Positions 1 to 64,000 of a DNA stretch of 64,000 bases are shown one piece after another (within the stretch, counting starts at the first letter, position 1; each line of letters opens with the position of its first letter). The position numbers were made by a program, and so were the translations under genes. The notes below the pieces were generated by a model. That model was given only the letters and a program-made list of their open reading frames with translations, searched no databases and was not told the origin of the DNA. The DNA is from Deltaproteobacteria bacterium (GTDB taxonomy: Bacteria; Desulfobacterota; Syntrophia; Syntrophales; UBA8958): positions 6,638-70,637 of the forward strand of contig JAKQIZ010000078.1 in NCBI GenBank assembly GCA_029561465.1. Reading direction: 5' to 3'.

Positions 1-1
1 G

Positions 2-874
2 GCGATCCTGCTGCAGAACGCCATCGAGGCTGTCATCATCGCCCGCCTCGCCGGAATCCCGATCCGGGCCGGATATAACACCGACGCCCGGAGCTGGCTT
101 TTGACCCATGCCGTCCGCCGGAGCCGGGCCATCCGCCGGGTCCATCAGATCTCTTACTATCTGGAGATGGTCAAGGCCCTGGGCTGCCTCGACCCCGGTG
201 ACGAATTACAGCTTGACCTCCAGGCCGAAACCGCGTCCCTGGCCGACAGCCTCCTCCCCGAACCGGCGGGGGGAAATGCCCTCTTTATCGGCATGGCCCC
301 GGGGGCCACCTACGGACCCGCCAAGCGCTGGCCGGTGGAACGCTTCACCTCCGTGGCCACGACATTGCACCGGCAATACCGGGAGGCGGTGTTTATCCTC
401 CTCGGCAGCGAACAGGATCGGGAGGTAACGGACACCATTGCGGCGGCCATGCCGGATCGGTGCATGAATCTCGCCGGCCGGACCTCGGTCCGGGAAGTCA
501 TGGCCCTCATCGCCCGCTGCCATGTCTTCCTCACCAACGATTCGGGATTGATGCACATCGCCGGTGCCCTGAACGTGCCGACAGTCGCCATATTCGGTTC
601 TACAAATCCTGCGACGACCTCTCCTCCCGGCCGCAGGAATGTCATCATTCGAAAGCCGGTGGATTGCAGCCCCTGTCTGAAAACCGTCTGTCCCACGGAT
701 TTCCGCTGCATGAATCTGATCGGCGGGGAGGAGGTAACCGCCGCGATCAACCGGATCATCACGGCTCAACATGTTTCCGGCCTCAGTGTCCCGGTGGGGG
801 AAGCCGCCGGTGCCGGGGGGAAGGACGCGTCTCTCATCGTCTTGCCGCCGGGAGAAGGAACCAGCGAAGCTTAA
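2..874 (+). CDS. ADP-heptose:LPS heptosyltransferase (GT9, WaaF-like), 5' end outside window
   Basis: Frame is open from the window edge (AILLQNAIEAVIIARLAGIPIRAGYNTDARSWLL...). GT9 C-terminal motifs FLTNDSGLMHIAGALNVPTVAIFGSTNP and CSPC are present. Confidence 0.85.
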   Translation, partial: AILLQNAIEAVIIARLAGIPIRAGYNTDARSWLLTHAVRRSRAIRRVHQISYYLEMVKALGCLDPGDELQLDLQAETASLADSLLPEPAGGNALFIGMAPGATYGPAKRWPVERFTSVATTLHRQYREAVFILLGSEQDREVTDTIAAAMPDRCMNLAGRTSVREVMALIARCHVFLTNDSGLMHIAGALNVPTVAIFGSTNPATTSPPGRRNVIIRKPVDCSPCLKTVCPTDFRCMNLIGGEEVTAAINRIITAQHVSGLSVPVGEAAGAGGKDASLIVLPPGEGTSEA

Positions 875-1034
875 TGTTCATAAAATGCCGGACCCATCCC
901 CATCTTGATCCTCCCCTTGAAGGGGAGGAAATTAATTGGTGAAGGAAGTCAAGCGCATAGGAACGCATTTTCAGATGAAATCCGAGGTGACAAGCGGCAT
1001 GAACAAGGGTCTTGATAAATCACCATAACCGGGT

Positions 1035-1616
1035 ATGCCGATGCCGAAGAAAACATCCGCCGCGGTCTTTCTGGATCGGGACGGCACGATCAATGAAGAG
1101 GTGGGCTATCTGGACCGCCTGGACAAGCTCCGCCTCCTCCCCGGAGCCGGCGAGGCCGTGCAGCTCATCAACCGCAGCGGGATGAAAGTCGTCGTCATAA
1201 CCAACCAGTCCGGCATCGGCCGGGGCTTGTTCGACGAAGTGTTCGTGGGAGCAGTGCATGCCGAGATGTCCCGGATGCTTGGAGAAGCTGGCGCGGTCAT
1301 CGACGGCTTCTATTTCTGCCCCCATCATCCGACGGAGGGCATTGGCGGATACCGCCGGTCCTGTTCCTGCCGGAAGCCGGCGCCGGGGCTGCTGCTGCGG
1401 GCCGCGTCAGAGCTGGCCATCGACCTGTCCCGTTCCTACATGATCGGCGATATGGCCAAAGACGTGGAGGCGGGACAGCGGGCGGGGGCGAAGGGCATCC
1501 TCGTCCGCACCGGCTACGGGAAAGACATGGAGGCGGGCTCTTCCGCCCCGGATCATATCGCATCGGACATTCTGGACGCCGTCCGCTGGATCCTCGGACA
1601 GGGCAAAACAAGATGA
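1035..1616 (+). CDS. gmhB: D-glycero-D-manno-heptose 1,7-bisphosphate phosphatase
   Basis: HAD motif I FLDRDGTIN, VVITNQSG, Zn-site pattern CPHHP...CSCRKP, MIGD. Length 193 aa is typical of GmhB. Confidence 0.9.
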   Translation: MPMPKKTSAAVFLDRDGTINEEVGYLDRLDKLRLLPGAGEAVQLINRSGMKVVVITNQSGIGRGLFDEVFVGAVHAEMSRMLGEAGAVIDGFYFCPHHPTEGIGGYRRSCSCRKPAPGLLLRAASELAIDLSRSYMIGDMAKDVEAGQRAGAKGILVRTGYGKDMEAGSSAPDHIASDILDAVRWILGQGKTR

Positions 1617-1785
1617 TTGTTATTTTTGTAACTACGGGCAGTTATGGTATTTGCGGAAAGAGATTTATAGGGGACTCGGAAAATACTCTCCGGGAGAAAG
1701 CGGACCAATCGGCTTCCCACCCGCGGGCATGGTGGCAAAAAAACAGCAATGGACACCCCCGCGGCAAATGTTCAGGGACAGGGCC

Positions 1786-2847
1786 ATGAACATCCTGATC
1801 GTCAAATTGAGCGCCATCGGGGATGTGGTTCACACCCTGCCTTCCCTGGCCGCCCTGCGGCGCCTCTATCCCCAGGCCCACATCACCTGGGTGATCGAAG
1901 CGGCCGCCGCAGATCTGATCACTGGACATCCCTGCCTGGACCTGGTCATCGTTTCCCATCGCAAGCGCTGGCAAAGGGAGGCGAAAAGTGGGCGTGTCAG
2001 GATAATTATGGAGGAAATAGTTTCTTTTATCAACGAGCTACGATCCAGGCCCTATGACCTGGTCATCGACTTTCACGGCCTTTTCAAGAGCGCCGTCCTG
2101 GTCGGATTGAGCGGCGGCATCCGGAAGCTGGGCTACGACAGCATGCAGGAGGGAAGCGGTCTGTTCTACAACGAGAAAATCCCGGAAGACATGAGCAAAC
2201 ACGCCGTGGATCGTTATCTGGACTTTCCGGCCTATCTGGCCGTAAAGGCAGGCAAGGCGCCGGTGGCTGGTCCGCACACCTTTCTCATCCCCTGGGATGA
2301 ACATAACGAGCAGAATGTCACCACCCTGCTGACGAAAAATCATCTTGACGAAGAGGCCGCCTTCGTGGCGATAAACCCCGTCGCCCTGTGGCCAACGAAG
2401 CTCTGGCGGGAGGATCTCTTCGCCGCCCTGGCCGACCGGATCTTGCGGGAGCTGGGAATCCCGGTGGTCTTCACCGGCAGCCGCGACGAGCAACTTTACA
2501 TTGACGCCATTGCGCAACATCTGCCGGCGGGACGTATCGTCAATCTTGCCGGTATGACGAGTCTGAAGGACCTGGCCTGCCTTTACCGCCGGGCCGCCCT
2601 AGTCGTGACCACCGATTCCGGACCGATGCATATCGCCGCCGCGGTGGGGACAGCCGTGGTCGCCCTGTTCGGCCCGACGGATCCACGGCGTACGGGCCCC
2701 TACGGTTTGCACCACACCGTCATCCGGAAGGAACTACCTTGCAGCCCCTGCTTCCGGAAAACATGTTCGACCCGGGAGTGTATGGAAGAAATAACGGTTG
2801 AAGAAGTTTGGGAAGGAGTAAAGGAAAAACTGGGGCGGGGAAAGTGA
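1786..2847 (+). CDS. LPS heptosyltransferase (GT9, WaaC-like)
   Basis: MNILIVKLSAIGDVVHTLP N-terminal GT9 signature. C-terminal TTDSGPMHIAAAVGTAVVALFGPTDP and CSPC. ATG 1786 is preferred to the ORF-track start 1651 because the homologous region begins there. Confidence 0.85.
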   Translation: MNILIVKLSAIGDVVHTLPSLAALRRLYPQAHITWVIEAAAADLITGHPCLDLVIVSHRKRWQREAKSGRVRIIMEEIVSFINELRSRPYDLVIDFHGLFKSAVLVGLSGGIRKLGYDSMQEGSGLFYNEKIPEDMSKHAVDRYLDFPAYLAVKAGKAPVAGPHTFLIPWDEHNEQNVTTLLTKNHLDEEAAFVAINPVALWPTKLWREDLFAALADRILRELGIPVVFTGSRDEQLYIDAIAQHLPAGRIVNLAGMTSLKDLACLYRRAALVVTTDSGPMHIAAAVGTAVVALFGPTDPRRTGPYGLHHTVIRKELPCSPCFRKTCSTRECMEEITVEEVWEGVKEKLGRGK

Positions 2848-2872
2848 TGTGGGACGGAAGGTTGTAACTCAT

Positions 2873-2908
2873 GGGGACCGAATAGACCGGCCCCGGAAGG
2901 TTTTTTTT
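2873..2908 (+). terminator. possible intrinsic terminator after the GT9 gene
   Basis: Imperfect GC stem (GGGGACC ... GGCCCC), then a 6-nt spacer and a T8 run at 2901..2908. The spacer between stem and T-run is atypical. Confidence 0.35.
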
Positions 2909-3007
2909 AGTAACCCCCATGCCCGTGTCGGGCACAACGAAAGACGAAAATATCCGGCCACTTGTGGATATTTTCACATAAATATACGGAAAAGGAGGAA
3001 AATTCTT

Positions 3008-3178
3008 ATGGCTATAGGTAAGGAACTGCTCGAGATTCTCGCCTGTCCCAAATGCAAGGGCGAGATCTCCCTCACGGAAGCTGGAGACGGTCTGATCTGT
3101 CAAACCTGCCGGCTTCTTTACGAAATCAGGGACGATATCCCCATCATGCTCATCGAAGAGGCAAAACCGCTTCCCTGA
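3008..3178 (+). CDS. Trm112/UPF0434-family small zinc-ribbon protein
   Basis: 56 aa, MAIGKELLEILACPKCKGEI...CQTCRLLYEIRDDIPIML. AAGGAGG Shine-Dalgarno about 9 nt upstream of the ATG. The longer ORF start at 2849 has no homology support. Confidence 0.8.
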   Translation: MAIGKELLEILACPKCKGEISLTEAGDGLICQTCRLLYEIRDDIPIMLIEEAKPLP

Positions 3179-3224
3179 TCGCCGCCTGTACCCCATACAT
3201 AAGGTGAGACAATCACACTCATGT

Positions 3225-4337
3225 TTATCGTGGCGGTAAAAACTTTTTTTTTATGGCTTCCCTTACCCTTTCGACCGGAATATTTTCGAGACAGCGGCTC
3301 CTCCCACTTCCCTCACATCCTTTCCGATGGCAGGGGGAGCAATCCATTTCCGATGTGACAACCTGGTGTTTATCACCCACGGGGGCCCAGTCCCGCCAGT
3401 CGGAAGGACCATAGATGGTGATCGTCGGCGTCCCCACGGCGGCGGCGATATGAGGGGCGGCGCTGTCCACACCTACGTGGAGGCGGCTTAAACTCAACAG
3501 GGCCGCCAGTTCCCCCAGCGTTGTCTCCCCCGCCAGATTGAACAACACTCCGGAAGTTGTCTTCACCAGTTCCTCCGCCCGGGCGCGCTCCCCCGCCGCA
3601 CCGACAAGGACGGAAATCAGTCCGTATTCCCGCCCCAGCCAGGCGGCGATTTCCGACCAGCGCTCCAGAGGCCACTCTTTATAAGCCCAGCGGGAAAAAG
3701 GGCTGATGGTGACGAATCCCCGGGGACCACCGTTTTTACCCTCGCCCTCCGCCAGTATATCCCGGGCGGCAAGGGCATCCTTCATGTGATCTACGGCCGT
3801 CGGGGAAAGAGCGAGCCGCGGCGTCGTCTCCGGGGTGGGGATGCCGAATTGCCTGACGATCCGGAGCGTTTGCTCACTGGCCCCCAGACGGACGCGGATG
3901 TTTTCATTGGTGGGATAGACCAGATGGGTAAACAAGCGGTTGCGATACCAGGGAGCGGTCGCGGCCCACAGCGACGCCCGGTACGGGGCGCCCGTCCACC
4001 GGGCCATAAAGGCCCCTCGTTCGTCGGAACGAAGATCGAAAACGAGCCCGAAGCGGACCTTGCGGATCCGGACGAGAAAAGGGATCTGCCTCATCAGGCG
4101 TTCCACAATATTTCCCGGGTATCTCTCGACCTCGAAAATCCCCGTAATGGCCGGATCGGCCTCCAAAAGAGACCCGATGCCTTTCCGGACTAAAAGAAAT
4201 ATTTCCGCCCGGGGCAGGGCGGCGCACACCGCCTGGAAGGCGGGAAGAGACCAGACGACGTCACCGATATCTCCCAACTGGATGACGAGGACATTACGGA
4301 GCTTGCCCGGAAGCGAAAAGCTTTCGCCGATGATCAT
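3225..4337 (-). CDS. glycosyltransferase family 9 (heptosyltransferase-like); last gene of the long minus-strand array
   Basis: VLVIQLGDIGDVVWSLPAF N-terminal motif. HVGVDSAAPHIAAAVGTPTITIYGPSD and CSPC near the C-terminus. ATGA overlap with the upstream gene at 4334..4337. Confidence 0.85.
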   Translation of the reverse strand: MIIGESFSLPGKLRNVLVIQLGDIGDVVWSLPAFQAVCAALPRAEIFLLVRKGIGSLLEADPAITGIFEVERYPGNIVERLMRQIPFLVRIRKVRFGLVFDLRSDERGAFMARWTGAPYRASLWAATAPWYRNRLFTHLVYPTNENIRVRLGASEQTLRIVRQFGIPTPETTPRLALSPTAVDHMKDALAARDILAEGEGKNGGPRGFVTISPFSRWAYKEWPLERWSEIAAWLGREYGLISVLVGAAGERARAEELVKTTSGVLFNLAGETTLGELAALLSLSRLHVGVDSAAPHIAAAVGTPTITIYGPSDWRDWAPVGDKHQVVTSEMDCSPCHRKGCEGSGRSRCLENIPVERVREAIKKKFLPPR

Positions 4338-6181
4338 TGCGGGGTGTACTCGGGGACGATGCCGCGGAGTTTCTCCTTGATGGCCCCGGCGTCATAGGTA
4401 TCGGCCACGGCGATCAGGGCGTCGATTTCGTCAGCGAGGAGCCGATAATCGCCCTGGTTCCCCTGGATCACCTTGATCTTTTCATGGGCGGTAGGCATTA
4501 TCCCTTCACCCACGGTGATCAGCTCCTCGAAAAGCTTCTCGCCGGGACGCAGGCCGATGTACTCGATAGGGATGTCCCGCTCCGGCTCCAAGCCGTGGAG
4601 ACGGATCACTTCCCGGGCCATAGCGGCGATCCTCACCGGTTTGCCCATATCAAGGATGAAGATCTCCCCGCCCTGTCCCATGGCCCCGGCCTGGAGAATC
4701 AACTGGGCCGCTTCGGGGATGCTCATGAAATAACGGGTCACCTCCGGGTGGGTAACCGTCACCGGCTTACCCTGACTGATCTGCTGCTGAAAAATCGGGA
4801 CGACGGAGCCGGAACTGCCCAGGACGTTGCCGAACCGTACCGAAACGAAACGGGTCGCCGAATGTCCCGTCAGCGTTGCCAAAAGCATCTCCGCCACCCG
4901 CTTTGCCGCCCCCATGACATTGGTGGGACGCACCGCCTTGTCCGTGGATACCAGGACAAAGCGTTCCGCCCCTGCCGCCATGGCCGCTGAGGCAAGATTG
5001 CGGGTGCCGGCGACGTTGTTGTAAATCGTCTCCCGGGGGTGCAGTTCCTGGAGAGGGACATGTTTGTACGCCGCCGCGTGAAAAACCACCTCGGGACGAA
5101 AGGACTCCATGGTTATCCGGACCGCCGCCGGATCGCGGATGTCCGTAAGATAGGTCTCGACGGGGATGTGGGGAAAATACTGGCGCTGCGTCATCTCGAT
5201 CTGGAAGAGGTTGAATTCGCTGAAATCCAGGAGACCGACCCCGGCCGGGTGAAACTGGCAGACCTGTCGGACCAGTTCGCTGCCGATGGATCCCCCGGCC
5301 CCGGTGATCAGGATGCGCTTACCCTCATAGGATACCCGCAGCAATTCTCTTTCGAGATGCACCTCCTCCCGGCCCAGGATATCCTCGATCCGGACCTCCC
5401 GCAGGGCCTTCACCGACACCTTACCGTCGATCAACTCGCCGATGCTGGGCATGGTCCGGAAACGCTTGCCCGTTCCTTCACAAAAGCGCACGATCCGGCG
5501 CATCTGCTCCCCCCGGGCCGAGGGAATGGCGATGAGGATCTCGTCGAAATCCTCCGGGAGGGTACCGATATCCTCCACCTTGCCTATCACCGCGACGCCA
5601 TGGATGGCCTTGCCCTGTTTGATGGGATCGTCATCGAGAAATCCCAGGGGATGCAATTTCAAACCGGGGTTTTCCAATATCTCCCGGACGGCCTTTTCCC
5701 CCGCGGCGCCGGCACCGATGATGAGGAGGCGTTTGTCTTGCTTCCCTTTTTTCGCCAAGAGCCAGAATGTACCGATATTGTTCGTCAACGCCAGCCGGAC
5801 GCCGATCCGGACGCCGCCGACAAAAAGGAGGGTCAGAAGCCAGTCGATGATGAAGGCGGCCCGGGAGTATCCCCGAAAATGATAGATGTACAGGACGGCC
5901 AAAACGAGGATCAGAGAGGAAACCACCGTGGCCTTGAGGACGTTTTTCATGTCTTCCAGGCTCGTGTAGCGCCACATCCCTCGGTAGAGGCCGAAAAGGG
6001 TGAAGCAGAGCAGCTTCATGGCCACGAGATAGGGCAGGATATGGATGATCCGCCGCCATTCGAAGTCCGGCAACTGCCCTTCGTACCGCAGGAGATAGGC
6101 ACAGATATAGGATGCCGCCACGAGGGCGGCATCGATGAGAAGCATGTAATAAAAATGCTTGTTTTGGATGAGCTTCTTCAT
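4334..6181 (-). CDS. membrane-anchored nucleotide-sugar 4,6-dehydratase (CapD/PglF/WbpM family)
   Basis: N-terminal hydrophobic helices, two Rossmann motifs (LLIIGAGAAGE and ILITGAGGSIGSEL), AAAYKHVP (YxxxK). The 615-aa architecture is typical of PglF/WbpM. Confidence 0.9.
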   Translation of the reverse strand: MKKLIQNKHFYYMLLIDAALVAASYICAYLLRYEGQLPDFEWRRIIHILPYLVAMKLLCFTLFGLYRGMWRYTSLEDMKNVLKATVVSSLILVLAVLYIYHFRGYSRAAFIIDWLLTLLFVGGVRIGVRLALTNNIGTFWLLAKKGKQDKRLLIIGAGAAGEKAVREILENPGLKLHPLGFLDDDPIKQGKAIHGVAVIGKVEDIGTLPEDFDEILIAIPSARGEQMRRIVRFCEGTGKRFRTMPSIGELIDGKVSVKALREVRIEDILGREEVHLERELLRVSYEGKRILITGAGGSIGSELVRQVCQFHPAGVGLLDFSEFNLFQIEMTQRQYFPHIPVETYLTDIRDPAAVRITMESFRPEVVFHAAAYKHVPLQELHPRETIYNNVAGTRNLASAAMAAGAERFVLVSTDKAVRPTNVMGAAKRVAEMLLATLTGHSATRFVSVRFGNVLGSSGSVVPIFQQQISQGKPVTVTHPEVTRYFMSIPEAAQLILQAGAMGQGGEIFILDMGKPVRIAAMAREVIRLHGLEPERDIPIEYIGLRPGEKLFEELITVGEGIMPTAHEKIKVIQGNQGDYRLLADEIDALIAVADTYDAGAIKEKLRGIVPEYTPQ

Positions 6182-7335
6182 TTCAAGGTCCGGAGCCGGG
6201 CCGCCGCTTCCGCGAGGACGGGGTCGTCTTTGGCGAAGCAGAAACGGGCCAGGTCCTCGCCGCCGCCTTCATGATAGAAGGCGCTGCCGGGAACGGCGGC
6301 CACGCCGGTCTCCCGCAGGAGATGCATGGCCCGTTCCTTGCTGTTTCCCCCGGGGAGCCGGGAAATATCCGCCAGGACATAGTAGGCCCCTTGCGGGACC
6401 AGGGGGGGCAGGCCGGCATCGGTCAGGGCCCGGCAGATCATATCCCGTTTATAGAGATACTGCCGGGCCAATCCTTCGTAATAATCTTCGCCCAGGGCGT
6501 TGAGACCCCGGGCCACCCCGATCTGCAGGGGCGCCGGCGCGCAGACATAAACCAGATCGTTGAAATGACCGATGGTCTGAAGCCAGCGGGCATCGCCCAG
6601 GGCATAGCCGACGCGCCAGCCGGTGATACTGAAGGTCTTCGACAGCCCGGAAATCGTGATGGTCCTTTCCCCCAGCCCCGGCAGGAGGGCCGGCGGCAGA
6701 TGGCGGCAGCCGTCGTAGAGAAAATGCTCGTAGATCTCGTCGGTAAAGACAAACAGATCGTGGTGGACGGCAAAGGCGGCGATCGTTTGCAGCTCCTCGG
6801 CGGTAAAGACCTTGCCGGAGGGGTTGGCGGGCGTATTGACGATGATGGCCCGGGTGCGGGAAGTCCATGCCCGCTCCAGGGATTCCCGCTGAAAGGACCA
6901 GTCCGGGGGGCACAGGGGGACATAGACCGGCGTCGCCCCCGTTGCCACCAGCGTGCTGATGTGATACCCGTAAAAGGGTTCGAATATGATGACCTCATCG
7001 CCGGGATTCAAAAGGGCCAGGCAGGTGCAGTACAGGGCCCCCGTCGCGCCGGCACTGACGACGATCTCCCCTTCGGGGTCCACCGCCATGCCGGTGAAAC
7101 GGCGCTGCTTGTCCGCGATGGCCTGGCGCAGCTCCACCAGGCCGTCGTACCGGGTATAGGTGTTAATCCCCTGATCCATCGCCTCCCGGGCGCCCTGGCG
7201 AACCACCGGAGGAACCTCCGTATCGCAGACCCCCTGGGAGAGGTTGATCCCGCCGACGCGATCGCATTCGATGGACATATTGCGGATCTCCGACTGGAGA
7301 ACCCAGGCGTGGCGTTCACTCAATCTTAAATTCAT
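6178..7335 (-). CDS. class I/II PLP-dependent (amino-acid type) aminotransferase
   Basis: NTPANPSGKVF and SGLSKTFSITGWRVGY (PLP-lysine motif). 385 aa. ATGA overlap with the downstream gene (6178..6181). Confidence 0.85.
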   Translation of the reverse strand: MNLRLSERHAWVLQSEIRNMSIECDRVGGINLSQGVCDTEVPPVVRQGAREAMDQGINTYTRYDGLVELRQAIADKQRRFTGMAVDPEGEIVVSAGATGALYCTCLALLNPGDEVIIFEPFYGYHISTLVATGATPVYVPLCPPDWSFQRESLERAWTSRTRAIIVNTPANPSGKVFTAEELQTIAAFAVHHDLFVFTDEIYEHFLYDGCRHLPPALLPGLGERTITISGLSKTFSITGWRVGYALGDARWLQTIGHFNDLVYVCAPAPLQIGVARGLNALGEDYYEGLARQYLYKRDMICRALTDAGLPPLVPQGAYYVLADISRLPGGNSKERAMHLLRETGVAAVPGSAFYHEGGGEDLARFCFAKDDPVLAEAAARLRTLK

Positions 7336-7356
7336 TCAACCTCGCTTATTGGCCTT

Positions 7357-8703
7357 TCAAGTCTTCCCGTAAAATGACCGGACCACCGTGATGACGTAAT
7401 CCACCTCGTCGTCGGCAATCTCCACGTTCATGGGCAGGGAGCAGACCTCCCGGCTCAAGGCCTCCGTTTCGGGAAAATCCCGATCCTCCAGCTTCAGGGC
7501 CTCGTGACGGTAATAAGGCTTGCGGAACTGGGTCAGCACCTCGACACCCCGGGACTTGAGGTACTCGGAAAAATCGTTCCCCTGCCGGGAGCGCACCGTA
7601 TAGTTCTGATAGACATGATCCCGGCGGGGATCGTCGTAATGGGGCAGGAGGAGATCGGAAAGATCGGACAGGGCGGCGCGGTACCTCGCGGCGATGGCCT
7701 GGCGCCGGATTATCCATTGGGGGAGATAGCGCAGCTTCACGTCGAGAAAGGCCGCCTGCAGGTTGTCCAGGAGGCAGGTAAAACCGTGGCCGTGGTATTC
7801 CCCGGTCTGCCGGTCTTCACCGTTGTAGCGCATCCGGGTGGCAAACAGGGCGATCTCGGGATTGTTGGTGGTGATGGCCCCGCCGTCGCCGTAACCGCCG
7901 AGGATCTTGAAGGGATAGAAACTCCAGCAGCCCGTCAGGCCCCAGGAACCCGCCCGGCCCCATCCGTCGCTGATTTTTTCCGGCGCCGGGGACACCGACC
8001 CAGTGACCGTCGCCTTCGGAGCTGCCGCACCGATCGCCACCGCACCTGTTGCTTCGCCAAAAAGGTCCCCGCTCTGTTTTGCCAATTTCTTCCTTCTCCG
8101 CCTCGCTTCGTGATGCGCCCCTGTTTCCTCCTGCCTGTCTCCTCCTGCCTGTTGTTGTCTGTGGACTGTATTCGTCCTTTCCATACCGGCCCCCAGGCTC
8201 TGGCAGGCGTCCTCGATGACCACGAGGCGGTATCGCTCCGCCAGTTCCATGACCCGCGCCATATCGGCCATGTAGCCGCTGAGATGGACGGGAATTATGG
8301 CCTTGATCCGTCCTTCGCCATCCCGGTCCGCCGTCGCCAGGAGTTCCTCCACCCGGTCGCAGTCGATGTTGAAATCCTTCCCCACATCCACCAGGACCGG
8401 CCGGGCGCCGACATTGACCACCGCCGAAGCCGTGGCCACAAAGGTATGGGCGGGAACGATCACCGCGTCGCCGGCGCCGATCCCCGCCGCCCGGAGGGAC
8501 ATGTGGAGGGCGTCATACCCGCTGTTCAGACCCACGGCGTACTTAGTCCCCACAAAGGCCGCGAGATTTTCCTCGAACCGTTTCAATTGCCCCCGGTCGA
8601 TCAGATCGCCCTTGCTCATGACTTCATAATAAGCGGCGTCCAGCTCTTCCTTGATCATCCCGTAGAGCTTCGCCGGCTCCACGAACTTCACTTGTCTATC
8701 CAT
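7357..8703 (-). CDS. DegT/DnrJ/EryC1/StrS-family sugar aminotransferase carrying a ~72-78-aa internal insertion
   Basis: Family blocks GLNSGYDALH, IIPVHLSG, VIEDACQSLGAG ... GSWGLTGCWSFYPFKILG (catalytic Lys). They are interrupted by a low-complexity stretch at aa ~173-250. Confidence 0.85.
   Translation of the reverse strand: MDRQVKFVEPAKLYGMIKEELDAAYYEVMSKGDLIDRGQLKRFEENLAAFVGTKYAVGLNSGYDALHMSLRAAGIGAGDAVIVPAHTFVATASAVVNVGARPVLVDVGKDFNIDCDRVEELLATADRDGEGRIKAIIPVHLSGYMADMARVMELAERYRLVVIEDACQSLGAGMERTNTVHRQQQAGGDRQEETGAHHEARRRRKKLAKQSGDLFGEATGAVAIGAAAPKATVTGSVSPAPEKISDGWGRAGSWGLTGCWSFYPFKILGGYGDGGAITTNNPEIALFATRMRYNGEDRQTGEYHGHGFTCLLDNLQAAFLDVKLRYLPQWIIRRQAIAARYRAALSDLSDLLLPHYDDPRRDHVYQNYTVRSRQGNDFSEYLKSRGVEVLTQFRKPYYRHEALKLEDRDFPETEALSREVCSLPMNVEIADDEVDYVITVVRSFYGKT
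8126..8152. repeat. tandem duplication TCCTCCTGCCTGT (13 nt, 14-nt period) inside the DegT insertion
   Basis: Identical 13-mers at 8126..8138 and 8140..8152, read directly from the sequence. Confidence 0.9.
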
Positions 8704-8825
8704 TCCATAACCTCATGCCTCTTGCCGTTTTTTATCGGTTGGGACCTTTACAGAATCTCCGACAAGAAGGAATAATGCAAAGATTCACAGCACTAATTGC
8801 TTCCCCGTCAGAAACGATGACGGTA

Positions 8826-9806
8826 TCAGAGGATACTCCGAACGGCCTGGATGATGTCCGTGCTGTTACGGTAATAGGCATTCTCCAGGGCGGTGCTGGC
8901 GGGGGCCGGACAATCGGGCAGGGTGACCCGTGCCACGGGTGCCCGCAGGGCCCCGAAGGCCCTCTCCGCCGCGAGGGCGGAAATTTCCGCCGCCACGCCA
9001 AAGGACCGCCAGCCGCCGTCGGCAACGACGAGCCGGCCGGTTTTCTTTACCGAGGCCAGCAGGGTTTCTCCATCCAGGGGCTTTATCGTCCGGAGATCGA
9101 TTATTTCCGCCGCGATCCCGGCCTCGGCCAACAGTTCCGATGCCTGGAGGGCCTCCTGAACCATAAACGACGAAGCCGCCACGGTTACATCCGTCCCCTC
9201 CCGGACAATTCTGGCCCGGCCGATCTCCACGGTATAGATCTCTTCCGGCACCGGTTCCTCAAGCCGATACAGCCAGCGGTCGTCGATGAAGACCACCGGA
9301 TTCGACTCCCGGATCGCCGCCACCATCAATCCCTTGGCGTCATAGGGGGTGGCGGGCATGACCACCTTCAACCCCGGCGCCTGGGCGAACATGCCGTGCA
9401 GGGCCTGGGAGTGCTGGGCCGCCTGTTCGCCGCCCCGGTTGAGAATCCCCCAGAAGACAACGGGTACGGGCAGGCTGCCGCCGCTCATGTAATACCAGTT
9501 CGCCGCTTCGTTGATGATGGGATCGAAGGCATAAAACATGAAATCCATACGGGGATGGACGACGACGGGCCGCATCCCCGCCAGGGCCGCCCCGACCGCG
9601 GCGCCGGTCATGGCGTTTTCGGATACCGGGGTGTCGATGACCCGTTCGTCGCCGAAGCGCTCCCGCAAGCCCTGAGCGGTGTTGCCCACATACCAGGGGC
9701 TTTTCACCCCCTGGCCGATGAGAAATACCGCGGGGTCCGCCGCCATCGTCTGATGGAGGGCTTCATTTATCGCCAGGCTGTAACTCAGGATTCTATGCGA
9801 AGACAT
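8826..9806 (-). CDS. TPP-dependent 2-oxoacid dehydrogenase E1 component, beta subunit (transketolase-like)
   Basis: LIGQGV, DTPVSENAMTGAAVGAALAGMRPVV and a transketolase C-terminal-like tail. ATG 9806 (MSSHRILSY) is chosen and overlaps the E1-alpha stop by 14 nt. Confidence 0.85.
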   Translation of the reverse strand: MSSHRILSYSLAINEALHQTMAADPAVFLIGQGVKSPWYVGNTAQGLRERFGDERVIDTPVSENAMTGAAVGAALAGMRPVVVHPRMDFMFYAFDPIINEAANWYYMSGGSLPVPVVFWGILNRGGEQAAQHSQALHGMFAQAPGLKVVMPATPYDAKGLMVAAIRESNPVVFIDDRWLYRLEEPVPEEIYTVEIGRARIVREGTDVTVAASSFMVQEALQASELLAEAGIAAEIIDLRTIKPLDGETLLASVKKTGRLVVADGGWRSFGVAAEISALAAERAFGALRAPVARVTLPDCPAPASTALENAYYRNSTDIIQAVRSIL

Positions 9807-10770
9807 ATCTTTCCAGCTCCTCTGTCTTGGGATGGGCGCCGGCTCTGGCAAAAGCGAACGCCTCTTCTACCTCCGCTTCAACTTCCGCCCTTATTCCGTC
9901 CAATTCCCCGGAAGAAAAAAGCCCCCCCGCCAGAAGATAATCGCGCAGCAGTATCAGCGGATCCTTTTTCATCCAGATGTCTATTTCCTCCGGGGGACGG
10001 ATATCGGTATGCTCCCCCTGGATATTGTCATCCGGGCCGACATGGCCTCGATAACGATAGGTCAAAAACTCCAGAAACACGGGACCTGCGCCACGACGGC
10101 ACTTTTCCGCCGCCGCGGTTGCCGCGTCGTAAACGGCCAGCACGTCGTTGCCTTCCACCTGCCGGCTTTCGATACCGAAGGGTGCCGCGATTTCAAAGAT
10201 ATCCCGATCCACTCGACATTCCCGGACCGGCATGTGGGTGGCATAGTAATTGTTTTCACAAACGAAAAGGATCGGCAGCTTCTTCAGGGCAGCAAAGTTC
10301 ATGCTTTCGTAAAGCACCCCCTCCCCCGTGGCCCCGTCACCGAAAAACGTCACGGCCACACGGCCGTCCCTCCTGATGACCGACGCCAGGGCCGCTCCCA
10401 GGGCCAGGGAGATCGTCCCCGCAACGATCGGCGCCGCCCCCAGCATGCCCACTTCCGGGGCGATGAGGTGCATGGATCCCCCGCGTCCCCGGGAACATCC
10501 CTCCTCCCGGCAGAAGATCTCCGCCGCCATCTTCTCCATGGAACCGCCCTTGGCCAGATAATGCCCGTGGGAGCGGTGGTTCCCGAAGACATAATCCCCA
10601 TCGGTCAGGGCCGCGCAGACACCCACGGCGACCCCTTCCTCTCCGCTGTACAGATGGCAGGGGCAGCGAATTTCGCCGCTGAGGATCGGCGCCACAAAGG
10701 TCTCCTCACAGAGGCGAATCCGCAGCATCCGACGGTAAAAATCTTTCAAGAGTTCACGCGAATATTTCAC
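9793..10770 (-). CDS. TPP-dependent 2-oxoacid dehydrogenase E1 component, alpha subunit
   Basis: TPP-binding motif GDGATGEGVLYESMNFAALKKLPILFVCENN. GTG start at 10770, preceded by GGAGG. Confidence 0.85.
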   Translation of the reverse strand: MKYSRELLKDFYRRMLRIRLCEETFVAPILSGEIRCPCHLYSGEEGVAVGVCAALTDGDYVFGNHRSHGHYLAKGGSMEKMAAEIFCREEGCSRGRGGSMHLIAPEVGMLGAAPIVAGTISLALGAALASVIRRDGRVAVTFFGDGATGEGVLYESMNFAALKKLPILFVCENNYYATHMPVRECRVDRDIFEIAAPFGIESRQVEGNDVLAVYDAATAAAEKCRRGAGPVFLEFLTYRYRGHVGPDDNIQGEHTDIRPPEEIDIWMKKDPLILLRDYLLAGGLFSSGELDGIRAEVEAEVEEAFAFARAGAHPKTEELERYVFA

Positions 10771-10798
10771 ATCTCCTCCGTAATACTTATTGAAATCG

Positions 10799-11431
10799 TC
10801 ATCTCAGGCCCCTTCTCATTTCCCGCACCGCCTGGCTTTCCGGTTGAACAACCGCCCGCAGGGTCAGGAAGATGATCTTCAGGTCCATCCAGAAAGATCG
10901 CTCCCTAACATATTTAATCTGTAATTTCAACTTTGTCGGTCTGATCAACTCCATATATGCCTGCTCCGGATCCGCGGCCCCGGCCAGGACCGCCCCCTCG
11001 TCGGCGTTCCAGATGGAGGCCCAATCGGTGATCCCGGGACGGATGGAAAGGATACCAAGCTCTTCCCCGGTAAACATATCCGTATAGTGTTTTACTTCCG
11101 GACGCGGTCCGACGATGCTCATTTCACCCCGAAAAACATTTATCAGTTGCGGCAGTTCATCGATCTTGTACTTGCGGATGAATCTGCCGGTGCGGGTTAT
11201 ACGGTGGTCGTCGGCGGCCGTCGAAGAGGCCCCGCGCTTCTCCGCATCCACCACCATGGTCCTAAATTTGTATATCCGGAACGGCCGGCCGTTTTTCCCC
11301 GTCCTCGCGCCCCGATAGAACACCGGCCCGCTATCTTCCCCCTTGATCATCACCGCGACCAGACACATCAAAGGGCTGAACACCACAAGGAGCAGGGAGG
11401 AGACGATAATGTCGAAGCCGCGTTTAATCAT
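10799..11431 (-). CDS. small monotopic initiating phosphoglycosyltransferase (bacterial sugar transferase, PglC-like)
   Basis: Single N-terminal hydrophobic helix followed by the KFRTM, DELPQL and SIVGPRPE motifs. 210 aa. Confidence 0.9.
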   Translation of the reverse strand: MIKRGFDIIVSSLLLVVFSPLMCLVAVMIKGEDSGPVFYRGARTGKNGRPFRIYKFRTMVVDAEKRGASSTAADDHRITRTGRFIRKYKIDELPQLINVFRGEMSIVGPRPEVKHYTDMFTGEELGILSIRPGITDWASIWNADEGAVLAGAADPEQAYMELIRPTKLKLQIKYVRERSFWMDLKIIFLTLRAVVQPESQAVREMRRGLR

Positions 11432-12243
11432 GTTCGTCCGTTGGTCGCCACGGCATAGATTATCTTGTGATCGCGATCAGGCCGGACAGCGGAAATGGCA
11501 ACCGGCGGTTCATAGTCGGTCATCCCCTCCTGCAGTTGCGCCGGCAATGCCCGGAGCGGTCCCAGAAAAAGACGCTTGAGATAGGTACGGGCGGCCAGAC
11601 TGCCGGGGATGAGATTCAGACGGACGGCGATCCGTTTTAACGCCGAGACAACCATTTGCAGGCGGCTTGGTTCGGGGATGGAAAATCCTCCATACAGAAC
11701 AACGGACGAAAAATCTCTCCTCAAAAGCTCGTAGAGCTCCGGAACGGAAAAATAGCGGTGTGTATAAGGCGAGGGGTGGAAATCCGCCCAGTCTTTATTG
11801 ACGGTACCGATAATCAACCGGCCGTTGCGGTTCAGCACCCGTTTTGCCTCCGTGACGAAAAGTTCCGGCTTGGCGAGATAATAGATTGCCTCGAATAAGA
11901 GCAGGAGGTCAAAGCTGCCGTCGGGAAATGTCAACTCATGGGCATCCAGCCAGATTATCTCCGGAGTCGCCGCAGATTCTTCACCCCTGGCCCAGTCACG
12001 ATAAATTCCTTTCGCAATCTCCAGATTTACCTCGTCGATGTCGCCCCCCACTACCCGCCTCGCGGAACACGCCAGGTAGCCCAACCCGATGCCGGCGCCG
12101 CAGGCCACCTCCAGGACGCTGGCCGCCCGGGCATAGTCAGCGGCAAAGCGATAGCGGTGATAGATACGTTCCAACTGTTCCCGGGTGGCCTTAAGGCCGG
12201 GTTTTTCCGTGACGGTGTGAAAAGATGAACCGGATGCCTTCAT
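11428..12243 (-). CDS. class I SAM-dependent methyltransferase
   Basis: Motif I LEVACGAGIGLGYLA. ATGA overlaps at both ends (11428..11431, 12240..12243). Confidence 0.8.
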   Translation of the reverse strand: MKASGSSFHTVTEKPGLKATREQLERIYHRYRFAADYARAASVLEVACGAGIGLGYLACSARRVVGGDIDEVNLEIAKGIYRDWARGEESAATPEIIWLDAHELTFPDGSFDLLLLFEAIYYLAKPELFVTEAKRVLNRNGRLIIGTVNKDWADFHPSPYTHRYFSVPELYELLRRDFSSVVLYGGFSIPEPSRLQMVVSALKRIAVRLNLIPGSLAARTYLKRLFLGPLRALPAQLQEGMTDYEPPVAISAVRPDRDHKIIYAVATNGRT

Positions 12244-13400
12244 ATTGCCCCGACATTATTTAGGATCGTTTTCACCACCCGGCGGTCATCAAACTCCCGC
12301 TCGATTTTTATCCGGGAATATTCCCCCATCCTCTCCCTTTTTCGATCATCATGGAATATCCGTAAAATAGCTTCCTTCAGCGCGCGCGTGTCCCGGGGGG
12401 GGATGAGATAGCCGTTGCGGCCGTGTTCCACCGGTCCCCGGCATTGGGGCAGATCGGTAGTGATTACCGGCTTGCCAAAGGCCATGGGTTCAAGGAGGGC
12501 CCGGGGATACCCCCCTTCGTTGTAGTAAGAGGGAAGCACGGCAAGATCGCTGAGGGCATAGATATTCTTGACGTCTTTCCGGAATCCCAGCCAGAAGAAA
12601 TTGTCAATTTTACCTTTTTCCTGAACAAACGCTGCCGGCACCTCGTCGGGATGCCCCCGCTCTTCCGGGGCAATCAAAACGAATTTGATGTCCGGTCGTT
12701 CGTCCACCAATGATGCCGCGGTTTCGATAAACTCCCGGATACCCTTCGACCAGATCAACCGGCCCACCATGACCACAAGCTTTTCATCCCCCCGCAGGGA
12801 CAGCTCCTGTCTGAGTCTGTCCAGTTCATCCCCGTCAATACAGTTTTGTGAATACTCGACAATATCGAGGGCATTGGTTGTCTTTACGACCTTTTCGTCT
12901 CCCACCAGCCCGGTCTTCAAGAAGAAATCCATATCCCCCTGATTGGTGAACCAGACGATGTCACTCATCCGGCAGGCCAAACGATACAGGCTTTTAACAA
13001 TTCCCTGCAGCAGGTGGCCCTTGAGGTCAGACTGCGGCAGGAAAGGTCCCCCCAGTCCCCTCACGGCACAGACGATCTTCTCCACCCCTGCCAGTCGGGC
13101 GGCAATCGCCCCCAAGACATTCGGCTTGGTGGTAAAATTTATCAAGACATCAAATTTCTCCCGGCGGCAAATATTATATACCGACCGGAAACAGTCCAAA
13201 TCCGACCAAGGATCGACATATCTGTTCAATCGCACGGGGTAGTGCCTGATGGCAAGCTTATCGAGCTGGTCGATGTAATTCATCAATACCGGACTGATCG
13301 TATATGCTTCGATATGATCCATGCCCGCGATGAACTTCAGGAAACTCTTGGCAAAAATTACGGTGGAAAGGTCGTCAGGACAAAAGAAGGCGATTTTCAT
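12240..13400 (-). CDS. glycosyltransferase family 4 (GT-B)
   Basis: C-terminal EGGYPRALLEPMAFGKPVITTD (EX7E-type motif). 386 aa. Confidence 0.8.
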   Translation of the reverse strand: MKIAFFCPDDLSTVIFAKSFLKFIAGMDHIEAYTISPVLMNYIDQLDKLAIRHYPVRLNRYVDPWSDLDCFRSVYNICRREKFDVLINFTTKPNVLGAIAARLAGVEKIVCAVRGLGGPFLPQSDLKGHLLQGIVKSLYRLACRMSDIVWFTNQGDMDFFLKTGLVGDEKVVKTTNALDIVEYSQNCIDGDELDRLRQELSLRGDEKLVVMVGRLIWSKGIREFIETAASLVDERPDIKFVLIAPEERGHPDEVPAAFVQEKGKIDNFFWLGFRKDVKNIYALSDLAVLPSYYNEGGYPRALLEPMAFGKPVITTDLPQCRGPVEHGRNGYLIPPRDTRALKEAILRIFHDDRKRERMGEYSRIKIEREFDDRRVVKTILNNVGAI

Positions 13401-15291
13401 TCATGTTTCCCCACATGGCCAGCATAAACAATATCCATACCCGCTTTGACCACCGGTCGGGATCAAGGGGCAATTTTTCGTCTAAAAGATCGTTTACATA
13501 CCGCCGGTCGAACAGATCCAGGACAATACCGTCTCTGGTAAGGCAGGCATCGTAAACCATATCCCGCAGATCTTCCCGCAGCCATTTGATCAGGGGGATT
13601 TCAAAGCCCCGCTTCGGGGCCAGGGAAATCTCCGCGGGCAAATACCTCTTTGCCAGCGATCTCAGGACCGGTTTGGTGCGGAGGTCGGCCAGCAGGATGT
13701 CCCTGGGCAGGCTGAATGCCCATTCGATCAGGCGGTGATCCAGGAAAGGATTTCGACCTTCCAGGCCGTGAGCCATCGTGGCGATATCCATCTTGACCAG
13801 CATGTCGTCATGCATGTTCAGAAAGAAATCCCAGGCCATGAACTGATCGAAGGGGGCGTCGGATGCATGATCGGCCGCTTTTGCCGCCAGCACCTGGGGG
13901 GAAGATTCCCGGATAAGGGGGCGGCACCGATAGAGGTCCCCTTTCTCCCGCTCATCGAAGCCATCCACGCACCAGGCAATGTAACGATCGTAAGGAGTTT
14001 TCCCCAAACCCCGCAGATAACGGTGGGCGAAGGCATATGCGGTGCGAAAATCCCCGGGCGGAGGGAGAATGCGGTTGGCCAAGGCAAAGATTGCCTCCGG
14101 AATCAACCGGAAGAGCGCACCGAATTGATCGTAAAACTTCATGGCCAGATGGCGGCGGTACCCGCAAAAGAGCTCATCTCCCCCTTCTCCGTTGATGACC
14201 ACCTTGACGTATTTTCTCGCCTCGGCGGCGATGCACAACGACGGCACGGCCGAGGCATCGGCAAATGGTTCATCATAAGCCTGGATCAGTTGCGGTAAGA
14301 GTTCCCGGATATCAGGTTTGATGGTGAGAACGTGATGTTCCGTTCCGTATTGTCTTGCCACCAGCGCCGCTCCCGGTCCCTCGTCGAACAGGCCGTCCTC
14401 GATGGCTACCGTGAAGGTCTGTAATTTCCTGTCCATTTGCAGGGCGGCGACGGCCGTCAGCAACCCGCTGTCCACGCCTCCCGAGAGGAAACATCCCACG
14501 GGCACGTCGGCCCGCAACCTGATCCTCACCGCCTCCTTCAGCAGCACCTCGGCCTCGTCGACGGCAGCGGCGAAAGAGATCCGTTCCCGTCTGTTTGATC
14601 GGGACAGGACCCAGTATGGCCGGGAGGCGGCGGACAAATCGCTGTTGAATACCACATAATGGCCGGCGGGAATTTCTTCTATACCCCGGTACACCGTTCC
14701 CGGCGCCGGCACATAACCGAACGTCAGATAATGATATATGGCTTCCGGGGCCACGGATAAATCGACGTTCTCAAGGACCTTGAAGGCCTTGATCTCCGAT
14801 GCAAAATACAAGGTCCGAGAGGCAATCATATAGTACAGGGGCTTTTTCCCCGCCCGGTCCCGGACCAGAGTCAGGCGGCGTTCACGGTCATCCCAAAGGG
14901 CAAAGGCAAACATTCCCGCCACTCGCGCCAGGGCCGCCTCCGTTCCCCAGTGGCTCAACGCCGCCAGCAGCACCTCCGTATCGGAATGGCCATGAAAGGC
15001 AAATCCCTCTTTACGGAGCTCATCTCGCAGCTCCAGGTAGTTGTATATCTCCCCGTTAAATACTATGACAAAACGTCCGCACGAAGAAACCATGGGCTGA
15101 TGCCCATCCCTGGTCAGATCGATGATGGACAGCCGGCGGTGTCCCAACGCCAGGGCGCCGGCGGCATCGGTCCAGCATCCCTCGTCGTCCGGTCCGCGAT
15201 GCTTGAGCGCCGCCGCCATTTTCCGCGCCGTGACCGCCAACGATTCCTTACTTTGAGAAAATGCTGAAAATATGCCGGCAATACCGCACAT
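13375..15291 (-). CDS. asparagine synthase (glutamine-hydrolysing)-family amidotransferase, copy 1
   Basis: MCGIAG N-terminal nucleophile Cys. PP-loop FLSGGVDS. 638 aa. Confidence 0.9.
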   Translation of the reverse strand: MCGIAGIFSAFSQSKESLAVTARKMAAALKHRGPDDEGCWTDAAGALALGHRRLSIIDLTRDGHQPMVSSCGRFVIVFNGEIYNYLELRDELRKEGFAFHGHSDTEVLLAALSHWGTEAALARVAGMFAFALWDDRERRLTLVRDRAGKKPLYYMIASRTLYFASEIKAFKVLENVDLSVAPEAIYHYLTFGYVPAPGTVYRGIEEIPAGHYVVFNSDLSAASRPYWVLSRSNRRERISFAAAVDEAEVLLKEAVRIRLRADVPVGCFLSGGVDSGLLTAVAALQMDRKLQTFTVAIEDGLFDEGPGAALVARQYGTEHHVLTIKPDIRELLPQLIQAYDEPFADASAVPSLCIAAEARKYVKVVINGEGGDELFCGYRRHLAMKFYDQFGALFRLIPEAIFALANRILPPPGDFRTAYAFAHRYLRGLGKTPYDRYIAWCVDGFDEREKGDLYRCRPLIRESSPQVLAAKAADHASDAPFDQFMAWDFFLNMHDDMLVKMDIATMAHGLEGRNPFLDHRLIEWAFSLPRDILLADLRTKPVLRSLAKRYLPAEISLAPKRGFEIPLIKWLREDLRDMVYDACLTRDGIVLDLFDRRYVNDLLDEKLPLDPDRWSKRVWILFMLAMWGNMNENRLLLS

Positions 15292-15305
15292 CGCTATCTC
15301 TTTAG

Positions 15306-15992
15306 TTAAGAAGGGATCTTTTCGAGCAGCAAGAGGACTTCCGATGACAGCATCGGAACGACCGGCATTATCTTCCTGATGGCCAATCCTTCCCTATGCA
15401 CCTCCCGCCGCAATTCTTCCCTCTTCAGCGGATAGGGCGCAAACCGATGGCATTGGTTGGCAAACCTCACCATCCGGCGCTTGAAACGCTGGGCGGGACT
15501 ATCCAGGCTGTAAGAAAGGATGAGGAATCTTTCGGTGAGGCGGCAAAGCGCCCGGAGCGACTCCGCCCTGATCAGGGGAGGGACACGATGCATGAAACCC
15601 AGCACGACGACGCATCCATAGGCATCGTTTTTGAAGGGCGGACAGGTAATGTCGGCCTGCACGAATCCTCGGCATTGTCCCTTTTTGTAAGCATAAACAG
15701 CGAGCCGCATCATCTCCCGGGATATATCGGCCGCCACGACCCGGAAGGGAAATTCAGCGAGCGTCTCAGCCAAAACACCCGTGCCGCAGGGAATATCGAG
15801 AATGATTTCTTGCGGCCCCAGGTCACATAACCTGAGCAGCGCCGCGACTCCGCGCTTCTCTCTCGCCGTGGCAAAACGGGCCCAAGTAAGTTGATCCGTA
15901 TGTTGCCGCCGGTATTCAGCCGCTTTGTAACGATCCCGGTAAGCCCGGCGCGTCTGCCGTTCATAATCGCTTTCCGGCACCGAGCCCTTCAA
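15306..15992 (-). CDS. class I SAM-dependent methyltransferase
   Basis: Motif I ILDIPCGTGVLAE. The start codon is TTG (15992) or GTG (15980). There is no nearby in-frame ATG. Confidence 0.75.
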   Translation of the reverse strand: MKGSVPESDYERQTRRAYRDRYKAAEYRRQHTDQLTWARFATAREKRGVAALLRLCDLGPQEIILDIPCGTGVLAETLAEFPFRVVAADISREMMRLAVYAYKKGQCRGFVQADITCPPFKNDAYGCVVVLGFMHRVPPLIRAESLRALCRLTERFLILSYSLDSPAQRFKRRMVRFANQCHRFAPYPLKREELRREVHREGLAIRKIMPVVPMLSSEVLLLLEKIPS

Positions 15993-17052
15993 CCTCCCTG
16001 CGCAATTGTTCCTTATAGAATGGATCGATGTACGTCTTTCGCAAAATCATCTTGATCAGACCGGGCCACGTTTTCAAATCCAGGGCGACATTCGCCAAAT
16101 ACCAGTGTTTAAGAAGCTCCTTGATGATTAGAAGCCCAAGAAGCCTGCTTTGGTGAGGAATCTCATCCCCATAGTAACCGTCAAGAAACCTCTTTTCGTA
16201 CTGATATCCCGGACTGAGACGCAGAAACAGCAAAGGGGTTCCCCAGAAGATGATCCGACAGGTCACAATGAATCGCGCCAGATCCGCCTCGGGAAAATCC
16301 ACCTTGCTTTTCCCGGGGTCAAGGATAAAACATCTGCCGTTGCCATCGGCAAGGATATTTCTGATATCCAACCCTTTGAGGGTTAAAGCGGCTCCGGCAC
16401 CTCCGGTGGGAGCTCCCATCGCTTTCAGGACGCGGTCCAATTGATCCAGAAATTTCCTTTCCCGACCGCGGGACTGGAGTCGGCACAAATATTTATCGAT
16501 CTTGTGAAAAGTCTCGTACGGCACCGTCGCCATTCTCTTTTCCGAGGCGCGATGGTAAAAACGAACCGTTTTCCCCAAGCGATCGAGGCAATCATCCATA
16601 AAATCCGCTTGACCTCGGGGATCGATCCGCTTGCGCAATGCGCAACGACGGAAAGATGCCAATATGGGCCTCCCGGCGACCCTTTCCGTTACAATGGCAT
16701 TATCGTCCGCCAGATAGGCAACCGGTTTGACAAAGGCCACCGCCAGGCTGTCGGGTAGATCGAGCTTCGCTAACGACGAAAGGCTGTCGTATTCATTTTT
16801 CCCGAGGGCCCTGTCCGCTTGAGACAAGGGGCAAATATTCCTTGCTTCCTTTTTATGCAGATCCATTTTGGGTATCTTGACGTAGTATCCTCTTCCCCTC
16901 TCGTCACCCCTTTTTTCCAGCCAGAAGCAGACGGAAAAATCATTGATTTCCAACGGCCCGACGCATATTCCGTTGTCGGGATCCGTATTCGGCCAGATCC
17001 GCCGGGCCACTCGCCTTGACAGCGAGGAACGGACTTCCGCATTGGTGAGCAT
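15961..17052 (-). CDS. hypothetical protein, possibly protein-kinase-like/LPS-kinase-like fold
   Basis: GRGYYVKIPK (Gly-rich loop plus Lys), LDIRNIL (catalytic-loop-like but with atypical D-N spacing), ILDPG (DFG-like). Coding is likely; the function is weakly supported. Confidence 0.5.
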   Translation of the reverse strand: MLTNAEVRSSLSRRVARRIWPNTDPDNGICVGPLEINDFSVCFWLEKRGDERGRGYYVKIPKMDLHKKEARNICPLSQADRALGKNEYDSLSSLAKLDLPDSLAVAFVKPVAYLADDNAIVTERVAGRPILASFRRCALRKRIDPRGQADFMDDCLDRLGKTVRFYHRASEKRMATVPYETFHKIDKYLCRLQSRGRERKFLDQLDRVLKAMGAPTGGAGAALTLKGLDIRNILADGNGRCFILDPGKSKVDFPEADLARFIVTCRIIFWGTPLLFLRLSPGYQYEKRFLDGYYGDEIPHQSRLLGLLIIKELLKHWYLANVALDLKTWPGLIKMILRKTYIDPFYKEQLRREVEGLGAGKRL

Positions 17053-17134
17053 AGCCCGTCTATCGCTTTAACCGACCGGACCGGCAAATTCGTGTCTGCA
17101 TCTCATGTACCGATCACGCCGAAGGATGAAATGA

Positions 17135-17677
17135 TCAGGAAGAGAACTCCTGCCACTTTTCATTGACAAAACCGTACAACGCCGCCGTCGACTGTTCGAT
17201 AGTCTCGATGCGGGAATCGATTGTCAGGTCGGGAGAATCCGGCGGCTCGTAAATATTGGAGGGAGAAAAACCGATGAGGTTGTTCAGCTTGTTTTCCCGG
17301 GCCAGTTTGTATAGCCCCTTGACGTCGCGCCGCATGACGGTGTCAAGATCGGCGGCGAAGAATATCTCATAAAAACGGTCGCCCAGAAGAGAACGGGCAT
17401 GCGCCCGAGATGATTGGTAAGGGGAGATGATGGGAACCAGGATGATATCGTAACCGCCGCTCGCTTCCAGACAAAGATCCGCGATCAGCCGGTTGTTTTC
17501 GATTATATCCGCCACTGAGAATCCGAGCTGGATGTGCAGCCGGTTCCGGACATCATCGCCGTCCAGGATGAGCACCGTCCTGCCGGCTGCCTCCAAACGG
17601 CTTTTGACGGCGGTGGCGACGGTGGTCTTTCCCGAACCGGAAAGGCCGGTGAACCAAAACACGAGCGCCGTTTTCAT
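17135..17677 (-). CDS. cysC: adenylyl-sulfate (APS) kinase
   Basis: P-loop FTGLSGSGKTT, LDGDDVR, 180 aa. ATG 17677 forms an ATGA overlap with the upstream stop. The longer ORF start at 17854 is rejected. Confidence 0.9.
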   Translation of the reverse strand: MKTALVFWFTGLSGSGKTTVATAVKSRLEAAGRTVLILDGDDVRNRLHIQLGFSVADIIENNRLIADLCLEASGGYDIILVPIISPYQSSRAHARSLLGDRFYEIFFAADLDTVMRRDVKGLYKLARENKLNNLIGFSPSNIYEPPDSPDLTIDSRIETIEQSTAALYGFVNEKWQEFSS

Positions 17678-19941
17678 GCCACGAACACTTCCTTCCCCTC
17701 CCGCGCCTCCCGGATGATGAGCTCCGAAATCTCCTTGCGCATGAACCACTCCGGAGGGCGCTTTCCCCTGGCAAGCATTTTTCGGCCGGCCGTACCGCTG
17801 ATGTTGAGTAGATGGTCGTCGCCATGCCGGCATTGTTCCACATATTCGTGGCATGCCTCACAGTAATGCTGGGTAGGGAAAAACAGCGGCACGATCCCGA
17901 GATCACCGACGCGTTCGAAAAGTCGCTCCACGTCCCCGGGTTGGTAATAGTCCCCCACCCCGGTATGATCCCTGCCGACAATGAAATGACTGCAACCAAA
18001 ATTCTTTCGACACAGGGCCGTAAAAACAGCCTCGCGGGGGCCGGCGTAGCGGGAATAATTCTGAAACGCCCCGATCATGACCTTTCCGGGCGGATAGTAT
18101 TTTTGGATCATGAGCTCATAGCCTCTGATGATGACGTCGAAGTTGTAATCCCCCTTTTTCTTGGGACCGGCGACGGGGTGGGCGAAGAGGCCGTCGCAAT
18201 GGGTCCGCTCCAGGGCCAGCCTTTGGATATGCTCGTGGGCGCAATGGATTACGTTACGGGTATGGAAGCCGACCACCTTGCTCCAACCCCGGTGCGCGAA
18301 GATCGTCCGTACCTGCCGGGGCGTGAGTTCGTAATGTTTGTATGGGGAAGGCAATCTCCGGACCAGTTGCACCGGTCCCCCTAAGAACCATTCGCCCCGT
18401 TGGTACAAAAGCGCCACCCCGGGGTGATTGCGGTCCGTGACCCCAAAGGTATCCCTGGCCGTCTGTTCCAGGTCCGGTTTGAAGATCTGTTGGATGTCCA
18501 TGGTGGCATAGATTTCCTTGGTGCCTTTGAGCCGCAGGGCGACCTTATCCCCGGCACGAAGCTTCCCGGCCATTTTCCCGGGTACCTGCAATACTATTGG
18601 TAAAGGCCATATCACCCCGCTGGGAAGGCGATATTCCCTCAATACCGTCTCCATTTCCTCCTTGGTCATAAATCCCGTCAAGGGGGAAAAGGTGCCCAGG
18701 GCAATTTGCTCGGCGCTCATCAGGACCGATACATCGACATCCAGCGGGATTAATCCGGCCATTTCTTCCGGCGCCGGGTTTTCCTGCCAGGCATTCACCA
18801 GTCTGCCGCCGTGCGGTTCGATCAGCAGCAAGGAGCCCTTGCCGTCTAGATCCGGAAGGAAGGTATTGTTCAGGTGCTCATCATACTGTTGGATCATCTT
18901 GCGGACCATCATGGCACAATGCACCGGATAGGACCCGATGGCCGTTTCCGCGGCCAGAACCAAGCCATCCGCCCCGTCGCACAGGGTATTGAAAATGTCG
19001 TTTACTTCGGCCCGGGTGGGGTTTGATGATTTGACCATGGACTCCAAGAGGTTGGTGGCCACGTAAACCTTAACCCCCACCTTTTTTGCCCTGCTGATAA
19101 TCAGTTTTTGCATCCGCGGGATCATGTCGATGGGCACCTGCCGGGACAGATCGCCCCGATCTATGAGGAGGGCATCCGATTTTTCAGCAATCTCTTTCAG
19201 GTTACGAAAGCCTGCCGTCGATTCGATTTTCGAGATGACACGGGTGTCCTCACCCACATGGCGGCGAATCACATCCACATCCGCACCGCGATTGGCGAAC
19301 GACAGCGCCGCGTGCCTGAGGCCGTATCGCTGTCCTATCTCCAGGGCCTGCCGGTCCTTCTCCGTCAGAACCGGCAACAGGACGTCGCGATTCAGGATCG
19401 TGACGGCCTTGTTCGGACCGACCCGGCCGCCGATCAGTATCTTCAGCCGGAGGCCCGGAGCGGAATTCTCGACGATCTGGGCCAGAACGGAGTTGAAATC
19501 GATGCTGACCAGGTCTCCCTCCACAAAGAAGGAGGCTATATCGGGAGGATAGAAGCTGAGCTGCGGGGCATCGCTTCTTCCCCCGCCGCCGGGGATCAAG
19601 AGCATCTCGTTCTCCGGCAGGTGCAGGGTCTCCCCCGCCATGTCGCCGGTCCTTATCTGCGCCCCTTCGGTATCCAGGCAGATGGGCAAAGATGTCCGCT
19701 CCTGAATGAAACCGATGATTCCCGGTAAATCATCAATCTTGGTGTGGGACAGGTTGATCCGCAGCAGATCCACACCGAGTTCGGCAAGCCGCGCCAGGGT
19801 GTAATCATTCAGGGAAGCCGGTCCCAAGGTGCAGAGAATCTCTTTTTTGTCTTTATGGTCTTTATGGTCTTTATGGTCTTTCTTCAAATCTTCCTTCCTT
19901 TCAAAGGTCAGACGGCCTCGTGACGCCCACTGCCCCGACAA
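17674..19941 (-). CDS. fusion protein: pyruvate-kinase-like barrel domain (aa ~34-352) plus ATP sulfurylase / sulfate adenylyltransferase (aa ~371-755)
   Basis: PK motifs ILCTLGPAS, LRINLSH, ISKIES, LIDRGDL, NPTRAEVND, VLAAETA. Sulfurylase motifs LIEPHGG, HTRNVIHCAHE, HPVAGPKKKGD, GRDHTGVG. The start is TTG 19941. An alternative TTG at 19887 is preceded by AGGAAGGAAG. Confidence 0.85.
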   Translation of the reverse strand: MSGQWASRGRLTFERKEDLKKDHKDHKDHKDKKEILCTLGPASLNDYTLARLAELGVDLLRINLSHTKIDDLPGIIGFIQERTSLPICLDTEGAQIRTGDMAGETLHLPENEMLLIPGGGGRSDAPQLSFYPPDIASFFVEGDLVSIDFNSVLAQIVENSAPGLRLKILIGGRVGPNKAVTILNRDVLLPVLTEKDRQALEIGQRYGLRHAALSFANRGADVDVIRRHVGEDTRVISKIESTAGFRNLKEIAEKSDALLIDRGDLSRQVPIDMIPRMQKLIISRAKKVGVKVYVATNLLESMVKSSNPTRAEVNDIFNTLCDGADGLVLAAETAIGSYPVHCAMMVRKMIQQYDEHLNNTFLPDLDGKGSLLLIEPHGGRLVNAWQENPAPEEMAGLIPLDVDVSVLMSAEQIALGTFSPLTGFMTKEEMETVLREYRLPSGVIWPLPIVLQVPGKMAGKLRAGDKVALRLKGTKEIYATMDIQQIFKPDLEQTARDTFGVTDRNHPGVALLYQRGEWFLGGPVQLVRRLPSPYKHYELTPRQVRTIFAHRGWSKVVGFHTRNVIHCAHEHIQRLALERTHCDGLFAHPVAGPKKKGDYNFDVIIRGYELMIQKYYPPGKVMIGAFQNYSRYAGPREAVFTALCRKNFGCSHFIVGRDHTGVGDYYQPGDVERLFERVGDLGIVPLFFPTQHYCEACHEYVEQCRHGDDHLLNISGTAGRKMLARGKRPPEWFMRKEISELIIREAREGKEVFVA
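19851..19877 (-). repeat. 3 x 9-bp perfect tandem repeat (CTTTATGGT) encoding (KDH)3 in the N-terminal tail of the fusion protein
   Basis: Read directly from the sequence. The protein track shows KDHKDHKDHKDKK. Confidence 0.95.
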
Positions 19942-19993
19942 GTATGCCCCCGGCGGGACGGCCGCGATTACGAAACCGATCGGCGCGCGGCCC

Positions 19994-20809
19994 CTAATTG
20001 TCCCGGCGCTTCACCTCAACTACATAATAGTCTTCGCAGCGACCGTAGGTTTGGTAGGTCTGCCGCATAAAAAGGATCAATAACAGGAGATAGAATACGA
20101 GATAGCCACAGAGGGCGATCTCGAGCCATCCCAAGACGGCCGCCAAAAGAAAAATGAGGGCCTGAAGTCCGCCGGTGGTTTCCAGATTCCGCACCAGGAG
20201 GTTGACGAGTTCCTTGATCGACATCCTTTGGTTACGGTCCTTCTCGTCCCACTGGGAAAAGGAGTCTCCGAATCTGATAAACAGCACCCGGTTCACCAGC
20301 CGCATGAGGAGCGAAATAACGGCGATGCCGGCGCCGGCGGCGAGGGAAAGGACCGCCGGAACGGAAACGGCAATTCCCATCGAGCCGAGGAATGCATCGA
20401 GGCTCCCTTCCGGCCAGAGGAAGACTCCCATGCCGAGCGCGAAAGGCAGAAAGGCGATGAGAACGACGCCGGCGGCATAGTCGAGGAAACCGCCAAAGTT
20501 GTCCCGCTTGCGCAGCGCCCTCGCCATGCTGCCATCCGTCACATCGACGGCCTCCCAAAACAGGACCATGACCAAGGCGGCAACCGCTCCCCCGGGACCA
20601 CCGAATGCTGCGGTAAAAACGATAACCCAGGAAAACAAAAAAGAGGCGAAGGTCACCTGCCGGGGCGTCAATCCCAGTTTCAGCGCCAGCCACGCCAGAT
20701 ACACCCCCGCGGGACGTACCATCATCATCAGTATATAACCGCGGAGGGCCGCACCGGAACCGACATTCCGCTTTCTGATCAGCTCGAGACCGATGTTGTC
20801 AGTTGACAT
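19994..20809 (-). CDS. integral membrane protein, CDP-alcohol phosphatidyltransferase-like
   Basis: Multiple hydrophobic segments. Motif DVTDGSMAR-x8-G-x3-D at aa 89-110 matches D-x2-DG-x2-AR-x8-G-x3-D. The final conserved Asp position is Gly. Confidence 0.65.
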   Translation of the reverse strand: MSTDNIGLELIRKRNVGSGAALRGYILMMMVRPAGVYLAWLALKLGLTPRQVTFASFLFSWVIVFTAAFGGPGGAVAALVMVLFWEAVDVTDGSMARALRKRDNFGGFLDYAAGVVLIAFLPFALGMGVFLWPEGSLDAFLGSMGIAVSVPAVLSLAAGAGIAVISLLMRLVNRVLFIRFGDSFSQWDEKDRNQRMSIKELVNLLVRNLETTGGLQALIFLLAAVLGWLEIALCGYLVFYLLLLILFMRQTYQTYGRCEDYYVVEVKRRDN

Positions 20810-22736
20810 ACCACTTCTCCGCCCACATTTGAAAATTCATCATCATCCAGATCTTTTCCGCGCGGCCGCCGTGATGCCGATAGAACCCGCTCACTTCCCG
20901 TTGCACCTTTTTCTCGTCCAGGATCCCCACCTTCCTGATTTTTTCCGGAGACAGATATTCCCTCACGAACGGTTCCCAGACCCCGCGCAGCCAATAATAC
21001 AGGGGGATCATAAAACCACGCTTCGGAGCGGAGATAATGTCTTCGCCGACCCACTTCCGGAGAATCTTCTTCAAGATGCGCTTATGCTCCCCATCGCCGT
21101 ACAGATAAGCCACCGGCAGGCTGAAGGCAAACTCGGCAATCCGATGGTCCAGAAACGGGTCCCGGCATTCCAGGGAGACGGCCATGGACGCCCGGTCCAC
21201 CTTGACCAGAATGTCGTCCCGCAGAAAGGCCTGATAATCCGTGCGCATCATGGCGTCCACAGTTTCCGCGCGGTAACTGTGGAGATAGTCTCGATCCAGA
21301 ACCGTATCCGCGAAAAGATCGCCCGACGCCCCGGGGAGAAAGCCGGGGAGCGATGCTTCGGACCAGGCCTTTTCATTCATGAGTCGCAACAGGTCCCCCT
21401 CGCTGCGGACTTTCAGCAGGCGCAGCATTTTTTCGTAGCGGGCCGCATGCTGGGGGAAAAAAGACTCCGCCCGGGATATGGCGCCCGGCAGCGATAAGAG
21501 CAAGCGATACGGCAACCCGTGCGCCAGGGTTTGGGAAACAATCCGGCGCAAGGCGAGAGGCCATCTTCCCAGCCACCGGTAACGGTCGGCATAAGCCCGG
21601 TAGTCTTCATAACCGCAGAACTGCTCGTCGCCGCCGTCCGCCGACAGGGCGACCTTGACGTGCCTTCGGGCCAGCCGGCAGAGAATGTAGGTGGGAATCC
21701 CCGAGGTATCCCCGTATGGTTCATCGTAAATATCGCAGAATCTATCCAGCGAGTCCTGCACTTCCTGCTCAGAGACATAATGGACGATCTGTTTTAGATC
21801 CAGCGCTTCCGAAACCTTTCTGGCCTTGGCCGCTTCGTCATAGGCTTTCTCCTGAAAACCGATGGTTATATTGAGGATATCGGCATTTGCCTTTTTCCGG
21901 AGGATAGCTGAAACCAGAGAAGAATCGATCCCCCCGGAAAGGAACATGCCGACGGGCACGTCGGAGACCAGGCGATAGCGGAAGGCATCCAGAAGCAGCG
22001 ACTCCAGTTGTTCCGCCGCTGCGGAGAAACTGCCCTGATAGGAGTCCCGGACTATGTCGGCAAGACGCCAGTAGGCCTTCATCGTCATCCGGCCAAAACG
22101 GTCTATGACCAGATAATGGCCGGGCAGAAGTTTGTACACATCTTTGAAGATACTGCGGGGGGCGAGGATGTATCCGTTGATGAAATGCTGGCCCAAGGCC
22201 GTCCGGTCCAGTTCCTTTACCAGGGTGGGATGGGCGCATAAGGACTTCAACTCCGACCCGAACAGCAGGCGGCTGCTGTCGCAAGAGTAATAGAGGGGCT
22301 TGATGCCCGCCCGGTCGCGGCACAGGATCAGTTCCCGCTCGCTTTCGTTCCACAAGGCAAAGGCGAACATGCCGATAAAACGCTTCAAGGCTCTGTCCAT
22401 ACCCCAGCACTGGATGGCATGGATAACGACTTCCGTATCGGAGGCCCCGCTGAACCGGCAGCCTTGCTTAATCAGCTCCCCTCTGATTTCCCGGTAATTG
22501 TAAACCTCGCCGTTGAAGACGATGCAGAAGCGCCGGTCCGCGGACCACAGCGGCTGATTGCCCCCGGGCGACAGATCGATTATCGCCAGCCGGGTATGCC
22601 CCAAACCAATCTCACCCTGGCAATAAATCCCCCGGGCATCGGGACCGCGGTGCTGCAAGCTGTCGACCATCGCCTCAACATGCGCCTGCTCCACCGTTGC
22701 GCCGGTAAAACTGTATTCGCCGCAAATGCCGCACAT
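20799..22736 (-). CDS. asparagine synthase (glutamine-hydrolysing)-family amidotransferase, copy 2
   Basis: MCGICGE N-terminal Cys. PP-loop FLSGGIDS. 645 aa. Confidence 0.9.
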   Translation of the reverse strand: MCGICGEYSFTGATVEQAHVEAMVDSLQHRGPDARGIYCQGEIGLGHTRLAIIDLSPGGNQPLWSADRRFCIVFNGEVYNYREIRGELIKQGCRFSGASDTEVVIHAIQCWGMDRALKRFIGMFAFALWNESERELILCRDRAGIKPLYYSCDSSRLLFGSELKSLCAHPTLVKELDRTALGQHFINGYILAPRSIFKDVYKLLPGHYLVIDRFGRMTMKAYWRLADIVRDSYQGSFSAAAEQLESLLLDAFRYRLVSDVPVGMFLSGGIDSSLVSAILRKKANADILNITIGFQEKAYDEAAKARKVSEALDLKQIVHYVSEQEVQDSLDRFCDIYDEPYGDTSGIPTYILCRLARRHVKVALSADGGDEQFCGYEDYRAYADRYRWLGRWPLALRRIVSQTLAHGLPYRLLLSLPGAISRAESFFPQHAARYEKMLRLLKVRSEGDLLRLMNEKAWSEASLPGFLPGASGDLFADTVLDRDYLHSYRAETVDAMMRTDYQAFLRDDILVKVDRASMAVSLECRDPFLDHRIAEFAFSLPVAYLYGDGEHKRILKKILRKWVGEDIISAPKRGFMIPLYYWLRGVWEPFVREYLSPEKIRKVGILDEKKVQREVSGFYRHHGGRAEKIWMMMNFQMWAEKWYVN

Positions 22737-22804
22737 GATCTATTTACCGAACTGCCAAATGGACGCACCCGTAACGATCGACAGAGAAGACACCGACGCA
22801 GGCA

Positions 22805-23995
22805 TCATTTCCGTAAGGTCATCCCGGACCATATATCCTCAAGCTCCCGGACCCTGCCGGTTATCTCGTAATCGGAAAAGACGCGCCGCCGCGCTTCTTC
22901 CCCCATATCTTCCCGGAACGACCGGTCCGCGAGCAAGCGGCGAAGCCCTGCGGCGATCATGGACGGATTTCCCGGCTCCACCAGCAGCCCGTTTACATCG
23001 TCTTCAATCAGTTCCCGCAATCCTCCCACCCGGGAGGCAATGACCGCCTTGCCCAAAGCCATGCCTTCCAGGACCGCCCGGCCAAAACCTTCGCTCAGGG
23101 ATGGGTGCACGAGGATATCCATGAGTGAAACTATGGCCAGGGCATCAGGACGCCAGCCCGTGAAGAAAACCATTTCCCGCAAACCCCGCCTCTCGATGAG
23201 ACCGGTCAGTTCTTCCCGATAATCCTTGTAGGCGTCGATTATGTGGTCTCCCAAGATATAGAGCCGCGTCCGGGGAAATTCATCCTTGACCATGGACAGG
23301 GCCTCGATCAGGAAGTGCACCCCCTTGGGAGGATATAGCTGCCCCACATACACGCAATTGACATAACTGCCGTCCAGATCCAATTCCCGGGACAAGGAGG
23401 TCTTGTCCCCGCGCTCGATCTCCCGGATCTCCTCCAGATCGATTCCTATCCTCAGGATGCCGATCTTCCCGGCAAATAACGCGACCAGCAGCGGATATTT
23501 ATCGTCCCGGTTGGCCGCGCAAAAGAAACATATCCGGCTGGCAAGGATGAACCCCAGCGGATCGAGAAGTGGGTTCTGCAGTTCTCCCTTGACATACAAA
23601 AAAACGGGGACTCCGGCGAACCGGGCCGCCAGCCCGACGGTAAGAATGCTCCGGATGGAGTTGCAGTAAACCAGATCGATTTTCTTCTGTTTCAATATCT
23701 TGCTCAAGTTCCAATTGTAACGGATTAGATCAAAGGCGCTGAGCGTCTTTTCCCAAAAGCCGTCTCGCAGACATTCACCGCCGTAACGGTTCAACCGGCG
23801 TGAGGGCGGAACGATCAATGTTTCGACACCCCATCCCGCGCTTCGCCGGGTAAATTCCGTTTCGAAAGAACTCAGCAGCGACAACTGGAAGCGCTTTTGG
23901 TCCGTCAACCTGATTATGTAACTTTGGGTCCGCAGGTTGCCCGCGATCTTGCCGAACGGATATGGTTCGTGGATTAGGACCCGGATGGGAGTCAT
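22805..23995 (-). CDS. glycosyltransferase family 4 (GT-B)
   Basis: EGFGRAVLEGMALGKAVIASRVGG motif. ATG 23995 (MTPIRVLIHEPYPF) is preferred to ORF start 24178, which would overlap the upstream gene. Confidence 0.8.
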   Translation of the reverse strand: MTPIRVLIHEPYPFGKIAGNLRTQSYIIRLTDQKRFQLSLLSSFETEFTRRSAGWGVETLIVPPSRRLNRYGGECLRDGFWEKTLSAFDLIRYNWNLSKILKQKKIDLVYCNSIRSILTVGLAARFAGVPVFLYVKGELQNPLLDPLGFILASRICFFCAANRDDKYPLLVALFAGKIGILRIGIDLEEIREIERGDKTSLSRELDLDGSYVNCVYVGQLYPPKGVHFLIEALSMVKDEFPRTRLYILGDHIIDAYKDYREELTGLIERRGLREMVFFTGWRPDALAIVSLMDILVHPSLSEGFGRAVLEGMALGKAVIASRVGGLRELIEDDVNGLLVEPGNPSMIAAGLRRLLADRSFREDMGEEARRRVFSDYEITGRVRELEDIWSGMTLRK

Positions 23996-24032
23996 GGGAT
24001 GCGTCTGCAATGATGTCCGTCGCGGGGGGACA

Positions 24033-25046
24033 TTAAAAACCGATGGTCTTTTGAAGCCGGGAAAGTAACTGCGCCGCCGCCAGTTCATGTCCGGCCGGAC
24101 TGAGATGGTTGTCCCAGGGATACAGATATAATTTGTCGGTCTCTTCGCGGTTCCAGAAGCCCTCGGCCAGATCGACAAACTCTATGCCGTTTGTTGCACA
24201 GAATTTCTCCAGGTGCGCCATGTATTTGACCGAACCGCGCGGAAACCAGAAATAATTGATCGCCGGGATGGAGGCCAGGATGCACTTGATGCCCCTTGCA
24301 TCACATATGCTTTTAATCTCCGTCAGATACTCGTAGGTCACCTTGACGCTTTCGTCATTGTCCAGGTCGATTTGATTTTTCAGCAAGCGGCTGCCGAAAT
24401 CGTTTCCCCCTTCCCAGACCACCGCGATGCGATCCCGCAGATAGGTGATCAAAGCGGAACGTTTGATGAGAAAAATATACCTGTAGGGCAGCCATTGAAG
24501 CCACGACGGTCTGGCATCCCACCGGCCTTCATTGGTCAGGTTTTGGGAAGCATCGCAACGCACGGTAAAGTCATTCATGTAGAAACCGATGATCACCGCA
24601 TCGGGCTCGTATTTCAGCCCTTCGGCCTTAAGAAAATCGAGTTCGATAAAGGTCGCCCAGCCGCCGACCGCCGCGGAGATAACCTCATAGTTGGCATTCA
24701 GGTCTTTCAGTTTCCGTTCCAGGACCTTGGGATAGGTCTCTTCTCCCCGCACGGCGTTCCCGAACGTAAGGGAGTCGCCAAGGCACATGATCCGGTATGT
24801 CCCCCGCTGCTTCGGCACGGGCCATTCATAATCCCGAAAACCATAGGAGTTAGAGCTGACCGGCTTATCGAGGGTATAGGTTCCCTGCTGATTCGGTTTC
24901 AATTTGTAACCATAACTCGTCGGGACGTGCATGACCTGAGGATAGATAAAAACGGGTTGATTGCCATAGACGATCCGCAGCAGCGCCTCGAGAACAAGGC
25001 AGGTCGCCAAAACTGAGGCCATGAAAAGGACGATGTTCTTCTTCAT
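24033..25046 (-). CDS. SGNH/GDSL-family hydrolase or acyl-esterase with N-terminal membrane anchor/signal
   Basis: MKKNIVLFMASVLATCLVL hydrophobic N-terminus. Block I CLGDSLTFGN. ATGA overlap at 25043..25046. Confidence 0.75.
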   Translation of the reverse strand: MKKNIVLFMASVLATCLVLEALLRIVYGNQPVFIYPQVMHVPTSYGYKLKPNQQGTYTLDKPVSSNSYGFRDYEWPVPKQRGTYRIMCLGDSLTFGNAVRGEETYPKVLERKLKDLNANYEVISAAVGGWATFIELDFLKAEGLKYEPDAVIIGFYMNDFTVRCDASQNLTNEGRWDARPSWLQWLPYRYIFLIKRSALITYLRDRIAVVWEGGNDFGSRLLKNQIDLDNDESVKVTYEYLTEIKSICDARGIKCILASIPAINYFWFPRGSVKYMAHLEKFCATNGIEFVDLAEGFWNREETDKLYLYPWDNHLSPAGHELAAAQLLSRLQKTIGF

Positions 25047-26095
25047 CCAGCAAATCCAATGACGTCCTTGACCCGGTTGAACCACGTGTGTTCCCGCATG
25101 ACCCGCTGATGACCTTTCGCGACGATCGCCTCCCGTTCCTCGTCATGCGCCAGATAATAGGTGACCAAACTCTTCAGTTCTTCTTCACTTTTATAACAGA
25201 CAATTTCTTTCCCGACCGCGAATAAATCTTCGAGGCCATGGACATGATTGACGATTTCGAATGCTCCACAACAGGGGATTTCAAAGGTTCTCGCGTTGAC
25301 GCCATGCCGCGATTGGGGATGATTGATGTTCAGGACTATTTTGGACGCACCGTAAATCTTCCGCACCGTCTCACCTGAAGCCTTGCCGCGATAATAGTCT
25401 CCCACCATTTTATCTCGATATCTTTCCCAGTAATCTCCAAACACCCCCAAATGGAATCCGCTCAAGGCATTCAGGATCTCGATCCTGTTGTCGTAAGGCA
25501 TCCCGACAAAACAGACATCGAAGGACCATTTCGCCCGCTCATCTTCAGACATATCAAGGTGTTGAAACAGTTCGTCATCCGCGGCCAGGGGCAGATAACT
25601 CACTTTTTTGCCGCCTTTTTCGCGCAACTCCTCCGTATAATGATCGTCGAAAATAAAGATGTGATCGTAATCGTTCAGGCTGTTGCGGAAATTGACGTCG
25701 CGGTAATCGTTGCCACCGGCGGTGCCGATATAAGTGGGAAAGGGGTTGTCCCACTGATATGAAAGGCAGGGGATGCCGAGCTCACCCCTTAAATATCTTA
25801 GGGTTTCGGGGAAAACGGCATCGCCTTTGACGATGAAGGCAAAGGCGGGGGAATGTATCCTGGCCTTGGAAATATATTGCCTGTTTTCTTTTTGCAGGGC
25901 GGCCCGAATAAAAGGGTTGCAGATTCTTTTTGTCTTCGGAAACACCCTGCTGAACTTACTAAGCAACCGCTCCAGCGAATCCATCCGCGCATTGATGAAT
26001 ACCGGCTCAAAACCGTTTCTGGCGAAAGCCCGGGCAATGGATCTTTCAATACCGTAATAATCGGTAGAGATCATCAACATCTTTTTATTTTTCAT
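25043..26095 (-). CDS. CgeB/DUF3880-like glycosyltransferase-family protein
   Basis: The C-terminal region TFEIPCCGAFEIV...YKSEEELKSLVTYYLAHDEEREAIVAKG resembles the CgeB-type glycosyltransferase tail. Assigned by eye only. Confidence 0.6.
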   Translation of the reverse strand: MKNKKMLMISTDYYGIERSIARAFARNGFEPVFINARMDSLERLLSKFSRVFPKTKRICNPFIRAALQKENRQYISKARIHSPAFAFIVKGDAVFPETLRYLRGELGIPCLSYQWDNPFPTYIGTAGGNDYRDVNFRNSLNDYDHIFIFDDHYTEELREKGGKKVSYLPLAADDELFQHLDMSEDERAKWSFDVCFVGMPYDNRIEILNALSGFHLGVFGDYWERYRDKMVGDYYRGKASGETVRKIYGASKIVLNINHPQSRHGVNARTFEIPCCGAFEIVNHVHGLEDLFAVGKEIVCYKSEEELKSLVTYYLAHDEEREAIVAKGHQRVMREHTWFNRVKDVIGFAG

Positions 26096-27023
26096 CGTCC
26101 GGCGGCCGCCTGCTCTTCATGTACGCAAGGCCTTCCTTCACTCCCTGCGGTTTCAGCCCCAACTCCGTTTCCATCTTGGTCGTATCGAAAGAGGTATCCC
26201 GGGGACGGGGAGCGATCTCCGGGAAATAGGAATCCGGCACCGGCTCGATGAGGCGGGGATTCAAATCGAAAACCTCCGCCGTCACGAGGGCAAATTCATA
26301 AAGAGAGATATGGTCGCGCCCCGCGATGTGGTAAATGCCGGCGGCGCTGCGCCGGACGATCGTCCAGACCGCCTCCGCACATGACCATACGGACAGGGGC
26401 TTGCTGAAGACATTGTCCACCACCTTGATCCCCTTGCCGCTCTCCAGCGACCGGACCCACCAAACCACCGGGTTGTCCCGTTCCCCCGGATAAGGCCAGC
26501 CGTACATCAGGATGGGCCGGACGATGGCCCAGGGGACGCCGCTGTTACGGATGACGTCTTCCGCATCGACCTTCAAGCGACCATAGCGGTTTATGGGATT
26601 GACGGGATCCGTTTCGGCGTACAGAGGATTTTCGCCGTCAAAGACCGCGTTAGAGGAAATATAAACGACGGCGGCCTGAAAAATCCGGCAGAGCTCGGCC
26701 ACCACCTTCGTTCCCCCCACGTTGACCATGGCGGTTTCATCGCCATGGGATTGAGCATAATCCACGCTGCCGATGGCCGCCGTATGAATGACCAAATCCG
26801 GCCTGGCCCACGCGAATATCGATCTCATTTGTTCGGGGTTTGATACGTCGGCGGCGCGCATGGGGAAAGGCAGCGGCAGCGGCAGGGGACGTTCCGGGTA
26901 ATAGACGGAAAAACAAGCGATATCCCCGGGGGCAAAATACTGGAGAGCCGCCCCCAGCAACCCCGTGCCGCCGGTGATCAGGATTCTTACCGCTTTATCT
27001 TTGTGACCGTATCCCTGCTTCAT
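26085..27023 (-). CDS. NAD(P)-dependent sugar reductase/epimerase (RmlD-like SDR)
   Basis: Rossmann motif ILITGGTGLLGAAL. ATG at 27023 (the ORF-track start at 27029 is TTG). Confidence 0.75.
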   Translation of the reverse strand: MKQGYGHKDKAVRILITGGTGLLGAALQYFAPGDIACFSVYYPERPLPLPLPFPMRAADVSNPEQMRSIFAWARPDLVIHTAAIGSVDYAQSHGDETAMVNVGGTKVVAELCRIFQAAVVYISSNAVFDGENPLYAETDPVNPINRYGRLKVDAEDVIRNSGVPWAIVRPILMYGWPYPGERDNPVVWWVRSLESGKGIKVVDNVFSKPLSVWSCAEAVWTIVRRSAAGIYHIAGRDHISLYEFALVTAEVFDLNPRLIEPVPDSYFPEIAPRPRDTSFDTTKMETELGLKPQGVKEGLAYMKSRRPPDDEK

Positions 27024-27078
27024 ATCCAAACAACCGTTGACCTTTCCATGTGAAGATTTCCGCTGTCCGCAGCGGTCA

Positions 27079-28821
27079 TCAGCGGCGCAACAATTTTAAC
27101 ACCGCGGTTCTCGTAACGGGACTAAAGTATCTATCCCTTATCTGGCCGCCTATTTCGGCAAACCGTTTTTGGTCCTTTCCGGCCGACGTCATGAAATGAT
27201 CGAGGGACAGGAGGAGCTCTTCCTTTGTATATGCCAGGCGCCAGATATCCCCGGACAACGATTCCGGCAGGGGATTGGTGGTAATGCCGCGGCGGCTGCC
27301 GATGACGATGACGGGAATACCCATGGCCGCGGCTTCGAGCAGGGCGCTCGACGTGTTGCCCATGATCAAATCCGTCTGATTCCAGTATGCGGAGATATTT
27401 CCGCCGACAACCTTCAGCAGCGAAGTCAGATGAGCGACATCTCCGTATATCGACTCCAGGCGCATGGCCGGATGGGGTTTCAAAAAAAAGCGGACTCTTT
27501 CTCCCGGCCCCGCTTCGATCGCTTCCAGGAGCAAGCGGAGAATCTCCATGGCACTTTGCGCCTCCAGAGGGAGAATGATCAAGACCCGGAAGAAAGGCGC
27601 TTCAGTTTTTCTCGTTTCCCCTCTCCACACATTCATGTAACGGAAAGCCGGCGCGGTTTCCACCGGCAGATCGCGGCAGAACTGTCGGCGCTCCTCCATA
27701 AGGGCGGGACCGCAGACGGCCAGGCTATGGGGCAAAACGCCGCTGCGGCGCTCCACCTCCGTGGGATAGGCGCACAAGAAATACTTCTGGGTGTCGAACC
27801 CCTGATAGCCCACAACCGCCGTCTCGGGGAAGTAGCGGCGCAAGGCCATATTAAATGCCTTATCCATATCCTGGTTCTCAAACCAGTCGATGACGAGCCG
27901 CAGGGTCGCGCCAGACTTCTTGAGCCTCTTGACGAGACCGAACTTTAGGATGGCCTCCAGGGAACGGCTGGAGAAGAGATGTTTCAACCAGGCGCGGCGC
28001 AACAGGGGGGTCACGTCGATCCCGGAGAGGAGCGCCCGCCGCGGAAACAGGGGCCAACAGCGCAGGGGATACGACCAGGCATGGACAAAGTCGCTGGTCT
28101 GCAGAATTTCTTCCTGGATCAGGAAGCGTTTCGTCGCCGCTCGCAGGCGCTCCACCGTCCCGGCAAGATTCTTGAACCTTACCGCCAGGTTTGCCAAATA
28201 TACATGGTCCTTCTCCTCCTCCTGGCGCAGGCAACCGCCGAAATTCTCATAATAACGGTCCTGGAAATCGCCCGCAGCGAAACTTCCGTCCAGGACGAAA
28301 AGCTCGACGAGCGTGCAGTTTGCCGGCAGAGGTCCTTTCCGGGAAGGGAACCTGATCCGGCAGAGCCAAAAACGGTAGATTTGCCGGGCCATGTCTCTCC
28401 CGCAATCCCAGGCGCTTTTCCACAGTATCTTTAGGGGTTCGAAAAAACTCTCTTTCGCGACGACCCTCACCGCCGCACCCTGGGCCCGGCAAACGGAACG
28501 GATGGTCTTGGCGAGGGGCCTGGATGCCGTTACAATCTCCGCGATGTCCTGGTCCGCCAGCAGGTCCCGGATCAAAACAACGTGGCAGCATTCGACGAAA
28601 AGGGAACAGACATAGGTATTGCGGCCGGCGATCCCCGAAACCCACCAGTCGAGATCGTCCTCCTTGCCGATCGCCATTCGGGAGATCATATCATTGTAGT
28701 GAACGCGCGTGCGATCCGCCACCTCATTGAGCCGTTTCGCCTGCTCGGGGGTCAAAAGGCCGTCCCTGGAAAGATCAATACGCAAGAAGAAAAACCCCCG
28801 GTCGATTATAGGGCGACACAA
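27079..28821 (-). CDS. large hypothetical protein (580 aa), possible GT-B-type transferase
   Basis: The C-terminal pattern FLKPHPAM ... LIMGNTSSALLEAAAMGIPVIVIG resembles a GT-B nucleotide-sugar-binding half. No family recognised. TTG start, uncertain. Confidence 0.5.
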   Translation of the reverse strand: MCRPIIDRGFFFLRIDLSRDGLLTPEQAKRLNEVADRTRVHYNDMISRMAIGKEDDLDWWVSGIAGRNTYVCSLFVECCHVVLIRDLLADQDIAEIVTASRPLAKTIRSVCRAQGAAVRVVAKESFFEPLKILWKSAWDCGRDMARQIYRFWLCRIRFPSRKGPLPANCTLVELFVLDGSFAAGDFQDRYYENFGGCLRQEEEKDHVYLANLAVRFKNLAGTVERLRAATKRFLIQEEILQTSDFVHAWSYPLRCWPLFPRRALLSGIDVTPLLRRAWLKHLFSSRSLEAILKFGLVKRLKKSGATLRLVIDWFENQDMDKAFNMALRRYFPETAVVGYQGFDTQKYFLCAYPTEVERRSGVLPHSLAVCGPALMEERRQFCRDLPVETAPAFRYMNVWRGETRKTEAPFFRVLIILPLEAQSAMEILRLLLEAIEAGPGERVRFFLKPHPAMRLESIYGDVAHLTSLLKVVGGNISAYWNQTDLIMGNTSSALLEAAAMGIPVIVIGSRRGITTNPLPESLSGDIWRLAYTKEELLLSLDHFMTSAGKDQKRFAEIGGQIRDRYFSPVTRTAVLKLLRR

Positions 28822-29447
28822 TAATCATGCAGTCCGGTAAGATCGGGAAGAACCGTCACCTCGGGCGGGAAAAAAGAGACCGAACCTGATTTGCGTCCCA
28901 CAAAGAGGATCCCCGCCTTCCGTGCGCCTTCATAATCCGTCTGGGAATCACCGACCATGAGAACGCAATCGCGGTCATAGCGATGATCGAGACAGATGTC
29001 CGTGATTATTTCTGCTTTCGACGCCGGCGAGCCGTGAACGGAAACAAAAAAATGTTCCACCTCCCGGCGCTTGACGATCGCGATCATTTCCGGCTCGGGA
29101 GTCCCCGACGCCACATAGAGGTCCTGCGTGCGATAATGGGCGGACAAGAAATCATACGCCCCGGGCACCCAGGGGGCATGGACCACGGCCTCCACGACCA
29201 GCGCGGAAAACATCTCCCCCAATCGTTTCTCCTCCCCGGGGCCGATATGGTGTCCCAGGAGGATCTTTTCATAGTAGCGGAATTTTTCGTATCGCGACAT
29301 GCCGCCGTGCCGCAGGTGATAATCGACGACCTGAGCGACGGTCTCGGGCCCGTATTTTTCATACATACGGGCAAAGGCAGCCGTTTTGACGTCCAGAGAT
29401 TCCACGAGCACGCCGTCGAAATCAAAAATGATCGCTTCGATCGGCAA
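28806..29447 (-). CDS. HAD-superfamily phosphatase
   Basis: Motif I IIFDFDGVLVES. Motif IV MVGDSQTDYEGA. TTG start preceded by GGAGGGG. Confidence 0.8.
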   Translation of the reverse strand: MPIEAIIFDFDGVLVESLDVKTAAFARMYEKYGPETVAQVVDYHLRHGGMSRYEKFRYYEKILLGHHIGPGEEKRLGEMFSALVVEAVVHAPWVPGAYDFLSAHYRTQDLYVASGTPEPEMIAIVKRREVEHFFVSVHGSPASKAEIITDICLDHRYDRDCVLMVGDSQTDYEGARKAGILFVGRKSGSVSFFPPEVTVLPDLTGLHDYCVAL

Positions 29448-29450
29448 GCG

Positions 29451-30113
29451 CTACCCCTCCACCCAACCAAGTACGGAACATGGCGCCCCGTCTCCCCCCT
29501 GGAAGCGCAACGGCAGGGCGATAATCTTCGTGAGCCGTTCTTTAGGTTGGAGATTCCCCAGCGCCAGGTCTTCGAAGATCAGGATTTCTCTTTCCAGGAG
29601 GGCGCGATGCGCCTCCCTCCCCTCCTCCCTTCTCGCCAGGCTGGAAACAGACAGGAAATCCACACCCACCGCCCGGAGACCGGAAATGCCGTTTTTTAAA
29701 TACTCCCCAAGAGCAGGGGAAAGCCCGGGCCCCTGCCGCCAGTAGATCTCCTCCTGTCGCCGCAGGGAAAAACCCGTCTTCACGAGGAGAATATCAATGG
29801 GTTGATCCAGGGGCAATTTCGGGGTGACATCTTCCGGCCTTATCAACTCGCCCGGCGGCACCGAGATTTCGATCAATAGCGGCGAGTGGAACAGCCATGT
29901 CTCGGGCGGGTAGTGTTCAACGGCGCCACCCGCCGGGAGAAAATGCCGGGGAACATCCACATGGGTGCCCGCATGGCTCGATAGGCCGAGCAGAGTGGTA
30001 TTGCAGGAGTCGCCCCGGGCCATCGATCTGGGGTGCGTAAAACCGATCTTGTCCCCGCCGCCGTAGAGGGGGGTATCAGGGGCCAGGACATGGGACAGCC
30101 AGACGACCTTCAT
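29451..30113 (-). CDS. cyclase-family protein (kynurenine-formamidase-like metallohydrolase)
   Basis: HAGTHVDVPRH matches the HxGTHxDxPxH motif. 220 aa. Confidence 0.8.
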   Translation of the reverse strand: MKVVWLSHVLAPDTPLYGGGDKIGFTHPRSMARGDSCNTTLLGLSSHAGTHVDVPRHFLPAGGAVEHYPPETWLFHSPLLIEISVPPGELIRPEDVTPKLPLDQPIDILLVKTGFSLRRQEEIYWRQGPGLSPALGEYLKNGISGLRAVGVDFLSVSSLARREEGREAHRALLEREILIFEDLALGNLQPKERLTKIIALPLRFQGGDGAPCSVLGWVEG

Positions 30114-30123
30114 TTAGAGTCCC

Positions 30124-31023
30124 TCATTGCCGGCCCGAACCGATTTCCCGATAAACCTCCTCGATAAGTTCGAGGATGCCCTGGCCGATGTCGATAAACA
30201 CATTCGATACCATTTTTTTCCCCTCCCGGGGCGTGAAGCGGTAGGGGGTAATGTCGTAATGGACGGGATCTCTCCCTTCTTTCTTGAACTCTATCCGGAC
30301 ATGTTCATTCATTATCTCCTGAATCATTCTCAGCAATTCCCGGGAGTTCAACGCATGGGTCCCCGTGAGAATCAAGCGCTGATTGATGAATTCAGCGGCC
30401 AGGGCGGCAATGCTCAATTGCGCCGCGTCTTTGACATGAATATACTCCCGCCTTTCCTCACCCGTCCCGGGATAGACGATTACCCCGTCCCGCACCGCCT
30501 GGGTTATATAACGTTTCATCCCGTTCCATTCCTGGGAGCGAGGACCGTAGAGAGATCCGTAGCGCAGAATCGTGTATTTCAGCGCGTACTGTTCGTAGTA
30601 TGCCTCGAGCATATGCTCCACCGTCTGTTTGCTTACCCGGTAAAACGAGCCGTGCTGGCTGTAAACATAAATCGTGGAGGCATACATGAGCCGCTCGATG
30701 CCCGCCTGGACGCAGGCATCAAAGACATTCGCGCTGCCGATGATATTCTTCTCGAGGGTTTCCCGGGGCGATTCCACGGACTTGCCGATATCGGCGATGC
30801 CGGCCAGATGATAGACGTAATGAGCCCCCGCCAGCGCTTTCCGCACCTCCCCCTCGTCCAGGACATTGCCGACGATCATCTCCTGTTCGGGCCGCAGCCA
30901 CGGCGAAGGACGCACATCGAATACCGTTACGCGGTATCCCCGATCGGTCAAGGCATCGGCGAGATGACTTCCGAGAAAGCCGGACCCACCGATAACGACG
31001 ACGTTCTTTTTACTCATAAGCAT
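30124..31023 (-). CDS. NAD-dependent epimerase/dehydratase family protein
   Basis: VVVIGGSGFLGSHLADAL Rossmann motif and YRVSK (YxxxK). An alternative ATG at 31017 forms an ATGA overlap with the upstream stop. Confidence 0.8.
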   Translation of the reverse strand: MLMSKKNVVVIGGSGFLGSHLADALTDRGYRVTVFDVRPSPWLRPEQEMIVGNVLDEGEVRKALAGAHYVYHLAGIADIGKSVESPRETLEKNIIGSANVFDACVQAGIERLMYASTIYVYSQHGSFYRVSKQTVEHMLEAYYEQYALKYTILRYGSLYGPRSQEWNGMKRYITQAVRDGVIVYPGTGEERREYIHVKDAAQLSIAALAAEFINQRLILTGTHALNSRELLRMIQEIMNEHVRIEFKKEGRDPVHYDITPYRFTPREGKKMVSNVFIDIGQGILELIEEVYREIGSGRQ

Positions 31024-31940
31024 CCGGTCTCCTTCAAACCACGATAAAGGTTGGCCAGGGCCCGCGACTCCATTTCCGCCCTGGCTTCCCGGGCATAGGA
31101 ACCGATATGGGGCGTCAATAAAACATTGTCGAACGCCAGCAGGGGCCCCGCATACGGTTCCTGCTCAAAAACATCCAGACAGGCGAAACCGACCTGACCG
31201 GAGGCTAAATGCCGCACCAGTGCCCTTTCATCAACCAACGTCCCCCGGGCCGTATTGATCAGGATGACCCCCCGGCGGCATGACTTCAGTTCCCCATCCC
31301 CCATGATCACCTCCCGGCCGCCGGCATGGAGCGAGATGATCTCGGCCCTTTCCATAAGTTCCGCCCGGGATACCGGACCGGCCCAGGTCACCGCGGCTTG
31401 GGGGCATGGATCGTAATAAATCACCTCCGCGCCGAAGGTCCTGGCCAACGTCCCCACCCGTTGACCGATGGCACCGAAACCGATGATCCCCAGCAGCTTC
31501 CCGGCCAGCAAAGAGCCCATCTGCTTTTGCCAGCGCGCCTCCCGGAGCCGGCGGTCATGACCGGCGAGATTGCGCAAGGCCGAAAGGATCATGCCCAAGG
31601 TCAATTCCGCCACGGCCTGGGTAAGGACGTGCTCCGTGCGGTAAACCCTGATGCCCAAGGCGGCGGCGGCGGCGAGATCCACATTGTCCCAGCCCACGCC
31701 GACCCTGGAAATCACCCGCAGATGATCCTTGGCGGCGCCCAGAACGGCGCCATCGATCCTCTCCGTGCCCGCCAGGATGCCCACGGGCCGGTGTCGATCA
31801 AGGAGTCCGACCAGTTCATCCCCCGTGAGCACCCGCCCGTAAGGATTCAAAACGTACGGAAATCCCCGGTCTTTCAAGTCGTCCAGGAGTTCCGGGGTCC
31901 CGGCGGCAAACGACGAGGTCGTGATCAGTATCGTTCCCAT
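31014..31940 (-). CDS. D-isomer-specific 2-hydroxyacid dehydrogenase (phosphoglycerate-dehydrogenase-like)
   Basis: GIIGFGAIGQRVG NAD motif. INTARG and TPHIGSY catalytic-region motifs. Confidence 0.85.
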   Translation of the reverse strand: MGTILITTSSFAAGTPELLDDLKDRGFPYVLNPYGRVLTGDELVGLLDRHRPVGILAGTERIDGAVLGAAKDHLRVISRVGVGWDNVDLAAAAALGIRVYRTEHVLTQAVAELTLGMILSALRNLAGHDRRLREARWQKQMGSLLAGKLLGIIGFGAIGQRVGTLARTFGAEVIYYDPCPQAAVTWAGPVSRAELMERAEIISLHAGGREVIMGDGELKSCRRGVILINTARGTLVDERALVRHLASGQVGFACLDVFEQEPYAGPLLAFDNVLLTPHIGSYAREARAEMESRALANLYRGLKETGCL

Positions 31941-31956
31941 TTCCCCCCTGATCGCT

Positions 31957-32853
31957 TCATGACCAGCTTCGGTACTGGGCGGCCTTTTCCGGACGCCGGG
32001 TCAATATCACCCCCAGGAAACCGTCGAAGTCTTTCCTTCGCCATAGATATTTAGTGAGCTTCAATAATCCGGCCGACGGATACTGGGTATAACAATCCTG
32101 GCAAACGATCTCCCAGCCCGCAAAGTTGAAAATCAATCCCCAATCTTCCGGGCATAACTCAAATATGTGGGTGTTTTCGGCATATACAGGATCCGGAGAT
32201 CTTCGTCGCAGATGATGCAAACCGACCCGGCTTCGCCGCACGTAGGGAACCGTGATCACGAAATAGGAGCAGGAAGAATGGATAGCGATGTCGTGGAGGA
32301 AACCGATGGGGTCAAAGAGGTGTTCCAGCGTTTCATAGGAAATGAAAATGTCGGCGGATAAGCCGTCTTTGAGCAGGTGTAATTTCTCCGCCCGACACTG
32401 CCGGGCCGCCATCCCCTGCGCCTGGATCTTTTTTACCGCCTCGGGATCGAGGTTCACGGACATGGACCGAATGGCGATGCCCTTCTCCTTCACTAATTCA
32501 TTTAGATAACGGAGATGCGCACCGGAAGAATCGCCCACGTCGACCACATGGACAATCTCCCTCTTTGCGTCTTGGACATAAATGTCCATGGCCTTCAAGA
32601 GCAGCTCCATCTGAAAGGCATGCTGATTTCTCAATTTTTCCTGTAAAAAGACGTCCTGGGGGTTTACCTGAAGAAACGAATACTGATTCGATATGTCGGG
32701 GATAATCTCCTCGAGCCTTTGCTTCAATTCCCCGTACCCCCGTTGCGCGCCGCTCGCCCGCAATGACCTGACCAACAATTTGCCGACCAGCCGGCGGATC
32801 TGTGTCTGGAGTGGGGATGGTGTTTCCATGGCCGGCTGCAATAGAACGGTCAA
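31957..32853 (-). CDS. probable class I methyltransferase-fold protein
   Basis: VVDVGDSSGAH (motif I-like) and ETLEHLFDP (motif post-II-like). Start is TTG 32853 (TTGA overlap) or ATG 32829. Confidence 0.55.
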   Translation of the reverse strand: MTVLLQPAMETPSPLQTQIRRLVGKLLVRSLRASGAQRGYGELKQRLEEIIPDISNQYSFLQVNPQDVFLQEKLRNQHAFQMELLLKAMDIYVQDAKREIVHVVDVGDSSGAHLRYLNELVKEKGIAIRSMSVNLDPEAVKKIQAQGMAARQCRAEKLHLLKDGLSADIFISYETLEHLFDPIGFLHDIAIHSSCSYFVITVPYVRRSRVGLHHLRRRSPDPVYAENTHIFELCPEDWGLIFNFAGWEIVCQDCYTQYPSAGLLKLTKYLWRRKDFDGFLGVILTRRPEKAAQYRSWS

Positions 32854-33602
32854 TCGCCTCCGGCGACGGTAATGATCTCGCCCGTGATGAAATCCGCGTC
32901 ATCGGACATAAGATATTCAAAAGCGGCGGCGATTTCATTGGTCTTGCCCGCCCGTCCCAGGGGGATTTTGGCGATTCGTTCCTCCTGCTCCTCCTCGGTG
33001 CGACCCGTCCGCTGCTGGGGAGTCATGACAAAACCCGCCCGCACCCCGTTGATGCGGACGCCGGTCCTCGCTACTTCTCGCGCCAGACCGCGCATGGCAA
33101 TCTCCAAGGCCCCCTTGGCGGCGGCATAATGAATGGATCGGGAAGAACCGGCATACTTAGGGGCAATGGAACTCAAATAGACGATCCTGCCGAAGCCGGC
33201 GGCGATCATAGACGGGAGGGCGTGTGTCGCCAGGGTGTAAGCGGCCAGGCAATGTTGTCGGAAGATGGTTTCCCAATCCGCCCACTCCAGATCACGCCAC
33301 CCCTTCCAGCCTACGTCGCCGTGGCAGATGGCCAGGAGGTCCAGGGAGCCAAGCGCTTGGCGACATTCCGCCACCAGCCCGGAACAGGCCTTTTCGCTCC
33401 CCAGGTCGGCCTGAAAAATATGGCCCCGGTTGGCATCGATCCCCAGGTCCCGGCAGAGGCTCGCGACGGAACCGGGATTTTTAAAGCAATGCAATCCCAT
33501 GGTCGTTTCTTTCCGGGCCAGACGGCGGACCACCGCGGACCCGATGGCGCCGGAAGCGCCCACAACGAGACATGACCTTTGCCGCCCGTGCTCATTCTCC
33601 AT
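32850..33602 (-). CDS. short-chain dehydrogenase/reductase (SDR)
   Basis: CLVVGASGAIGSAV (TGxxxGxG-like) and YAAAKGA (YxxxK). 250 aa. Confidence 0.8.
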   Translation of the reverse strand: MENEHGRQRSCLVVGASGAIGSAVVRRLARKETTMGLHCFKNPGSVASLCRDLGIDANRGHIFQADLGSEKACSGLVAECRQALGSLDLLAICHGDVGWKGWRDLEWADWETIFRQHCLAAYTLATHALPSMIAAGFGRIVYLSSIAPKYAGSSRSIHYAAAKGALEIAMRGLAREVARTGVRINGVRAGFVMTPQQRTGRTEEEQEERIAKIPLGRAGKTNEIAAAFEYLMSDDADFITGEIITVAGGD

Positions 33603-34581
33603 TTTTCTTTACCTGCGTCGCCCGCCAGGGACATCCCCGGCATGCATCGAGAAGATGAGACTCTCCGCGCCTATGCATTTCCCTCGCTCGTTGCACCAGG
33701 GGATCATGCCAACATGAATATATATCCCGGTTCCGTACATTTCCCGGGGACAGAAGACGAAAATCATCGTTGTTACAGGGAATTATCGCCCCGTTCCATT
33801 CCACGGTCATCCGTTGCCAAAGCTGGGGGCAGGCCCATCCCGGATCGATCAGATTTTCATCCCGCTGCACGGCGTCCTTGTAGTCGATGGCGGCGGCCTC
33901 ATCACAGCGGTAGCGCCAATAATCACGGTACTCATCGAGATCTACATAGGGCAGACAGACCGTCTGGACCCTGACTTTGGGATGAGAACAGTTCCTTCTG
34001 ACCTTGAGATCCATCAATGTCTCTATATTCCTCGCAATACGATCATATTTGGCGCCTACCCGCTCCTTTTCAAAACGAACCGGGTCCACACCTTCCACGG
34101 AGATGGAAATGCGATCCAGGCCCGCCGCGATCAGTTTATCCGCCATATTCTCGGTAAGCAGCATGCCGTTGGAATTGAAATAGATGTCCACGATTCCCCT
34201 TTTCTTCGCATAGGCCACCATCTCCGCAATGCGGGGATTGAGCAGCGGCTCGCCGCGATAACTGAGTTTCACGCTCCATAACTGCCTTTCCTCCCCTTCA
34301 TCGATAATCTTCCGATATAGATCGAAGTCCATATCCCCCAACTGATCCCGGGAAAGCAGGGGCAGTTTGTCGCAAAAGGTGCAGCGAAGGTTGCAGCGGC
34401 TCGAGGCTTCGAGATCCAGGTGCACGGGAAATTCCCGGACCTGGAAGCGGGACGGATATGCCATCCAGCAATGCCGGTATTCGTCATAACGGGCCGTTCT
34501 GTCCTCCGGGTCCGACGAGCCCCAGAGGGAATAAAAATTGGCGTTGGCTTGCGCTTGAACTCTTTTTTCCATCCTGGTCAT
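33592..34581 (-). CDS. radical SAM protein with SPASM/twitch-type C-terminal Cys-rich domain
   Basis: CNLRCTFC (CX3CX2C). C-terminal cysteines in CPQLW...IPCNND...CRGCPW. Paralogous by eye to 40211..41227. Confidence 0.85.
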   Translation of the reverse strand: MTRMEKRVQAQANANFYSLWGSSDPEDRTARYDEYRHCWMAYPSRFQVREFPVHLDLEASSRCNLRCTFCDKLPLLSRDQLGDMDFDLYRKIIDEGEERQLWSVKLSYRGEPLLNPRIAEMVAYAKKRGIVDIYFNSNGMLLTENMADKLIAAGLDRISISVEGVDPVRFEKERVGAKYDRIARNIETLMDLKVRRNCSHPKVRVQTVCLPYVDLDEYRDYWRYRCDEAAAIDYKDAVQRDENLIDPGWACPQLWQRMTVEWNGAIIPCNNDDFRLLSPGNVRNRDIYSCWHDPLVQRAREMHRRGESHLLDACRGCPWRATQVKKNGE

Positions 34582-35342
34582 CTCATTTCATAGGGGGTGG
34601 CAGCCGCGGAAAACCCCTGCTGCGCCAGCCAGTATTCCACGCCGGCAAGCTGCCATTCGAAGTCCACGTCACACCCACCCCATTGCTGGAGGGGAAAGAT
34701 CTTCCTCCCCATCCATTTCTGGGGCAGCAGTCCCTCCTCCAGATTATCCAGGCACCGGGGCCGAACGATGGATACCCCCATATCGGCAAACCAGACATCG
34801 CCTTGCGAATCGCGGTCACAGTTCAGAGTCGCCGGATCGCCGAAGGTTTCGAAAGGAACGAAGGGATGCAACAGTCCGTCCGCGCCGATTTTCCTCGCCC
34901 GCAGCGGGCTCCACATATTGTAGCAGGAAACGGTCACCGCGGAATCGTACTCCTCATTTTTCCTGAGGATTTCTATTCCCGCGTCGATGGTCGCCGCCAG
35001 GATCGTCGCCGCGTTGCAAAACAGCAGCACGATCAATTCGATTTCTTTTCCCTCCTTGCCCAAGCTCTCCTTTATGACGCGGTAACCGTGGACGTACGCG
35101 TGTTCCCCCAGGGCGGCCCGGGAGGCAAGTTCGGGAGGGCGGACAATGATCCGGGCGCCGTGTTTTTCCCCGAGCGCCATAATCCGTTCATCATCCGTCG
35201 ATACATAGACCTGGTCCACATTCCGGGCGTATTTCGCCGCCAGGAGGGGATATTCCATCAAGGGTCTGCCCAACACGGGATAAAGGTTCTTGCCGGGAAA
35301 ACCGACACTCCCCTTTCTTCCCAACAAAAGCGCTACGATCAT
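34578..35342 (-). CDS. acylneuraminate-cytidylyltransferase-family (CMP-sugar synthetase-like) protein
   Basis: N-terminal LLLGRKGSVGFPGKNL (GSxxxPxKN-type motif). 254 aa. ATGA overlap at 34578..34581. Confidence 0.8.
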   Translation of the reverse strand: MIVALLLGRKGSVGFPGKNLYPVLGRPLMEYPLLAAKYARNVDQVYVSTDDERIMALGEKHGARIIVRPPELASRAALGEHAYVHGYRVIKESLGKEGKEIELIVLLFCNAATILAATIDAGIEILRKNEEYDSAVTVSCYNMWSPLRARKIGADGLLHPFVPFETFGDPATLNCDRDSQGDVWFADMGVSIVRPRCLDNLEEGLLPQKWMGRKIFPLQQWGGCDVDFEWQLAGVEYWLAQQGFSAAATPYEMR

Positions 35343-35366
35343 TTTCCCACCTCCCCGTTATGCGTT

Positions 35367-36887
35367 CTATGTCTTCCATCTTGCCATGCGTTCCCTGATG
35401 CCCGCGGTGACGATGTTCCTTGTCTCGCGGTAGCGCCTGGAAATCCTGCTCAGGAGATAATCCAGCGTCAATGCATACAAAAGAACCACCGAAAGTTTCA
35501 ACAAGAATAAATATGCCGCGGACAAAGCGACGGCGTCCAAGGAATAGACCAGGGCGAGCACCGCCAAGAGGGGCCACAGGTTGCGGATCAATCCGTAATC
35601 CGTCCGGTGGAGCCGCTGCGATATGTACAAGGTGATGAAAAATAGGATCACTTCGGATAATGTCTTGGCCAGGGCGGCGCCATAGACGAAAAAAATCGGG
35701 ATCAGCGTGTAATTAAAGTAAACGTTGAGGAGGGCGGAAAAAAACAGGGTCACGGGAAACCAGATCGTCTGATTCCGGAAGACAAACTTCAATTGAAAAA
35801 TGCCGGTGGCCTCAGAAAGGATAATGCTCAATAAAAAAATCGGCACGATCCGATAGCATTCATGAAAGCGGGCATTCATCAATAACTGCACGACTTCCTT
35901 GCTGAAAAGAGATATGACAAGGTAGAGGAACAGGGAAAACTGCACGAAGATGAGAAAAGCGTCCTTGATGTCGGACTGGATTTCCCGGTCTTGGGCATCG
36001 AGGCGTTTCGATATCTCCGGTTTGATGGCGGTCATCACCGGCCGGGACAAAAATGAATACTGGGTGGCGATATTCACCCCGGCCGTGTAGATGCCCACCG
36101 AATTAAGGGAAATCATATTGTTCAAGTAAACCTTATCAATCCGGTCCTGAACCCAGGAAAGGAAATTCAACGGCACCATGGGGAGGGAATAACGCATCGC
36201 CTCTTTAAAGATCGAAAGCTTATGCCAGGAAAAAGACAGCCACTCCCGAATCAGCCAGAGCCCATAGACCGTTATGGCCACCTGCACCGCCGCCTGGAGG
36301 ACGATGACATCCCACACATCGAAGCCCCAGTAACACAGGCCGACGATCTGCAAGGGCATAAAGAGGACAAACTGCACGATTTCCAGGTAGAAGATCTTCT
36401 TGTTTATCTGCAAGCTCAAGATGTTATCACTGATGAAACCGTAGATTGCCAAAAGCATCGCCATCAGTACCGGGATATACAGGTAAATCCGGTGGGGAAA
36501 GATTATGTCCTTGATAAAGAAATTTACCAACCGATCGATAAACAGGGAAGAAACAACCACGCCCACCGTGGAAAACATCAAGATATAAAAGAGGACCACG
36601 CCCAGACATTCCCGGCATTCCCGCCGGTCGCTTCTTTCATAACGATAGATGATCCGGCTGGAGTAAGAAACGAGTCCCATGCTGAAAATCCCGCTCAGAA
36701 AGGCCTGGACGACGCTGACCATGGCGATGACGCCGAAGTCCTGGGGGGAAAGATAGTAGGTAATGATCGGCAAGGTCAGCAGGGCGGCGACCTTGGTAAA
36801 GATGCGCACCGCGCTCAGCCAGAAGATATTGCCGAGGATGAACTTGTAGCCGTTCAAAGGGATCTTTTGCTCCGGACGGCGTCCCAC
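35367..36887 (-). CDS. wzx: oligosaccharide flippase (Wzx / MOP superfamily)
   Basis: About 12 hydrophobic segments across 506 aa, with locally lower GC. Start is GTG 36887, or TTG 36857 (TTGA overlap with the upstream stop). Confidence 0.8.
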   Translation of the reverse strand: MGRRPEQKIPLNGYKFILGNIFWLSAVRIFTKVAALLTLPIITYYLSPQDFGVIAMVSVVQAFLSGIFSMGLVSYSSRIIYRYERSDRRECRECLGVVLFYILMFSTVGVVVSSLFIDRLVNFFIKDIIFPHRIYLYIPVLMAMLLAIYGFISDNILSLQINKKIFYLEIVQFVLFMPLQIVGLCYWGFDVWDVIVLQAAVQVAITVYGLWLIREWLSFSWHKLSIFKEAMRYSLPMVPLNFLSWVQDRIDKVYLNNMISLNSVGIYTAGVNIATQYSFLSRPVMTAIKPEISKRLDAQDREIQSDIKDAFLIFVQFSLFLYLVISLFSKEVVQLLMNARFHECYRIVPIFLLSIILSEATGIFQLKFVFRNQTIWFPVTLFFSALLNVYFNYTLIPIFFVYGAALAKTLSEVILFFITLYISQRLHRTDYGLIRNLWPLLAVLALVYSLDAVALSAAYLFLLKLSVVLLYALTLDYLLSRISRRYRETRNIVTAGIRERMARWKT

Positions 36888-38701
36888 AGGATGGCGTTGA
36901 TTTTACTGATATCCTTTTCCGGACGGGAGTAGCGGCGGAGGAAGTCCCGATTCTTCGTCATGGGGTTGCCGTTTTGGACATCCGCCTGCAAGGCCGCCAG
37001 CGTCATGGGGAAATCCGCGACGTCGAAAGCGATCCGGATCCTTCGCCGCAGCAGCTCCAGCGCCGCGGCCTCGAGGCGGACCTGGTTTCCGTCCAAAAGG
37101 AGGGCGATGGGCTTGTCGGTCAGCAGACACTCCTGGAGAACGGTGGAGGGATAGTCGAGGATGAAGGCGGCGGCGCCGCCAAGAACCTCCTCCAGGGGCC
37201 TTGTCTCCATCCGGAGACGATCGCCGGCGCCGATATGGGAAGCATAGAGATTTTCCCGGCCGCGGACGGTTTTCAGTATGAATCGGCCTGAACCCGTATC
37301 CCCCACGGCCCGGAGAATCCTTTCCTGATGCCGATATGCCTGAAAAAAGGCGCCGCCGTTGAAGGGATAATGCTGCCAAGTACCGGTCTTGATATTGTCG
37401 AGAACGATATAGATTCCCTGGGCCCGTGTATCGCGCTTTGCGGTTGACAGCCGCTGCTCCACTTCCGCAAGATACGGGGAGCCGACGGGAATGATTCCGG
37501 CCGGACGGCCGTCGAAAAAAGGGCTTGCCGCCACGCCCTCGCCATAGACGAAAAAATAATCGGCAAGTTCCGCATCGAGATTGAACAGGGGCCAATCGAG
37601 ATAACCGGCACCGCCCCCCTCCTGGTAGGTCGCCACGGGCACCCCCAGGGACTTCGCCACGCCCATGATCAAGGCGTCTTTCAGATCCATGCGGCAGGCC
37701 GCCGTGCAGAGGAGAAGAGGCGATTCATCGGCCAGGAGCTTCCTGACCGCCGTCCCCAACCCGGTGATATTTTTCCCCAGGGAGAAGCGGAGGTATCCTT
37801 CCAGGCAGGCGAAGGCAAAACGGCACAGGGAGGCATGGCCGCGAAAAATTCGGTGCCCCGCCAGTTCCTTCTCCGCCGCCCGAAACGCCGCGGCGATGTC
37901 CCGATCATCCCCGTCGCCCCCGACGATGCCCGCCGTCCGCACGCGTCTTGAATGCAGGGATTTCAGGGCCACCAGCCTCGGCAGGAAAAATAGTTTGTAA
38001 AACTCCCGCTCCCCGCGGCAGTAGTCGGCCCAGACCTTGACGTCATACCGGTCATCGAGAAGGATCACTCCGCCCTGCTTGCCCGCCTTGCCCGCCCCCC
38101 GCGGCCAGCTCCGCCAACAGCTCTTCAGCAGCCCCGCCCACTCCCGATAGTCATCCTTCCTGTCCGGCCACGCCTTATTCCTTCCGACCCGGCGGACGGA
38201 AACGCCCTCGTGAACCGGCATAAAGACCTTTTCGGCGAGCGCGGGCACGAGGGGGTGTTCCCCGCCGATAATCCGTCCGAGGGCATATTCAGCGGCGATT
38301 ACCGTCGTACGACCGCCCGCCGCGTGGTTCAGCAACGCCGCGAAAATCAAATAGGAGGTAATGAGGCTGTCGAAAAAAATCTTGACCGGGAAAAAGGCAT
38401 GCCGGAAAAGATCGATGCCGTGGGCGCGGAAAAAGGCAAGGCGCGCCCGCAGTTCATCGTCGATGACGGCACAGATCTCGTTTGCCAAGGCCATGTTTTC
38501 CATCCCGATGGCATTCAGATCCGGCACCTCGACGAGGTCGTCGGGAAACAGACAGCTTATATGGTCTCTTTCCAGGGCCAGCTTTGCCCCCACGGAAAAA
38601 GAGACCACAGTGTCATCGGCTTGGCCGGGCCTCATTCCGGCCATGGGGAGCGCCGGTTCGGGAGCGGCGACGACAATCAGATTTCGCTTCTTGTTAGGCA
38701 T
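36854..38701 (-). CDS. large hypothetical protein (615 aa)
   Basis: Long ORF in operon context starting with ATG. No recognised motifs except a GT-B-like tail (AAFILDYPSTVLQECLLTDKPIALL). Confidence 0.5.
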   Translation of the reverse strand: MPNKKRNLIVVAAPEPALPMAGMRPGQADDTVVSFSVGAKLALERDHISCLFPDDLVEVPDLNAIGMENMALANEICAVIDDELRARLAFFRAHGIDLFRHAFFPVKIFFDSLITSYLIFAALLNHAAGGRTTVIAAEYALGRIIGGEHPLVPALAEKVFMPVHEGVSVRRVGRNKAWPDRKDDYREWAGLLKSCWRSWPRGAGKAGKQGGVILLDDRYDVKVWADYCRGEREFYKLFFLPRLVALKSLHSRRVRTAGIVGGDGDDRDIAAAFRAAEKELAGHRIFRGHASLCRFAFACLEGYLRFSLGKNITGLGTAVRKLLADESPLLLCTAACRMDLKDALIMGVAKSLGVPVATYQEGGGAGYLDWPLFNLDAELADYFFVYGEGVAASPFFDGRPAGIIPVGSPYLAEVEQRLSTAKRDTRAQGIYIVLDNIKTGTWQHYPFNGGAFFQAYRHQERILRAVGDTGSGRFILKTVRGRENLYASHIGAGDRLRMETRPLEEVLGGAAAFILDYPSTVLQECLLTDKPIALLLDGNQVRLEAAALELLRRRIRIAFDVADFPMTLAALQADVQNGNPMTKNRDFLRRYSRPEKDISKINAILWDAVRSKRSL

Positions 38702-38728
38702 CGGCCCGAGAAATCGTCCCGAAAGGAT

Positions 38729-40195
38729 CTACACGCCGCGGCGATGGTAAACGGTCCGTAAACCCGCAAAGACGGATTCGGGAAGTATTTGCCGGAGATT
38801 TACGGCGAACAGCCGGACCAGGAGCGTCTTCAGATACAGCCGGTAATGGCCGCGGCGCCTCAGCCAGATCAGGTAGGGATCGTAGTGCACCTTCGCCACC
38901 AGACTGAGGAGCTCCCGGTCGGAAAAACCGGTAAGGTTGATAAACACCCCCCGCCGGTAGCCGAGCACGAATTCTTCCTTGTCCTTGATCAACCCGCGCT
39001 TTACGGCGTAGTCCCAAAGGGGCGTCTCGGGAAAGGGGATGGGGGTGTTGATGGAAAAAGACCACGTATCCAACCGTTTGAGAAAATCGATGGTTTCCTC
39101 CACGGTGGCCCGCGTTTCCGACGGAAAGCCGACGATGATCTCCGGGATGTTGATGATGCCCGCCTTCTTGGTCAGCAATCCCGTCTCCAGGGCCTTCTCC
39201 CGGGTGACCCCTTTCCTGATTTCCTTCAGGATGTCATTGGCCCCGCTTTCATAACCGTAATTGATCATGATGCAATTGACTTCCTTCAGCAACGAAAGGA
39301 TTTCAGCATCCACGTTATCGACCCGGGCGCTCAGGACAATCAGGGCGATGGGAAGCCCCTCCTTTTTCAGGGCGGCGCAGAACGCACGGATCCACGCTTT
39401 GCTGCCCGTGGTCAATTCATCGTTTATCTGAAAGACGTCCACGCCGTAAGTTTCGTGGAGATGCCTGATCATGGCGATCACATATCCGACGCTGTGCTGC
39501 CGCAGCCCCCGGTGATGACGATAGCAGAAGATGCACTTATGGGTGCAGCCCCGGGCCGTAATGATGGGAAACATGTACCGCTTCCCGGCCAGAACCTTCC
39601 GGACCGACTTGTTGACGTCGTCTTCGATCCGCAGATAGTGGGCAATCCATTTGTCCAGTGTTTCCAGATAATTTTCCATCTTCAGCAGGCCGTAGTGGGG
39701 CATGGGGATAGCGTCGAGATCCCTGATCTGCTCCTGATGCGCCGTCCGCCGGAGCTGTCCGTCCCGGAGGAAAGAAATCCCCGCCACCAAAGCGACATCG
39801 GCCTGGGCCTCCAGGGCCTGGATGAGATTGGGAAAGGAAATCTCCCCCTCGCCGTGGACCACGTAATCGACGCCGGCCCGGGTGAGGAGGAGATCGGCCA
39901 CGGAAGCGATCACCCCTCCGGCCACGATGGGAACGGCGGGAAAATCCTTTTTGATCAGGGCCACGAGTTCCTTGCACCGGCCGTAACTGGAGGTGATGCC
40001 CCCCATGCCGATCACCCCGGGGGCGAAATCCCTGATCATCCGGAGCAATTCATCATCCCGGAGGTCTTCCTTGACGAGATCGACGATCCGCACCTCGTGC
40101 CCCCGCCGGTGCGCGCTGCTCGCCGCATAGAGTAGCCCGAAGGGCACGGAACCGTCCCGTTCCCGGGTCGGCACTTCCATCATGAGAACTTTCAT
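38729..40195 (-). CDS. B12-binding-domain radical SAM enzyme (class B)
   Basis: N-terminal Rossmann-like B12-binding region (VRIVDL...VIGMGGITSS...VAGG). CTHKCIFC (CX3CX2C). Confidence 0.85.
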   Translation of the reverse strand: MKVLMMEVPTRERDGSVPFGLLYAASSAHRRGHEVRIVDLVKEDLRDDELLRMIRDFAPGVIGMGGITSSYGRCKELVALIKKDFPAVPIVAGGVIASVADLLLTRAGVDYVVHGEGEISFPNLIQALEAQADVALVAGISFLRDGQLRRTAHQEQIRDLDAIPMPHYGLLKMENYLETLDKWIAHYLRIEDDVNKSVRKVLAGKRYMFPIITARGCTHKCIFCYRHHRGLRQHSVGYVIAMIRHLHETYGVDVFQINDELTTGSKAWIRAFCAALKKEGLPIALIVLSARVDNVDAEILSLLKEVNCIMINYGYESGANDILKEIRKGVTREKALETGLLTKKAGIINIPEIIVGFPSETRATVEETIDFLKRLDTWSFSINTPIPFPETPLWDYAVKRGLIKDKEEFVLGYRRGVFINLTGFSDRELLSLVAKVHYDPYLIWLRRRGHYRLYLKTLLVRLFAVNLRQILPESVFAGLRTVYHRRGV

Positions 40196-40210
40196 GGCGT
40201 CATCAGCTAG

Positions 40211-41227
40211 CTATAGGAAGTTCAAGGCGCATTGTTTACAGATCTTGTTCCGGAAGTATTCGCCCTCCCGGTGCATCCGCCGCAACGCCTTCATTTTCTT
40301 GGCATTCCAGAGTTGATAAACGGACTCTTCCCCGGCATTGCCCATGGCCATCTGCAAGGAATAACCCAGGAGGCAACAGGGGAGGACCCGGCCATCGGTG
40401 AGGACCACGACGCGAAACCACGGCTGGGTGCACCGGAAATCGGGATTCTTGATCCTCTTCTCGCCCGGGGCGGGATTCAGTTCCCCCGCGTCGGGAAAGG
40501 CGCGGTTGTACTCCTGGATGGCGATGGCATCGACGCGCTCCGTCCAAAAGGCGGTAAAGTCATCCATTTCGTGTTCGTTTTCCTTCATCTTCACGAAACT
40601 CACCCGGGTGATGGGGAGTACCTTGCCCAGCTCTTGCTTACGTTTGCAGAAATACAGGATATTCTCCATTACCCGGGAAAAATTGGAACCGATCCGGATC
40701 TTGTCGTAGGTTGCTTCCGTAATCGCGTCGAGAGAGAAGTGTATCCGCGTCAACCCCGAATGGAGCAGCGCCTCCGTCTTCTCCCGATCGAGGAGGGTGG
40801 CGTTGGTGTTGATCATGATATCGAGGATGCCTTTTTGCTTTGCATAGGCGATGTAATCGAGAAGATTGCCGACCAGCAGGGGCTCCCCTTCCTGGTCCAG
40901 GCCGATGGAAGACAAGCCGTACTGAACGCCTTCCTCGATAACCCCCTTGAACAGATTGATATCCATGAGCCGCTGCCGCTGGGGATACCGGTCCTTGTGG
41001 GCATGGGTGCACATGATGCACCGGAGGTTGCACCCGAAGATCGTTTCGAAATCGATATGGATGGGATACTCCGGTTCGACGGCGAAGGCCGCCGCCGCCT
41101 CGAACCGCTCCCGATACCGGCGGAAATCTTCTCCGAGCTCCTCGCTGAGGATATCGTTGACATTGACGCGGTAACTGAACTGTTCCGTTTGTTTGGAGCT
41201 GTCCTGACGTGAGAATTTTTTTTCCAT
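40211..41227 (-). CDS. radical SAM protein with SPASM-type C-terminal domain
   Basis: CNLRCIMC (CX3CX2C). C-terminal CTQPW...LPCC...CKQC. Confidence 0.85.
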   Translation of the reverse strand: MEKKFSRQDSSKQTEQFSYRVNVNDILSEELGEDFRRYRERFEAAAAFAVEPEYPIHIDFETIFGCNLRCIMCTHAHKDRYPQRQRLMDINLFKGVIEEGVQYGLSSIGLDQEGEPLLVGNLLDYIAYAKQKGILDIMINTNATLLDREKTEALLHSGLTRIHFSLDAITEATYDKIRIGSNFSRVMENILYFCKRKQELGKVLPITRVSFVKMKENEHEMDDFTAFWTERVDAIAIQEYNRAFPDAGELNPAPGEKRIKNPDFRCTQPWFRVVVLTDGRVLPCCLLGYSLQMAMGNAGEESVYQLWNAKKMKALRRMHREGEYFRNKICKQCALNFL

Positions 41228-41239
41228 TCCTATAGGTCC

Positions 41240-42052
41240 CTACAAATCCTTTTTTGCATAGACGATCATCATGTTACCGAAAAAGGCGGGCGTTTCCCGA
41301 TCCTGGAAAATACATTTCACCAGCTCGATAATATCGCGGGCCAAAGCGGCATAGGGCGTTTCGAGATAGGGATAATTAATGCTCGTAATGCTGAAACCAG
41401 CCTTCTTCAGCATGGCCCCGATCGTCTCCGGCGAGAAATAATAGAGATGCTCGCCGGGCTTGACCTGATTGAACTTGGTCCGGAAGAGCACCGCGCTGAT
41501 GCTGCCGATATTGGGAAGCTGACTTATCCTCAGGACGCCCTCATCCTTCAGCGCCCGGCGCATGCTGAGGAGATCCTCGTAGGGATTCTGGGAATGTTCC
41601 AGGACCCCCCGCATCTGGACAATATCGAAATATTTTTCCGGTAGTTCGATGTTGCGCACCTGGCCGGTGATGATGTTCAACCCGAATTTCTCCCTCCCGA
41701 TCCGGGCGGCGGCGGCGGAAAATTCCGTTCCCCACTTCTCGAAGGTATCCGGCAGGGTCAGCAGGAACTTGCCCACGGCACAGCCGACGTCGAGAAAGCG
41801 TCCCCGGCGGGCGACATTGGCCAGGATCTCCTCGATCTCGATCTCGTACATCCGCTGCCGCAGCTCATCGCCGGCATAGTGTCCGTCGTCGAAATAGTCT
41901 GCGGAGTAAAAGGCCTGCAACTCCTCGTTGTCCGGACGGGGATTGCAGTATATCAGTCCGCACTTACGGCACTTGACGATATCGATGCCCGCCTTTTTTC
42001 CCCAAAATTCGGTTTCACTGCTTCCGCAGAGATTGCAGTTTACATTTTCCAT
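41240..42052 (-). CDS. class I SAM-dependent methyltransferase with N-terminal Cys4 zinc ribbon
   Basis: CNLCGS...CRKCG then FLDVGCAVGKF. ATG 42052 has a GGGAGA SD. The longer ATG at 42091 abuts its SD and overlaps the upstream gene. Confidence 0.8.
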   Translation of the reverse strand: MENVNCNLCGSSETEFWGKKAGIDIVKCRKCGLIYCNPRPDNEELQAFYSADYFDDGHYAGDELRQRMYEIEIEEILANVARRGRFLDVGCAVGKFLLTLPDTFEKWGTEFSAAAARIGREKFGLNIITGQVRNIELPEKYFDIVQMRGVLEHSQNPYEDLLSMRRALKDEGVLRISQLPNIGSISAVLFRTKFNQVKPGEHLYYFSPETIGAMLKKAGFSITSINYPYLETPYAALARDIIELVKCIFQDRETPAFFGNMMIVYAKKDL

Positions 42053-42074
42053 GTTGTCTCCCTGTTCACAGGCC

Positions 42075-42839
42075 TCACTTGGATCCGACATCCTCCCCCC
42101 GGGCCTGCTCCCAGGTCCGCTTGACCTGGCGGTTCAGCTCCAGCCACTCGGGGTGTTCCTTGAGGAGACCGATGATATCCATGGTGGTAAAGGCGGGATT
42201 CTTGGGGTAGAGATGCTCGTAGATCGCCTTGATCAATTCATAGTCGGCATACTCGTCCAGTTCGAGGTGCCAGTCGGGATAATGGAGCTCCGGCGGGGCA
42301 TAGACGTTATGCATCTTGAAAAGCTCCGGATTCTTGAGGATATAGAGGGTGACATGCTCCCGGAACTTCGCCTCCTTCGCCGCGCGATGCATCCGCTCCA
42401 AAGCGGCGAAAGCGAAAATCTGCACATCGATCCCGGGAGGATAGGACTGTTCAATGAAATTGCTCAGGTAATCGTAATCGGCCTTCAGAAACACGTCGAT
42501 GCAGGCGTCGATGAGCCAGGGGTCCAGGAGGGGGCAATCGCCCGTAACCTCCACGATCACGTCGGTCCGATGTTCCCGGGCGGCATGATAGACCCGGGCC
42601 AGGACGTCCTCCGAAGAGCCGCGAAAGCACTTCACGCCGTAATCGAGGCAGAACGCGGCGATGACGTCGTCCTCGGCGTTCACCGTCGTGGCCATGACGA
42701 TGTCCGTAATCCTCCGCGCCCGCCGCAATCTTTCCATCAGCAGCTCGATGGAGGGTTTCCCCAGGATCTCCATCATAGTTTTACCCGGCAGGCGGGAAGA
42801 ACCCATCCGCGCCTCGATAATGGCATTTACCCTTTTCAT
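42075..42839 (-). CDS. cytidylyltransferase, SpsF/PseF-like (acylneuraminate cytidylyltransferase family)
   Basis: AIIEARMGSSRLPGKTM N-terminal motif. 254 aa. Confidence 0.8.
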   Translation of the reverse strand: MKRVNAIIEARMGSSRLPGKTMMEILGKPSIELLMERLRRARRITDIVMATTVNAEDDVIAAFCLDYGVKCFRGSSEDVLARVYHAAREHRTDVIVEVTGDCPLLDPWLIDACIDVFLKADYDYLSNFIEQSYPPGIDVQIFAFAALERMHRAAKEAKFREHVTLYILKNPELFKMHNVYAPPELHYPDWHLELDEYADYELIKAIYEHLYPKNPAFTTMDIIGLLKEHPEWLELNRQVKRTWEQARGEDVGSK

Positions 42840-42842
42840 GCT

Positions 42843-44144
42843 CTACATCCCTTCCGTCGCCGCGTATTTCAGTAGTTGATCTTTCTCCGCCAGCACCTTC
42901 TCCACCCCCCGGGCGATTTCCTCCATATCGGCAAAGGTCTGGGGCGGCCGGACGATTTCCGTGGAGATCACCATCTTTTCCAGCTCCTCCGCCTGGGGAC
43001 AGATCCCCCGCTCATAGCTCACCTCCCCCCGGTAAAAGGGGCAGGAAAACGGGCAGCCCTTGTCGCCGTAGCCGATCCGCCGCTGGTAGAGGGGCTGGAG
43101 ATAGAGGGGTTTCATATAGCTCACATAAAAGTCCAGGCCTTCGGCGTTCAGGGCCTTGACGAACAGGGGCGCATCGATGGGGATGACCTCCCGGTCTATC
43201 TTCAGGGCATAGCGGTAATAAACATGGGTGGAATCGGGCCGCGCTCCGGGCAACCCCAGGCCGGGGATGCCCCGCAGCCTTTCGTTGAGGTAGGATACCA
43301 GCTCCCGCCGCCTTTGGGTGAGGTCGTCCAGTTTCCGCAATTGTTCCCTGGCGATCGCCGCCTCGATCTCCGTCATGCGGTAATTGCCGCCGATCATGTT
43401 GACCAGGCTCCCCACGGCCATGCCCGCCGCAATCACCGCCTCGCCGTGGTTGCGGATCAGACGGAGCCGCTGGGCCAGATCGTCATCGTCCGTCACGGCG
43501 ATTCCCCCTTCGCCGCATTGAATGACCTTGTTGCAGTTGAGACTGTAAACGCCGATAGCTCCGATCGTCCCGGAGAGCTTGCCGTTGTACAACGCCCCGG
43601 GCGACTGGGCGGCGTCTTCGATGACCCGCAGGCCGTGCTTTTTGGCCAGATCCATGATGGGACCCATCGCCGCCGGGTGGCCGAAGATATGGGTGACGAA
43701 GATCGCCCGGCTCCGGGCGGTGATCCTCTCCTCCAACCCGGCGGGATCGAGATTGTAATGGTCCAATTCCACGTCGGCAAAAACGGGAATGCCGTTGAAG
43801 GCCAGAATCGCCGTCGCCGTGGCGCTCATGGTGAAAGGCGTGATCAACACCTCGTCTCCCGGCCCCACCGCGCAGGCGCCGACAGCGGCAAACAGGGCCG
43901 ACGTGGCGGAGTTGAAGCTCACGGCATACCGGACGCCGAACTTCTCCGCCCACTCTCCTTCCAGGGCCTTTACCTGCTCACCCCCCAGGAAGTATTGATT
44001 GTTCGTCCCCTCGAACTCGGAAAGGATCGCCCTTTCCAAGACGGCCAGGACCGCCTTCTTTTCCTCTTCCCCCGTCGTGGCATGGACGGGATAGCCTTTC
44101 GTCCGCAGCGGTTTACCCCCCAGCAGGGCTAATTGTGCGTGCAC
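42843..44144 (-). CDS. DegT-family aminotransferase, long (~430-aa) subtype
   Basis: LALLGGKP start, VIEDAAQSPGA, NCNKVIQCGEGG (Lys). GTG start at 44144. Confidence 0.85.
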   Translation of the reverse strand: MHAQLALLGGKPLRTKGYPVHATTGEEEKKAVLAVLERAILSEFEGTNNQYFLGGEQVKALEGEWAEKFGVRYAVSFNSATSALFAAVGACAVGPGDEVLITPFTMSATATAILAFNGIPVFADVELDHYNLDPAGLEERITARSRAIFVTHIFGHPAAMGPIMDLAKKHGLRVIEDAAQSPGALYNGKLSGTIGAIGVYSLNCNKVIQCGEGGIAVTDDDDLAQRLRLIRNHGEAVIAAGMAVGSLVNMIGGNYRMTEIEAAIAREQLRKLDDLTQRRRELVSYLNERLRGIPGLGLPGARPDSTHVYYRYALKIDREVIPIDAPLFVKALNAEGLDFYVSYMKPLYLQPLYQRRIGYGDKGCPFSCPFYRGEVSYERGICPQAEELEKMVISTEIVRPPQTFADMEEIARGVEKVLAEKDQLLKYAATEGM

Positions 44145-45127
44145 TTCCCCGGACCTCCCTGTCTTTCTATTTCTTCGATTACCCTTTGAATATCCAGATA
44201 CCTTTGGGGAGATACGACCGGGATGAGTTCGGGCGCGCCGGCCAGACGCACCAGCTGCGCCACGGCTCCGCCCAGGGCATAACCGATGGTGCTCCTGATC
44301 CCCCGCCGGACCCGCCGCAGCTCCCTGGCCCCCGTCTCCGCCCGGTTTTCCCCCGCTTCCCAGACGACGATCTTCAGTCCCTCGTCCAATATCTGTATTC
44401 TCCCCTCCGTACAGACGAAATCCATCTCGAAGAGACGGAATTTGTCAAAATCGCAGCTCTGAATGAGGCAAGGGATATCCCCCGGAAACACCAGATAGAC
44501 ATCGTAGGAATATTCCCTGGCAGCGGGGGAGTAACGCCGGTCGAGGACGGTTATCCGCTCCGGCGCCCCCAGGGTATGAATGAGGTAGCCCAGCAGATGG
44601 GTCCCCATATTCCGGAGTCCCTTGCCGATATAGCAGTTCACCCGCTGGATGGCCCCGTATTCACCCCGCTGCAGGAGGGATCGGACCTGGAGGTGGGACT
44701 TGTCGTACTCCCGATAGAGGTTGATCGTGATCTTCGCGTCGTCCTGTTCCGTCCAGCGGGCGACCGCCTCGATCTCCGCCGTTCCCCGGGTAAAGGGTTT
44801 TTCGCAGAAGATCACGGGAACGGATTTCCTGGCCGCCTGGAGAATCTCCAAATGGGTTTCCGGGTGGGTGCAGACGCTCAGGATGTCCAGGGGGTTTTCC
44901 GCCAGCATTTGCCGGTAGTCGGAATATAATTTCGCCACGCCCCACTGCGCGCCGAACCGCCGCCGCCGCTCCGCGTCGATATCGGCCCCGCAAACCATCT
45001 CCACCGCCGGATGGCGGGCGTAGGACCCGGCATGGGTCAGGCACGGATAAAAGACCTTCGCCCGGGCGTCCTCCTCGTAGAGGGAGGCGATGCGGCCCAG
45101 GCCGACAATCCCCGCCTTGATCTTCAT
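44129..45127 (-). CDS. Gfo/Idh/MocA-family NAD(P) oxidoreductase
   Basis: MKIKAGIVGLGRIA Rossmann motif and FCEKP. 332 aa. Confidence 0.85.
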   Translation of the reverse strand: MKIKAGIVGLGRIASLYEEDARAKVFYPCLTHAGSYARHPAVEMVCGADIDAERRRRFGAQWGVAKLYSDYRQMLAENPLDILSVCTHPETHLEILQAARKSVPVIFCEKPFTRGTAEIEAVARWTEQDDAKITINLYREYDKSHLQVRSLLQRGEYGAIQRVNCYIGKGLRNMGTHLLGYLIHTLGAPERITVLDRRYSPAAREYSYDVYLVFPGDIPCLIQSCDFDKFRLFEMDFVCTEGRIQILDEGLKIVVWEAGENRAETGARELRRVRRGIRSTIGYALGGAVAQLVRLAGAPELIPVVSPQRYLDIQRVIEEIERQGGPGKCTHN

Positions 45128-45398
45128 TTTTCTTCTCTTAGGCTTTTTGAAAACATTATCGATGATTGTGAATTATGTAAGCTTATCCATTCAATAATAA
45201 CGACATCGTAAAAGGTCAAAAAATGTTCCATTTGGGACGGCATCGTAAAAAGATCCGCAGGCGAGGCGCGCGAATCCTGAGGAATGAGGCGTACTTGTGC
45301 GTACGTCGCAGTGACGAGGGATGAAGCGCAACGAAGCATCCGGACTTTTTACGATGCCGTCAATAATACTAAAATGCTTTTTACATTTAGCAACTAAA
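45128..45398 (-). promoter_or_regulatory. AT-rich 271-nt intergenic region splitting the array; probable terminator/promoter/operator zone
   Basis: Largest non-coding gap in the window and visibly AT-rich. Contains three copies of a ~17-nt motif (CG[A/G]CATCGTAAAA[G/A]) at 45201..45217, 45238..45255 and, inverted, 45342..45359. Confidence 0.55.
45236..45361. repeat. long-range inverted repeat (21 bp with one bulge) enclosing an ~83-nt GC-rich core
   Basis: GACGGCATCGTAAAAAG(A)TCCG at 45236..45257 is the reverse complement of CGGACTTTTTACGATGCCGTC at 45341..45361. Confidence 0.85.
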
Positions 45399-47420
45399 TC
45401 AAATGAAACGTCGAACCATTTTATCTTCTCTTCCTTTTTCTATCTCCAGATTAAAGAAGGCCTCGACGACCTCGATGGGGATCTTCCAGAAATCGATGAG
45501 GCGGATGTCGAGATGGCTCCCCGTGAACCGCCGCTGCCGCCATTCTTCGTAGGAGATGCCCGCCGGCGTGTTCGGATAGGGATTGTAGAGGCTTACGGTA
45601 TAGCCGTCGGCACGGAGGGCTTTTGTGTTCGCGAACATCTCCTCGTACTGGGCGCGATTGAACCATTTACCCCCCAGCATGAGGTAGATGACGCAGTTGA
45701 TCCCCACCTCCTGAATGACCTTGATCCATTCCGCCGCCCCGGCGAGGCTCACCCGCTTGGTCTTGACCTGGTGCCTTTCGCTGAGGGCGTTTTCCAAGCC
45801 CAGTTTGAGATGGGTGCATCCCGCGGCCTTCATCGACCGCAGGAGCTCCACATCCAGGGTATCGTAGCGGCTCTCCACCCGCCAGGTGATGCCGGGGAAT
45901 TTTTCCGTAACCTCCCGGCAGAACTCCAGGGCCATGGCTTTGTCGGCGGTGAAGTTGGCGTCGATGATATAGAAGTTACGGATGCCATAGTTCTCGTACC
46001 GAATCCGGATGTCTTCCATAACCGCCGCCCGGGGGCGGCAGCGGATTTTACCTTTGTTGATCTCCGCCACCCGGCAGAAATCGCAGGTCCCGGCGCATCC
46101 CCGGCGCCAGAGGATCGTATCCAGGGAGGGGGGAGAGATTTCCGTAGCCATCGTCTCAAACCGGAAGGGCGGCAGACTTTTCAACCCGTGCTCGGAGAGG
46201 AGCCCGCCGTTGATCCGGCCCCGTTGATGGTTTTCCAGGATGGCCGGCAGGAGGCTTTCCACCTCGCCATGAACGATCAGGTCGAAATCCTCGGAGGCCA
46301 ACCCCACCTCGGGGCCGACGGCGACGATATAGGCCCGGGGATTCACTTTCCGGACGATCTTGGCGATTTTCTGGGAGGAATCCCAATTCCCGCTGTCAAA
46401 AGAGGGGTTCAGGATATCCCCGCAGGTAACGAACACCGTATCTGAGCCATGGGCGCGGAAATATTCCTCGAACGCCGGGAAGGCCTCGCTTCCGGCCAGG
46501 TGGTCATAGAATTCGACGGAATTGAAGACCATCTGGTAGCGGGTCACATAGTTTTCATGGGGTTCGGAATCGCAGTGGTAGGTCCGGTTGGGGATGTGCA
46601 GGGAATCCAGACGGGAGGAGATGAAGGCCGCCCCCATGTTGAGGCGGTTGTTATGGCTCCCCAGAAGCTTGTAGAACGGGGGTATCACCAGGAGGACATC
46701 CCGCCGGCCCCCTTGGGCAACAAAACTCCTCCTGGCAATGGGGGCGGCGACGCCGTCCAGTTCCTCCTCGATCATCCGCGTGATCTTTTCCGGAAAGATC
46801 ATGTTGTTTTCATAGGTGATCCGGATCGCGCTGATATCGGCGTTGACGGCGGGGACGATATCGTACTCGTAGGAACGTCCCACATAAACCATGTCCCGGG
46901 TATCCGCGGAAAGGATTTCGCCCAGTTGCCGAAGGATATCGTTTTTGTCCATACCCAGGTCGCAGGAAAAGAGACAGCGGTCGAAACAATCGCCCACGGC
47001 GAGCTTGTGGGAGAGGAATTCCTTCTGATAGGCCCAGAGATTGGAAACCACCACGAGGGTGTATTTCTTCTTCAGCGCCGCGAGCAGTTCCATGGCCCCG
47101 GGAACCCAGCGTATCTCCCGGGCGTCGTTGTCCATGAGGGCACGGAACTTCTGGATGATTTTCTCTTTCAAAGGCGACCGGGGATTCTTCAGGCTCAGCA
47201 GCATGGACGACGTCTGCGACGGGGTGACATTTTCAAAGAATCTTTCCAGAAAGCGGGCCGGCTCCGTCTCGGCAATCAACAGGCACCGTTTCTGCTGTTC
47301 CGGGGAGATCTCCTCGCCCGTAATATCCTGGTAAAATATGGAGATAGCCGAATCCTCCGTACCGAAGATCAGGGTTTCCCACAAGTCAAAAACTACAATT
47401 TTCTTTTTTTTATCAACCAT
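45399..47420 (-). CDS. fusion protein: degenerate HAD-like domain (N-terminal ~215 aa) plus B12-binding radical SAM domain
   Basis: VVFDLWETLIF (HAD motif I with the second Asp replaced), VVSNLW, YVGRSYEYD (degenerate motif IV). This is followed by a Rossmann-like region and CAGTCDFC (CX3CX2C). Confidence 0.8.
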   Translation of the reverse strand: MVDKKKKIVVFDLWETLIFGTEDSAISIFYQDITGEEISPEQQKRCLLIAETEPARFLERFFENVTPSQTSSMLLSLKNPRSPLKEKIIQKFRALMDNDAREIRWVPGAMELLAALKKKYTLVVVSNLWAYQKEFLSHKLAVGDCFDRCLFSCDLGMDKNDILRQLGEILSADTRDMVYVGRSYEYDIVPAVNADISAIRITYENNMIFPEKITRMIEEELDGVAAPIARRSFVAQGGRRDVLLVIPPFYKLLGSHNNRLNMGAAFISSRLDSLHIPNRTYHCDSEPHENYVTRYQMVFNSVEFYDHLAGSEAFPAFEEYFRAHGSDTVFVTCGDILNPSFDSGNWDSSQKIAKIVRKVNPRAYIVAVGPEVGLASEDFDLIVHGEVESLLPAILENHQRGRINGGLLSEHGLKSLPPFRFETMATEISPPSLDTILWRRGCAGTCDFCRVAEINKGKIRCRPRAAVMEDIRIRYENYGIRNFYIIDANFTADKAMALEFCREVTEKFPGITWRVESRYDTLDVELLRSMKAAGCTHLKLGLENALSERHQVKTKRVSLAGAAEWIKVIQEVGINCVIYLMLGGKWFNRAQYEEMFANTKALRADGYTVSLYNPYPNTPAGISYEEWRQRRFTGSHLDIRLIDFWKIPIEVVEAFFNLEIEKGREDKMVRRFI

Positions 47421-47440
47421 TTATCAACCTCTTCACCGGC

Positions 47441-48238
47441 TTATTGCCGGCCACTGAATCTGTTCCTCAGGAACTCCTGGTTTTGCCGCTCCGCGTCGGT
47501 CATGGTCTTTTCGTCCGTTCCCAGCATGGAAACGATCATCCGCTTGTATTCCACCAGCATCTTCAGCTCCAGGGGATCGGCGGAAAGGATATGATCCGTG
47601 CCGAAATAGGTCTTCGAAAGGGTAATGTGCTTCTCGATGACCGCCGCCCCCCGGGCCACCGCCACCAGGGGCGCCACGATGCCCAAGGTATGATCGGAGT
47701 AACCAACCTGGCACCGGTAACGCTCCCGGAGGTAGTCCATGGTCCGCATGTTGACCCGTTCATCCGGGAGGGGATATTCCGATACACAATGGAGGAGATA
47801 GAGGTCCACTTTTTTTAGCATTGCCACCGCCGCGTCGATCTCCGCCACGGAGGACATCCCGGTGGACAGGAAGACCTTGTCCGCCCGGTCGTTGACCAGT
47901 TTGAGGAGATCATGATCGGTGATATGAAAGGAGGCGATCTTCATGTCCCGCACCCCCAAAGAAAAGAGGTCCGCCGCCTTGGCGGCGTCCCAGGGGGTGC
48001 AGAGAAAGGCGATGCCCCGCTGGCGGGCTATCCCGTAGAGATAGCGCAACTGGTCCATGTCGAGCTGCACCTTCCGGAACCATTCCTTTTCCGGATCGCT
48101 GTCGGCACAGGCCTCGGCGTCATAGTACTGGAACTTCACATAGTCGGCTCCCGCCTCCCGGGAGACATCGATCATCTTCCGGGCGAGATCCATGTCCCCC
48201 AGGTGATTTTCCCCCGCTTCCGCAATGATGATGCACAT
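47441..48238 (-). CDS. NeuB/SpsE-family PEP-dependent sugar synthase homologue lacking the C-terminal SAF domain
   Basis: MCIIIAEAGENHLGDMDLARKMIDVSREAGADYVKFQ and GYSDHTLG motifs. Only 265 aa from ATG 48238. Confidence 0.8.
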   Translation of the reverse strand: MCIIIAEAGENHLGDMDLARKMIDVSREAGADYVKFQYYDAEACADSDPEKEWFRKVQLDMDQLRYLYGIARQRGIAFLCTPWDAAKAADLFSLGVRDMKIASFHITDHDLLKLVNDRADKVFLSTGMSSVAEIDAAVAMLKKVDLYLLHCVSEYPLPDERVNMRTMDYLRERYRCQVGYSDHTLGIVAPLVAVARGAAVIEKHITLSKTYFGTDHILSADPLELKMLVEYKRMIVSMLGTDEKTMTDAERQNQEFLRNRFSGRQ

Positions 48239-48254
48239 TTTCCTATCTACCCCC

Positions 48255-49226
48255 TCAGCCGAAGATTTTTCGCAACCGGACGACGGCCTCGTATTGGGAG
48301 ACATTATGCCCATGATCGCCGTTTTCCGGATCGATTTCCATGATCAGGGTCTCATCGCCCCGCACCTTTCCCAGCAGTTCCGCAAAATCCACATTGCCCC
48401 GACCGATGGGGAGACCCTCCGTGTAGAGATATTTGTCCATTTCGTCAAGGCCATCATCCGGCCGCCAGCGGCAGGCGTCGGAAACGTGAAAATATTCGAT
48501 GAAACCATTAACGAAGTCCGCCGCCGTCAGATACTCCGCCTGGGCAAGGTCTTCGGCGTAGATGTTGCCGAAGCGTACATCGCCGGCCAAATGCCCGTGG
48601 CGTTGCCGCATGTTGAACATGTTGGCCGACAGGACGGCATGGGCCGTATCGAGGAGAAAGCCCACCGATCCCAATCCCAGCTTCCCGACCGCTTCCGCCA
48701 GTATGGCCATATCCCAGGGAAAACAGTGATCCAGGGGGCTTACCGCATATTCCGCCCCCAATCCCGGCGGCAGCCACACGAATCCGTAGTTTTCCAGGAG
48801 GATCCTCACTCCCTTTGGCGCGGCGAGATCGTTCCACCGGGCCACCCGCTCGATGAATCCCCGCCGGGCCTCTTGCTTGGGGATATCGCGGTTAAATCCG
48901 TAACAGCAGTGCATGACCAGTTCGGCGGCGCCGATCCCCTCCGTAAAGGCCAAAACCTTCGTAAGTTTATCCGGATCATCGTCGATGGCGTCAAAGAGGT
49001 AACCTGTCTCGACATCCATGATGGGGAAATGGACGATAAACCGGCAGGCCTCGCCAAGCCGCCGCACCCCGGACATAAAAGCCGCCGCTTCCGGATGGAA
49101 GACATCCCTGGCGCCGAACAGATGGAGTTCGATGACCGGCGGGAGTCCCAGACGCCGAAAGCTCTCCCGGCGGTCCTGCAACTGGGAGGGAAAGACCGCC
49201 GCCTTCATACCGTATTTAAAAGCCAA
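48255..49226 (-). CDS. xylose-isomerase-like TIM-barrel protein (sugar phosphate isomerase/epimerase family)
   Basis: The overall pattern (LLDTAH, LLENYG, HVSD) resembles the AP-endonuclease-2/xylose-isomerase-like TIM family. Start is TTG 49226 or ATG 49208. Confidence 0.7.
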   Translation of the reverse strand: MAFKYGMKAAVFPSQLQDRRESFRRLGLPPVIELHLFGARDVFHPEAAAFMSGVRRLGEACRFIVHFPIMDVETGYLFDAIDDDPDKLTKVLAFTEGIGAAELVMHCCYGFNRDIPKQEARRGFIERVARWNDLAAPKGVRILLENYGFVWLPPGLGAEYAVSPLDHCFPWDMAILAEAVGKLGLGSVGFLLDTAHAVLSANMFNMRQRHGHLAGDVRFGNIYAEDLAQAEYLTAADFVNGFIEYFHVSDACRWRPDDGLDEMDKYLYTEGLPIGRGNVDFAELLGKVRGDETLIMEIDPENGDHGHNVSQYEAVVRLRKIFG

Positions 49227-49241
49227 GCCGGCCTCGCGGGG

Positions 49242-50306
49242 TTATTCTGACAAAACTCTTTCAAACTGTTCCATAATTGTTTTAACCGGGTCGCCTGACG
49301 ACGGAAGGGAATGACCGGGGGCATCCCCGCCCCGGCCTGCAAAAACGGCGTCGAGGCGTTCATATAGTTCGGCGGCCGTCGTTACGAGGCGGTCGGCGAT
49401 CAGGCGGTTGTGGGCATGAGGCGCCTTCCCCGGGCCGACGGGTTGAAAACTGATCACGGGGAGGCCGAGCAGGTGGGCCTCCGTGAGGATCGTGGAGGTC
49501 ATGCCAATGACGACGTCCGCCGCCTGGAGGAAACGGCATGCGGCGTCCCCTTCTTCAAAGGCCCAGTCGCTGCCGCCTCCCGGAGGGGCGAAAAAATCTA
49601 CGTAAAGCGCCCGGTCATCGCGGGGGTGGAGCCTGATCCGGAGGGAAAAGCCACCCCGGCCCCGCGCTGCGATGTAGGCGGAGAGGATATTCAGGATGTG
49701 GAGTTCGTCATAGCCGTACTTCTCCGTCTCCCCGGCGGCGGCGATGTATTCCGTACAGAAGGTGATCAGCCGTTTGCCGCCTAACCGCAACTCCTCCCGG
49801 AGCAGCTCTCTCTCCCCGGCGGCAAGTCGGCGTGCGGCTACCGCCGCGAGATAGGGCGAACCGGCAACGCTGATCCGCTCCCGGGGGACGCCGAGACGGG
49901 CCACGTCCGCCGCCGCCGCCTCGTCCGCCACGATGATCAGGTCGGGGAAGACCAGCTCGCCGTTCTTTTCAAATCGCTCCCGGCAGTGTTTCACCATGTC
50001 GAGAAGGCAGACGCTCTTCTTTCCCCACCCCCGGGCCGCGCGCCACAGGCGGTGCTCCACGTCCGACGTAGGCGCAGTGCCCGTCACGATCAGGTCGAAA
50101 TCCTTCCCCAAGCCATCGTCGAGCACCGCCTCCTCGTCGATCACCCGCCGGCAGAGATAATCTCCCGGTTCGATCTCCCGGGGCCCCAGGCAGCCCACGG
50201 CGTAACGTTCCCGGCAGGCGCGGAGGACCGGATGGATCATGTTGAAGGAACCGTGCTGGGTCGCCGCGAACAGGATGCGCTTCTTATCCCGCATCTCCGT
50301 CCGCAT
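49242..50306 (-). CDS. hypothetical GT-B-like protein (PseG/epimerase/transferase-like?)
   Basis: IRLHPRDD and VVIGMTSTILTEAHLLGLPVISF resemble a GT-B C-terminal half. Family not recognised. Confidence 0.45.
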   Translation of the reverse strand: MRTEMRDKKRILFAATQHGSFNMIHPVLRACRERYAVGCLGPREIEPGDYLCRRVIDEEAVLDDGLGKDFDLIVTGTAPTSDVEHRLWRAARGWGKKSVCLLDMVKHCRERFEKNGELVFPDLIIVADEAAAADVARLGVPRERISVAGSPYLAAVAARRLAAGERELLREELRLGGKRLITFCTEYIAAAGETEKYGYDELHILNILSAYIAARGRGGFSLRIRLHPRDDRALYVDFFAPPGGGSDWAFEEGDAACRFLQAADVVIGMTSTILTEAHLLGLPVISFQPVGPGKAPHAHNRLIADRLVTTAAELYERLDAVFAGRGGDAPGHSLPSSGDPVKTIMEQFERVLSE

Positions 50307-51270
50307 TGCCTTTGTAGTACAGCGGGGGGCACCAGTGATGGCCCGCCACCCAATCGGTGTTGGGAAAATCGCCGCCCTTCTTCATGATCCGGTGGCAGGG
50401 GGTATCGTAAACCTTTCCCGTCGATCTCTCCACGGGATCGAAGACGATGTACTTGTAATAACCCGACTCCATCCCGGCGGGAAAGAGGACCCGGTTCGGG
50501 AAGCGGGGATCGAGATGCCGCTCGGCGTACGCCCGTTTCCAGGCGACGATCTCGGCCAGCCGGTCCGTCTGGACGCAGCCCAAGGCGGCGGCAAACTCGC
50601 TCATCCGGTAGTTGAAACCCGCTACGCCGTAATCGGGTTTCCCGTAATTCCGGTATTGCCGGGCAAATTCGGCAAGGCCTTTGTCGGCCGTTACCAGCAT
50701 GCCTCCCTCGCCGGTGGAAATCGTCTTGGTGGCATAGAAGGAGTAAACGCCGGCCTCACCCCAGGAACCGGGGCGCTTCCCCCGCCAGGAGGCGCCGTGG
50801 GCGTGGGCGCAATCCTCGATCAGGACGATCCCCTTCTTTTTGCACAGGGCGGCGATCGCCTCGATCTCGAAGGCCACGTGGCCGCCGATATGGACCACCC
50901 ACACCGCGGCGGGCCGATGGGCCTCGATCTTCGCCTGCAAATCCGCGTATGACATGCACAGGTCATGGCGGTTGCAGTCCACGAACTCCACCGCGGCCCC
51001 GGCCTTGATCACACTCAGGGGCGTCGCCATGAAGGTGTTGGACGGGCAGAGGACCGTTTTCCCCGCCAATTGGAAATATTCCAGGGCCGCCAGGGCCGCC
51101 CCCGCCCAACTGGAAAAGGAAACGGACTCCAGACCGTTGTATTCCGACCATTTTTCCTCGAAGGTCCGGGTGAACCTCCCCTCCGTCCACTGATGGGTGG
51201 CGACGATGCTGTCCCAGTACTCATGGAGGGTCTTCAGGTCCTCCGTTTCGAAACCGATGGTAAATTTCAT
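50284..51270 (-). CDS. DegT-family aminotransferase (short, 328 aa)
   Basis: LIEDCAHAHGA and GVYSFYATKTISTGEGG (catalytic Lys). Confidence 0.85.
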   Translation of the reverse strand: MKFTIGFETEDLKTLHEYWDSIVATHQWTEGRFTRTFEEKWSEYNGLESVSFSSWAGAALAALEYFQLAGKTVLCPSNTFMATPLSVIKAGAAVEFVDCNRHDLCMSYADLQAKIEAHRPAAVWVVHIGGHVAFEIEAIAALCKKKGIVLIEDCAHAHGASWRGKRPGSWGEAGVYSFYATKTISTGEGGMLVTADKGLAEFARQYRNYGKPDYGVAGFNYRMSEFAAALGCVQTDRLAEIVAWKRAYAERHLDPRFPNRVLFPAGMESGYYKYIVFDPVERSTGKVYDTPCHRIMKKGGDFPNTDWVAGHHWCPPLYYKGNADGDAG

Positions 51271-51274
51271 GATC

Positions 51275-53218
51275 TCATGCTCCTCGTAATTCAGCGACTA
51301 CGGCCTTGACGGCATCGGCGCCGGCAAAAGGGGCGCCGATGTTGTTTTCCCGGAGATACCTTTCCGCCGCGCGATCCAGGGACGGGGGCATGGCGCCGGA
51401 AGCTTCCCGATCACGCAGAAAATCATTCATGAATCTCCCCACCCGGCGTGAGGCGTCGAAATCACCGAAATAATTATAACTTTCTTTCCATCGAGAAAAG
51501 TCCCCCACCGTTTTATCCCCATCCGCCGCCCGGATGATTGCCGCTTCCAGATCTTGCCGGCGCCGGAAGATAAACCGCTGTTCACCGTCGCGATAAAACG
51601 GATGCCGATACCATCGGGAGCAATCCCAATGCACCACTTTGTGCCCATGGACGGCGCAGACAATACCGGCGGAATTCAGACCGTAACACACGGAAAGATG
51701 GGCCCGGGCCGCCGCGGCCAAAGGAGAGGCGGTGGGGGCGAGCGCCTTCAGGCGCCGATCGGCAAGCAGCCGGTGGATATTATCCTGCCCCTCCGCGCCG
51801 GTGATGAAGGACGCCATGTCATCCAAGCGCCAGTTTTTGCTTTTGACGATGAGCCCCCAGGAGGGCCGCCGGACGGCGAGGGAGAGGAGCCAACGGTAAA
51901 ACGCCGCCAGCGTCGCTTCGGTCTGATGGATGTTGTAAGACGCCGACGAATCGAAAACGGCCAACACGAAATCCACCTCCGGCGGGAAAGGCGCCGGGTC
52001 TTCGTTTTCGTCCGTCCCGGAGGCGCCCAGCCACATCCCCGCGGGAAGGAGATAACGGCTCGTGTGACCCGTCTGGCGGACAAAATCATATATCGCCTGC
52101 CCCCAGACAAAGAAGACGTGAAAGGGAAAGAGGTGGTTTTGGGTCATGACGGTAGGATAATTCGACCAGTGCAGGCCCATGAGGATGCCTCCGGCCGCTT
52201 CCACCGCCCGTGCCCACATCTCCTGCCGCCACGATGTGTCGTGATGCTGGATGAGGATGCGGACTTGAAACTTGCGAAACAGCGACGCATAAATTGCATA
52301 GTTCAGATTATAGAGAAAAAACAGATAGCCGATGAGGAGCGGATAACGTCGGAGGGCCGTCCACCCCGTGGCGAAAATCCTCGCCAGCCCCCGGAAGGTC
52401 ATCCCGCTCATCCGCACCGCCGCAAGGAAGTGGGCGTCCACCCATTTGCATCCTTGCCGGTTCAGCAGGCGGATCGTCGCCTCATCGGCCGGGGTGTCGC
52501 CGCGAAAGAGGAAATAAACGAGATCGTAATGATGCAGATCGACGTGCTCCCGCCAAAAGGTGAAATCAAGGCCGCTGCTGTGTTCAAATTCCACCCAGAT
52601 AGCCGGCTTGTCCCCGGTGATGTTGGCACGGACCTTCCCGCCGGTCGACATTCCATATATCAGCAGGGGGATGTAAAGCAGCAACCTCAGCAATATTCCC
52701 GGCTTCTCGTTCTTTAACCCGCCGTTTTTGATGATCAGACCGGTCTGCTCGTAGAGGCGGGCGATGAAAATATTCAAGGAGTGATTTTTCAGGTAGATTT
52801 CATCGACCAGGGCTTCTTTTTCCGCCCGGCCGCGGATCTTTTCCCGCACCATCTCGATGAAGGCGATCCGCTTGTAGAGGCTGTCGAAAAGAAAACTCCT
52901 CACCATGTTCATCTGGGCGGGATGCTCCGGCCAGGCCAGTTCCCGGCCCAGGGTCGCCAGGCATTGTTCGATCTTGTCCCGGACCTCATAGGCCAGCCCC
53001 TCCCCCTCCTCATCGCGGCGATCCAGGCAGAGGGACGCCGCCCGTGCGACCAGGGGCAAACCGATCTTTTCCATCAGCCCGATAACAAATATCGGCCCCG
53101 GGGAAGCCTGGTGCTCATCGTAATGGACGATCAGGCGGTTTCCGAGGGACCGGAGGAGGATGGTCAAGAGGGCGCCGGGGCCTAATTTCTGGATCCAGAG
53201 CGCGCGCGTGGGTTTCAT
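51275..53218 (-). CDS. large hypothetical protein (~647 aa)
   Basis: Long ORF in operon context. ATG 53218 (MKPTRALWIQKLG) is preferred over TTG 53347 and ATG 53329, whose extra residues look non-coding. No family recognised. Confidence 0.5.
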   Translation of the reverse strand: MKPTRALWIQKLGPGALLTILLRSLGNRLIVHYDEHQASPGPIFVIGLMEKIGLPLVARAASLCLDRRDEEGEGLAYEVRDKIEQCLATLGRELAWPEHPAQMNMVRSFLFDSLYKRIAFIEMVREKIRGRAEKEALVDEIYLKNHSLNIFIARLYEQTGLIIKNGGLKNEKPGILLRLLLYIPLLIYGMSTGGKVRANITGDKPAIWVEFEHSSGLDFTFWREHVDLHHYDLVYFLFRGDTPADEATIRLLNRQGCKWVDAHFLAAVRMSGMTFRGLARIFATGWTALRRYPLLIGYLFFLYNLNYAIYASLFRKFQVRILIQHHDTSWRQEMWARAVEAAGGILMGLHWSNYPTVMTQNHLFPFHVFFVWGQAIYDFVRQTGHTSRYLLPAGMWLGASGTDENEDPAPFPPEVDFVLAVFDSSASYNIHQTEATLAAFYRWLLSLAVRRPSWGLIVKSKNWRLDDMASFITGAEGQDNIHRLLADRRLKALAPTASPLAAAARAHLSVCYGLNSAGIVCAVHGHKVVHWDCSRWYRHPFYRDGEQRFIFRRRQDLEAAIIRAADGDKTVGDFSRWKESYNYFGDFDASRRVGRFMNDFLRDREASGAMPPSLDRAAERYLRENNIGAPFAGADAVKAVVAELRGA

Positions 53219-53411
53219 TGCCGGAAGGCTTTGCGTAACCGGGGTCCTTGCCTGACGCCGCCCCCAGGGACCGAACGATGGTGGAGATGCCGGTTTCCCC
53301 GCGCAAAAGGCAGGGAAAGACCCGGACATGACGCGAGACCTTTGCAAAACTCTGTTCCCGCCTCCATATTGTCATTCCTGCAAAAGCGGTAATCCAGTAT
53401 TATCAAGGAGT

Positions 53412-54905
53412 TCATGGATTCCGGGTCGAGCAGCTCTCCCGCTGCCGCTCGTAGGCGTCTATCCGCCGCAGATCCAGATTCACCATGAGCTCCCGCAGGC
53501 CCAGGAGTTCCACCGCGTTGAACCGGCTGGAAATGACCGCCGTGATCTTCGTCGCGTCGCCCAAATCGAGGAGAAAATCTTCGAGCCGGTGGTCATACTG
53601 GGCCAGGATCTTCTCCTTGAAGAGGGAATACCATTCCGAACCGGGATAAGGGGTGGCGAAAAAGGGATAGGCCCGAATCCCCAGTTTCTTCCAGGCGACG
53701 ACATTGCCCCGGATACTGTCAAAGGACTCCTCGGGAAAACCGATGATCTGGTTCGGGATAGGCCTGATCCCCGCCTTCATCGTCTCGATCACGGCCTGGG
53801 CATTGAGCTTGGCCGTACTCCCCTTGTCGATGGAGGTCAGGATGGCGTCGGAAAAAGATTCCAGGCCGTAGTCGAGATGGGCGCAGCCCAGTTCCTTGAA
53901 TCCGCGCAGCAACTCCGGGGTTACCACCGCCGGATGGGCCGTTGTACCCCAGTGAATGCCCCCGCAGGTCTCCGGATCATGATCCCGGCGCTCCGTGATG
54001 CAGCGGGGCCGCAGCCCCGCCCGGACCCAGAGGGCGCGGAAGGTGTCGAACCATTTTTTCCTCTTGGCCAGGACGGCGAAATTTTCATCCAGAAAGGAAA
54101 CGAAATCGATGCCGAATCTCTTCTTGGCCTCCGCGACCATCGCCACGACGTACTCCGGCGAATGGGCCCGCACCTTCCGCTTGGAGGTGAGACACAGCCG
54201 CCGTCCCGCCGGTCCTTCCACAATCTCGATCTCCCCGCTCAAGCCGAGATGGAAACAGTACTTGCACCGGTAGGGACAGCCGTAGCTGGCGATCACGCCG
54301 AGATGGCGCTTCGCCAGCATGGCCTCCTCGCTCAGCAACAAGCCGCTGTTGCGGAAGTAGATGTCCAGGGGAAACAGGTCCCAGGCGGGAAAGGGCAGCG
54401 TGTCCACCTCCTCCAGGAGGGGCCGGCCGGCCGTCAACTGGCAAACGCCGTCCCGGTCTCTATAAATGAGGCCGGGAATCTCATGCCAGTCTTCCTCGGC
54501 GGCATCGACCCGGGCCAACACGTCCGGCAAGGTGACATATCCCTCCCCGATCACCCCCAGATCGATTTCGGGAAGCAAGGCCATCACCTCATGCGGGATC
54601 GGGGTGAGGAAACCGCCGCCGGCGACCGTCAGGGCCTGGGGACAGGCCTTTTTCACGTACCGCAACACCTTCTTGACGAAGCCGTAGGTGGTGACGAGGC
54701 CGCCGATGGCAACCACCCGCCATTCATCCGCCTTCAGTACCGCGAGGATTTCGTCGTCCGTCGGACGCCAGGCATTGGCATCGAATACCTGCACCTGATG
54801 CCCCGCCCGGACGCAAATGGCAACCAGTTGCGCCATCCCGAAAGGGACATGGGCGGGTTTTTCGTTTTCCCGAATCACGGGATTGATAAAGAGAATCTTC
54901 GCCAT
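53412..54905 (-). CDS. B12-binding-domain radical SAM enzyme (class B)
   Basis: N-terminal Rossmann-like region (VQVFDANA...VVAIGGLVTT...VAGG). CPYRCKYC (CX3CX2C). Confidence 0.85.
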   Translation of the reverse strand: MAKILFINPVIRENEKPAHVPFGMAQLVAICVRAGHQVQVFDANAWRPTDDEILAVLKADEWRVVAIGGLVTTYGFVKKVLRYVKKACPQALTVAGGGFLTPIPHEVMALLPEIDLGVIGEGYVTLPDVLARVDAAEEDWHEIPGLIYRDRDGVCQLTAGRPLLEEVDTLPFPAWDLFPLDIYFRNSGLLLSEEAMLAKRHLGVIASYGCPYRCKYCFHLGLSGEIEIVEGPAGRRLCLTSKRKVRAHSPEYVVAMVAEAKKRFGIDFVSFLDENFAVLAKRKKWFDTFRALWVRAGLRPRCITERRDHDPETCGGIHWGTTAHPAVVTPELLRGFKELGCAHLDYGLESFSDAILTSIDKGSTAKLNAQAVIETMKAGIRPIPNQIIGFPEESFDSIRGNVVAWKKLGIRAYPFFATPYPGSEWYSLFKEKILAQYDHRLEDFLLDLGDATKITAVISSRFNAVELLGLRELMVNLDLRRIDAYERQRESCSTRNP

Positions 54906-54907
54906 GA

Positions 54908-55954
54908 TTATGTGGTCCTGGTTGCTGCGGAGTAGTCCCGACCGTCGTGAAAAAGCGACAGGATCTCGACCAGAGGCCGGAATTCTATCCCCGGGCCGAA
55001 CAGTATCCCCCCTTCCGTACAGTTGAACGTCGGGGCCGGCGCCATCTGGACCAGCTTGAGAAAGATCTGGGCGTACCAGTAATAGCCCGGATCCGTAAGC
55101 CAGGTTTCCCGGAGGTGGGGATTGTAGATATTGACCAGCCCCCGGGCGGGGTCATCGGGGAAAATTTCCTTTAAATGCTCATAGTACTGGGTGTTTTCCG
55201 GTTTCGTCCCCGGCGGATAGGAACAGTCCATCCCCACGACGGCCACCGCGGCGCTCCGGAGGATGGATTGCGCGAAGACCCAGGCGGAAGTGCCGACGTT
55301 TCCCCCCGTCACCATGCAGGAAACCTTGTTCAGGCGGAAAACCGTCCGGGAAACGCTGTCCGGTCGGTCATAATCGTCATAGAGAGGATTCCACCAATAA
55401 AGTTCCATCCCGGCGGCACGGCATCGTTGCGCGATCTCGGGAGAGGAGCTGGTGGCGATGATCAGCTTTATCCGGGACGCGTAACGGTTCACCAGGGCGA
55501 TCATTTCCTCGTTTTTCCGTTCTTCGTCCTTATGGAGGGCGGGATCGAGGTCCTGACGGCGAAAATAATCGTCGGCGGGGCGTTCCGTCAAGCGGGGATC
55601 GCCGAACCAGCGAATGATCCGATGCGGGTCGGGATCGACGGTGAGGACATACTCGGGGATCAGCCCGTTACGGAGACAATGCCCCAAGGCCCCGTCGGCG
55701 CATACGATGGGTCCTTCAAAACCGCGGTCCTTGATCTTCCCGATCGAATTCCGTTTGTGGAGGCTGGGGCCCGCCGAGATGACCAGGGCGGGCCGGCGGG
55801 GCGCCGGCGCCAATTCCGCCTGCAAGTCCCGGATGGTCTTTTGCAGATAGGGAAGGTTCGCCCGGGCATGCTCCAGACCCCGGGCCGCCGTCTTCCTCAG
55901 GGTGGCCTCGGAAAGGAGACGGAACTGTTCTTCACTTAACGTCATCGTCGCCAT
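54908..55954 (-). CDS. DUF115 / Maf (motility-accessory-factor)-like protein, putative nonulosonic-acid transferase
   Basis: PALVISAGPSLHK ... IVCADGALGHCLRNGLIPEYVLTVDPD matches the DUF115 core. Start is uncertain (ATG 55954 or 55945; the ORF-track start 55984 is TTG). Confidence 0.7.
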   Translation of the reverse strand: MATMTLSEEQFRLLSEATLRKTAARGLEHARANLPYLQKTIRDLQAELAPAPRRPALVISAGPSLHKRNSIGKIKDRGFEGPIVCADGALGHCLRNGLIPEYVLTVDPDPHRIIRWFGDPRLTERPADDYFRRQDLDPALHKDEERKNEEMIALVNRYASRIKLIIATSSSPEIAQRCRAAGMELYWWNPLYDDYDRPDSVSRTVFRLNKVSCMVTGGNVGTSAWVFAQSILRSAAVAVVGMDCSYPPGTKPENTQYYEHLKEIFPDDPARGLVNIYNPHLRETWLTDPGYYWYAQIFLKLVQMAPAPTFNCTEGGILFGPGIEFRPLVEILSLFHDGRDYSAATRTT

Positions 55955-56117
55955 CCCAGACGAATTGATCCGCCTTGACCACAAAGGCGATGCTGCCGCC
56001 CAGTTTTTCCAGGGCCTTGCTTTCGAACACCTTGGTAAAATCGTTGTTCGCCGCCGCGGCGGTTTCGTTGTCTTCCTTGCGGTCTATTTCATAATTTCCC
56101 TTCAGCAGCTTACTCAT
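55932..56117 (-). CDS. small acidic hypothetical protein (61 aa)
   Basis: ATG preceded by AAGGAG with a 6-nt spacer. Overlaps the upstream stop by 8 nt and the downstream start. The composition does not look like a GC-rich shadow ORF. Confidence 0.55.
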   Translation of the reverse strand: MSKLLKGNYEIDRKEDNETAAAANNDFTKVFESKALEKLGGSIAFVVKADQFVWDGDDDVK

Positions 56118-56829
56118 GGATCACTCCTTTGGTGAGCAAAAACTCGGCAAATAAAAAGTCTATCGGTTCGTCGATGTCCACGGACCGTTCCGCCGGCATG
56201 ACACTCACCCCGGTCTTGTCGGCAATAATGACCCCCTCGTCAAAAAGGGTATCCCGCCGGGTGGCATAGACGGCGCCGTTGGGAATGACGAGTTCCGACA
56301 AGGATTGAAAGATCCCCCGCTCCCCCTTCATGGCCCCCGCCAGAAGCAGTTCCGCCCGCTGGTTTTCCCGCCGGCGGAACATCCATTCCGGTCGTTCGGT
56401 AACCGTTTTTGCGGTGAAGGACGATTTCAGTTCCTTGTCCGCCAAAAGAACCTCGATACAGGCGTCGATATCCGCGCCGGTACAAAACGGCGTGGTGGGC
56501 TGCATGGTGACGGCGATATCGACCGGCCGGCCTTCCTGGGACTCGATAAATTCCACGGCATGCCGGCTGACCCATTCCGACGGGCAGTCCTCCGCCAGGT
56601 GGGCCGGCCGGGTAAAGGGGACCTCCGCGCCGTAGCGCCGGGAAATGCTCCGGATCTCGTCGTGATCGGTGGAAACGATGACCCGGCGCAGATGCCGACT
56701 GGCCAGGGCGGCCTTGATCAGGTAGGCGATCAAAGGTTCCTCCCCCAGTAATTTTATGTTTTTCAAGGGGATGCGCTTCGACCCCCCCCGGGCGTGGATG
56801 ATACCGACAATATTTAAATCGTTTTCCAT
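56110..56829 (-). CDS. neuA: CMP-nonulosonic acid synthetase (acylneuraminate cytidylyltransferase, NeuA/LegF-like)
   Basis: VGIIHARGGSKRIPLKNI N-terminal motif. 239 aa. Confidence 0.85.
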   Translation of the reverse strand: MENDLNIVGIIHARGGSKRIPLKNIKLLGEEPLIAYLIKAALASRHLRRVIVSTDHDEIRSISRRYGAEVPFTRPAHLAEDCPSEWVSRHAVEFIESQEGRPVDIAVTMQPTTPFCTGADIDACIEVLLADKELKSSFTAKTVTERPEWMFRRRENQRAELLLAGAMKGERGIFQSLSELVIPNGAVYATRRDTLFDEGVIIADKTGVSVMPAERSVDIDEPIDFLFAEFLLTKGVIHE

Positions 56830-56833
56830 AGCT

Positions 56834-58204
56834 TCACCATTTGTACGGGATCGTAAAGTCCCCTGTTGCCGCCCGTAAGTCCTCCAGATTCATAAAAACC
56901 TTGCGGAAGGCGACGGCCACCTCCTCCATATCCGCGGCCGTATTGGGGCGGTGGATATGATAAAACCAGAGGAAGCGCCGGCGCAGCAACGCTTCGCCCA
57001 CGGGGCACTGCCCGGGAAGGTAGCGGCGCTCCCGGCCGTAGAGATGGCAGGACCAGGGGCAGCCGTGCTTGCCGTAGGCGATCTTCCTCAGGAAAAGGGG
57101 ATTTTCATACATGAGCCGGAGATAACCCGAGCCCACCGGGATGCCTTCCGCCCGCAACGCCGCCAGGACCTTCTGCCGGGGAACGCCCGTGGCCGCTTCG
57201 TCATAAAGCATGGGAAAGACGTGGGGCACCGTCCCCGGCGGGATATCCGGCCTGGTCAGTCCGGGCAGGTCCGGGAGGCGATCCCGGAGCAAGAGGGCGT
57301 TTTCCGTCCGGATTCGGTTGTTCTCCGCAAGCTTGGCGAGTTGCGCCCGCCCCAGGGCCGCCGTCAGTTCCGTCATCCGGAAGTTGAGGCCCACAAGATT
57401 GGTCAGGGATTCGTCATCCCAGGTCTCGTCGGGGATACCTTCCCCGTGATTCCGGATCAACCGGGCCTTTTTGGCCAGCGCCGGATCATTGGTCACGATC
57501 ATCCCGCCCTCACCGGTCATCATGTTTTTCGTCTCCTGAAAGCTGAAGACGCCCATATCGCCCAGGGTGCCCACCCAGCGGCGCCGGTAGGTCGTTCCCG
57601 GCGCCTGGGCGGCGTCTTCCACGACCTTCAGGCCATGCCTCCCGGCTATGGCCAGCAGGGCATCCATATCCGCGGCGTTGCCCAGGAGATGGACCACCAG
57701 GATCGCCTTCGTCCGGGGGGTGATCGCCCGCTCCACCGCCTCGGGGTCCAGACAAAACGTCCGTGCATCCACATCGACAAACACCGGCACGGCATTGAAC
57801 AGCAGGATGCTCATCGCCGTGGCGTTGAAGGACATGCACGTCGTGATCACCTCGTCACCCGGACCGATCCCCGCCGCTCCCAGGGCGGCGGCCAGCCCCG
57901 AGGTGGCGGCGTTGACGGAAATTGCGTAGGTCACGCCGAATCGAGCGGCGAATTCCGCCTCGAAGCGCCGGACCGTCCTCCCCCCGAGAAAACTGAAATA
58001 CTGCCCTTCCAGGTCGGCTGCCGCCGCCGAGGGCATCACGAGGAGCTTGTCGATATCCGGCGTGGGGCTGCCCATGAAACGGGAAAACTCCTCCCTTTTG
58101 AGGACGTTCCGCAGCTCTTCCCATTCCCGGTCGTCGATGACCACGGAACTGCGAAAGGGGGTGCGACGCACCGGCGTTCCCCCTAATAATGCCAATTCAC
58201 TCAT
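56834..58204 (-). CDS. DegT-family aminotransferase, long (~456-aa) subtype
   Basis: LALLGGTPVRR start, VVEDAAQAPG, FSFQETKNMMTGEGG (Lys). Paralogous by eye to 42843..44144. Confidence 0.85.
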   Translation of the reverse strand: MSELALLGGTPVRRTPFRSSVVIDDREWEELRNVLKREEFSRFMGSPTPDIDKLLVMPSAAAADLEGQYFSFLGGRTVRRFEAEFAARFGVTYAISVNAATSGLAAALGAAGIGPGDEVITTCMSFNATAMSILLFNAVPVFVDVDARTFCLDPEAVERAITPRTKAILVVHLLGNAADMDALLAIAGRHGLKVVEDAAQAPGTTYRRRWVGTLGDMGVFSFQETKNMMTGEGGMIVTNDPALAKKARLIRNHGEGIPDETWDDESLTNLVGLNFRMTELTAALGRAQLAKLAENNRIRTENALLLRDRLPDLPGLTRPDIPPGTVPHVFPMLYDEAATGVPRQKVLAALRAEGIPVGSGYLRLMYENPLFLRKIAYGKHGCPWSCHLYGRERRYLPGQCPVGEALLRRRFLWFYHIHRPNTAADMEEVAVAFRKVFMNLEDLRAATGDFTIPYKW

Positions 58205-58266
58205 AATTCCCCTTTCTATACCTTTGAAAACAGGCTTCGCCGCGGCTCAGAAATCTTTTTCCTTTC

Positions 58267-59274
58267 CTATCCTTCGACGGCGACCGGCCGGCCGTGGCGC
58301 CGCGCCGAGGCTGCCAGGGCTGCCGCGAGACGGAGGGCCACCAGACCGTCGGCGCCGGTGCAGTTCACCTTGTCCTTCCGGCCGCCGATGACCATCGCCA
58401 TGTCCGTCACCGCCTCCACCAGTCTATCCCGCTCCGGGGGCGCGGGCAATTCCCGCCGCCGCAGCACCTCGTAGCCGTCATATTGGTCGCTGTGGACAAA
58501 GGCGGCGCCCTCCAGGGACTCCCCGTTGTCCGAGATCCTGACCCGGCCGCGCGCACCGATAAAATCCAGTTCAAAGACGAGGAGCTCCCGCCGGCCCAGG
58601 GCGTTTATCGTGCAAACCGTGCCGTCATCGAGGCGCAACCAGCCGCTGAGATGGGGGTCGTCGCCCCCGCCGGGCAACGCCACCCCGGACACGCACACCG
58701 GCGCCCGACCGGTGATCATGCAGACCACATCCATCAGATGGGTGCCGATATTGAACACCTGCCCGGGGTAAACGGCATGCACAGCCCGGATCGCCCCCAG
58801 TTCTCCCCGACGCACCAGCTCCTGGACGCGGAGGAATCCGGGGTCCCACCGGCGGGTGTGATTGACGGCCAGGACGATCCCGTGCGCCGCGGCGGCGCGG
58901 ACCATTTCCAGCCCCTCCGCCGCGTTTGCCGCCAGGGGTTTCTCACAGAAAACCCCCCGCAGCGGGTAGACCAGCAATTCCTTCAGCAGGGGATAATGGC
59001 TCTCCGTGGGGGTGCAGATGGAAACGATCTCGGGCCGGCATGCGGTCATCAAACGGCCGATATCATCATATACCGGCACGGCCGGGTAATGTTTCCGAAA
59101 GAGATCGGCCTTGTTGCCATCCAGTTCCACAGCGCCCACCAGCTCCGTCTCCGGGCTGCGGGTGTAGGCCGCCGCGTGGCTCCAGGTTCCCCGCCGCCGG
59201 CTCTGGAGGTCGAAGCGGAAACCGATGTTGCCCAAACCGATGATGGCCGCCCGCCGGGGTTGTTCACAGGTCAT
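58267..59274 (-). CDS. Gfo/Idh/MocA-family NAD(P) oxidoreductase
   Basis: AAIIGLGNIG Rossmann motif and FCEKP. Paralogous by eye to 44129..45127. Confidence 0.85.
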   Translation of the reverse strand: MTCEQPRRAAIIGLGNIGFRFDLQSRRRGTWSHAAAYTRSPETELVGAVELDGNKADLFRKHYPAVPVYDDIGRLMTACRPEIVSICTPTESHYPLLKELLVYPLRGVFCEKPLAANAAEGLEMVRAAAAHGIVLAVNHTRRWDPGFLRVQELVRRGELGAIRAVHAVYPGQVFNIGTHLMDVVCMITGRAPVCVSGVALPGGGDDPHLSGWLRLDDGTVCTINALGRRELLVFELDFIGARGRVRISDNGESLEGAAFVHSDQYDGYEVLRRRELPAPPERDRLVEAVTDMAMVIGGRKDKVNCTGADGLVALRLAAALAASARRHGRPVAVEG

Positions 59275-60334
59275 AGTCGCGGATCGCCTTTTTGTACTGA
59301 TCCCACTGGCCGATGTCCAGCCAGCCGGAATGGATGGGATATACCGACACCTTTTCCCCGGCGGCGATCATCTTCCCGATCAGGCCGTCCATATGCACCT
59401 CTTCACCAGCGGGGATATAATCGATCGCCCGGGGCTCCAGGACGTAGATACCGGTATTGATTATCGTATCGTGGCTCGGCTTCTCCAGGATCCTCCGCAG
59501 CCGCCCCTCCCCCAACTCCAGAACGCCGAAGTGTATCTTCACCTCGTGGTAGCAGCCGATCACCGTCATGATCGCCCCCTGGTCACGATGCCAGGCCAGC
59601 ACCTCGGCGACATCCAGGTCCAGGAGGGAATCGCAATTGGCGACGACAAAGGTATCCCCCAGGTGATCCTTGAGGAGGGACAAGCTCCCTGCCGTACCGA
59701 GAAACTCCGGCTCATCGATCCAGTCTACCCCGTAGGGCAGTTCCGCCTCCTGGAGAAAGACCTTTATATACTCCTTTTTGTAGTTGAGGGTCAGGATGAA
59801 ATGCTGAAAGCCCCAGCGGTGGAACTGGTCCATGATCATCTCGACCACGGTCTTCTTGCCGATGGGAATCAACGGTTTGGGGAAAATCCTCGTAAACGGG
59901 TCCATGCGGGTGCCCTTGCCCCCCGCCATAATGACCACGCGGTTCTCATGGCGGGAAACCGGGACGTCGGCGCCTTTCTTCTCCAGGATGTCGGTCCACA
60001 GGATCACGTCCCGGACCGCCCCGTCCTCGTCAAGCACCGGCAATTGCTCGATCTCCCGGGCGATCATCAGTTCTTTCGCCGCGGCGAGCAGGGCGGGCGC
60101 ACCCCGGGTAAGGAAGGCGAATTTGCGGTACATGATCTTCGCCACCGGATCGGAAAAACCGTTGCCGCCGATGATCGCCCGCCGGATATCGCCATCGGTC
60201 ACCGTGCCCACCAGCCGCTGCCGTCCGTCGATGACAAAGAGGATCTTCTGTGCCGATTCGTTGAGTTTCTGCATCGCCTCCTTGATCGTCAGCTCGGGAG
60301 GCACGAGGAGTGATTGCAATTTATTCTGTTCCAT
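59264..60334 (-). CDS. CBS-domain sugar-phosphate nucleotidyltransferase (PtmE-like)
   Basis: Tandem CBS-like N-terminus, then VIMAGGKGTRMDPFTRIFPKPLIPIG (G-x-G-T-R nucleotidyltransferase motif). Confidence 0.85.
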   Translation of the reverse strand: MEQNKLQSLLVPPELTIKEAMQKLNESAQKILFVIDGRQRLVGTVTDGDIRRAIIGGNGFSDPVAKIMYRKFAFLTRGAPALLAAAKELMIAREIEQLPVLDEDGAVRDVILWTDILEKKGADVPVSRHENRVVIMAGGKGTRMDPFTRIFPKPLIPIGKKTVVEMIMDQFHRWGFQHFILTLNYKKEYIKVFLQEAELPYGVDWIDEPEFLGTAGSLSLLKDHLGDTFVVANCDSLLDLDVAEVLAWHRDQGAIMTVIGCYHEVKIHFGVLELGEGRLRRILEKPSHDTIINTGIYVLEPRAIDYIPAGEEVHMDGLIGKMIAAGEKVSVYPIHSGWLDIGQWDQYKKAIRDYDL

Positions 60335-61499
60335 CCGCCCCTTCGTAAAACCTCTTCTTCAACAATTGTTTGTCCAGGGGAACCGTCTTGAGGGCCTCCT
60401 TGATCTTCCCGCTCGCATCGCCATGACCGTAGGGGTTTTCCATCGTCTCGATACTCGCTGCGAAAGCCGCCGATCTGGCACTGCCGATCCCCGCCGCTAT
60501 CGCGGCGACGGTGCAGCGGGGTACGTCAATGACGTTGGCGGCCCGCTCTCTCCCCTCCTGCCGGGCGCCGATATTCACCACCGGCAGCCGGAAGGAGGGC
60601 GCTTCAATAAGGCCGCTCGATGAATTGCCCACCATTACCAGGGAATTTTTCAATAGGGAGAGATAGTACAACTGCCCCAAAGAGGCAAAGAGGGTGCCGA
60701 CCTCCGGCCGCCGCTCCAGGTACTCCCTGATCATCCCGCCCAGTTCCCGGCCCCCTTGGTCGGCATTGGGAAGGGTAAATAGCCAATATATGTCATCAAA
60801 ACCACTTACAGCCGTCAAGACGGCGTTTATTTGCTCCGCTGCCGGTTCCACGCCCCGGGTCTCGGGGTGATAGGTCACCACGCCTAAATTCCGCCTGGCC
60901 GTGGTCAATCCCAGCTCCTCCCGTAAGGCGGCGGCCGTAAGGAGGGGCAGTCTCCCGATGTTGTCCAGTCCCGGCGCCCCATAACAGAAGACCCGGTCCG
61001 GCGCCTCGCCCATCTGGATTATCCGCCGCCGGTACCGGGGCGTCGCGGCAAAGTGGAGAAAACTCAGTTTCGTGATGGCATGGCGGAAATACTCATCGAT
61101 GGCCCCTTCCGTCGCCTCCCCGCCGTGGATATGCGCCACCGGAATCGCCAGGGGCAGGGCGGCCGCCGCCGCGGCAAAGATCTCGAAGCGGTCGCCGAGG
61201 AGGACGATCAGCTCCGGCTGGAGCCTTTGGTATGCCTTGGCCAAGCCGATCAGGCCCAAACCCATGGAAATGGCCACGGCCGCGTCGGAATCGGCGGACA
61301 GCAGCATCTCCACTCTTTCGGCGATGGGAAAGCCATCCCTTTCGATCACCTTTACGGTCATCCCGAATTCCGGCGCCAGATGCATCCCGGTGACGATCAA
61401 TTGCAGCTCCAGGTCGACATCTTCCTGGATCTCCTTCATGAGCCAGTACAACAGGCCGTATTCCGCCCGTGATCCGGTCACGACCGCTATTCTACGCAT
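60321..61499 (-). CDS. neuC: hydrolysing UDP/GDP-N-acetylhexosamine 2-epimerase (NeuC/LegG-like)
   Basis: MRRIAVVTGSRAEYGLLYWLM start and HIHGGE. 392 aa. Confidence 0.9.
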   Translation of the reverse strand: MRRIAVVTGSRAEYGLLYWLMKEIQEDVDLELQLIVTGMHLAPEFGMTVKVIERDGFPIAERVEMLLSADSDAAVAISMGLGLIGLAKAYQRLQPELIVLLGDRFEIFAAAAAALPLAIPVAHIHGGEATEGAIDEYFRHAITKLSFLHFAATPRYRRRIIQMGEAPDRVFCYGAPGLDNIGRLPLLTAAALREELGLTTARRNLGVVTYHPETRGVEPAAEQINAVLTAVSGFDDIYWLFTLPNADQGGRELGGMIREYLERRPEVGTLFASLGQLYYLSLLKNSLVMVGNSSSGLIEAPSFRLPVVNIGARQEGRERAANVIDVPRCTVAAIAAGIGSARSAAFAASIETMENPYGHGDASGKIKEALKTVPLDKQLLKKRFYEGADGTE

Positions 61500-62550
61500 T
61501 TTTCAGATCCTCCCAGGACAGGTGCGCATCCTTCTGCAGATCCCGGACGGCCCGCATGCCGAGGACAATCGCACGGAATTCACCGGCAATGCCCTTTCCA
61601 GGCCGCTTGAGGGACAGATCCGGAAGGGCGATCTTTTCGCCCGCCCGGATATCCCTGGTCAACACCAGGCTCCTCCGGACGATGTCCCGGTAGGGGAGTT
61701 CCGACGGCGCCGGTTTTTTGATCCCGTCCCCCAGCCCCGCCTCGACGTTTCTGACCGCCCGGACCAGGGCGGCGAACTCGGCGGGCTCCAGGGAGGCCCG
61801 GTGATCCGGACCCGCCATCTCCCGGCTCAAGGTGAGGTGCTTCTCGATAACCACGGCGCCCAAGGCGACGGCCGCCACGGCCATCTCCATCCCCGGCGTG
61901 TGGTCGGAGTAGCCGACCGGCAGGTGGAAGGCCTCCTTCATGGTCTGCATGGCGCGGAGGTTGACCGCCGCTGGCGCGGCGGGATAGTTGGTCACGCAGT
62001 GCAGCAGGACCAGGGGATAGGGGAACGTCCGGCGGGACGGACCGGGGGGGTCCTTTGCCGCCGCCCGTGCCTCTTCCAGCCACTGGACGGCCCGGGCGAC
62101 CTCATAGAGATAAGACATCCCCGTGGAGACAACCATCGGCCTCCCCTTCCGGGCGATATGCTCGAGGAGGGGCCGGTTGGTCAGTTCCCCGGATCCGATC
62201 TTGAATATCTCCATCCCCAGCTCCGCGAGCAGGTCGGCGCTTTCCTCGTCAAAGGGGGTGGACATGAAGATGATATCTTTTTCTTGGGCATACCTCCAGA
62301 GGGCCCGATGATCATCCCGGGACAACTCCAGCTTCCTCAACATCTCGAATTGCGATTCATCGCCGCCGGTATTCTCGAGCTGGTACGCCGCCTTCGCCGC
62401 GGCGGCGGTCACGAGCTTTTCCGCCTGGAAAGTCTGAAACTTCACGGCGTCCGCCCCCGCAGCCACCGCCGCATCGATGATTTCCCGGGCCGTAGCGAGG
62501 ACGCCGTTGTGGTTGACGCCCGCTTCGGCGATAATGAAGGTACGGTTCAT
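61492..62550 (-). CDS. neuB: nonulosonic acid synthase (NeuB/LegI-like) with C-terminal SAF domain
   Basis: FIIAEAGVNHNG, ADAVKFQTF, GYSDHTPG and a SAF-like tail (RDIRAGEKI...LKRPGKGI). ATG 62550 forms an ATGA overlap. Confidence 0.9.
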   Translation of the reverse strand: MNRTFIIAEAGVNHNGVLATAREIIDAAVAAGADAVKFQTFQAEKLVTAAAAKAAYQLENTGGDESQFEMLRKLELSRDDHRALWRYAQEKDIIFMSTPFDEESADLLAELGMEIFKIGSGELTNRPLLEHIARKGRPMVVSTGMSYLYEVARAVQWLEEARAAAKDPPGPSRRTFPYPLVLLHCVTNYPAAPAAVNLRAMQTMKEAFHLPVGYSDHTPGMEMAVAAVALGAVVIEKHLTLSREMAGPDHRASLEPAEFAALVRAVRNVEAGLGDGIKKPAPSELPYRDIVRRSLVLTRDIRAGEKIALPDLSLKRPGKGIAGEFRAIVLGMRAVRDLQKDAHLSWEDLKNA

Positions 62551-63137
62551 CGTTTTTCCGGATAGATGCCGCCGGCCTTGATGAAACTTCCGGGCGGTAT
62601 GGTCGTGTATTCTTTCGATACGGCACAACTTCCGTAAAATGTGCCGCTGCCCATCGTTACGCCCCCGTTGACCACCGCCCCGGTGGCGATATGGCAATGA
62701 TCGTCGATAACCGCGTCATGTTCGATCAGGGCCCGGGTGTTGACGATGCAATTTTTTCCCACCCGCGCCCCGGCATTGACCAGGGCGTGATGCATGACGA
62801 TCGTCCCCGCCCCCACCCGGGCATGGGGAGAGACATAGGCCAGGGGGGACCGGATGACCGGGAAATCCGCCCCCATGTCCTCCAGCTCCCCAAACAGTTC
62901 CATTCTCCGCCGCGGAGAACGGATATGACCCAGCGTAATCAGCACCTGGGGATACAGTTTGATCAATGCGGGCAGATCCCCATCGGAACCGATCACCGGG
63001 TAACCGAGAACGGTTTGATTCCTTTTTTCCAATACATCCACAATCCCGGCCACGACAAAGCGGTCTTCCCGTTCGATCACATCGATGCAGGACCGGCAGT
63101 GGCCGCCGCCGCCGATGAGGAGGATTTGTTTCTTCAT
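62547..63137 (-). CDS. neuD: hexapeptide-repeat sugar N-acetyltransferase (NeuD/PglD/LegH-like)
   Basis: ILLIGGGGHCRSCIDVI N-terminal Rossmann-like motif plus left-handed beta-helix repeats. ATG 63137 forms an ATGA overlap. Confidence 0.85.
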   Translation of the reverse strand: MKKQILLIGGGGHCRSCIDVIEREDRFVVAGIVDVLEKRNQTVLGYPVIGSDGDLPALIKLYPQVLITLGHIRSPRRRMELFGELEDMGADFPVIRSPLAYVSPHARVGAGTIVMHHALVNAGARVGKNCIVNTRALIEHDAVIDDHCHIATGAVVNGGVTMGSGTFYGSCAVSKEYTTIPPGSFIKAGGIYPEKR

Positions 63138-64000
63138 ATCCGCACGCTGCTGGGGATGTTTGCCAGCCGCCCTTCCAGACGGCGGGCGGTTTCCAGGCCA
63201 TCGCGGCGGCAATGGCGATACATGGGCAGATCGGAGACCAGCGACCAGACAGGCCGGGTCTGGATACCCTTTCCCCGGGAAAAGGCGAGAAAGGCATCCC
63301 GCTCCTCCCGGTCCTTCAGGACCAAGGCATTGAGCCAGTAATTGGATTGGGCGTGGGCGGGTTCCACAACGAATTCCATGCCGGACGCCGCGAAAAACCG
63401 CCGGTACAACTCCGCGGTGACGCGCTTGTTCTCCCGGACGCCGGCAAAGCGTTCCATCTGGGCGCAGCCCACGGCGGCGTTGATGTTCGGCAGACGATAG
63501 TTGTAACCCACCTCATCGTGGAAGAATTCCCAGGTATGCTGCCGCTTCGCCGTGGTGGTGAGGTGTTTCGCCCTGGCCGCCAGGGTGTCGCTGCCGGTGA
63601 TGATCATGCCGCCGCCGCCGGTCGTCACGGGCTTGTTGCCGTTGAAGCTCAGGATGCCCACCTCCCCGAACGTTCCGGCATGACGCCCCCGGTAAAAACT
63701 GCCCAAGGCCTCGGCGGCGTCCTCGACGACGGGAAGCCCATAGTGTCCGCAGATCTCCAGGATGCGGTCGATCCGCGCCGGATGCCCGAAGGTATGCACG
63801 GGGACGCAGGCGGCTATCCTCCCCCCCGTCGTCCGGTCGCGGCAGCCGCCGTGGGGATCCGGGCGGGCGTGGGCAGCCAGGAAATCCGCCAATTTGTCGG
63901 GATCGAGACCCAGCGTCGTCTGCTCCACATCGACGAACACCGGCCGGGCGCCGCAGTAGGCAATGGCATTGGCGGTGGCCACAAAGGTCAGCGGCTGGGT
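63134..64000 (-). CDS. DegT-family aminotransferase (LegC/PglE-like), 5' end outside window
   Basis: VVEDAAEALGS, ILSFNGNKPVTTGGGG (Lys), GYNYRLPNINAA. The frame stays open to the window edge. Confidence 0.85.
   Translation of the reverse strand, partial: TQPLTFVATANAIAYCGARPVFVDVEQTTLGLDPDKLADFLAAHARPDPHGGCRDRTTGGRIAACVPVHTFGHPARIDRILEICGHYGLPVVEDAAEALGSFYRGRHAGTFGEVGILSFNGNKPVTTGGGGMIITGSDTLAARAKHLTTTAKRQHTWEFFHDEVGYNYRLPNINAAVGCAQMERFAGVRENKRVTAELYRRFFAASGMEFVVEPAHAQSNYWLNALVLKDREERDAFLAFSRGKGIQTRPVWSLVSDLPMYRHCRRDGLETARRLEGRLANIPSSVRI

Follow-up and report, generated by a model that had tools for sequence, protein, structure and literature searches.

What does the E1 component of a 2-oxoacid dehydrogenase do inside a glycan operon? 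This question is raised by two overlapping genes, encoding E1 alpha and E1 beta, in the 64-kb stretch of DNA analysed here (the window). The preliminary description of this DNA had placed the pair among genes for a PglC-like transferase, a DegT-family enzyme, a class I aminotransferase and a PglF-like dehydratase. The pair was recovered at the same position from the ORFs, the Pfam matches and the ThDP motif, and its neighbours were identified by Pfam as described. The features concerned are listed below.

11428..12243, minus strand: class I SAM methyltransferase (PF08241), a frequent companion of the cassette
10799..11431, minus strand: PglC-like small monotopic phosphoglycosyl transferase (Bac_transf; PF02397, E = 7e-63), the initiating enzyme
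9793..10770, minus strand: E1 alpha (ThDP/diphosphate-binding), 325 aa, member of the glycan-cassette clade (PF00676, E1_dh, E = 5e-70)
10249..10341, minus strand: ThDP-binding motif GDGATGEG...CENN, E1 alpha residues 144-174, read from the translation
9994..10050, minus strand: catalytic His243 and remodelled 'outer loop' (RGHVGPDDNIQGEHTDIRP) of E1 alpha, from the alignment of 72 loci
8826..9806, minus strand: E1 beta, 326 aa (PF02779, Transket_pyr, E = 4e-33; PF02780, Transketolase_C, E = 1.5e-36)
7357..8703, minus strand: DegT-family PLP enzyme of the 'type A' subfamily that partners ThDP enzymes (PF01041, E = 6e-83, in two stretches)
6178..7335, minus strand: class I aminotransferase (class I/II; KAT / glutamine transaminase / YbdL / DapC-like; PF00155, E = 5e-65)
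4334..6181, minus strand: PglF/WbpM-like membrane-anchored UDP-HexNAc 4,6-dehydratase, the predicted maker of the 4-keto acceptor (PF02719, Polysacc_synt_2, E = 6e-111, and CoA_binding_3)
3225..4337, minus strand: GT9 glycosyltransferase (PF01075), translationally coupled to PglF

The E1 alpha gene starts with GTG, preceded by a GGAGG site. The mechanical ORF of E1 beta begins at TTG 9851; its true start is likely ATG 9806, since a GGAG lies 9 nt upstream of this codon and the homologues begin there. With this start, the two genes overlap by 14 nt. From the AsnB gene (15291) through the GT9 gene (3225), successive genes overlap at their start and stop codons or almost touch, in the manner of an operon, and the 122 nt that separate E1 beta from DegT contain no terminator-like site. 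Of the enzymes of a Pgl module, a PglF-like dehydratase and a PglC-like transferase are present in the window.

One explanation is that the pair is the conventional E1 of a pyruvate, acetoin or branched-chain 2-oxoacid dehydrogenase, with E2 and E3 encoded elsewhere and an incidental position in the glycan operon. The pair is of the E1 (alpha2beta2) type, with an E1_dh alpha chain, a transketolase-like beta fold and the GDG...NN motif; Pfam places the E1_dh and transketolase domains on two chains, and the TPP_enzyme_N/M/C architecture of the YerE type is absent. The fold, the ThDP motif, the cofactor-activating Glu and both active-site His are shared with the E1 of PDH, BCKDH and acetoin dehydrogenase, at approximately 40% identity. 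The closest PDB structures are human PDH E1 alpha (3e-54) and human PDH E1 beta (2e-74), and E1 beta passes the NCBIfam PDH-E1-beta model with 338 bits against a cutoff of 321, which is an assignment at the subfamily level only. These structural matches, the subfamily score and the retained catalytic His speak for a conventional E1. E1 alpha, however, scores 310.9 bits with TIGR03182, the NCBIfam equivalog for PDH E1 alpha, under the cutoff of 393.85, and with the evidence presented below we regard a conventional E1 as very improbable.

Using tblastn, no E2 was found in the whole 64-kb window with seven E2 queries (E≤1e-2) and no E3 with five E3 queries (E≤1e-3). The Pfam scan detected no lipoyl, 2-oxoacid_dh or Pyr_redox family among the approximately 50 window ORFs. 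The window thus lacks both partners, as had been claimed, though an unlinked E2 or E3 might lie elsewhere in the genome, outside these 64 kb. No E2 or E3 was found within 8-10 kb on either side of the pair in any of the 20 loci of its clade; E2 directly follows E1 beta in 24 more distant loci. The clade of these E1 alpha/beta pairs is monophyletic (100/100 bootstraps), with the E2-linked pairs elsewhere in the tree. Its members share 60-100% identity with each other and at most 52% with any outsider. Two expectations of the preliminary description, that the pair stands apart from housekeeping and acetoin-type E2-linked E1 and that no E2 or E3 adjoins it in related genomes, are borne out by these results.

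The survey of glycan loci that it had also suggested showed PglC next to the pair in 20/20 clade loci, and PglF was present in every clade locus with a contig reaching far enough. The organisms concerned belong to Syntrophales, Bacteroidales, Planctomycetia, Acidobacteriota and Omnitrophota. The window protein has at least 66% identity with no fewer than 120 sequence clusters (90% identity), which are from several phyla, mostly from uncultured anaerobes. The identical placement in 20 loci of several phyla and the separation from all E2-linked pairs argue against a conventional E1 that lies in the operon by chance. In a plasmid collection, every match was below 60% identity and no close relative was found; the control, one classical acetoin operon, was found there. 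More distant E2-less pairs also occur in sugar operons, in the gene orders dehydratase-like SDR-E1 alpha-E1 beta-SDR-B12 rSAM and SDR-E1 alpha-E1 beta-DegT, the latter in Anaerolineae and on a plasmid of Azospirillum ramasamyi. Support for any sister group of the clade is weak (13/100 bootstraps), and a sister tie to other sugar-linked E2-less clades was rejected as not robust. Two actinomycete pairs in the tree (L072 and L076) are distant from the clade, and L076 adjoins AMP-binding and ketosynthase genes.

Residues and loops of the subunits were compared in the alignment of 72 loci. The catalytic residues beta Glu63 (TPVSE), beta His132 (AAQHSQ) and alpha His243 are conserved, corresponding to Glu beta 59 (cofactor-activating), His beta 128 and His alpha 271 of G. 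stearothermophilus. Both His used in the reductive acylation of lipoate are retained, which counts against a carboligase; the same residues also serve decarboxylation. Unlike the E1 of PDH, BCKDH and acetoin dehydrogenase, the members of this clade, which lacks E2/E3, have [CT]P-x-H instead of GF-x-H in alpha and PWY instead of YGG in beta. The clade motifs are R-C-P-x-H (residues 35-39) and ENNYYATH (residues 172-179) in E1 alpha, and KSPWYVG and FWGxxNRGG in E1 beta.

Further differences from these dehydrogenases concern the loops and the docking position. The outer loop of clade E1 alpha exceeds that of each E2-linked E1 alpha in the comparison by six residues, and the clade motif (RGHVGPDDNIQGEHTDIRP) is carried by 115 of the best 120 database matches. 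At the inner-loop position that corresponds to I206 alpha of G. stearothermophilus, PDH, BCKDH and acetoin E1 have Ile or Met and the clade has Thr-His. Both the lengthening and the Thr-His change are invariant in the clade. In the E1p of G. stearothermophilus, the outer loop interacts with the lipoyl domain (PMC2663715). Arg288 of the window E1 beta aligns with Glu285 of G. stearothermophilus and Asp289 of the human enzyme, a position that is Lys or Arg in 18/18 clade members and Asp or Glu in 21/23 E2-linked pairs. We take Glu285/Asp289 to be the acidic E2-docking residue of E1 beta; a search of the open-access literature on its role found no confirmation. The reversed charge at this position and the changed lipoyl-gating loops argue against a conventional E1. 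Such genes are currently all annotated as 'pyruvate/acetoin dehydrogenase E1', and these signatures offer annotators a way to tell complex-forming E1 apart from the putative carboligase type.

The composition of the cassette varies among loci. In three of them (L092, L093 and L094), a split transketolase takes the place of E1 alpha/beta and adjoins PglC, type-A DegT and PglF. The E1 pair and transketolase have ThDP carbanion transfer in common, not lipoyl acylation. E1 beta is fused to DegT in P0134; similarly, the C-terminal half of transketolase is fused to DegT in P0132 and P0219, and DegT to the N-terminal half in P0144. The DegT fusion and the transketolase replacement both weigh further against a conventional E1. 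A reductase variant (L082 and L011) has the order PglC-AKR-E1 alpha-E1 beta-PglF and no aminotransferase at all, with an aldo-keto reductase (AKR) of the Pau7-like type where the window has aminotransferases. The reductase variant, the transketolase replacement and the E1 beta-DegT fusions lend further support to the sugar-branching role put forward in the preliminary description.

In our preferred reading, to which we assign a probability of about 0.6, E1 alpha/beta is a neofunctionalised, E2-independent ThDP carboligase. It would attach a C2 (or acyl) group to UDP-4-keto-6-deoxy-HexNAc, and a transamination would come next; the reaction, its donor and the sequence of steps are all predictions. 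Judging from its family, PglF would turn UDP-HexNAc into UDP-2-acetamido-2,6-dideoxy-hexos-4-ulose. The E1 alpha2beta2 enzyme would decarboxylate a 2-oxo acid, probably pyruvate or hydroxypyruvate as the donor of a C2 unit, to give a ThDP-bound carbanion. The unit would then be joined to the C4 carbonyl, not to lipoamide, yielding a 4-C-acyl tertiary alcohol. In the window, the side-chain ketone would be transaminated by type-A DegT with the class I aminotransferase, and in sister loci it would be reduced by the aldo-keto reductase instead. The methyltransferase may decorate the sugar further. PglC would move the finished UDP-sugar phosphate onto the polyprenyl phosphate carrier, so that it becomes the reducing-end sugar, and extension by GT9, which probably adds the next sugar, and other transferases would follow. 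Shewanellose-type aldol branching was also considered and set aside, since that branch is joined through a CH2 nucleophile and not through an acyl anion. ThDP-dependent branching of 4-keto sugars, followed by reductases or transaminases, has chemical precedent (PMC9306805).

In the preliminary description, E1-like pairs were said to be known to branch keto-sugars. AviB1/AviB2 of the avilamycin pathway have indeed been assigned this role, but only as proposed branch installers (PMC4753412). In the paulomycin pathway, the C-4' acetyl branch is ascribed to the E1-like Pau11/Pau12, and its reduction is carried out by the AKR Pau7 (PMC4753412). Both are E1 alpha/beta-like pairs for which C-4 acetyl branching of a 4-keto deoxysugar from pyruvate is proposed. 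Like them, the window pair is a split E1 alpha/beta without E2/E3 in a deoxysugar pathway beside a 4,6-dehydratase, and the aldo-keto reductase of L082 and L011 mirrors Pau7. This comparison covers architecture and gene context. The AviB and Pau systems belong to actinomycete antibiotic pathways with dTDP-2,6-dideoxy sugars and attachment to aglycones, whereas the window cassette is predicted to use a UDP-HexNAc scaffold, to hand it over to a PglC-type initiating transferase and to rely on the usual tailoring by aminotransferases.

YerE, ErwE and MyGE are single-chain, acetolactate-synthase-like ThDP enzymes that branch CDP-4-keto-3,6-dideoxyglucose for O-antigens and LOS (yersiniose, erwiniose and caryophyllose), and the donor 2-oxo acids of such systems can come from co-encoded enzymes (PMC9306805). 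They share with the window cassette the proposed type of reaction on a 4-keto sugar, the cell-surface glycan pathway and the subsequent side-chain tailoring. However, their single POX/ALS chain is unrelated in architecture to the heterotetrameric E1 type, and the CDP-3,6-dideoxyhexose acceptor and reductase partner of YerE contrast with the predicted UDP-6-deoxy-HexNAc and the aminotransferases of the window cassette. In a cultured organism, the wps-2 EPS cluster of Actinoplanes missouriensis (AMIS_56700-56750) combines a split transketolase with DegT, a methyltransferase and Wzx/Wzy, and has been described at the domain level without a proposed function (PMC13390465). It resembles L092-L094 in its combination of methyltransferase, ThDP enzyme and DegT, but its ThDP enzyme is of the transketolase type and that of the window of the E1 type. 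No relevant account of E1 pairs in loci for O-antigen, capsule or EPS turned up in a literature search.

The preliminary description gave no account of the two aminotransferases. The DegT-family enzyme contains a 78-aa low-complexity loop insertion (7960-8193). Its PLP lysine is present (FYPFK), and the canonical N-S-R-L-D is replaced by T-C-L-L-D. Its closest PDB matches are the 3-aminotransferases 7B0D, DesV, QdtB and WbpE, with PglE only at 5e-22, and it is not an orthologue of PglE or PseC. Since the canonical N-x-R motif is missing, type-A DegT may catalyse a reaction other than plain transamination; a ColD/E1-type 3-dehydratase was ruled out by the PLP lysine. The class I aminotransferase is closest to Rv0858c, KAT and glutamine aminotransferase in PDB, and keeps the SxSK lysine and the C-terminal carboxylate-binding Arg (LARFCFAK). 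An AONS/KBL-type C-C ligase was ruled out for this enzyme, given that its closest matches are true aminotransferases and that this Arg is present.

The retained Arg binds the alpha-carboxylate, which suggests that the class I enzyme acts on free amino or oxo acids. It would also suit a pathway in which the nucleotide sugar is not a substrate of E1 at all: starting from 2-oxo acids, E1 alpha/beta would work with the aminotransferases to produce a free amino alcohol or amino ketone, through decarboxylation or acyloin formation and then transamination, and another enzyme, such as an AsnB-like amidotransferase, would attach it to the glycan. The window, L083 and L094 all have AsnB-like genes close by, and P0138 is a fusion of a class I aminotransferase with a D-2-hydroxyacid dehydrogenase. 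AsnB, however, is not a constant part of the cassette, unlike PglC and PglF, which accompany the pair as regularly as described above, and the minimal variant consists merely of PglC-AKR-E1 alpha/beta-PglF. The substrates of the DegT family are nucleotide sugars or inososes, and one DegT is fused to E1 beta. We consider such a small-molecule substituent unlikely.

A comparison with the Campylobacter bacillosamine module (PglF-PglE-PglD-PglC) raises another alternative. As in that module, PglF-like and PglC-like enzymes bracket the genes, with a DegT-family enzyme inside; no hexapeptide acyltransferase or PglD-type acetyltransferase was found among the window ORFs scanned, and E1 alpha/beta occupies that slot. 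ThDP-dependent acyl transfer could replace PglD if the 4-amine installed by DegT attacked an acyl-ThDP on E1 or transketolase, formed for example by phosphoketolase-like dehydration of dihydroxyethyl-ThDP, which would give an N-acyl bacillosamine-like sugar without a C-C branch. The E1 beta-DegT fusions, which show that both enzymes act on one intermediate pool, fit this scheme as well. The window nevertheless differs from the Campylobacter module, not only in lacking PglD but also in its DegT, whose nearest structures are 3-aminotransferases and not PglE, and in the insertion of a ThDP enzyme and a class I aminotransferase. Moreover, L082 and L011 keep E1 alpha/beta with identical active-site motifs in spite of having no aminotransferase, and E1 and transketolase have no redox cofactor and are not known for this dehydration chemistry. 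We judge this route slightly less likely still than a small-molecule substituent.

For the preferred carboligase, both aminotransferases are read as parts of the module and imply an aminated branch and not a simple acetyl or hydroxyethyl group. The class I aminotransferase is absent from L085, L091 and L082, yet the active-site motifs of E1 do not differ between loci that have this enzyme and loci that lack it; it is thus probably not an obligatory supplier of the donor. More tentatively, we suggest that the product could be a UDP-2-acetamido-2,6-dideoxy-hexose that carries a C-linked 1-aminoalkyl branch at C4. The class I aminotransferase would deaminate an amino acid, e.g., alanine or serine, to the 2-oxo acid, the E1 pair (elsewhere the split transketolase) would decarboxylate it and join it to C4, and the fused or adjacent type-A DegT would re-aminate the resulting ketone. 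Overall, an amino acid stripped of its carboxyl group would be C-glycosylated onto the first sugar of the glycan. This would be a previously undescribed class of sugar, and type-A DegT would be a new subfamily aminating an exocyclic ketone. To our knowledge, no described glycan contains such a sugar, which also counts against the preferred reading.

ThDP-dependent branching of keto-sugars is known from a few antibiotic pathways, where the E1-type enzymes are only proposed, and from a few O-antigens (YerE-type). The cassette suggests that a large and well-conserved family derived from E1, so far uncharacterised, acts on the reducing-end sugar of surface glycans; this family is swappable for split transketolase and fused to a distinctive DegT subfamily, and a new branched amino sugar is predicted.

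Other components of the cassette are also joined in various ways. DegT is fused to the class I aminotransferase in L081 and P0121, and a methyltransferase to DegT in P0225. A methyltransferase adjoins PglC or E1 in L003, L005, L006, L081-L085, L091 and L093, and the PglF-GT9 order of the window also occurs in L081 and L083.

The window carries overlapping genes for the alpha and beta subunits of a PDH-E1-like ThDP enzyme, enclosed by genes for a PglC-like transferase and several sugar-modifying enzymes, as follows.

3225..4337, minus strand, GT9 transferase, downstream
4334..6181, minus strand, PglF-like dehydratase
6178..7335, minus strand, class I aminotransferase
7357..8703, minus strand, DegT, flanking the E1 pair
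8826..9806, minus strand, E1 beta (326 aa; ATG start; Transket_pyr and Transketolase_C matches)
9793..10770, minus strand, E1 alpha (325 aa; GTG start behind GGAGG; Pfam E1_dh, E=5e-70)
10799..11431, minus strand, PglC-like Bac_transf, flanking the E1 pair
upstream of the cassette, minus strand, methyltransferase, GT4 and AsnB-like amidotransferase

The mechanical ORF of E1 beta starts at TTG 9851. We set the start at ATG 9806 because of the GGAG upstream and the agreement with homologue starts; the two E1 genes then overlap by 14 nt. The ThDP motif GDGATGEG...CENN occupies E1 alpha residues 144-174. Along the cassette, adjacent stop and start codons overlap or almost abut, and no terminator-like site was seen between E1 beta and DegT. 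The pair and its four flanking genes (PglC-like, DegT, class I aminotransferase and PglF-like, all by Pfam) are as the preliminary description had them. Its claim that E2 and E3 are missing also holds: neither was detected by Pfam among about 50 window ORFs or by whole-window tblastn with seven E2 and five E3 sequences from other loci. The remaining window is a single very large glycan region, including sulfate-activation genes, two NeuB homologues, cytidylyltransferases, several radical-SAM enzymes and a flippase.

Close relatives of E1 alpha are very numerous. The best 120 cluster representatives among them are all at least 66% identical to it, and the few named ones are MAGs of Syntrophales, Bacteroidales, Thermodesulfobacteriota and Omnitrophota. 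For comparison, 80 loci were collected from species-representative genomes, and more were retrieved by exact look-up of database proteins. In the 20 close loci (E1 alpha at least 59% identical to the window protein), a PglC-like gene adjoins the E1 pair in 20/20, a PglF-like dehydratase is present wherever the locus extends far enough, DegT and methyltransferase genes occur in most and a class I aminotransferase in many. E2 is absent from all 20, and lies directly downstream of E1 beta in 24 more distant loci. In a neighbour-joining tree of concatenated alpha and beta sequences (72 loci, 646 columns), the PglC-linked pairs form one clade (100/100 bootstraps) with the E2-linked pairs outside it. 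Identity is 60-100% inside this clade and at most 52% to any outsider. The E1 alpha of a classical Acinetobacter acetoin operon (lipA-E1 alpha-E1 beta-E2-lpdA) shares 41.8% identity with the window protein, about as distant as other outsiders. Phylogeny and neighbourhood survey thus both set the pair apart from E2-linked E1.

Among solved structures, human and Geobacillus PDH E1 come closest. The pair retains the residues that ThDP chemistry requires (beta Glu63, beta His132 and alpha His243), and the active-site entrance carries changes that are invariant across the PglC-linked clade.

Active-site motifs of the PglC-linked clade and of E2-linked pairs
alpha, near residue 37: clade R-[CT]-P-x-H; E2-linked G-F-x-H
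alpha inner loop: clade ENN[LY]Y[AS]TH; E2-linked ENNYYxMG
alpha outer loop: clade GHVGPDDN[IV]QGxHTDIRP, 6 residues longer; shorter in all E2-linked pairs compared
beta, near residue 37: clade KSPWYVG; E2-linked xYGG
beta, before His132: clade FWGxxNRGGEQAAQHSQ; E2-linked VIRxxxGxG

The inner and outer loops gate lipoyl-domain recognition in G. stearothermophilus E1p (PMC2663715). The inner-loop alpha position I206 of that enzyme is Thr in the clade, and the outer-loop signature recurs in 115 of the best 120 database matches. Window E1 beta Arg288 aligns with G. stearothermophilus Glu285 and human Asp289, a position that is Lys/Arg in 18/18 clade members versus Asp/Glu in 21/23 E2-linked pairs. 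We take the acidic residue to be a contact to the basic E2 subunit-binding domain. Four of the six features defining a complex-forming E1 are lacking in the window pair, and a conventional E1 whose E2 is located far away is very improbable.

The best-supported reading, with a probability of about 0.6, is C4 branching of a 4-keto sugar. PglF would produce UDP-4-keto-6-deoxy-HexNAc, and E1 alpha/beta would add a ThDP-bound C2 or acyl unit to C4. The new ketone would then be transaminated, or reduced in variant loci, and PglC would transfer the sugar to the carrier lipid. Sequence and gene context, within their reach, support the sugar branching put forward in the preliminary description. The pair would resemble AviB1/B2 and Pau11/12 in its way of working and YerE/ErwE in reaction type (PMC9306805); its different fold places it outside the YerE family.

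Two loci (L082 and L011) have an aldo-keto reductase between PglC and E1 alpha, PglF after E1 beta and no aminotransferase in the cassette. In paulomycin, the aldo-keto reductase Pau7 reduces a C-4' acetyl branch whose attachment is credited to Pau11/Pau12, an E1-like pair (PMC4753412). ThDP-mediated N-acylation in place of PglD is quite unlikely, being contradicted by this aminotransferase-free variant and lacking an oxidant.

Three other loci (L092, L093 and L094) carry a split transketolase (N-half and C-half) in place of E1 alpha/beta and retain PglC, the methyltransferase, a DegT of the same subfamily, and the class I aminotransferase or PglF. Both E1 and transketolase generate a carbanion on ThDP and add it to a carbonyl, and we know of no transketolase capable of serving an E2. 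Fusions join E1 beta to DegT (P0134, with clade motifs in the beta half, in the context methyltransferase-PglC-E1 alpha-[E1 beta~DegT]), a transketolase C-half to DegT (P0132 and P0219), DegT to a transketolase N-half (P0144), DegT to the class I aminotransferase (L081 and, independently, P0121) and the methyltransferase to DegT (P0225). These fusions indicate that the ThDP enzyme and DegT are neighbours within a single pathway. If a free amino alcohol were made first and attached afterwards, the E1 beta~DegT fusion, the constant presence of PglC beside the pair and the repeated link to PglF would be unaccounted for, and we consider this route unlikely.

Under C4 branching, transamination would involve the cassette aminotransferases. 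DegT keeps its PLP lysine (FYPFK), so a dehydratase of the ColD/E1 type is ruled out. Of the known structures, sugar 3-aminotransferases and 7B0D are nearest to it, and PglE reaches only 5e-22. It belongs to a tight subfamily (type A) comprising the companions of the class I aminotransferase and the fusions to E1 beta or transketolase halves, with the motif NGEDRxTGE...T-[AC]-L-L-D-N where N-S-R-L-D is usual. In loci L007, L008 and L085, the DegT is of the ordinary kind and the class I aminotransferase is absent. The window DegT contains a 78-aa low-complexity, charged and Ala-rich insertion (7960-8193, minus strand) in a variable loop just before the PLP-lysine strand; about 17 aa occupy this site in L001 and L087, and none in other homologues.

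The class I enzyme is a KAT/glutamine-transaminase/YbdL/DapC-like aminotransferase. It should use free amino/oxo acids, since it retains its catalytic Lys and a C-terminal Arg that binds carboxylates. It is unlikely to set the E1 donor, because the E1 motifs do not differ between loci that have it and loci that lack it. It may link DegT amination to the removal of amino groups from amino acids, or provide a donor that is in short supply, such as hydroxypyruvate, which would suit transketolase too. In L095 (100-2268), a D-2-hydroxyacid dehydrogenase is fused to a cassette-type class I aminotransferase (P0138, 722 aa), which hints that the oxo acid of the aminotransferase and a hydroxy acid are also converted into one another, e.g., glycerate/hydroxypyruvate/serine. 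The window has its own D-2-hydroxyacid dehydrogenase (31014-31940). In a Planctomycetia cassette (L005, 3463-4663), DegT is shortened to 234 aa, and a gene of the 23S-rRNA-intervening-sequence family (four-helix bundle) lies between it and the class I aminotransferase.

More distant E2-less pairs also occur in sugar operons, including dehydratase-like SDR-E1 alpha-E1 beta-SDR-B12 rSAM in Omnitrophota and Pirellulales, DegT-DegT-E1 alpha-E1 beta in Pelagibacteraceae, GHMP kinase-SDR-E1 alpha-E1 beta-DegT in Anaerolineae and oxidoreductase-E1 alpha-E1 beta-DegT on an Azospirillum ramasamyi plasmid. A Planktophila locus (L048, 11933-13722) has two tandem ThDP enzymes, an E2-less E1 alpha/beta and, right after it, the N and C halves of a split transketolase. 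In three loci (L021, 8562-8780; L024, 9557-9811; L033, 2557-2787), a short lone lipoyl-domain-like ORF (74-88 aa matched) adjoins an E1 pair without a full E2, and these may represent a different minimal system. No such ORF was found in the PglC-linked clade. Our literature search found no paper giving this cassette a function; for an Actinoplanes EPS cluster, methyltransferase, split transketolase and DegT genes are given at domain level only (2026; PMC13390465).

Elsewhere in the window, a minus-strand region (17135-19941) has a 755-aa ORF in which ATP sulfurylase is joined to a pyruvate-kinase barrel and a PUA-like domain. This ORF overlaps one for APS kinase, which suggests that PAPS is provided for sulfating a glycan. 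Such a fusion to pyruvate kinase is uncommon; L012 has a homologue with 38% identity, 5 kb upstream of its E2-less E1 pair. A second large sugar-gene block (33592-62697) contains NeuB homologues (47441-48313 and 61492-62697), two CMP-type cytidylyltransferases, an MptE-like protein, another four DegT genes and radical-SAM genes of the B12 and SPASM kinds (two of each), and points to modified nonulosonic acids. In Omnitrophota loci L087/L088 (12694-16978), a single 768-aa protein unites the PglF-like dehydratase with a response-regulator receiver domain; its gene is preceded by a lone receiver and a DegT fragment and followed by rpoN (sigma-54).

What the first reader, a model, noticed from the sequence alone, without database searches (positions are those of the whole stretch)
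15961..20809. PAPS-type activation module with no recognisable sulfotransferase; possible alternative 3'-phospho-nucleotide donor chemistry
The sulfurylase fusion and cysC sit between a CDP-alcohol-phosphatidyltransferase-like membrane protein (19994..20809) and a kinase-like protein (15961..17052). Methyltransferases and AsnB amidotransferases flank them. I found no PKxGTT/RDP-type sulfotransferase motifs in any ORF of the window.

In the Campylobacter O-methyl-phosphoramidate pathway, a CysC homologue phosphorylates a non-sulfate nucleotide (cytidine diphosphoramidate). That pathway also uses glutamine-dependent enzymes, methyltransferases and ~600-aa transferases. The gene mix here is reminiscent of that logic: a CysC homologue, glutamine amidotransferases, methyltransferases and three ~600-aa orphan proteins.

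So either an unrecognised sulfotransferase family is present, or the donor made is not simply PAPS.
Basis: inference. Interest (0 to 1): 0.65.

Follow-up and report, generated by a model that had tools for sequence, protein, structure and literature searches.

The report
PEP-driven PAPS module, candidate membrane sulfotransferase
This stretch of a Syntrophales surface-sugar gene cluster encodes an ordinary-in-purpose but unusually built factory for activated sulfate (PAPS), and the sulfotransferase that seems to be missing may be the neighbouring membrane protein, which would be a new kind of sulfate-transferring enzyme.

Summary
Between a CDP-alcohol-phosphotransferase-like membrane protein and a kinase-fold protein lie an ATP sulfurylase fusion and cysC. 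No ORF in any frame of the 64 kb matches a known sulfotransferase family.

The Campylobacter-phosphoramidate-like interpretation is not supported. The fusion is pyruvate kinase barrel + PUA + ATP sulfurylase, translationally coupled to an APS kinase. This module is widespread and uncharacterised. In 6 of 6 other lineages sampled it sits beside a Sulfotransfer_1, _2 or _3 protein inside glycan clusters, so it most likely makes PAPS for glycan sulfation. The kinase domain probably regenerates ATP from PEP.

In the window's lineage the sulfotransferase slot is held by the 271-aa membrane protein. It has the CDP-alcohol phosphotransferase fold, but the fourth motif Asp is always Gly. Relatives of this protein sit next to ATPS, APSK, PK and once CysQ in several different gene orders, and never next to a canonical sulfotransferase. 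I propose it is the sulfotransferase; this is inference only.

The 363-aa protein is a choline-kinase/APH-fold kinase. With its methyltransferase it forms an independent cassette.

Two things remain unexplained. The module's enzymes are substituted at conserved sulfate-contact residues. Some membrane-protein homologues pair with PK alone.

The parts
17674..19941 (-). Tri-domain protein (755 aa as called; homologues are about 726 aa, so the true start may lie about 25 codons downstream). Domains: pyruvate kinase A/B barrel without the C-domain, a PUA-like domain, and ATP sulfurylase.
   Evidence: Pfam PK 8e-62, PUA_2 6e-40, ATP-sulfurylase 3e-76. NCBIfam NF003166 scores 412.6 (cut-off 387) and TIGR00339 scores 340.8 (cut-off 322.95). 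Nearest structures are ATPS 8a8d (E 2e-95) and bacterial pyruvate kinases. The PK catalytic motifs are retained. The ATPS RNP loop reads HTRN instead of QTRN and the GRD loop reads GRDHTG.
17135..17677 (-). APS kinase (cysC, 180 aa), translationally coupled to the fusion gene through an ATGA overlap.
   Evidence: PF01583 9e-41. TIGR00455 apsK scores 151.8 against a cut-off of 138.7. PDB APS kinases match at E 1e-29. The overlap is read directly. The Arg equivalent to M. tuberculosis CysC Arg497 is Ile here.
19994..20809 (-). 271-aa integral membrane protein of CDP-alcohol phosphotransferase fold, lacking the fourth motif Asp. It is the candidate non-canonical sulfotransferase. Its start overlaps the stop of the upstream AsnB gene.
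   Evidence: PF01066 at 25.9 bits. AF2 model with pLDDT 80 and pTM 0.80. Foldseek top hits are AF2299, PIP synthases and IPCT-DIPPS. The motif D89xxD92GxxAR97-x8-G106xxxD110xxxG114 is invariant in the family.
15961..17052 (-). 363-aa small-molecule kinase of the APH/choline-kinase (protein-kinase-like) fold. It is not part of the sulfate module.
   Evidence: No Pfam or NCBIfam hit. AF2 model with pLDDT 89. Foldseek top hits are PsiK, LicA choline kinase, APHs and NahK. K59, E87, D229 and D245 are invariant. Homologues pair with a 220-aa methyltransferase in clusters without ATPS/APSK. Syntenic loci L005/L006 have the sulfate module without it.
15306..15992 (-). 228-aa class I SAM methyltransferase, the conserved partner of the 363-aa kinase.
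   Evidence: Methyltransf_25/23/11 hits. Orthologues are adjacent to the kinase in L001 and L002.
20799..22736 (-). AsnB-type glutamine amidotransferase, a frequent neighbour of the membrane protein in glycan clusters.
   Evidence: Asn_synthase 7e-87 plus GATase_7. It resembles TIGR03108, the XrtA/PEP-CTERM system amidotransferase, but scores below the cut-off. An AsnB-type gene lies within about 250 bp of the membrane-protein gene in most glycan-context loci.
13375..15291 (-). Second AsnB-type amidotransferase, part of the conserved cluster backbone.
   Evidence: Asn_synthase 3e-86. It is present at the same position in L005, L006 and L013-16.

Best explanation
What is shown:
- 17135-19941 encodes a two-gene sulfate-activation unit.
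- The first gene is a single polypeptide. It joins a catalytically intact pyruvate kinase barrel (no regulatory C-domain), a PUA-like domain and an ATP sulfurylase.
- The second gene is an APS kinase whose start codon overlaps the first gene's stop.
- This architecture is common in uncultured Omnitrophota, Desulfobacterota/Syntrophales and Nitrospinota.
- Elsewhere it sits beside canonical sulfotransferases inside surface-glycan clusters, often nonulosonic-acid clusters.

What I infer about the unit:
- It makes PAPS for sulfation of the glycan built by the surrounding genes.
- The kinase domain converts PEP + ADP into ATP on the spot. ADP is the APS kinase product. The thermodynamically uphill sulfate activation is thereby paid for by PEP.

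What I infer about the sulfotransferase (the least certain step):
- In this lineage the sulfotransferase is the adjacent 271-aa membrane protein.
- It has the CDP-alcohol phosphotransferase fold and keeps the three metal-binding Asp residues and the Arg of the signature motif. It has Gly where those enzymes have their presumed catalytic-base Asp.
- PAPS (or APS) is a structural analogue of a CDP-alcohol: a nucleoside 5'-phosphate joined to a tetrahedral sulfate instead of a phosphate.
- A hydroxyl of the undecaprenyl-linked glycan at the cytoplasmic membrane face would attack the sulfur, and PAP (or AMP) would leave.

The 363-aa kinase and its methyltransferase form a separate, mobile decoration cassette.
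For: The module is a real sulfate activator:
- The ATPS and APSK pass curated equivalog cut-offs and match solved ATPS and APSK structures.
- The PK catalytic residues are all present.

The module is widespread:
- All 120 clusters listed share the PK+PUA+ATPS architecture at 52-75% identity. One is also fused to an APS kinase.

The module serves sulfotransferases:
- L003: Sulfotransfer_3, 32.7 bits against a cut-off of 27.
- L004: Sulfotransfer_1.
- L032: Sulfotransfer_3, plus an Inositol_P/CysQ-like gene.
- L033: Sulfotransfer_1.
- L034: a homologue of the L003 and L032 proteins.
- L035: Sulfotransfer_2, 28.2 bits against a cut-off of 22.
- That is 6 of 6 non-Syntrophales loci, and three different sulfotransferase families.

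The membrane protein takes the sulfotransferase slot:
- The window and syntenic loci L005, L006, L013-18 read AsnB, membrane protein, PK-ATPS, APSK. They carry no canonical sulfotransferase.
- L007/L020 carry a 52%-identical homologue in the order GT4, APSK, canonical unfused ATPS, full PK, CysQ-like, membrane protein, GT4. There is no sulfotransferase on that 14 kb contig.
- Other orders occur: ATPS then membrane protein (L029); APSK then membrane protein (L031); APSK, ATPS, PK, membrane protein (L026); and ATPS, PK, four genes, membrane protein (L009).
- Of 19 family clusters at 80% identity, 8 have ATPS and/or APSK nearby and 13 have ATPS, APSK or PK nearby.

Interchangeability:
- Three combinations are seen: canonical module + membrane protein (L007), variant module + membrane protein (window), and variant module + canonical sulfotransferase (6 loci).
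- This argues that the two module types are interchangeable, and so are the two acceptor-side enzymes.

Other support:
- No cytidylyltransferase is conserved near the membrane protein.
- The fold is confirmed.
- The fourth Asp is the presumed base in canonical enzymes (PMC6506517). It is Gly or Ala in nearly all of the roughly 100 closest representatives.
- Non-canonical, sulfatase-fold glycan sulfotransferases were recently demonstrated in Halobacterium, so unrecognised families do exist (PMC11980604).
Against: - There is no biochemical evidence of any kind. The membrane-protein assignment rests on gene neighbourhood and chemical analogy.
- Five family clusters have only a full-length PK directly upstream. 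In L011 and L012 the other neighbours are unrelated housekeeping genes, and in L008 no ATPS or APSK lies within its 8.4-kb contig. PK, not ATPS or APSK, is therefore the tightest partner, and a simple sulfotransferase model does not explain that.
- L010, L024 and the P0210 contig carry the membrane protein in glycan clusters with no PAPS genes within 10 kb.
- AsnB is an equally frequent neighbour.
- Fused-type ATPS has His for the sulfate-binding Gln and Thr/Ser for the Ala of the GRD loop. Its APSK has Ile for the sulfate- and adenine-binding Arg (contacts per PMC3779200 and PMC4373884). The anion handled could therefore differ from sulfate.
- A canonical sulfotransferase could lie outside the 64 kb. 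I could not read further along the source contig.
- The sample of PK-ATPS contexts is small: 6 non-Syntrophales loci plus the Syntrophales lineage.
Confidence: 0.45

Rival explanations
1. This is an ordinary glycan sulfation set. The PK-ATPS/APSK pair makes PAPS, and a canonical sulfotransferase encoded outside the window uses it. The 271-aa membrane protein is an ordinary CDP-alcohol phosphotransferase that adds a phospho-alcohol (for example phosphoglycerol, phosphoethanolamine or phosphocholine) to the glycan. In the window that alcohol might be fed by the choline-kinase-fold 363-aa kinase and one of the cytidylyltransferases further along.
For: - The protein hits PF01066 and has the family fold.
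- The window has a choline-kinase-like kinase 3 kb away.
- The window has more CTP_transf_3 genes (three, at 34578-35342, 42075-42839 and 56110-56829) than NeuB genes (two).
- Some homologues occur in glycan clusters without PAPS genes.
- Bacterial sulfotransferases are often unlinked to their PAPS genes (general knowledge).
Against: - The kinase cassette and the membrane protein occur independently of each other.
- No cytidylyltransferase is conserved near the membrane protein in L005, L006, L007 or the P0210 contig.
- The presumed catalytic-base Asp is invariably missing.
- Every other PK-ATPS locus sampled keeps its sulfotransferase within 0-3 genes. Loci with the membrane protein never show one.
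- The order APSK, ATPS, PK, CysQ, membrane protein in L007 is hard to read as coincidence.
Confidence: 0.28
2. The membrane protein works primarily with pyruvate kinase, not with PAPS. For example, it could use ATP or ADP (AMP-phosphate analogues of a CDP-alcohol) or another PK-dependent nucleotide to phosphorylate or pyrophosphorylate a lipid or lipid-linked glycan. The PAPS genes would then be recruited next to PK for their own reasons, namely ATP supply.
For: - PK is the most frequent immediate neighbour: in 11 of 19 family clusters it lies within about 150 bp, or about 930 bp in L007 where the CysQ-like gene intervenes.
- These include stand-alone PK + membrane-protein pairs in Gemmatimonadota and other MAGs with unrelated surroundings.
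- The PK in those pairs is 59-61% identical to the PK of the L007 sulfate operon.
Against: - L029 (ATPS directly upstream) and L031 (APSK directly upstream) link the membrane protein to sulfate genes without an intervening PK.
- A CysQ-like gene sits between PK and the membrane protein in L007.
- The membrane protein replaces canonical sulfotransferases positionally.
- No precedent is known to me for a CDP-alcohol phosphotransferase-fold enzyme using ATP or ADP.
Confidence: 0.12
3. The variant ATPS and APSK activate an anion other than sulfate, giving a 3'-phospho-adenosine-5'-phospho-X donor in analogy with the Campylobacter O-methyl-phosphoramidate pathway. The membrane protein or another enzyme then transfers X.
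For: - The Gln that contacts sulfate is strictly conserved in ATPS (PMC3779200). It is His in all 116 fusions in which the motif was found.
- The conserved Arg that binds the sulfate of APS (PMC4373884) is Ile in all eight module-linked APS kinases aligned.
- Glutamine amidotransferases and methyltransferases are nearby.
Against: - The same variant enzymes sit next to Sulfotransfer_1/_2/_3 proteins in 6 of 6 other loci.
- Canonical unfused ATPS and APSK (QTRN, GRDHAG, Arg kept) pair with the same membrane-protein family.
- No homologue of the MeOPN-specific glutamine kinase or gamma-glutamyl hydrolase is present.
- The AsnB genes and methyltransferases are present in related clusters that lack the module.
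- His can still hydrogen-bond to sulfate (inference).
Confidence: 0.07

Closest known systems
Bifunctional PAPS synthases and Sat-CysC fusions (for example Aquifex Sat/APS kinase 2gks, human PAPSS1/2) and the NodPQ-type dedicated PAPS supply for glycan sulfation
   Same: ATP sulfurylase and APS kinase are placed together, and dedicated to a sulfated surface or secreted glycan rather than to cysteine synthesis. The domains are homologous.
   Different: The fusion partner here is a pyruvate kinase barrel, and the APS kinase is a separate, translationally coupled gene. Energetic coupling would be to PEP rather than to GTP hydrolysis (CysN/NodQ) or PPi removal. [quoted passage not shown] I found no description of this architecture in the searchable literature.
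CDP-alcohol phosphotransferases (AF2299, IPCT-DIPPS, PgsA1/PIP synthase, CEPT1)
   Same: The 271-aa protein shares the membrane helical core fold and D1xxD2GxxAR...GxxxD3 of the signature. IPCT-DIPPS offers the logic of a soluble nucleotidyltransferase feeding a membrane transferase with an NMP-linked donor.
   Different: The fourth Asp, the presumed catalytic base (PMC6506517), is Gly. No cytidylyltransferase partner is present. The partners are ATPS, APSK, PK and CysQ. The proposed group transferred is sulfuryl, not a phospho-alcohol.
Canonical PAPS-dependent sulfotransferases (PF00685, PF13469, PF03567)
   Same: The proposed reaction and the genomic position next to the PK-ATPS/APSK module are the same.
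   Different: There is no sequence or fold relationship. The canonical enzymes are soluble or single-pass P-loop-like alpha/beta proteins with 5'-PSB and 3'-PB motifs, none of which is found in the window.
Campylobacter jejuni O-methyl phosphoramidate pathway (Cj1415-Cj1422)
   Same: A CysC homologue sits in a surface-glycan locus with methyltransferases and large transferases.
   Different: A real ATP sulfurylase is present, and the Cj1418- and Cj1417-type enzymes are absent. Homologous modules are linked to sulfotransferases and to CysQ.
Halobacterium salinarum Agl30/Agl31 (sulfatase-fold glycan sulfotransferases; PMC11980604)
   Same: They are a precedent for glycan sulfation of lipid-linked or N-linked glycans by enzymes outside the canonical sulfotransferase families. 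One of them is membrane-associated.
   Different: They have an unrelated fold (alkaline-phosphatase/sulfatase). They were shown experimentally, whereas the present candidate is inferred only.

Membership tests
ATP sulfurylase (Sat; PF01747 / TIGR00339 / NF003166) | PUA-like domain plus catalytic domain scoring above curated family cut-offs | tested here: met
   NF003166 scores 412.6 against 387. TIGR00339 scores 340.8 against 322.95. PDB 8a8d matches at E 2e-95.
ATP sulfurylase (Sat; PF01747 / TIGR00339 / NF003166) | RNP loop QxRN, whose Gln hydrogen-bonds to sulfate | tested here: not met
   The loop reads HTRN in the window and in all 116 fusions in which the motif was found. The Gln contact and its strict conservation are described in PMC3779200.
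ATP sulfurylase (Sat; PF01747 / TIGR00339 / NF003166) | HxxH motif and GRD loop (GRDHAG) | tested here: inconclusive
   HCAH is present. The GRD loop is present as GRDHTG, with Ala replaced by Thr; the canonical contact is through the backbone NH.
APS kinase (CysC; PF01583 / TIGR00455) | P-loop, LDGD motif, first phosphosulfate-binding Arg, stacking Phe, ISP motif, and a score above the cut-off | tested here: met
   GLSGSGKTT, LDGDDVR, LGF and IISPY are all present. TIGR00455 scores 151.8 against 138.7.
APS kinase (CysC; PF01583 / TIGR00455) | Second conserved Arg binding the sulfate and adenine N1 of APS (M. tuberculosis CysC Arg497) | tested here: not met
   It is Ile in the window and in 7 other module-linked APS kinases. 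It is kept in L007. The role of this Arg is described in PMC4373884.
Pyruvate kinase (PF00224 / TIGR01064) | A/B-domain barrel with the catalytic Arg, Asn/Ser, Asp/Thr, Lys, Glu, Asp and Thr residues | tested here: met
   RINLSH, LDTEG, SKIES, DRGDL, ATN and PTRAEVND align with solved pyruvate kinases. PF00224 matches at 8e-62.
Pyruvate kinase (PF00224 / TIGR01064) | C-terminal (allosteric/tetramerisation) domain PF02887 | tested here: not met
   It is absent, and PUA + ATPS follow instead. TIGR01064 scores 255, below its cut-off of 306.
CDP-alcohol phosphotransferase (PF01066) | Membrane helical fold and a family HMM hit | tested here: met
   PF01066 scores 25.9 bits against 22. Foldseek top hits are AF2299, PIP synthase and DIPPS, probability 1.0, TM 0.5-0.57.
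CDP-alcohol phosphotransferase (PF01066) | Complete signature D1xxD2GxxAR...GxxxD3xxxD4, with D4 as the presumed catalytic base | tested here: not met
   D1, D2, G, AR, G and D3 are present. D4 is an invariant Gly and is Gly or Ala in nearly all close representatives. The role of D4 is described in PMC6506517.
CDP-alcohol phosphotransferase (PF01066) | Use of a CDP-linked donor, implying a partner cytidylyltransferase | tested here: inconclusive
   No cytidylyltransferase is conserved near family members. The window does have CTP_transf_3 genes 14 kb or more away. Substrate use cannot be tested with these tools.
Canonical sulfotransferases (PF00685, PF13469, PF03567, PF06990 and relatives) | Any ORF in the window with a family HMM hit, or with 5'-PSB and 3'-PB motifs | tested here: not met
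   No hit appeared even at E up to 5 for the orphan proteins. Six-frame tblastn and HMM searches with six module-linked sulfotransferases gave a best E of 0.04. The motif scan was negative.
Campylobacter MeOPN pathway | Glutamine kinase (Cj1418-like), gamma-glutamyl hydrolase (Cj1417-like) and phosphoramidate cytidylyltransferase (Cj1416-like), together with the CysC homologue | tested here: not met
   No PEP-utiliser/ATP-grasp or GATase-1 protein is in the window. Only the CysC homologue is present. I could not compare directly with the Cj sequences, which are not available in the tools.
APH/choline-kinase-like kinases (for the 363-aa protein) | Bilobal protein-kinase-like fold with the catalytic Lys, Glu, Asp (catalytic loop) and Asp (metal) | tested here: met
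   Foldseek top hits are PsiK, LicA, APH(2'') and NahK at E 1e-8 to 1e-6. K59, E87, D229 and D245 are invariant in 25 homologues. The Pfam APH model does not hit.

The most novel reading that the evidence does not exclude
The 271-aa protein founds a new class of sulfotransferase. It would be an integral-membrane enzyme of the CDP-alcohol phosphotransferase fold, lacking the fourth Asp. It would use PAPS or APS as a sulfate analogue of a CDP-alcohol to sulfate lipid-linked glycans or lipids at the membrane. It would be fed by a previously undescribed PEP-driven PAPS synthase, the pyruvate kinase-ATP sulfurylase fusion plus APS kinase. A further possibility is that the missing base reflects an anionic acceptor such as a polyprenyl phosphate, which would give a lipid-linked sulfate carrier.
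Probability: 0.35. Interest if true: 0.85.

Novelty: new variant of a known kind. Interest (0 to 1): 0.6.

Why it matters
Sulfated surface glycans and extracellular polymers are abundant in anaerobic sludge and sediment communities. One study reports that sialylation and sulfation are common in granular-sludge polymers (PMC10483923; I saw only its title and abstract). The responsible genes in uncultured bacteria are largely unannotated.

First, the pyruvate kinase-ATP sulfurylase fusion would be a third way of paying for the unfavourable sulfate-activation step, alongside GTP hydrolysis and PPi removal. It is also a ready-made part for PAPS regeneration in biocatalysis.

Second, if the membrane protein is a sulfotransferase, surveys that look only for PF00685-like domains miss a whole route of glycan or lipid sulfation. 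The CDP-alcohol phosphotransferase superfamily would also gain a new chemistry.

Both ideas can be tested directly with recombinant proteins.

Tried and rejected
- **363-aa protein as the hidden sulfotransferase: rejected.** It has a kinase fold with intact kinase residues. It travels with a methyltransferase independently of the PAPS genes.
- **The proteins of about 600 aa (580, 615 and 690 aa) as sulfotransferases or MeOPN transferases: no support.** They show weak GT-B, LIC13510 and LIC12162 similarities and GT-B-like C-terminal motifs. The 690-aa protein resembles a 715-aa protein next to the module in L004, but that locus has its own Sulfotransfer_1.
- **A 640-aa neighbour in L005/L006 as a shared candidate:** it has no homologue in the window.
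- **The cut first ORF of L007 as a hidden sulfotransferase:** it is a GT4.
- **Rosetta-stone fusions of the membrane protein with ATPS, APSK or PK:** none were found among the longer family representatives.
- **ATPS or APSK near the PK + membrane-protein pairs of L008, L011 and L012:** none were found, and the ORFs scanned there by Pfam are unrelated to sulfate or glycan metabolism.
- **Literature searches** for the PK-ATPS fusion and for any link between CDP-alcohol transferases and sulfation found nothing relevant.
- **PDB sequence search with the 363-aa protein** gave nothing.
- **The + strand ORFs overlapping the region** (for example 8715-10376 and 19108-19728) are shadows of minus-strand genes, judged by GC3 and by the lack of domains.

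Full report
**Anatomy**

The window has about 58% GC, and from 3.2 kb to its end it is one long minus-strand glycan locus. The source is a Syntrophales MAG lineage that recurs in many assemblies; cluster members are named 'Syntrophales bacterium'.

In transcription order the finding's region reads as follows.
- AsnB-type amidotransferase (20799-22736).
- A 271-aa membrane protein (19994-20809), whose start overlaps the AsnB stop.
- A 755-aa protein (17674-19941).
- cysC (17135-17677).
- A 363-aa protein (15961-17052).
- A 228-aa methyltransferase (15306-15992).
- A second AsnB (13375-15291).
- GT4, a methyltransferase, a PglC-like Bac_transf, and a TPP-dependent E1 alpha/beta pair.

The 755-aa protein is pyruvate kinase barrel + PUA_2 + ATP sulfurylase. 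The cysC start codon overlaps its stop codon as ATGA.

**Is a sulfotransferase really missing?**

Yes, within the 64 kb.
- Pfam scans of about 56 ORFs, including relaxed scans of the orphan proteins, give no sulfotransferase family.
- Six sulfotransferases that accompany homologous modules elsewhere find nothing in the six-frame translation; the best E-value is 0.04.
- No PAPS-binding motifs occur in a plausible protein.
- The three large orphans look like GT-B-type surface-carbohydrate transferases.

**What the module is**

The ATPS part exceeds NCBI's curated cut-offs for sulfate adenylyltransferase, and cysC exceeds the apsK cut-off. Both align along their length with solved enzymes. The PK part keeps every catalytic motif of the A/B domains but lacks the C-domain.

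The tri-domain architecture is common. All 120 clusters listed have it at 52-75% identity. They come from Omnitrophota, 'Deltaproteobacteria' and Nitrospina, and one is additionally fused to an APS kinase. I found no paper describing it.

I sampled seven further contexts.
- The syntenic relative L005 has the same membrane protein upstream.
- The other six (L003, L004, L032, L033, L034, L035) are glycan or nonulosonic-acid clusters. In each, a Sulfotransfer_1, _2 or _3 protein lies 0-3 genes from the module.
- One of these loci also has a CysQ-like gene.

This is strong circumstantial evidence that the module supplies PAPS to sulfotransferases. The simplest role for an intact PK fused to ATPS and coupled to APSK is local regeneration of ATP from PEP and the ADP released by APSK. 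That role is inferred.

**The candidate for the missing enzyme**

The 271-aa protein hits PF01066 weakly. Its AlphaFold model (pLDDT 80) matches AF2299, PIP synthases and IPCT-DIPPS. Its family keeps D1xxD2GxxAR-x8-GxxxD3 but has an invariant Gly at D4. D4 is the presumed catalytic base of these enzymes (PMC6506517). Gly or Ala at D4 characterises a whole subfamily of proteins 250-270 aa long.

Twenty-four loci encoding relatives were fetched, in addition to L005-L007, and surveyed together with the window. Of 19 clusters at 80% identity:
- 8 have ATPS and/or APSK nearby;
- 13 have ATPS, APSK or PK nearby.

The gene orders differ between lineages.
- Membrane protein, PK-ATPS, APSK: the window, L005 and L013.
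- GT4, APSK, ATPS, PK, CysQ-like, membrane protein, GT4: L007.
- APSK, ATPS, PK, membrane protein: L026.
- ATPS, membrane protein: L029.
- APSK, membrane protein: L031.

None of these loci contains a canonical sulfotransferase, and none has a conserved cytidylyltransferase.

The L007-type ATPS and APSK have fully canonical active-site residues. Three combinations are therefore seen: canonical module + membrane protein, variant module + membrane protein, and variant module + canonical sulfotransferase. That pattern is what non-orthologous displacement of the sulfotransferase would produce.

Chemically, PAPS or APS is a nucleoside-5'-phosphate carrying a tetrahedral sulfate where a CDP-alcohol carries a phosphate. 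Attack on sulfur with release of the nucleotide mirrors the family's reaction. A membrane enzyme would also suit undecaprenyl-linked acceptors. All of this is inference.

**What does not fit**

First, five family clusters have only a full-length PK directly upstream, abutting or overlapping the membrane-protein gene. In L011 and L012 the other neighbours are unrelated housekeeping genes, and in L008 no ATPS or APSK lies within its 8.4-kb contig. L010, L024 and the P0210 contig have no PAPS genes nearby. PK is therefore the tightest partner, for reasons I cannot explain.

Second, the fused-type enzymes carry three substitutions at conserved positions.
- ATPS Gln is replaced by His.
- The GRD-loop Ala is replaced by Thr or Ser.
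- The APSK Arg is replaced by Ile.

Structural papers describe these positions as sulfate contacts and as conserved. Because the same variants sit beside canonical sulfotransferases, I read them as a clade peculiarity rather than as a change of anion. This needs an assay.

**The kinase-like protein**

The 363-aa protein is a confident APH/choline-kinase-fold kinase with intact catalytic residues. Its homologues pair with the small methyltransferase in related clusters that lack ATPS and APSK. L005 and L006 have the sulfate genes without it. It is an independent decoration cassette inserted next to the sulfate cassette.

**Comparison and verdict**

The MeOPN analogy fails on its defining enzymes and on the presence of a true ATP sulfurylase. 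The module is a new architectural variant of a PAPS synthase, and its purpose, glycan sulfation, is ordinary. The membrane-protein hypothesis would be a new sulfotransferase class if true. I give it about 0.35-0.45.

Noticed in passing
window 15306-17052 (and L001 9340-11065, L002 9132-11077): A two-gene cassette of a 363-aa APH/choline-kinase-fold kinase (an uncharacterised family of about 80 clusters with no Pfam model) plus a methyltransferase of about 220 aa. It recurs at the same variable position of related GT4/AsnB/Bac_transf/E1ab glycan clusters. The substrate is unknown; it might phosphorylate and methylate a sugar or an amino alcohol.
   Followed up: partly
window 17674-19941 and 17135-17677; P0081-P0200: All PK-ATPS fusions have HTRN instead of the strictly conserved QTRN, and GRDH[TS]G instead of GRDHAG. 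Their partner APS kinases have Ile in place of the conserved APS-sulfate-binding Arg. Unfused relatives in L007, L020, L026 and L029 are canonical.
   Followed up: partly
L008 3041-5239, L011 8418-10705, L012 8172-10741: A full-length pyruvate kinase and the D4-less CDP-OH-like membrane protein form a stand-alone, abutting gene pair in Gemmatimonadota and other MAGs, with no sulfate-activation genes nearby. In L011 the next gene is an H+-pyrophosphatase.
   Followed up: partly
window 29000-64000: A large nonulosonic-acid region. It has two NeuB genes (47441-48313, 61492-62697), three CTP_transf_3 cytidylyltransferases and one CBS-NTP_transferase. It also has two B12-binding radical SAM enzymes (38729-40195, 53412-54905), two SPASM radical SAM enzymes (33592-34581, 40211-41227) and a HAD-radical SAM fusion (45399-47420). 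An MptE/Maf-like protein lies at 54908-55984. This suggests heavily modified legionaminic- or pseudaminic-type sugars.
   Followed up: no
window 8826-10770 and the matching end of L001, L002, L005-L007, L010, L015, L016, L020, L024: A TPP-dependent E1 alpha/beta pair (E1_dh + Transket_pyr/Transketolase_C) is conserved next to the PglC-like Bac_transf in most of the related clusters whose fetched flank reaches that end. This hints at a two-carbon branched or acylated amino sugar as the first residue.
   Followed up: no
window 19830-19941: The N-terminus of the fusion as called (TTG start) contains a KDHKDHKDHKDKK repeat and is about 25 residues longer than most homologues. The true start is uncertain.
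   Followed up: no
L009 2222-3055: In a Rhodospirillaceae MAG a formate/nitrite-transporter-family channel gene sits between the ATPS-PK genes and the glycosyltransferases that lead to the membrane protein. It might be an anion channel linked to the pathway.
   Followed up: no
window 27079-28821, 36854-38701, 51275-53347: Three orphan proteins of 580-690 aa with only weak similarity to Leptospira LIC13510/LIC12162-type surface-carbohydrate transferases. The C-terminal half of the 690-aa protein resembles 715- and 725-aa proteins in L004 and L003, near PK-ATPS modules.
   Followed up: partly

What the first reader, a model, noticed from the sequence alone, without database searches (positions are those of the whole stretch)
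17674..19941. Pyruvate-kinase-like domain fused to ATP sulfurylase
This is one 755-aa ORF. Residues ~34-352 match the pyruvate kinase catalytic barrel by eye (ILCTLGPAS, LRINLSH, ISKIES, LIDRGDL, NPTRAEVND, VLAAETA). The K/E/D catalytic positions are retained, but the PK C-terminal allosteric domain is absent. Residues ~371-755 are an ATP sulfurylase (LIEPHGG, HTRNVIHCAHE, HPVAGPKKKGD, GRDHTGVG). APS kinase follows with an ATGA overlap.

Sulfate adenylylation is thermodynamically unfavourable. A fused PEP-dependent ATP-regenerating/ADP-scavenging domain could pull APS/PAPS formation. PEP is also the co-substrate of the two NeuB-type synthases in the locus.

The first sulfurylase motif deviates from the canonical QTRNPxHRxH (Q to H, P to V, R to C). 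The Gln contacts sulfate in studied enzymes, so a different anion substrate cannot be excluded.
Basis: partly seen in the sequence, partly recalled or inferred. Interest (0 to 1): 0.8.

Follow-up and report, generated by a model that had tools for sequence, protein, structure and literature searches.

The report
Pyruvate kinase fused to ATP sulfurylase
One gene joins the catalytic part of pyruvate kinase to the enzyme that activates sulfate, most likely so that phosphoenolpyruvate recharges ATP on the spot while the cell makes the sulfate donor PAPS for its surface sugars; the design is common in uncultured microbes, and I found no study of it.

Summary
On the minus strand, 17674-19941 is one intact 755-codon ORF. 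It contains a pyruvate kinase barrel with B domain (Pfam E 8e-62, no C domain), a PUA_2 domain and an ATP-sulfurylase domain (E 3e-76). APS kinase follows through an ATGA overlap. It is not an assembly artefact. More than 120 full-length homologues share the architecture. About 100 of the best 150 50%-identity representatives span the domain junction.

All PK catalytic and cation-site residues are invariant across 123 homologues. Related proteins show PK-ATPS-APSK, PK-APSK, full PK-ATPS and an unfused APSK-ATPS-PK-CysQ operon. The commonest neighbours are sulfotransferases (20 of 33 loci) and APS kinase (21 of 33), in glycan loci.

Best explanation, inferred and not assayed: a PEP-driven PAPS-synthesis module. 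PK turns the ADP from APS kinase back into ATP, as biochemists do in vitro.

Only Q-to-H in the sulfurylase motif marks the fused clade. It co-varies with GRDHAG to GRDH(T/S)G.

The window has no recognisable sulfotransferase. A conserved neighbour, a CDP-alcohol-phosphotransferase-like membrane protein lacking its fourth Asp, is a speculative candidate.

This is a new variant of a known kind, of moderate interest.

The parts
17674..19941 (-). Whole PK-PUA_2-ATP-sulfurylase ORF. 755 codons from the first TTG; stop included.
19885..19887 (-). Likelier start codon (TTG, codon 19), preceded by the Shine-Dalgarno-like aaggaaggaag. Gives a 737-aa protein, matching homologue lengths.
19841..19881 (-). 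In-frame 9-bp tandem repeat (4.6 copies) encoding the (KDH)n N-terminal tail. Absent from homologues.
18919..19848 (-). Pyruvate kinase A (barrel) plus B (lid) domains, aa 32-341. No C-terminal allosteric domain.
   Evidence: Pfam PF00224 E 8e-62; PDB PKs E 1e-45 to 4e-49; Foldseek
19222..19230 (-). Codons K238-I-E240, equivalent to rabbit PK K269/E271 (catalytic Lys and Mg ligand). Invariant in 123 of 123 homologues.
19150..19152 (-). Codon D264, equivalent to rabbit PK D295 (Mg ligand). Invariant.
18823..18918 (-). Linker of about 32 aa between the PK barrel and PUA_2. Variable in length and sequence among homologues and of lower pLDDT.
18358..18822 (-). PUA_2 (ATP sulfurylase domain I), aa 374-528.
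   Evidence: Pfam PF14306 E 6e-40
17710..18336 (-). ATP-sulfurylase catalytic domain, aa 536-744.
   Evidence: Pfam PF01747 E 3e-76; NCBIfam NF003166 and TIGR00339 above cut-off; 8a8d TM 0.93
18232..18267 (-). Motif F-H-T-R-N-V-I-H-C-A-H-E, aa 559-570 (the QXRN and HXXH motifs). H560 replaces the sulfate-contacting Gln.
17959..17976 (-). Motif G-R-D-H-T-G, aa 656-661 (canonical GRDHAG). T660 co-varies with H560 in the fused clade.
17135..17677 (-). APS kinase, 180 aa. Its ATG overlaps the stop of the fusion gene (ATGA).
19994..20809 (-). CDP-alcohol-phosphotransferase-like membrane protein, 271 aa, 52 nt upstream. Signature DxxDGxxARx8GxxxDxxxG with the fourth Asp lost. Conserved partner of PK/ATPS/APSK genes in related loci; role unknown.

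Best explanation
The gene encodes a bifunctional enzyme. Its N-terminal half is a catalytically competent pyruvate kinase made of the A and B domains only. The allosteric and tetramerising C domain is replaced by an ATP sulfurylase.

Together with the translationally coupled APS kinase, it forms a PEP-driven PAPS-synthesis module inside a surface-glycan locus. The proposed steps are:
1. ATP sulfurylase makes APS and PPi from ATP and sulfate.
2. APS kinase makes PAPS and ADP.
3. The PK domain converts that ADP back to ATP at the expense of PEP.

Step 3 would keep the local ATP/ADP ratio high. It would also prevent the dead-end enzyme-ADP-APS complex that throttles APS kinases, and so pull the unfavourable sulfate adenylylation forward. 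The PAPS then feeds sulfation of the glycan.

Shown here: domain identity, intact active-site residues, the conserved architecture and its gene context. Inferred: PK activity, coupling to APS kinase, and sulfate as the anion.
For: **Domains and fold**
- Pfam, NCBIfam and PDB sequence matches.
- AlphaFold model with pLDDT 90.3 and pTM 0.81. Its C half superposes on M. thermolithotrophicus ATPS (TM 0.93, rmsd 2.0 A). Its N half superposes on PK A+B domains.

**Active site**
- The equivalents of rabbit PK R72, N74, S76, H77, D112, T113, R119, K206, K269, E271, D295, T327 and E363 are invariant or nearly invariant in 123 homologues of 44-74% identity.

**Not an artefact**
- More than 120 full-length homologues come from independent assemblies.
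- About 100 of the best 150 50%-identity representatives span the PK/ATPS junction.

**Other ways PK is joined to the PAPS pathway**
- PK-PUA-ATPS-APSK (P0144, P0154, P0158, and 5 of 33 loci).
- PK-APSK without ATPS (P0240).
- Full PK with PK_C fused to ATPS (P0169).
- A stand-alone PK barrel next to APSK (L077).
- An unfused operon APSK-ATPS-PK(full length)-CysQ-like (L094).
- Sources.

**Neighbours**
- Among 117 genes flanking 33 fused loci, the top Pfam families are Sulfotransfer_3 (16), Sulfotransfer_1 (15) and APS_kinase (14).
- A sulfotransferase lies within the flanks in 20 of 33 loci.
- APSK is adjacent or fused in 21 of 33.

**Precedent**
- Adding PK and PEP was necessary for PAPS synthesis by human PAPSS1 in vitro, because it removes ADP and avoids the enzyme-ADP-APS dead-end complex (PMC9885120).
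Against: - No enzymatic data exist. I found no paper on the fusion.
- The PK domain carries family-specific changes near the active site: K114E, P116A, E117Q, S361A/G362A, DLG to DLS (rabbit numbering). It scores below the NCBIfam pyruvate-kinase equivalog cut-off, 255 against 306 bits.
- PK is fused to ATPS, which releases PPi, not ADP. The ADP producer is a separate protein in this window.
- 12 of 33 fused loci show no APS kinase in the DNA held, four of them with at least 8 kb downstream.
- The ATPS anion pocket is altered: H for Q, and T/S for A.
- The 64-kb window has no recognisable sulfotransferase.
Confidence: 0.65

Rival explanations
1. Altered chemistry. The PK-like domain and the remodelled ATPS pocket together handle a different substrate pair. 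Examples would be another oxyanion (selenate, thiosulfate, molybdate, a phosphate-like anion) or a non-ADP acceptor or donor.
For: - H replaces the sulfate-contacting Gln in 122 of 123 fused proteins and in 32 of 33 fused loci. It is Q in 51 of 52 stand-alone ATPS loci.
- This co-varies with GRDHAG to GRDH(T/S)G: 25 of 28 fused against 0 of 48 stand-alone.
- The role of Gln195 is described in PMC6607087.
- The PK domain has clade-specific substitutions at K114, E117 and S361.
Against: - All residues needed for canonical PK and ATPS catalysis are kept: HXXH, R, N, GRDH.
- The partners are APS kinase and PAPS-type sulfotransferases.
- An unfused operon uses a canonical Q-type ATPS and a canonical full-length PK with the same neighbours.
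- The fused ATPS domains are monophyletic in a neighbour-joining tree, so H/T may simply be inherited.
Confidence: 0.12
2. No functional coupling. The PK half is simply the organism's (or an extra) glycolytic pyruvate kinase that happens to be fused to ATPS. It makes ATP for the cell at large.
For: - The PK catalytic residues are intact.
- PK has no known specific role in sulfur metabolism.
Against: - Loss of the C domain removes the allosteric control and tetramer interface that housekeeping PKs have.
- The fusion sits in glycan loci next to APSK and sulfotransferases across bacteria and archaea, including Omnitrophota, Deltaproteobacteria, Nitrospina, Saccharibacteria and Woesearchaeota.
- Three other physical linkages of PK to PAPS genes exist.
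Confidence: 0.08
3. Regulatory or scaffolding domain. The PK-like half binds PEP or nucleotides, or only oligomerises, to gate or organise sulfate activation. It has little catalytic turnover.
For: - The C domain is lost and interface-region motifs are altered (SDVAN to NDIFN, DLG to DLS).
- pTM of 0.81 suggests a fixed PK-ATPS arrangement.
Against: - Invariance of the full catalytic set (K269, E271, D295, T327, R72, R119 and the K+ ligands) over about 45-75% sequence divergence is what purifying selection on catalysis predicts.
- The unfused operon with an ordinary full PK argues that PK activity is what is needed.
Confidence: 0.08
4. Assembly or gene-calling artefact joining two separate genes.
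For: None found. Gene callers do sometimes split the gene: the NCBI call P0210 starts at an internal Met of a 721-aa fused ORF.
Against: - The frame is continuous over 755 codons.
- An identical 755-aa protein occurs in an independent JGI contig.
- More than 120 homologues share the same three domains.
- 33 loci were retrieved with the fused ORF.
Confidence: 0.01

Closest known systems
Bifunctional PAPS synthases (ATP sulfurylase fused to APS kinase, e.g. human PAPSS1/2 and Aquifex aeolicus SAT/APSK, PDB 2gks)
   Same: - Both fuse sulfate-activation steps so that an unfavourable first reaction is pulled by the next one.
- The ATPS domain is homologous (2gks E 3e-61).
- Some relatives of the window protein also carry APS kinase at the C terminus.
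   Different: - The window protein adds a pyruvate kinase domain at the N terminus, which no solved or described PAPS synthase has. No PDB chain covers both halves.
- In this window, APS kinase is a separate, translationally coupled gene.
Stand-alone homo-oligomeric ATP sulfurylase (Sat), closest solved structure M. thermolithotrophicus MtATPS (PDB 8a8d/8a8g)
   Same: - 40% identity, TM 0.93, rmsd 2.0 A over about 390 columns.
- Same PUA_2, catalytic and domain III layout.
- HXXH, R, N and GRDH are kept.
- The QTRNV variant (V for P) is shared. MtATPS is active (PMC10322725).
   Different: - Gln of QXRN is His, and Ala of GRDHAG is Thr.
- An N-terminal PK fusion is present.
- The context is glycan sulfation, not assimilatory sulfate reduction.
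Canonical pyruvate kinase (e.g. E. coli PykF 1pky, P. aeruginosa 7oo1, rabbit muscle PK)
   Same: - A-domain barrel with inserted B lid.
- All catalytic, Mg and K+ ligands are conserved.
- E 1e-45 to 4e-49.
   Different: - It lacks the C-terminal alpha/beta domain (PF02887), which carries allosteric sites and the C-C tetramer interface.
- Clade-specific substitutions: DTEGAQIR for DTKGPEIR, LAAETA for LSGETA.
- It scores below the TIGR01064 cut-off.
Other energy-coupled or product-removing sulfate-activation systems: CysDN (GTPase-coupled) and ATPS-APSK-pyrophosphatase fusions of some algae
   Same: The same logic applies: an extra enzyme activity is attached to drive APS formation, which has an unfavourable equilibrium.
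   Different: The driver here would be PEP-dependent rephosphorylation of ADP, not GTP hydrolysis or PPi hydrolysis. One relative (P0178) carries an extra nucleotide-pyrophosphatase/phosphodiesterase-type domain.
In-vitro PAPS synthesis cascades with PK/PEP ATP regeneration (PMC9885120)
   Same: The enzyme set is the same (ATPS, APSK, PK). The stated purpose is to recycle ADP and avoid the APS kinase-ADP-APS dead-end complex.
   Different: That system was engineered from separate commercial enzymes. Here the combination is encoded naturally, in one polypeptide or operon.

Membership tests
Pyruvate kinase (EC 2.7.1.40; Pfam PF00224 + PF02887; NCBIfam TIGR01064) | (beta/alpha)8 A-domain barrel with inserted B domain | tested here: met
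   PF00224 E 8e-62, covering profile positions 3-326 of 328. The AlphaFold model aligns to PKs over about 350 columns at rmsd 3.3-4 A.
Pyruvate kinase (EC 2.7.1.40; Pfam PF00224 + PF02887; NCBIfam TIGR01064) | Catalytic and metal-binding residues (rabbit R72, R119, K269, E271, D295, T327, E363; K+ site N74, S76, D112, T113; B-domain K206) | tested here: met
   All are present in the window protein (alignment to PykF and others). They are invariant or at least 96% conserved in 123 homologues.
Pyruvate kinase (EC 2.7.1.40; Pfam PF00224 + PF02887; NCBIfam TIGR01064) | C-terminal alpha/beta (allosteric, tetramer-forming) domain PF02887 | tested here: not met
   There is no PK_C hit, and PUA_2 begins about 30 residues after the barrel. 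A relative, P0169, does keep PK_C.
Pyruvate kinase (EC 2.7.1.40; Pfam PF00224 + PF02887; NCBIfam TIGR01064) | Score above the curated equivalog cut-off | tested here: not met
   TIGR01064 scores 255.3 bits against a cut-off of 306.4. This is expected from the missing C domain.
Pyruvate kinase (EC 2.7.1.40; Pfam PF00224 + PF02887; NCBIfam TIGR01064) | Catalyses PEP + ADP to pyruvate + ATP | not testable with these tools
   Needs an enzyme assay.
ATP sulfurylase / sulfate adenylyltransferase, Sat type (EC 2.7.7.4; PF14306 + PF01747; TIGR00339, NF003166) | Profile scores above curated cut-offs, and the fold | tested here: met
   NF003166 scores 412.6 against 387, and TIGR00339 scores 340.8 against 322.95. 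Pfam E 3e-76 and 6e-40. TM 0.93 to 8a8d.
ATP sulfurylase / sulfate adenylyltransferase, Sat type (EC 2.7.7.4; PF14306 + PF01747; TIGR00339, NF003166) | HXXH motif and the Arg/Asn of QXRN | tested here: met
   H566 and H569 are invariant. R562 is present in 122 of 123 and N563 in 123 of 123.
ATP sulfurylase / sulfate adenylyltransferase, Sat type (EC 2.7.7.4; PF14306 + PF01747; TIGR00339, NF003166) | Gln of QXRN (contacts the sulfate of APS) and Ala of VGRDHAG | tested here: not met
   His is at the Gln position in 122 of 123 homologues. Thr or Ser is at the Ala position in 115 of 123. Stand-alone relatives have Q (51 of 52) and A (48 of 48). Motif definitions are from PMC6607087.
ATP sulfurylase / sulfate adenylyltransferase, Sat type (EC 2.7.7.4; PF14306 + PF01747; TIGR00339, NF003166) | Forms APS from ATP and sulfate | not testable with these tools
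   Inferred from the adjacent or fused APS kinase and the sulfotransferase neighbours.
PAPS synthase (fused ATPS + APS kinase) | ATPS and APS kinase on one polypeptide | tested here: not met
   In the window, APS kinase is a separate ORF overlapping by ATGA. It is fused in 5 of 33 related loci and in P0144, P0154 and P0158.
CDP-alcohol phosphotransferase (PF01066), for the neighbouring gene 19994-20809 | Signature D1xxD2GxxAR...GxxxD3xxxD4 and the transmembrane fold | tested here: not met
   The fold is consistent: best PDB match AF2299, TM 0.53, E 6e-4, with a weak Pfam hit at E 1e-5. D4 is Gly in all 15 homologues.

The most novel reading that the evidence does not exclude
The PK-ATPS(-APSK) proteins are a monophyletic, PEP-powered sulfate-activation machine with a remodelled anion pocket (His for Gln, Thr/Ser for Ala).

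In the window's lineage this machine does not serve a classical sulfotransferase. It serves the conserved neighbouring membrane protein of the CDP-alcohol-phosphotransferase fold, which lacks the fourth catalytic Asp. That protein would act as a new kind of membrane-embedded sulfotransferase.

The proposed chemistry has an acceptor hydroxyl on a lipid-linked glycan attack the sulfur of (P)APS. This is geometrically analogous to attack on the beta-phosphate of a CDP-alcohol.

Support is by association only:
- 8 of 9 contexts of this subfamily have PK and/or ATPS/APSK genes immediately adjacent.
- None of the contexts with several kilobases of flanking DNA (window, L011, L012, L094) shows a recognisable sulfotransferase. 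The other contigs are too short to tell.
Probability: 0.15. Interest if true: 0.85.

Novelty: new variant of a known kind. Interest (0 to 1): 0.55.

Why it matters
Sulfate activation is thermodynamically uphill. Known solutions are GTP hydrolysis (CysDN), fusion to APS kinase, and pyrophosphate removal.

A natural fusion to pyruvate kinase would be a further solution. It would tie PAPS supply directly to the glycolytic intermediate PEP. It appears in many uncultured lineages, including Omnitrophota, candidate-phyla-radiation bacteria and DPANN archaea, whose surface glycans are unknown.

It also points to widespread glycan sulfation in these groups.

In practice, PAPS supply limits the enzymatic synthesis of sulfated polysaccharides such as heparin and chondroitin sulfate. 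A single polypeptide, or a two-gene module, that makes PAPS from sulfate with PEP-driven ATP recycling would be a ready-made biocatalyst.

The His/Thr pocket offers a defined mutational test of what sets anion affinity in ATP sulfurylases.

Tried and rejected
1. **Plus-strand reading.** It is full of stops. The ORF is on the minus strand.
2. **Assembly artefact.** Rejected.
3. **The 363-aa ORF after APS kinase (15961-17052) as the missing sulfotransferase.**
   - It has no Pfam, NCBIfam or PHROG hit even at E of 1-10.
   - It has no similarity to the sulfotransferases next to homologues.
   - It carries a kinase-like motif, and it is absent from the syntenic relatives.
4. **tblastn of three neighbour sulfotransferases against the whole window.** Nothing significant.
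5. **Stand-alone H-type ATPS proteins (e.g. P0210).** The one examined is a truncated gene call of a fused 721-aa ORF.
6. **The PFR motif as a fused-clade difference.** Rejected, because prokaryotic stand-alone ATPS also lack the Arg.
7. **PK domain replacing APS kinase as a PEP-dependent 3'-kinase.** Rejected, because APS kinase is adjacent or fused in 21 of 33 loci and PK-APSK fusions exist.
8. **Iterated HMM search for APS kinase.** It became contaminated by fused proteins. I redid it by tblastn.
9. **Literature.** Five searches for the fusion and one for a link between CDP-alcohol transferases and PAPS found nothing relevant.


Full report
**Observation**

The finding's coordinates hold one intact ORF, but on the minus strand. 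It runs 17674-19941, 755 codons from a TTG, with the stop included. The plus-strand frame is full of stops.

Pfam places three domains on it:
- PK barrel (PF00224), residues 32-341, E 8e-62, profile positions 3-326 of 328.
- PUA_2 (PF14306), residues 374-528, E 6e-40.
- ATP-sulfurylase (PF01747), residues 536-744, E 3e-76.
- There is no PK_C (PF02887) hit.

NCBIfam agrees. The sulfurylase part passes the curated cut-offs of NF003166 (412.6 against 387) and TIGR00339. The PK part matches TIGR01064 strongly but stays below its cut-off (255 against 306). A protein lacking the C domain would be expected to do that.

PDB sequence searches give two sets of matches. The C half matches M. thermolithotrophicus ATPS at E 2e-95. 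The N half matches many pyruvate kinases at E 1e-45 to 4e-49.

The ATGA overlap with the next gene is real. The ATG at 17677 opens a 180-aa APS kinase that begins MKTALVFWFTGLSGSGKTT.

A likelier start for the fusion gene is the TTG at 19887. It lies just after aaggaaggaag and gives 737 aa, close to the 723-736 aa of homologues. The residues just downstream of that start are a (KDH)n tail encoded by a 9-bp tandem repeat at 19841-19881, which homologues lack.

**Not an artefact, and not rare**

A search of 5.8 billion proteins returned an identical 755-aa protein from another assembly. It also returned more than 120 full-length homologues at 52-75% identity, all with the same three Pfam domains. 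Where named, they are called only "sulfate adenylyltransferase", "ATP sulfurylase" or "pyruvate kinase". Sources include Omnitrophota, Deltaproteobacteria and Nitrospina MAGs.

Genome contigs add Saccharibacteria and Woesearchaeota MAGs. In the exhaustive search of 1.84 billion 50%-identity representatives, about 100 of the best 150 hits span the PK/ATPS junction in a single aligned stretch. About 50 of those are full length.

**Are both halves competent?**

I aligned the protein to E. coli PykF and other solved PKs. I then counted residues over a 123-sequence family alignment.

The equivalents of these rabbit-muscle PK residues are invariant or nearly so:
- R72, N74, S76 and H77.
- D112, T113 and R119.
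- K206 in the B domain.
- K269, E271, D295, T327 and E363.

The family also has its own signature. It reads DTEGAQIR where canonical PKs have DTKGPEIR, LAAETA for LSGETA, DLS for DLG, and NDIFN for SDVAN.

In the sulfurylase half, the HXXH histidines, the Arg and Asn of QXRN, and GRDH are conserved. The motif definitions come from PMC6607087.

An AlphaFold2 model built on 113 homologues is confident, with mean pLDDT 90.3 and pTM 0.81. Foldseek superposes its C half on MtATPS (TM 0.93, rmsd 2.0 A). It superposes its N half on PK A+B domains. No PDB chain covers both halves.

**The motif deviations**

- V for P also occurs in MtATPS (QTRNVPHLGHE), which is active in a coupled assay (PMC10322725).
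- C for R is found in only 4 of 123 homologues. The family consensus is R.
- H for Q is the real signature, present in 122 of 123 homologues.

Across retrieved loci, H occupies the position in 32 of 33 fused genes, while Q occupies it in 51 of 52 stand-alone ATPS genes. The one stand-alone exception lies at a contig end. One annotated stand-alone H-type protein, P0210, proved to be a truncated gene call of a 721-aa fused ORF.

H co-varies with a second pocket change. GRDHAG becomes GRDH(T/S)G in 25 of 28 fused genes, against 0 of 48 stand-alone genes. In yeast ATPS, Gln195 hydrogen-bonds the sulfate of APS. From my memory of the yeast structures, the backbone of Ala293 also contacts it.

In a neighbour-joining tree, the 48 sampled fused ATPS domains form one clade, apart from 52 stand-alone ones. 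This clade includes P0169, which carries a full PK. The H/T pair may therefore be inherited from a single fusion event. Its near-invariance over deep divergence still suggests constraint.

**What the PK domain is for**

Four lines of comparative evidence tie PK to PAPS synthesis specifically.

First, the domain combinations:
- PK-PUA-ATPS-APSK.
- PK-APSK with no ATPS (P0240).
- A complete PK with PK_C fused to an H-type ATPS (P0169).
- A nucleotide-pyrophosphatase-type domain in front of PK-ATPS (P0178).
- A stand-alone C-less PK barrel carrying the family signature, directly followed by APS kinase (L077).

Second, an unfused operon in L094. It reads APSK, then ATPS (canonical Q type with GRDHAG), then a full-length PK (PK+PK_C), then a CysQ-like Inositol_P-family phosphatase. 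APSK, ATPS and PK overlap one another; the phosphatase gene follows after a 135-nt gap. Ordinary PK chemistry has therefore been recruited to the same module independently.

Third, the neighbours:
- Among 117 genes flanking 33 fused loci, the commonest Pfam families are Sulfotransfer_3 (16), Sulfotransfer_1 (15) and APS_kinase (14).
- A sulfotransferase lies in the flanks of 20 of 33 loci, usually adjacent.
- APS kinase is adjacent or fused in 21 of 33.
- The loci are sugar and nonulosonate-type glycan clusters.

Fourth, a biochemical precedent (PMC9885120). With human PAPSS1 in vitro, PAPS hardly formed without a PK/PEP ATP-regeneration system. ADP accumulates and, together with APS, traps the APS kinase in a dead-end complex.

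**Best explanation**

My best explanation has confidence 0.65. The steps are:
1. ATPS makes APS and PPi.
2. The translationally coupled APS kinase makes PAPS and ADP.
3. The PK domain rephosphorylates that ADP with PEP.

Step 3 keeps ATP high and ADP low at the site, and so pulls sulfate activation forward for glycan sulfation. Replacing the allosteric C domain with ATPS would free the PK from glycolytic regulation and fix its stoichiometry to the sulfurylase.

Domain identity, residue conservation, architecture and context are shown here. The enzymatic activities, the coupling, and sulfate as the anion are inferred.

**Weak points**
- PK is fused to the PPi-releasing enzyme, not to the ADP-releasing one.
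- 12 of 33 loci show no APS kinase in the DNA held.
- The PK domain has unexplained clade-specific substitutions near the cation site, such as E117Q.
- The anion pocket is altered.
- The window itself contains no recognisable sulfotransferase.

**Rivals**
- Altered chemistry or a different anion, 0.12. The H/T pocket and the PK substitutions speak for it. The APS kinase and sulfotransferase partners, and the canonical unfused operon, speak against it.
- An uncoupled housekeeping PK, 0.08. The lost C domain and the consistent glycan-locus context speak against it.
- A regulatory or scaffolding domain, 0.08. The invariance of the whole catalytic set speaks against it.
- An artefact, 0.01.

Both NeuB genes exist, but PK would compete with them for PEP.

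**Surroundings**

The whole window is one minus-strand glycan locus. It contains:
- GT9 heptosyltransferases and GT1/GT4 glycosyltransferases.
- Two AsnB-type amidotransferases.
- Several DegT aminotransferases.
- Radical-SAM enzymes, three of them with B12-binding domains.
- Three CMP-sugar-type cytidylyltransferases.
- Two NeuB synthases.
- A flippase and an initiating sugar transferase.

The closest relatives (73-75% identity, L011 and L012) are syntenic. Their order is GDSL, GT1, AsnB, CDP-OH_P_transf-like, PK-ATPS, APSK, AsnB, GT1, methyltransferase, Bac_transf. The window additionally carries a 363-aa ORF with a kinase-like motif and a methyltransferase, inserted at 15306-17052.

**An unplanned lead: the upstream neighbour**

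No sulfotransferase is detectable anywhere in the window. The conserved neighbour is instead a 271-aa membrane protein at 19994-20809.

Its features:
- A weak CDP-alcohol-phosphotransferase profile match.
- A model matching AF2299 and PIP synthases.
- The signature DxxDGxxARx8GxxxDxxxG, with the fourth Asp replaced by Gly in all 15 homologues.

Of nine contexts seen for this subfamily, eight have PK and/or ATPS/APSK genes immediately adjacent. These are the window, L011, L012, L094, L095 and L096-L098. The remaining context, the P0280 contig, shows no such genes. None of the contexts with long flanks shows a sulfotransferase.

A more distant relative sits next to the PK-APSK fusion. In the unbiased set of 33 fused loci, 4 of the 5 that carry a CDP-alcohol-transferase-like gene lack a sulfotransferase.

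This suggests that the protein might be the consumer of activated sulfate, which would make it a membrane sulfotransferase of a new fold. It falls well short of proof. It could equally add a phospho-alcohol, unrelated to sulfate. No literature connects the two.

**Comparison with what is known, and novelty**

All three domains belong to well-known families. The protein passes the membership tests for Sat-type ATP sulfurylase except for the Gln and Ala pocket residues. It passes those for pyruvate kinase except for the C domain and the equivalog cut-off.

It works like a PAPS synthase with a built-in ATP-regeneration unit. Its closest conceptual relatives are:
- ATPS-APSK fusions.
- GTPase-coupled CysDN.
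- Pyrophosphatase-containing fusions. The last two are from my own knowledge.

Five full-text searches found no description of a PK-ATPS fusion. The sequences are already in public databases under generic names.

I rate it a new variant of a known kind, with interest 0.55. It is a plausible, testable and biotechnologically useful way of driving sulfate activation. It is widespread in poorly known lineages but built from ordinary parts.

Noticed in passing
window 19994-20809 (-); also L011 9078-9917, L012 8356-9201, L094 5012-5791, L095 1150-1920, L096-L098, L010 3752-4534: A CDP-alcohol-phosphotransferase-like membrane protein lacks the fourth signature Asp (Gly in 15 of 15 homologues). PK, ATPS or APSK genes lie immediately beside it in 8 of 9 contexts. 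None of the contexts with long flanks shows a sulfotransferase. It could be the consumer of the activated sulfate.
   Followed up: partly
whole window 1-64000: No Pfam-recognisable sulfotransferase lies anywhere in this 64-kb glycan locus, although it encodes a complete PAPS-synthesis module. 20 of 33 other PK-ATPS loci have one in the flanks, usually adjacent.
   Followed up: partly
window 15306-17052 (-): This segment holds a 363-aa ORF with no family hit but a protein-kinase/APH-like motif (YYVKIPK ... LDIRNILADGNGRCFILDPG), plus a 228-aa methyltransferase. It lies between APS kinase and AsnB and is absent from the syntenic relatives L011 and L012. GC content is slightly lower (0.51).
   Followed up: partly
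window 19841-19881 (-): An in-frame 9-bp tandem repeat (4.6 copies) encodes a KDHKDHKDHKD tail at the N terminus of the fusion protein. Homologues lack it. Copy-number changes would not shift the frame.
   Followed up: partly
L094 1048-5791: An unfused operon reads APS kinase, Q-type ATPS, full-length PK (DIPGRKIR, which looks like the K+-independent type), CysQ-like phosphatase, then the D4-less CDP-alcohol-transferase-like gene. PK appears to have been recruited to a PAPS module independently here.
   Followed up: partly
P0178, P0169, P0240 (search-derived proteins); L077 7154-9548: Further architectures exist:
- a nucleotide-pyrophosphatase/phosphodiesterase domain in front of PK-ATPS;
- PK with PK_C fused to ATPS;
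- PK fused to APS kinase;
- in L077, a PEP-mutase/isocitrate-lyase-family gene followed by a stand-alone C-less PK and APS kinase.
   Followed up: partly
window 51275-53347 (-); L007 12714-14861; L001 12235-14448: A 690-aa protein with no Pfam family is homologous (E 1e-8 to 1e-10 over its C-terminal half) to the unannotated roughly 715-740-aa gene that directly follows APS kinase in two distant PK-ATPS loci.
   Followed up: no
window 33592-34581, 38729-41227, 45399-47420, 53412-54905 (-): Five radical-SAM genes lie in one glycan locus: three with B12-binding or HAD-type N-terminal domains and two with SPASM domains. With them are three CMP-sugar-type cytidylyltransferases, two NeuB synthases and an MptE/Maf-like gene. 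This suggests heavily modified nonulosonic acids.
   Followed up: no
window 8826-10770 (-): A pair of thiamine-diphosphate E1-type genes (E1_dh alpha, then transketolase-like beta) is embedded in the glycan locus and conserved in the syntenic relatives.
   Followed up: no
L093 4978-7143: The public (NCBI) gene call P0210 starts at an internal Met and reports only the 380-aa ATPS part of a 721-aa fused ORF. Database counts of this architecture are therefore underestimates.
   Followed up: yes
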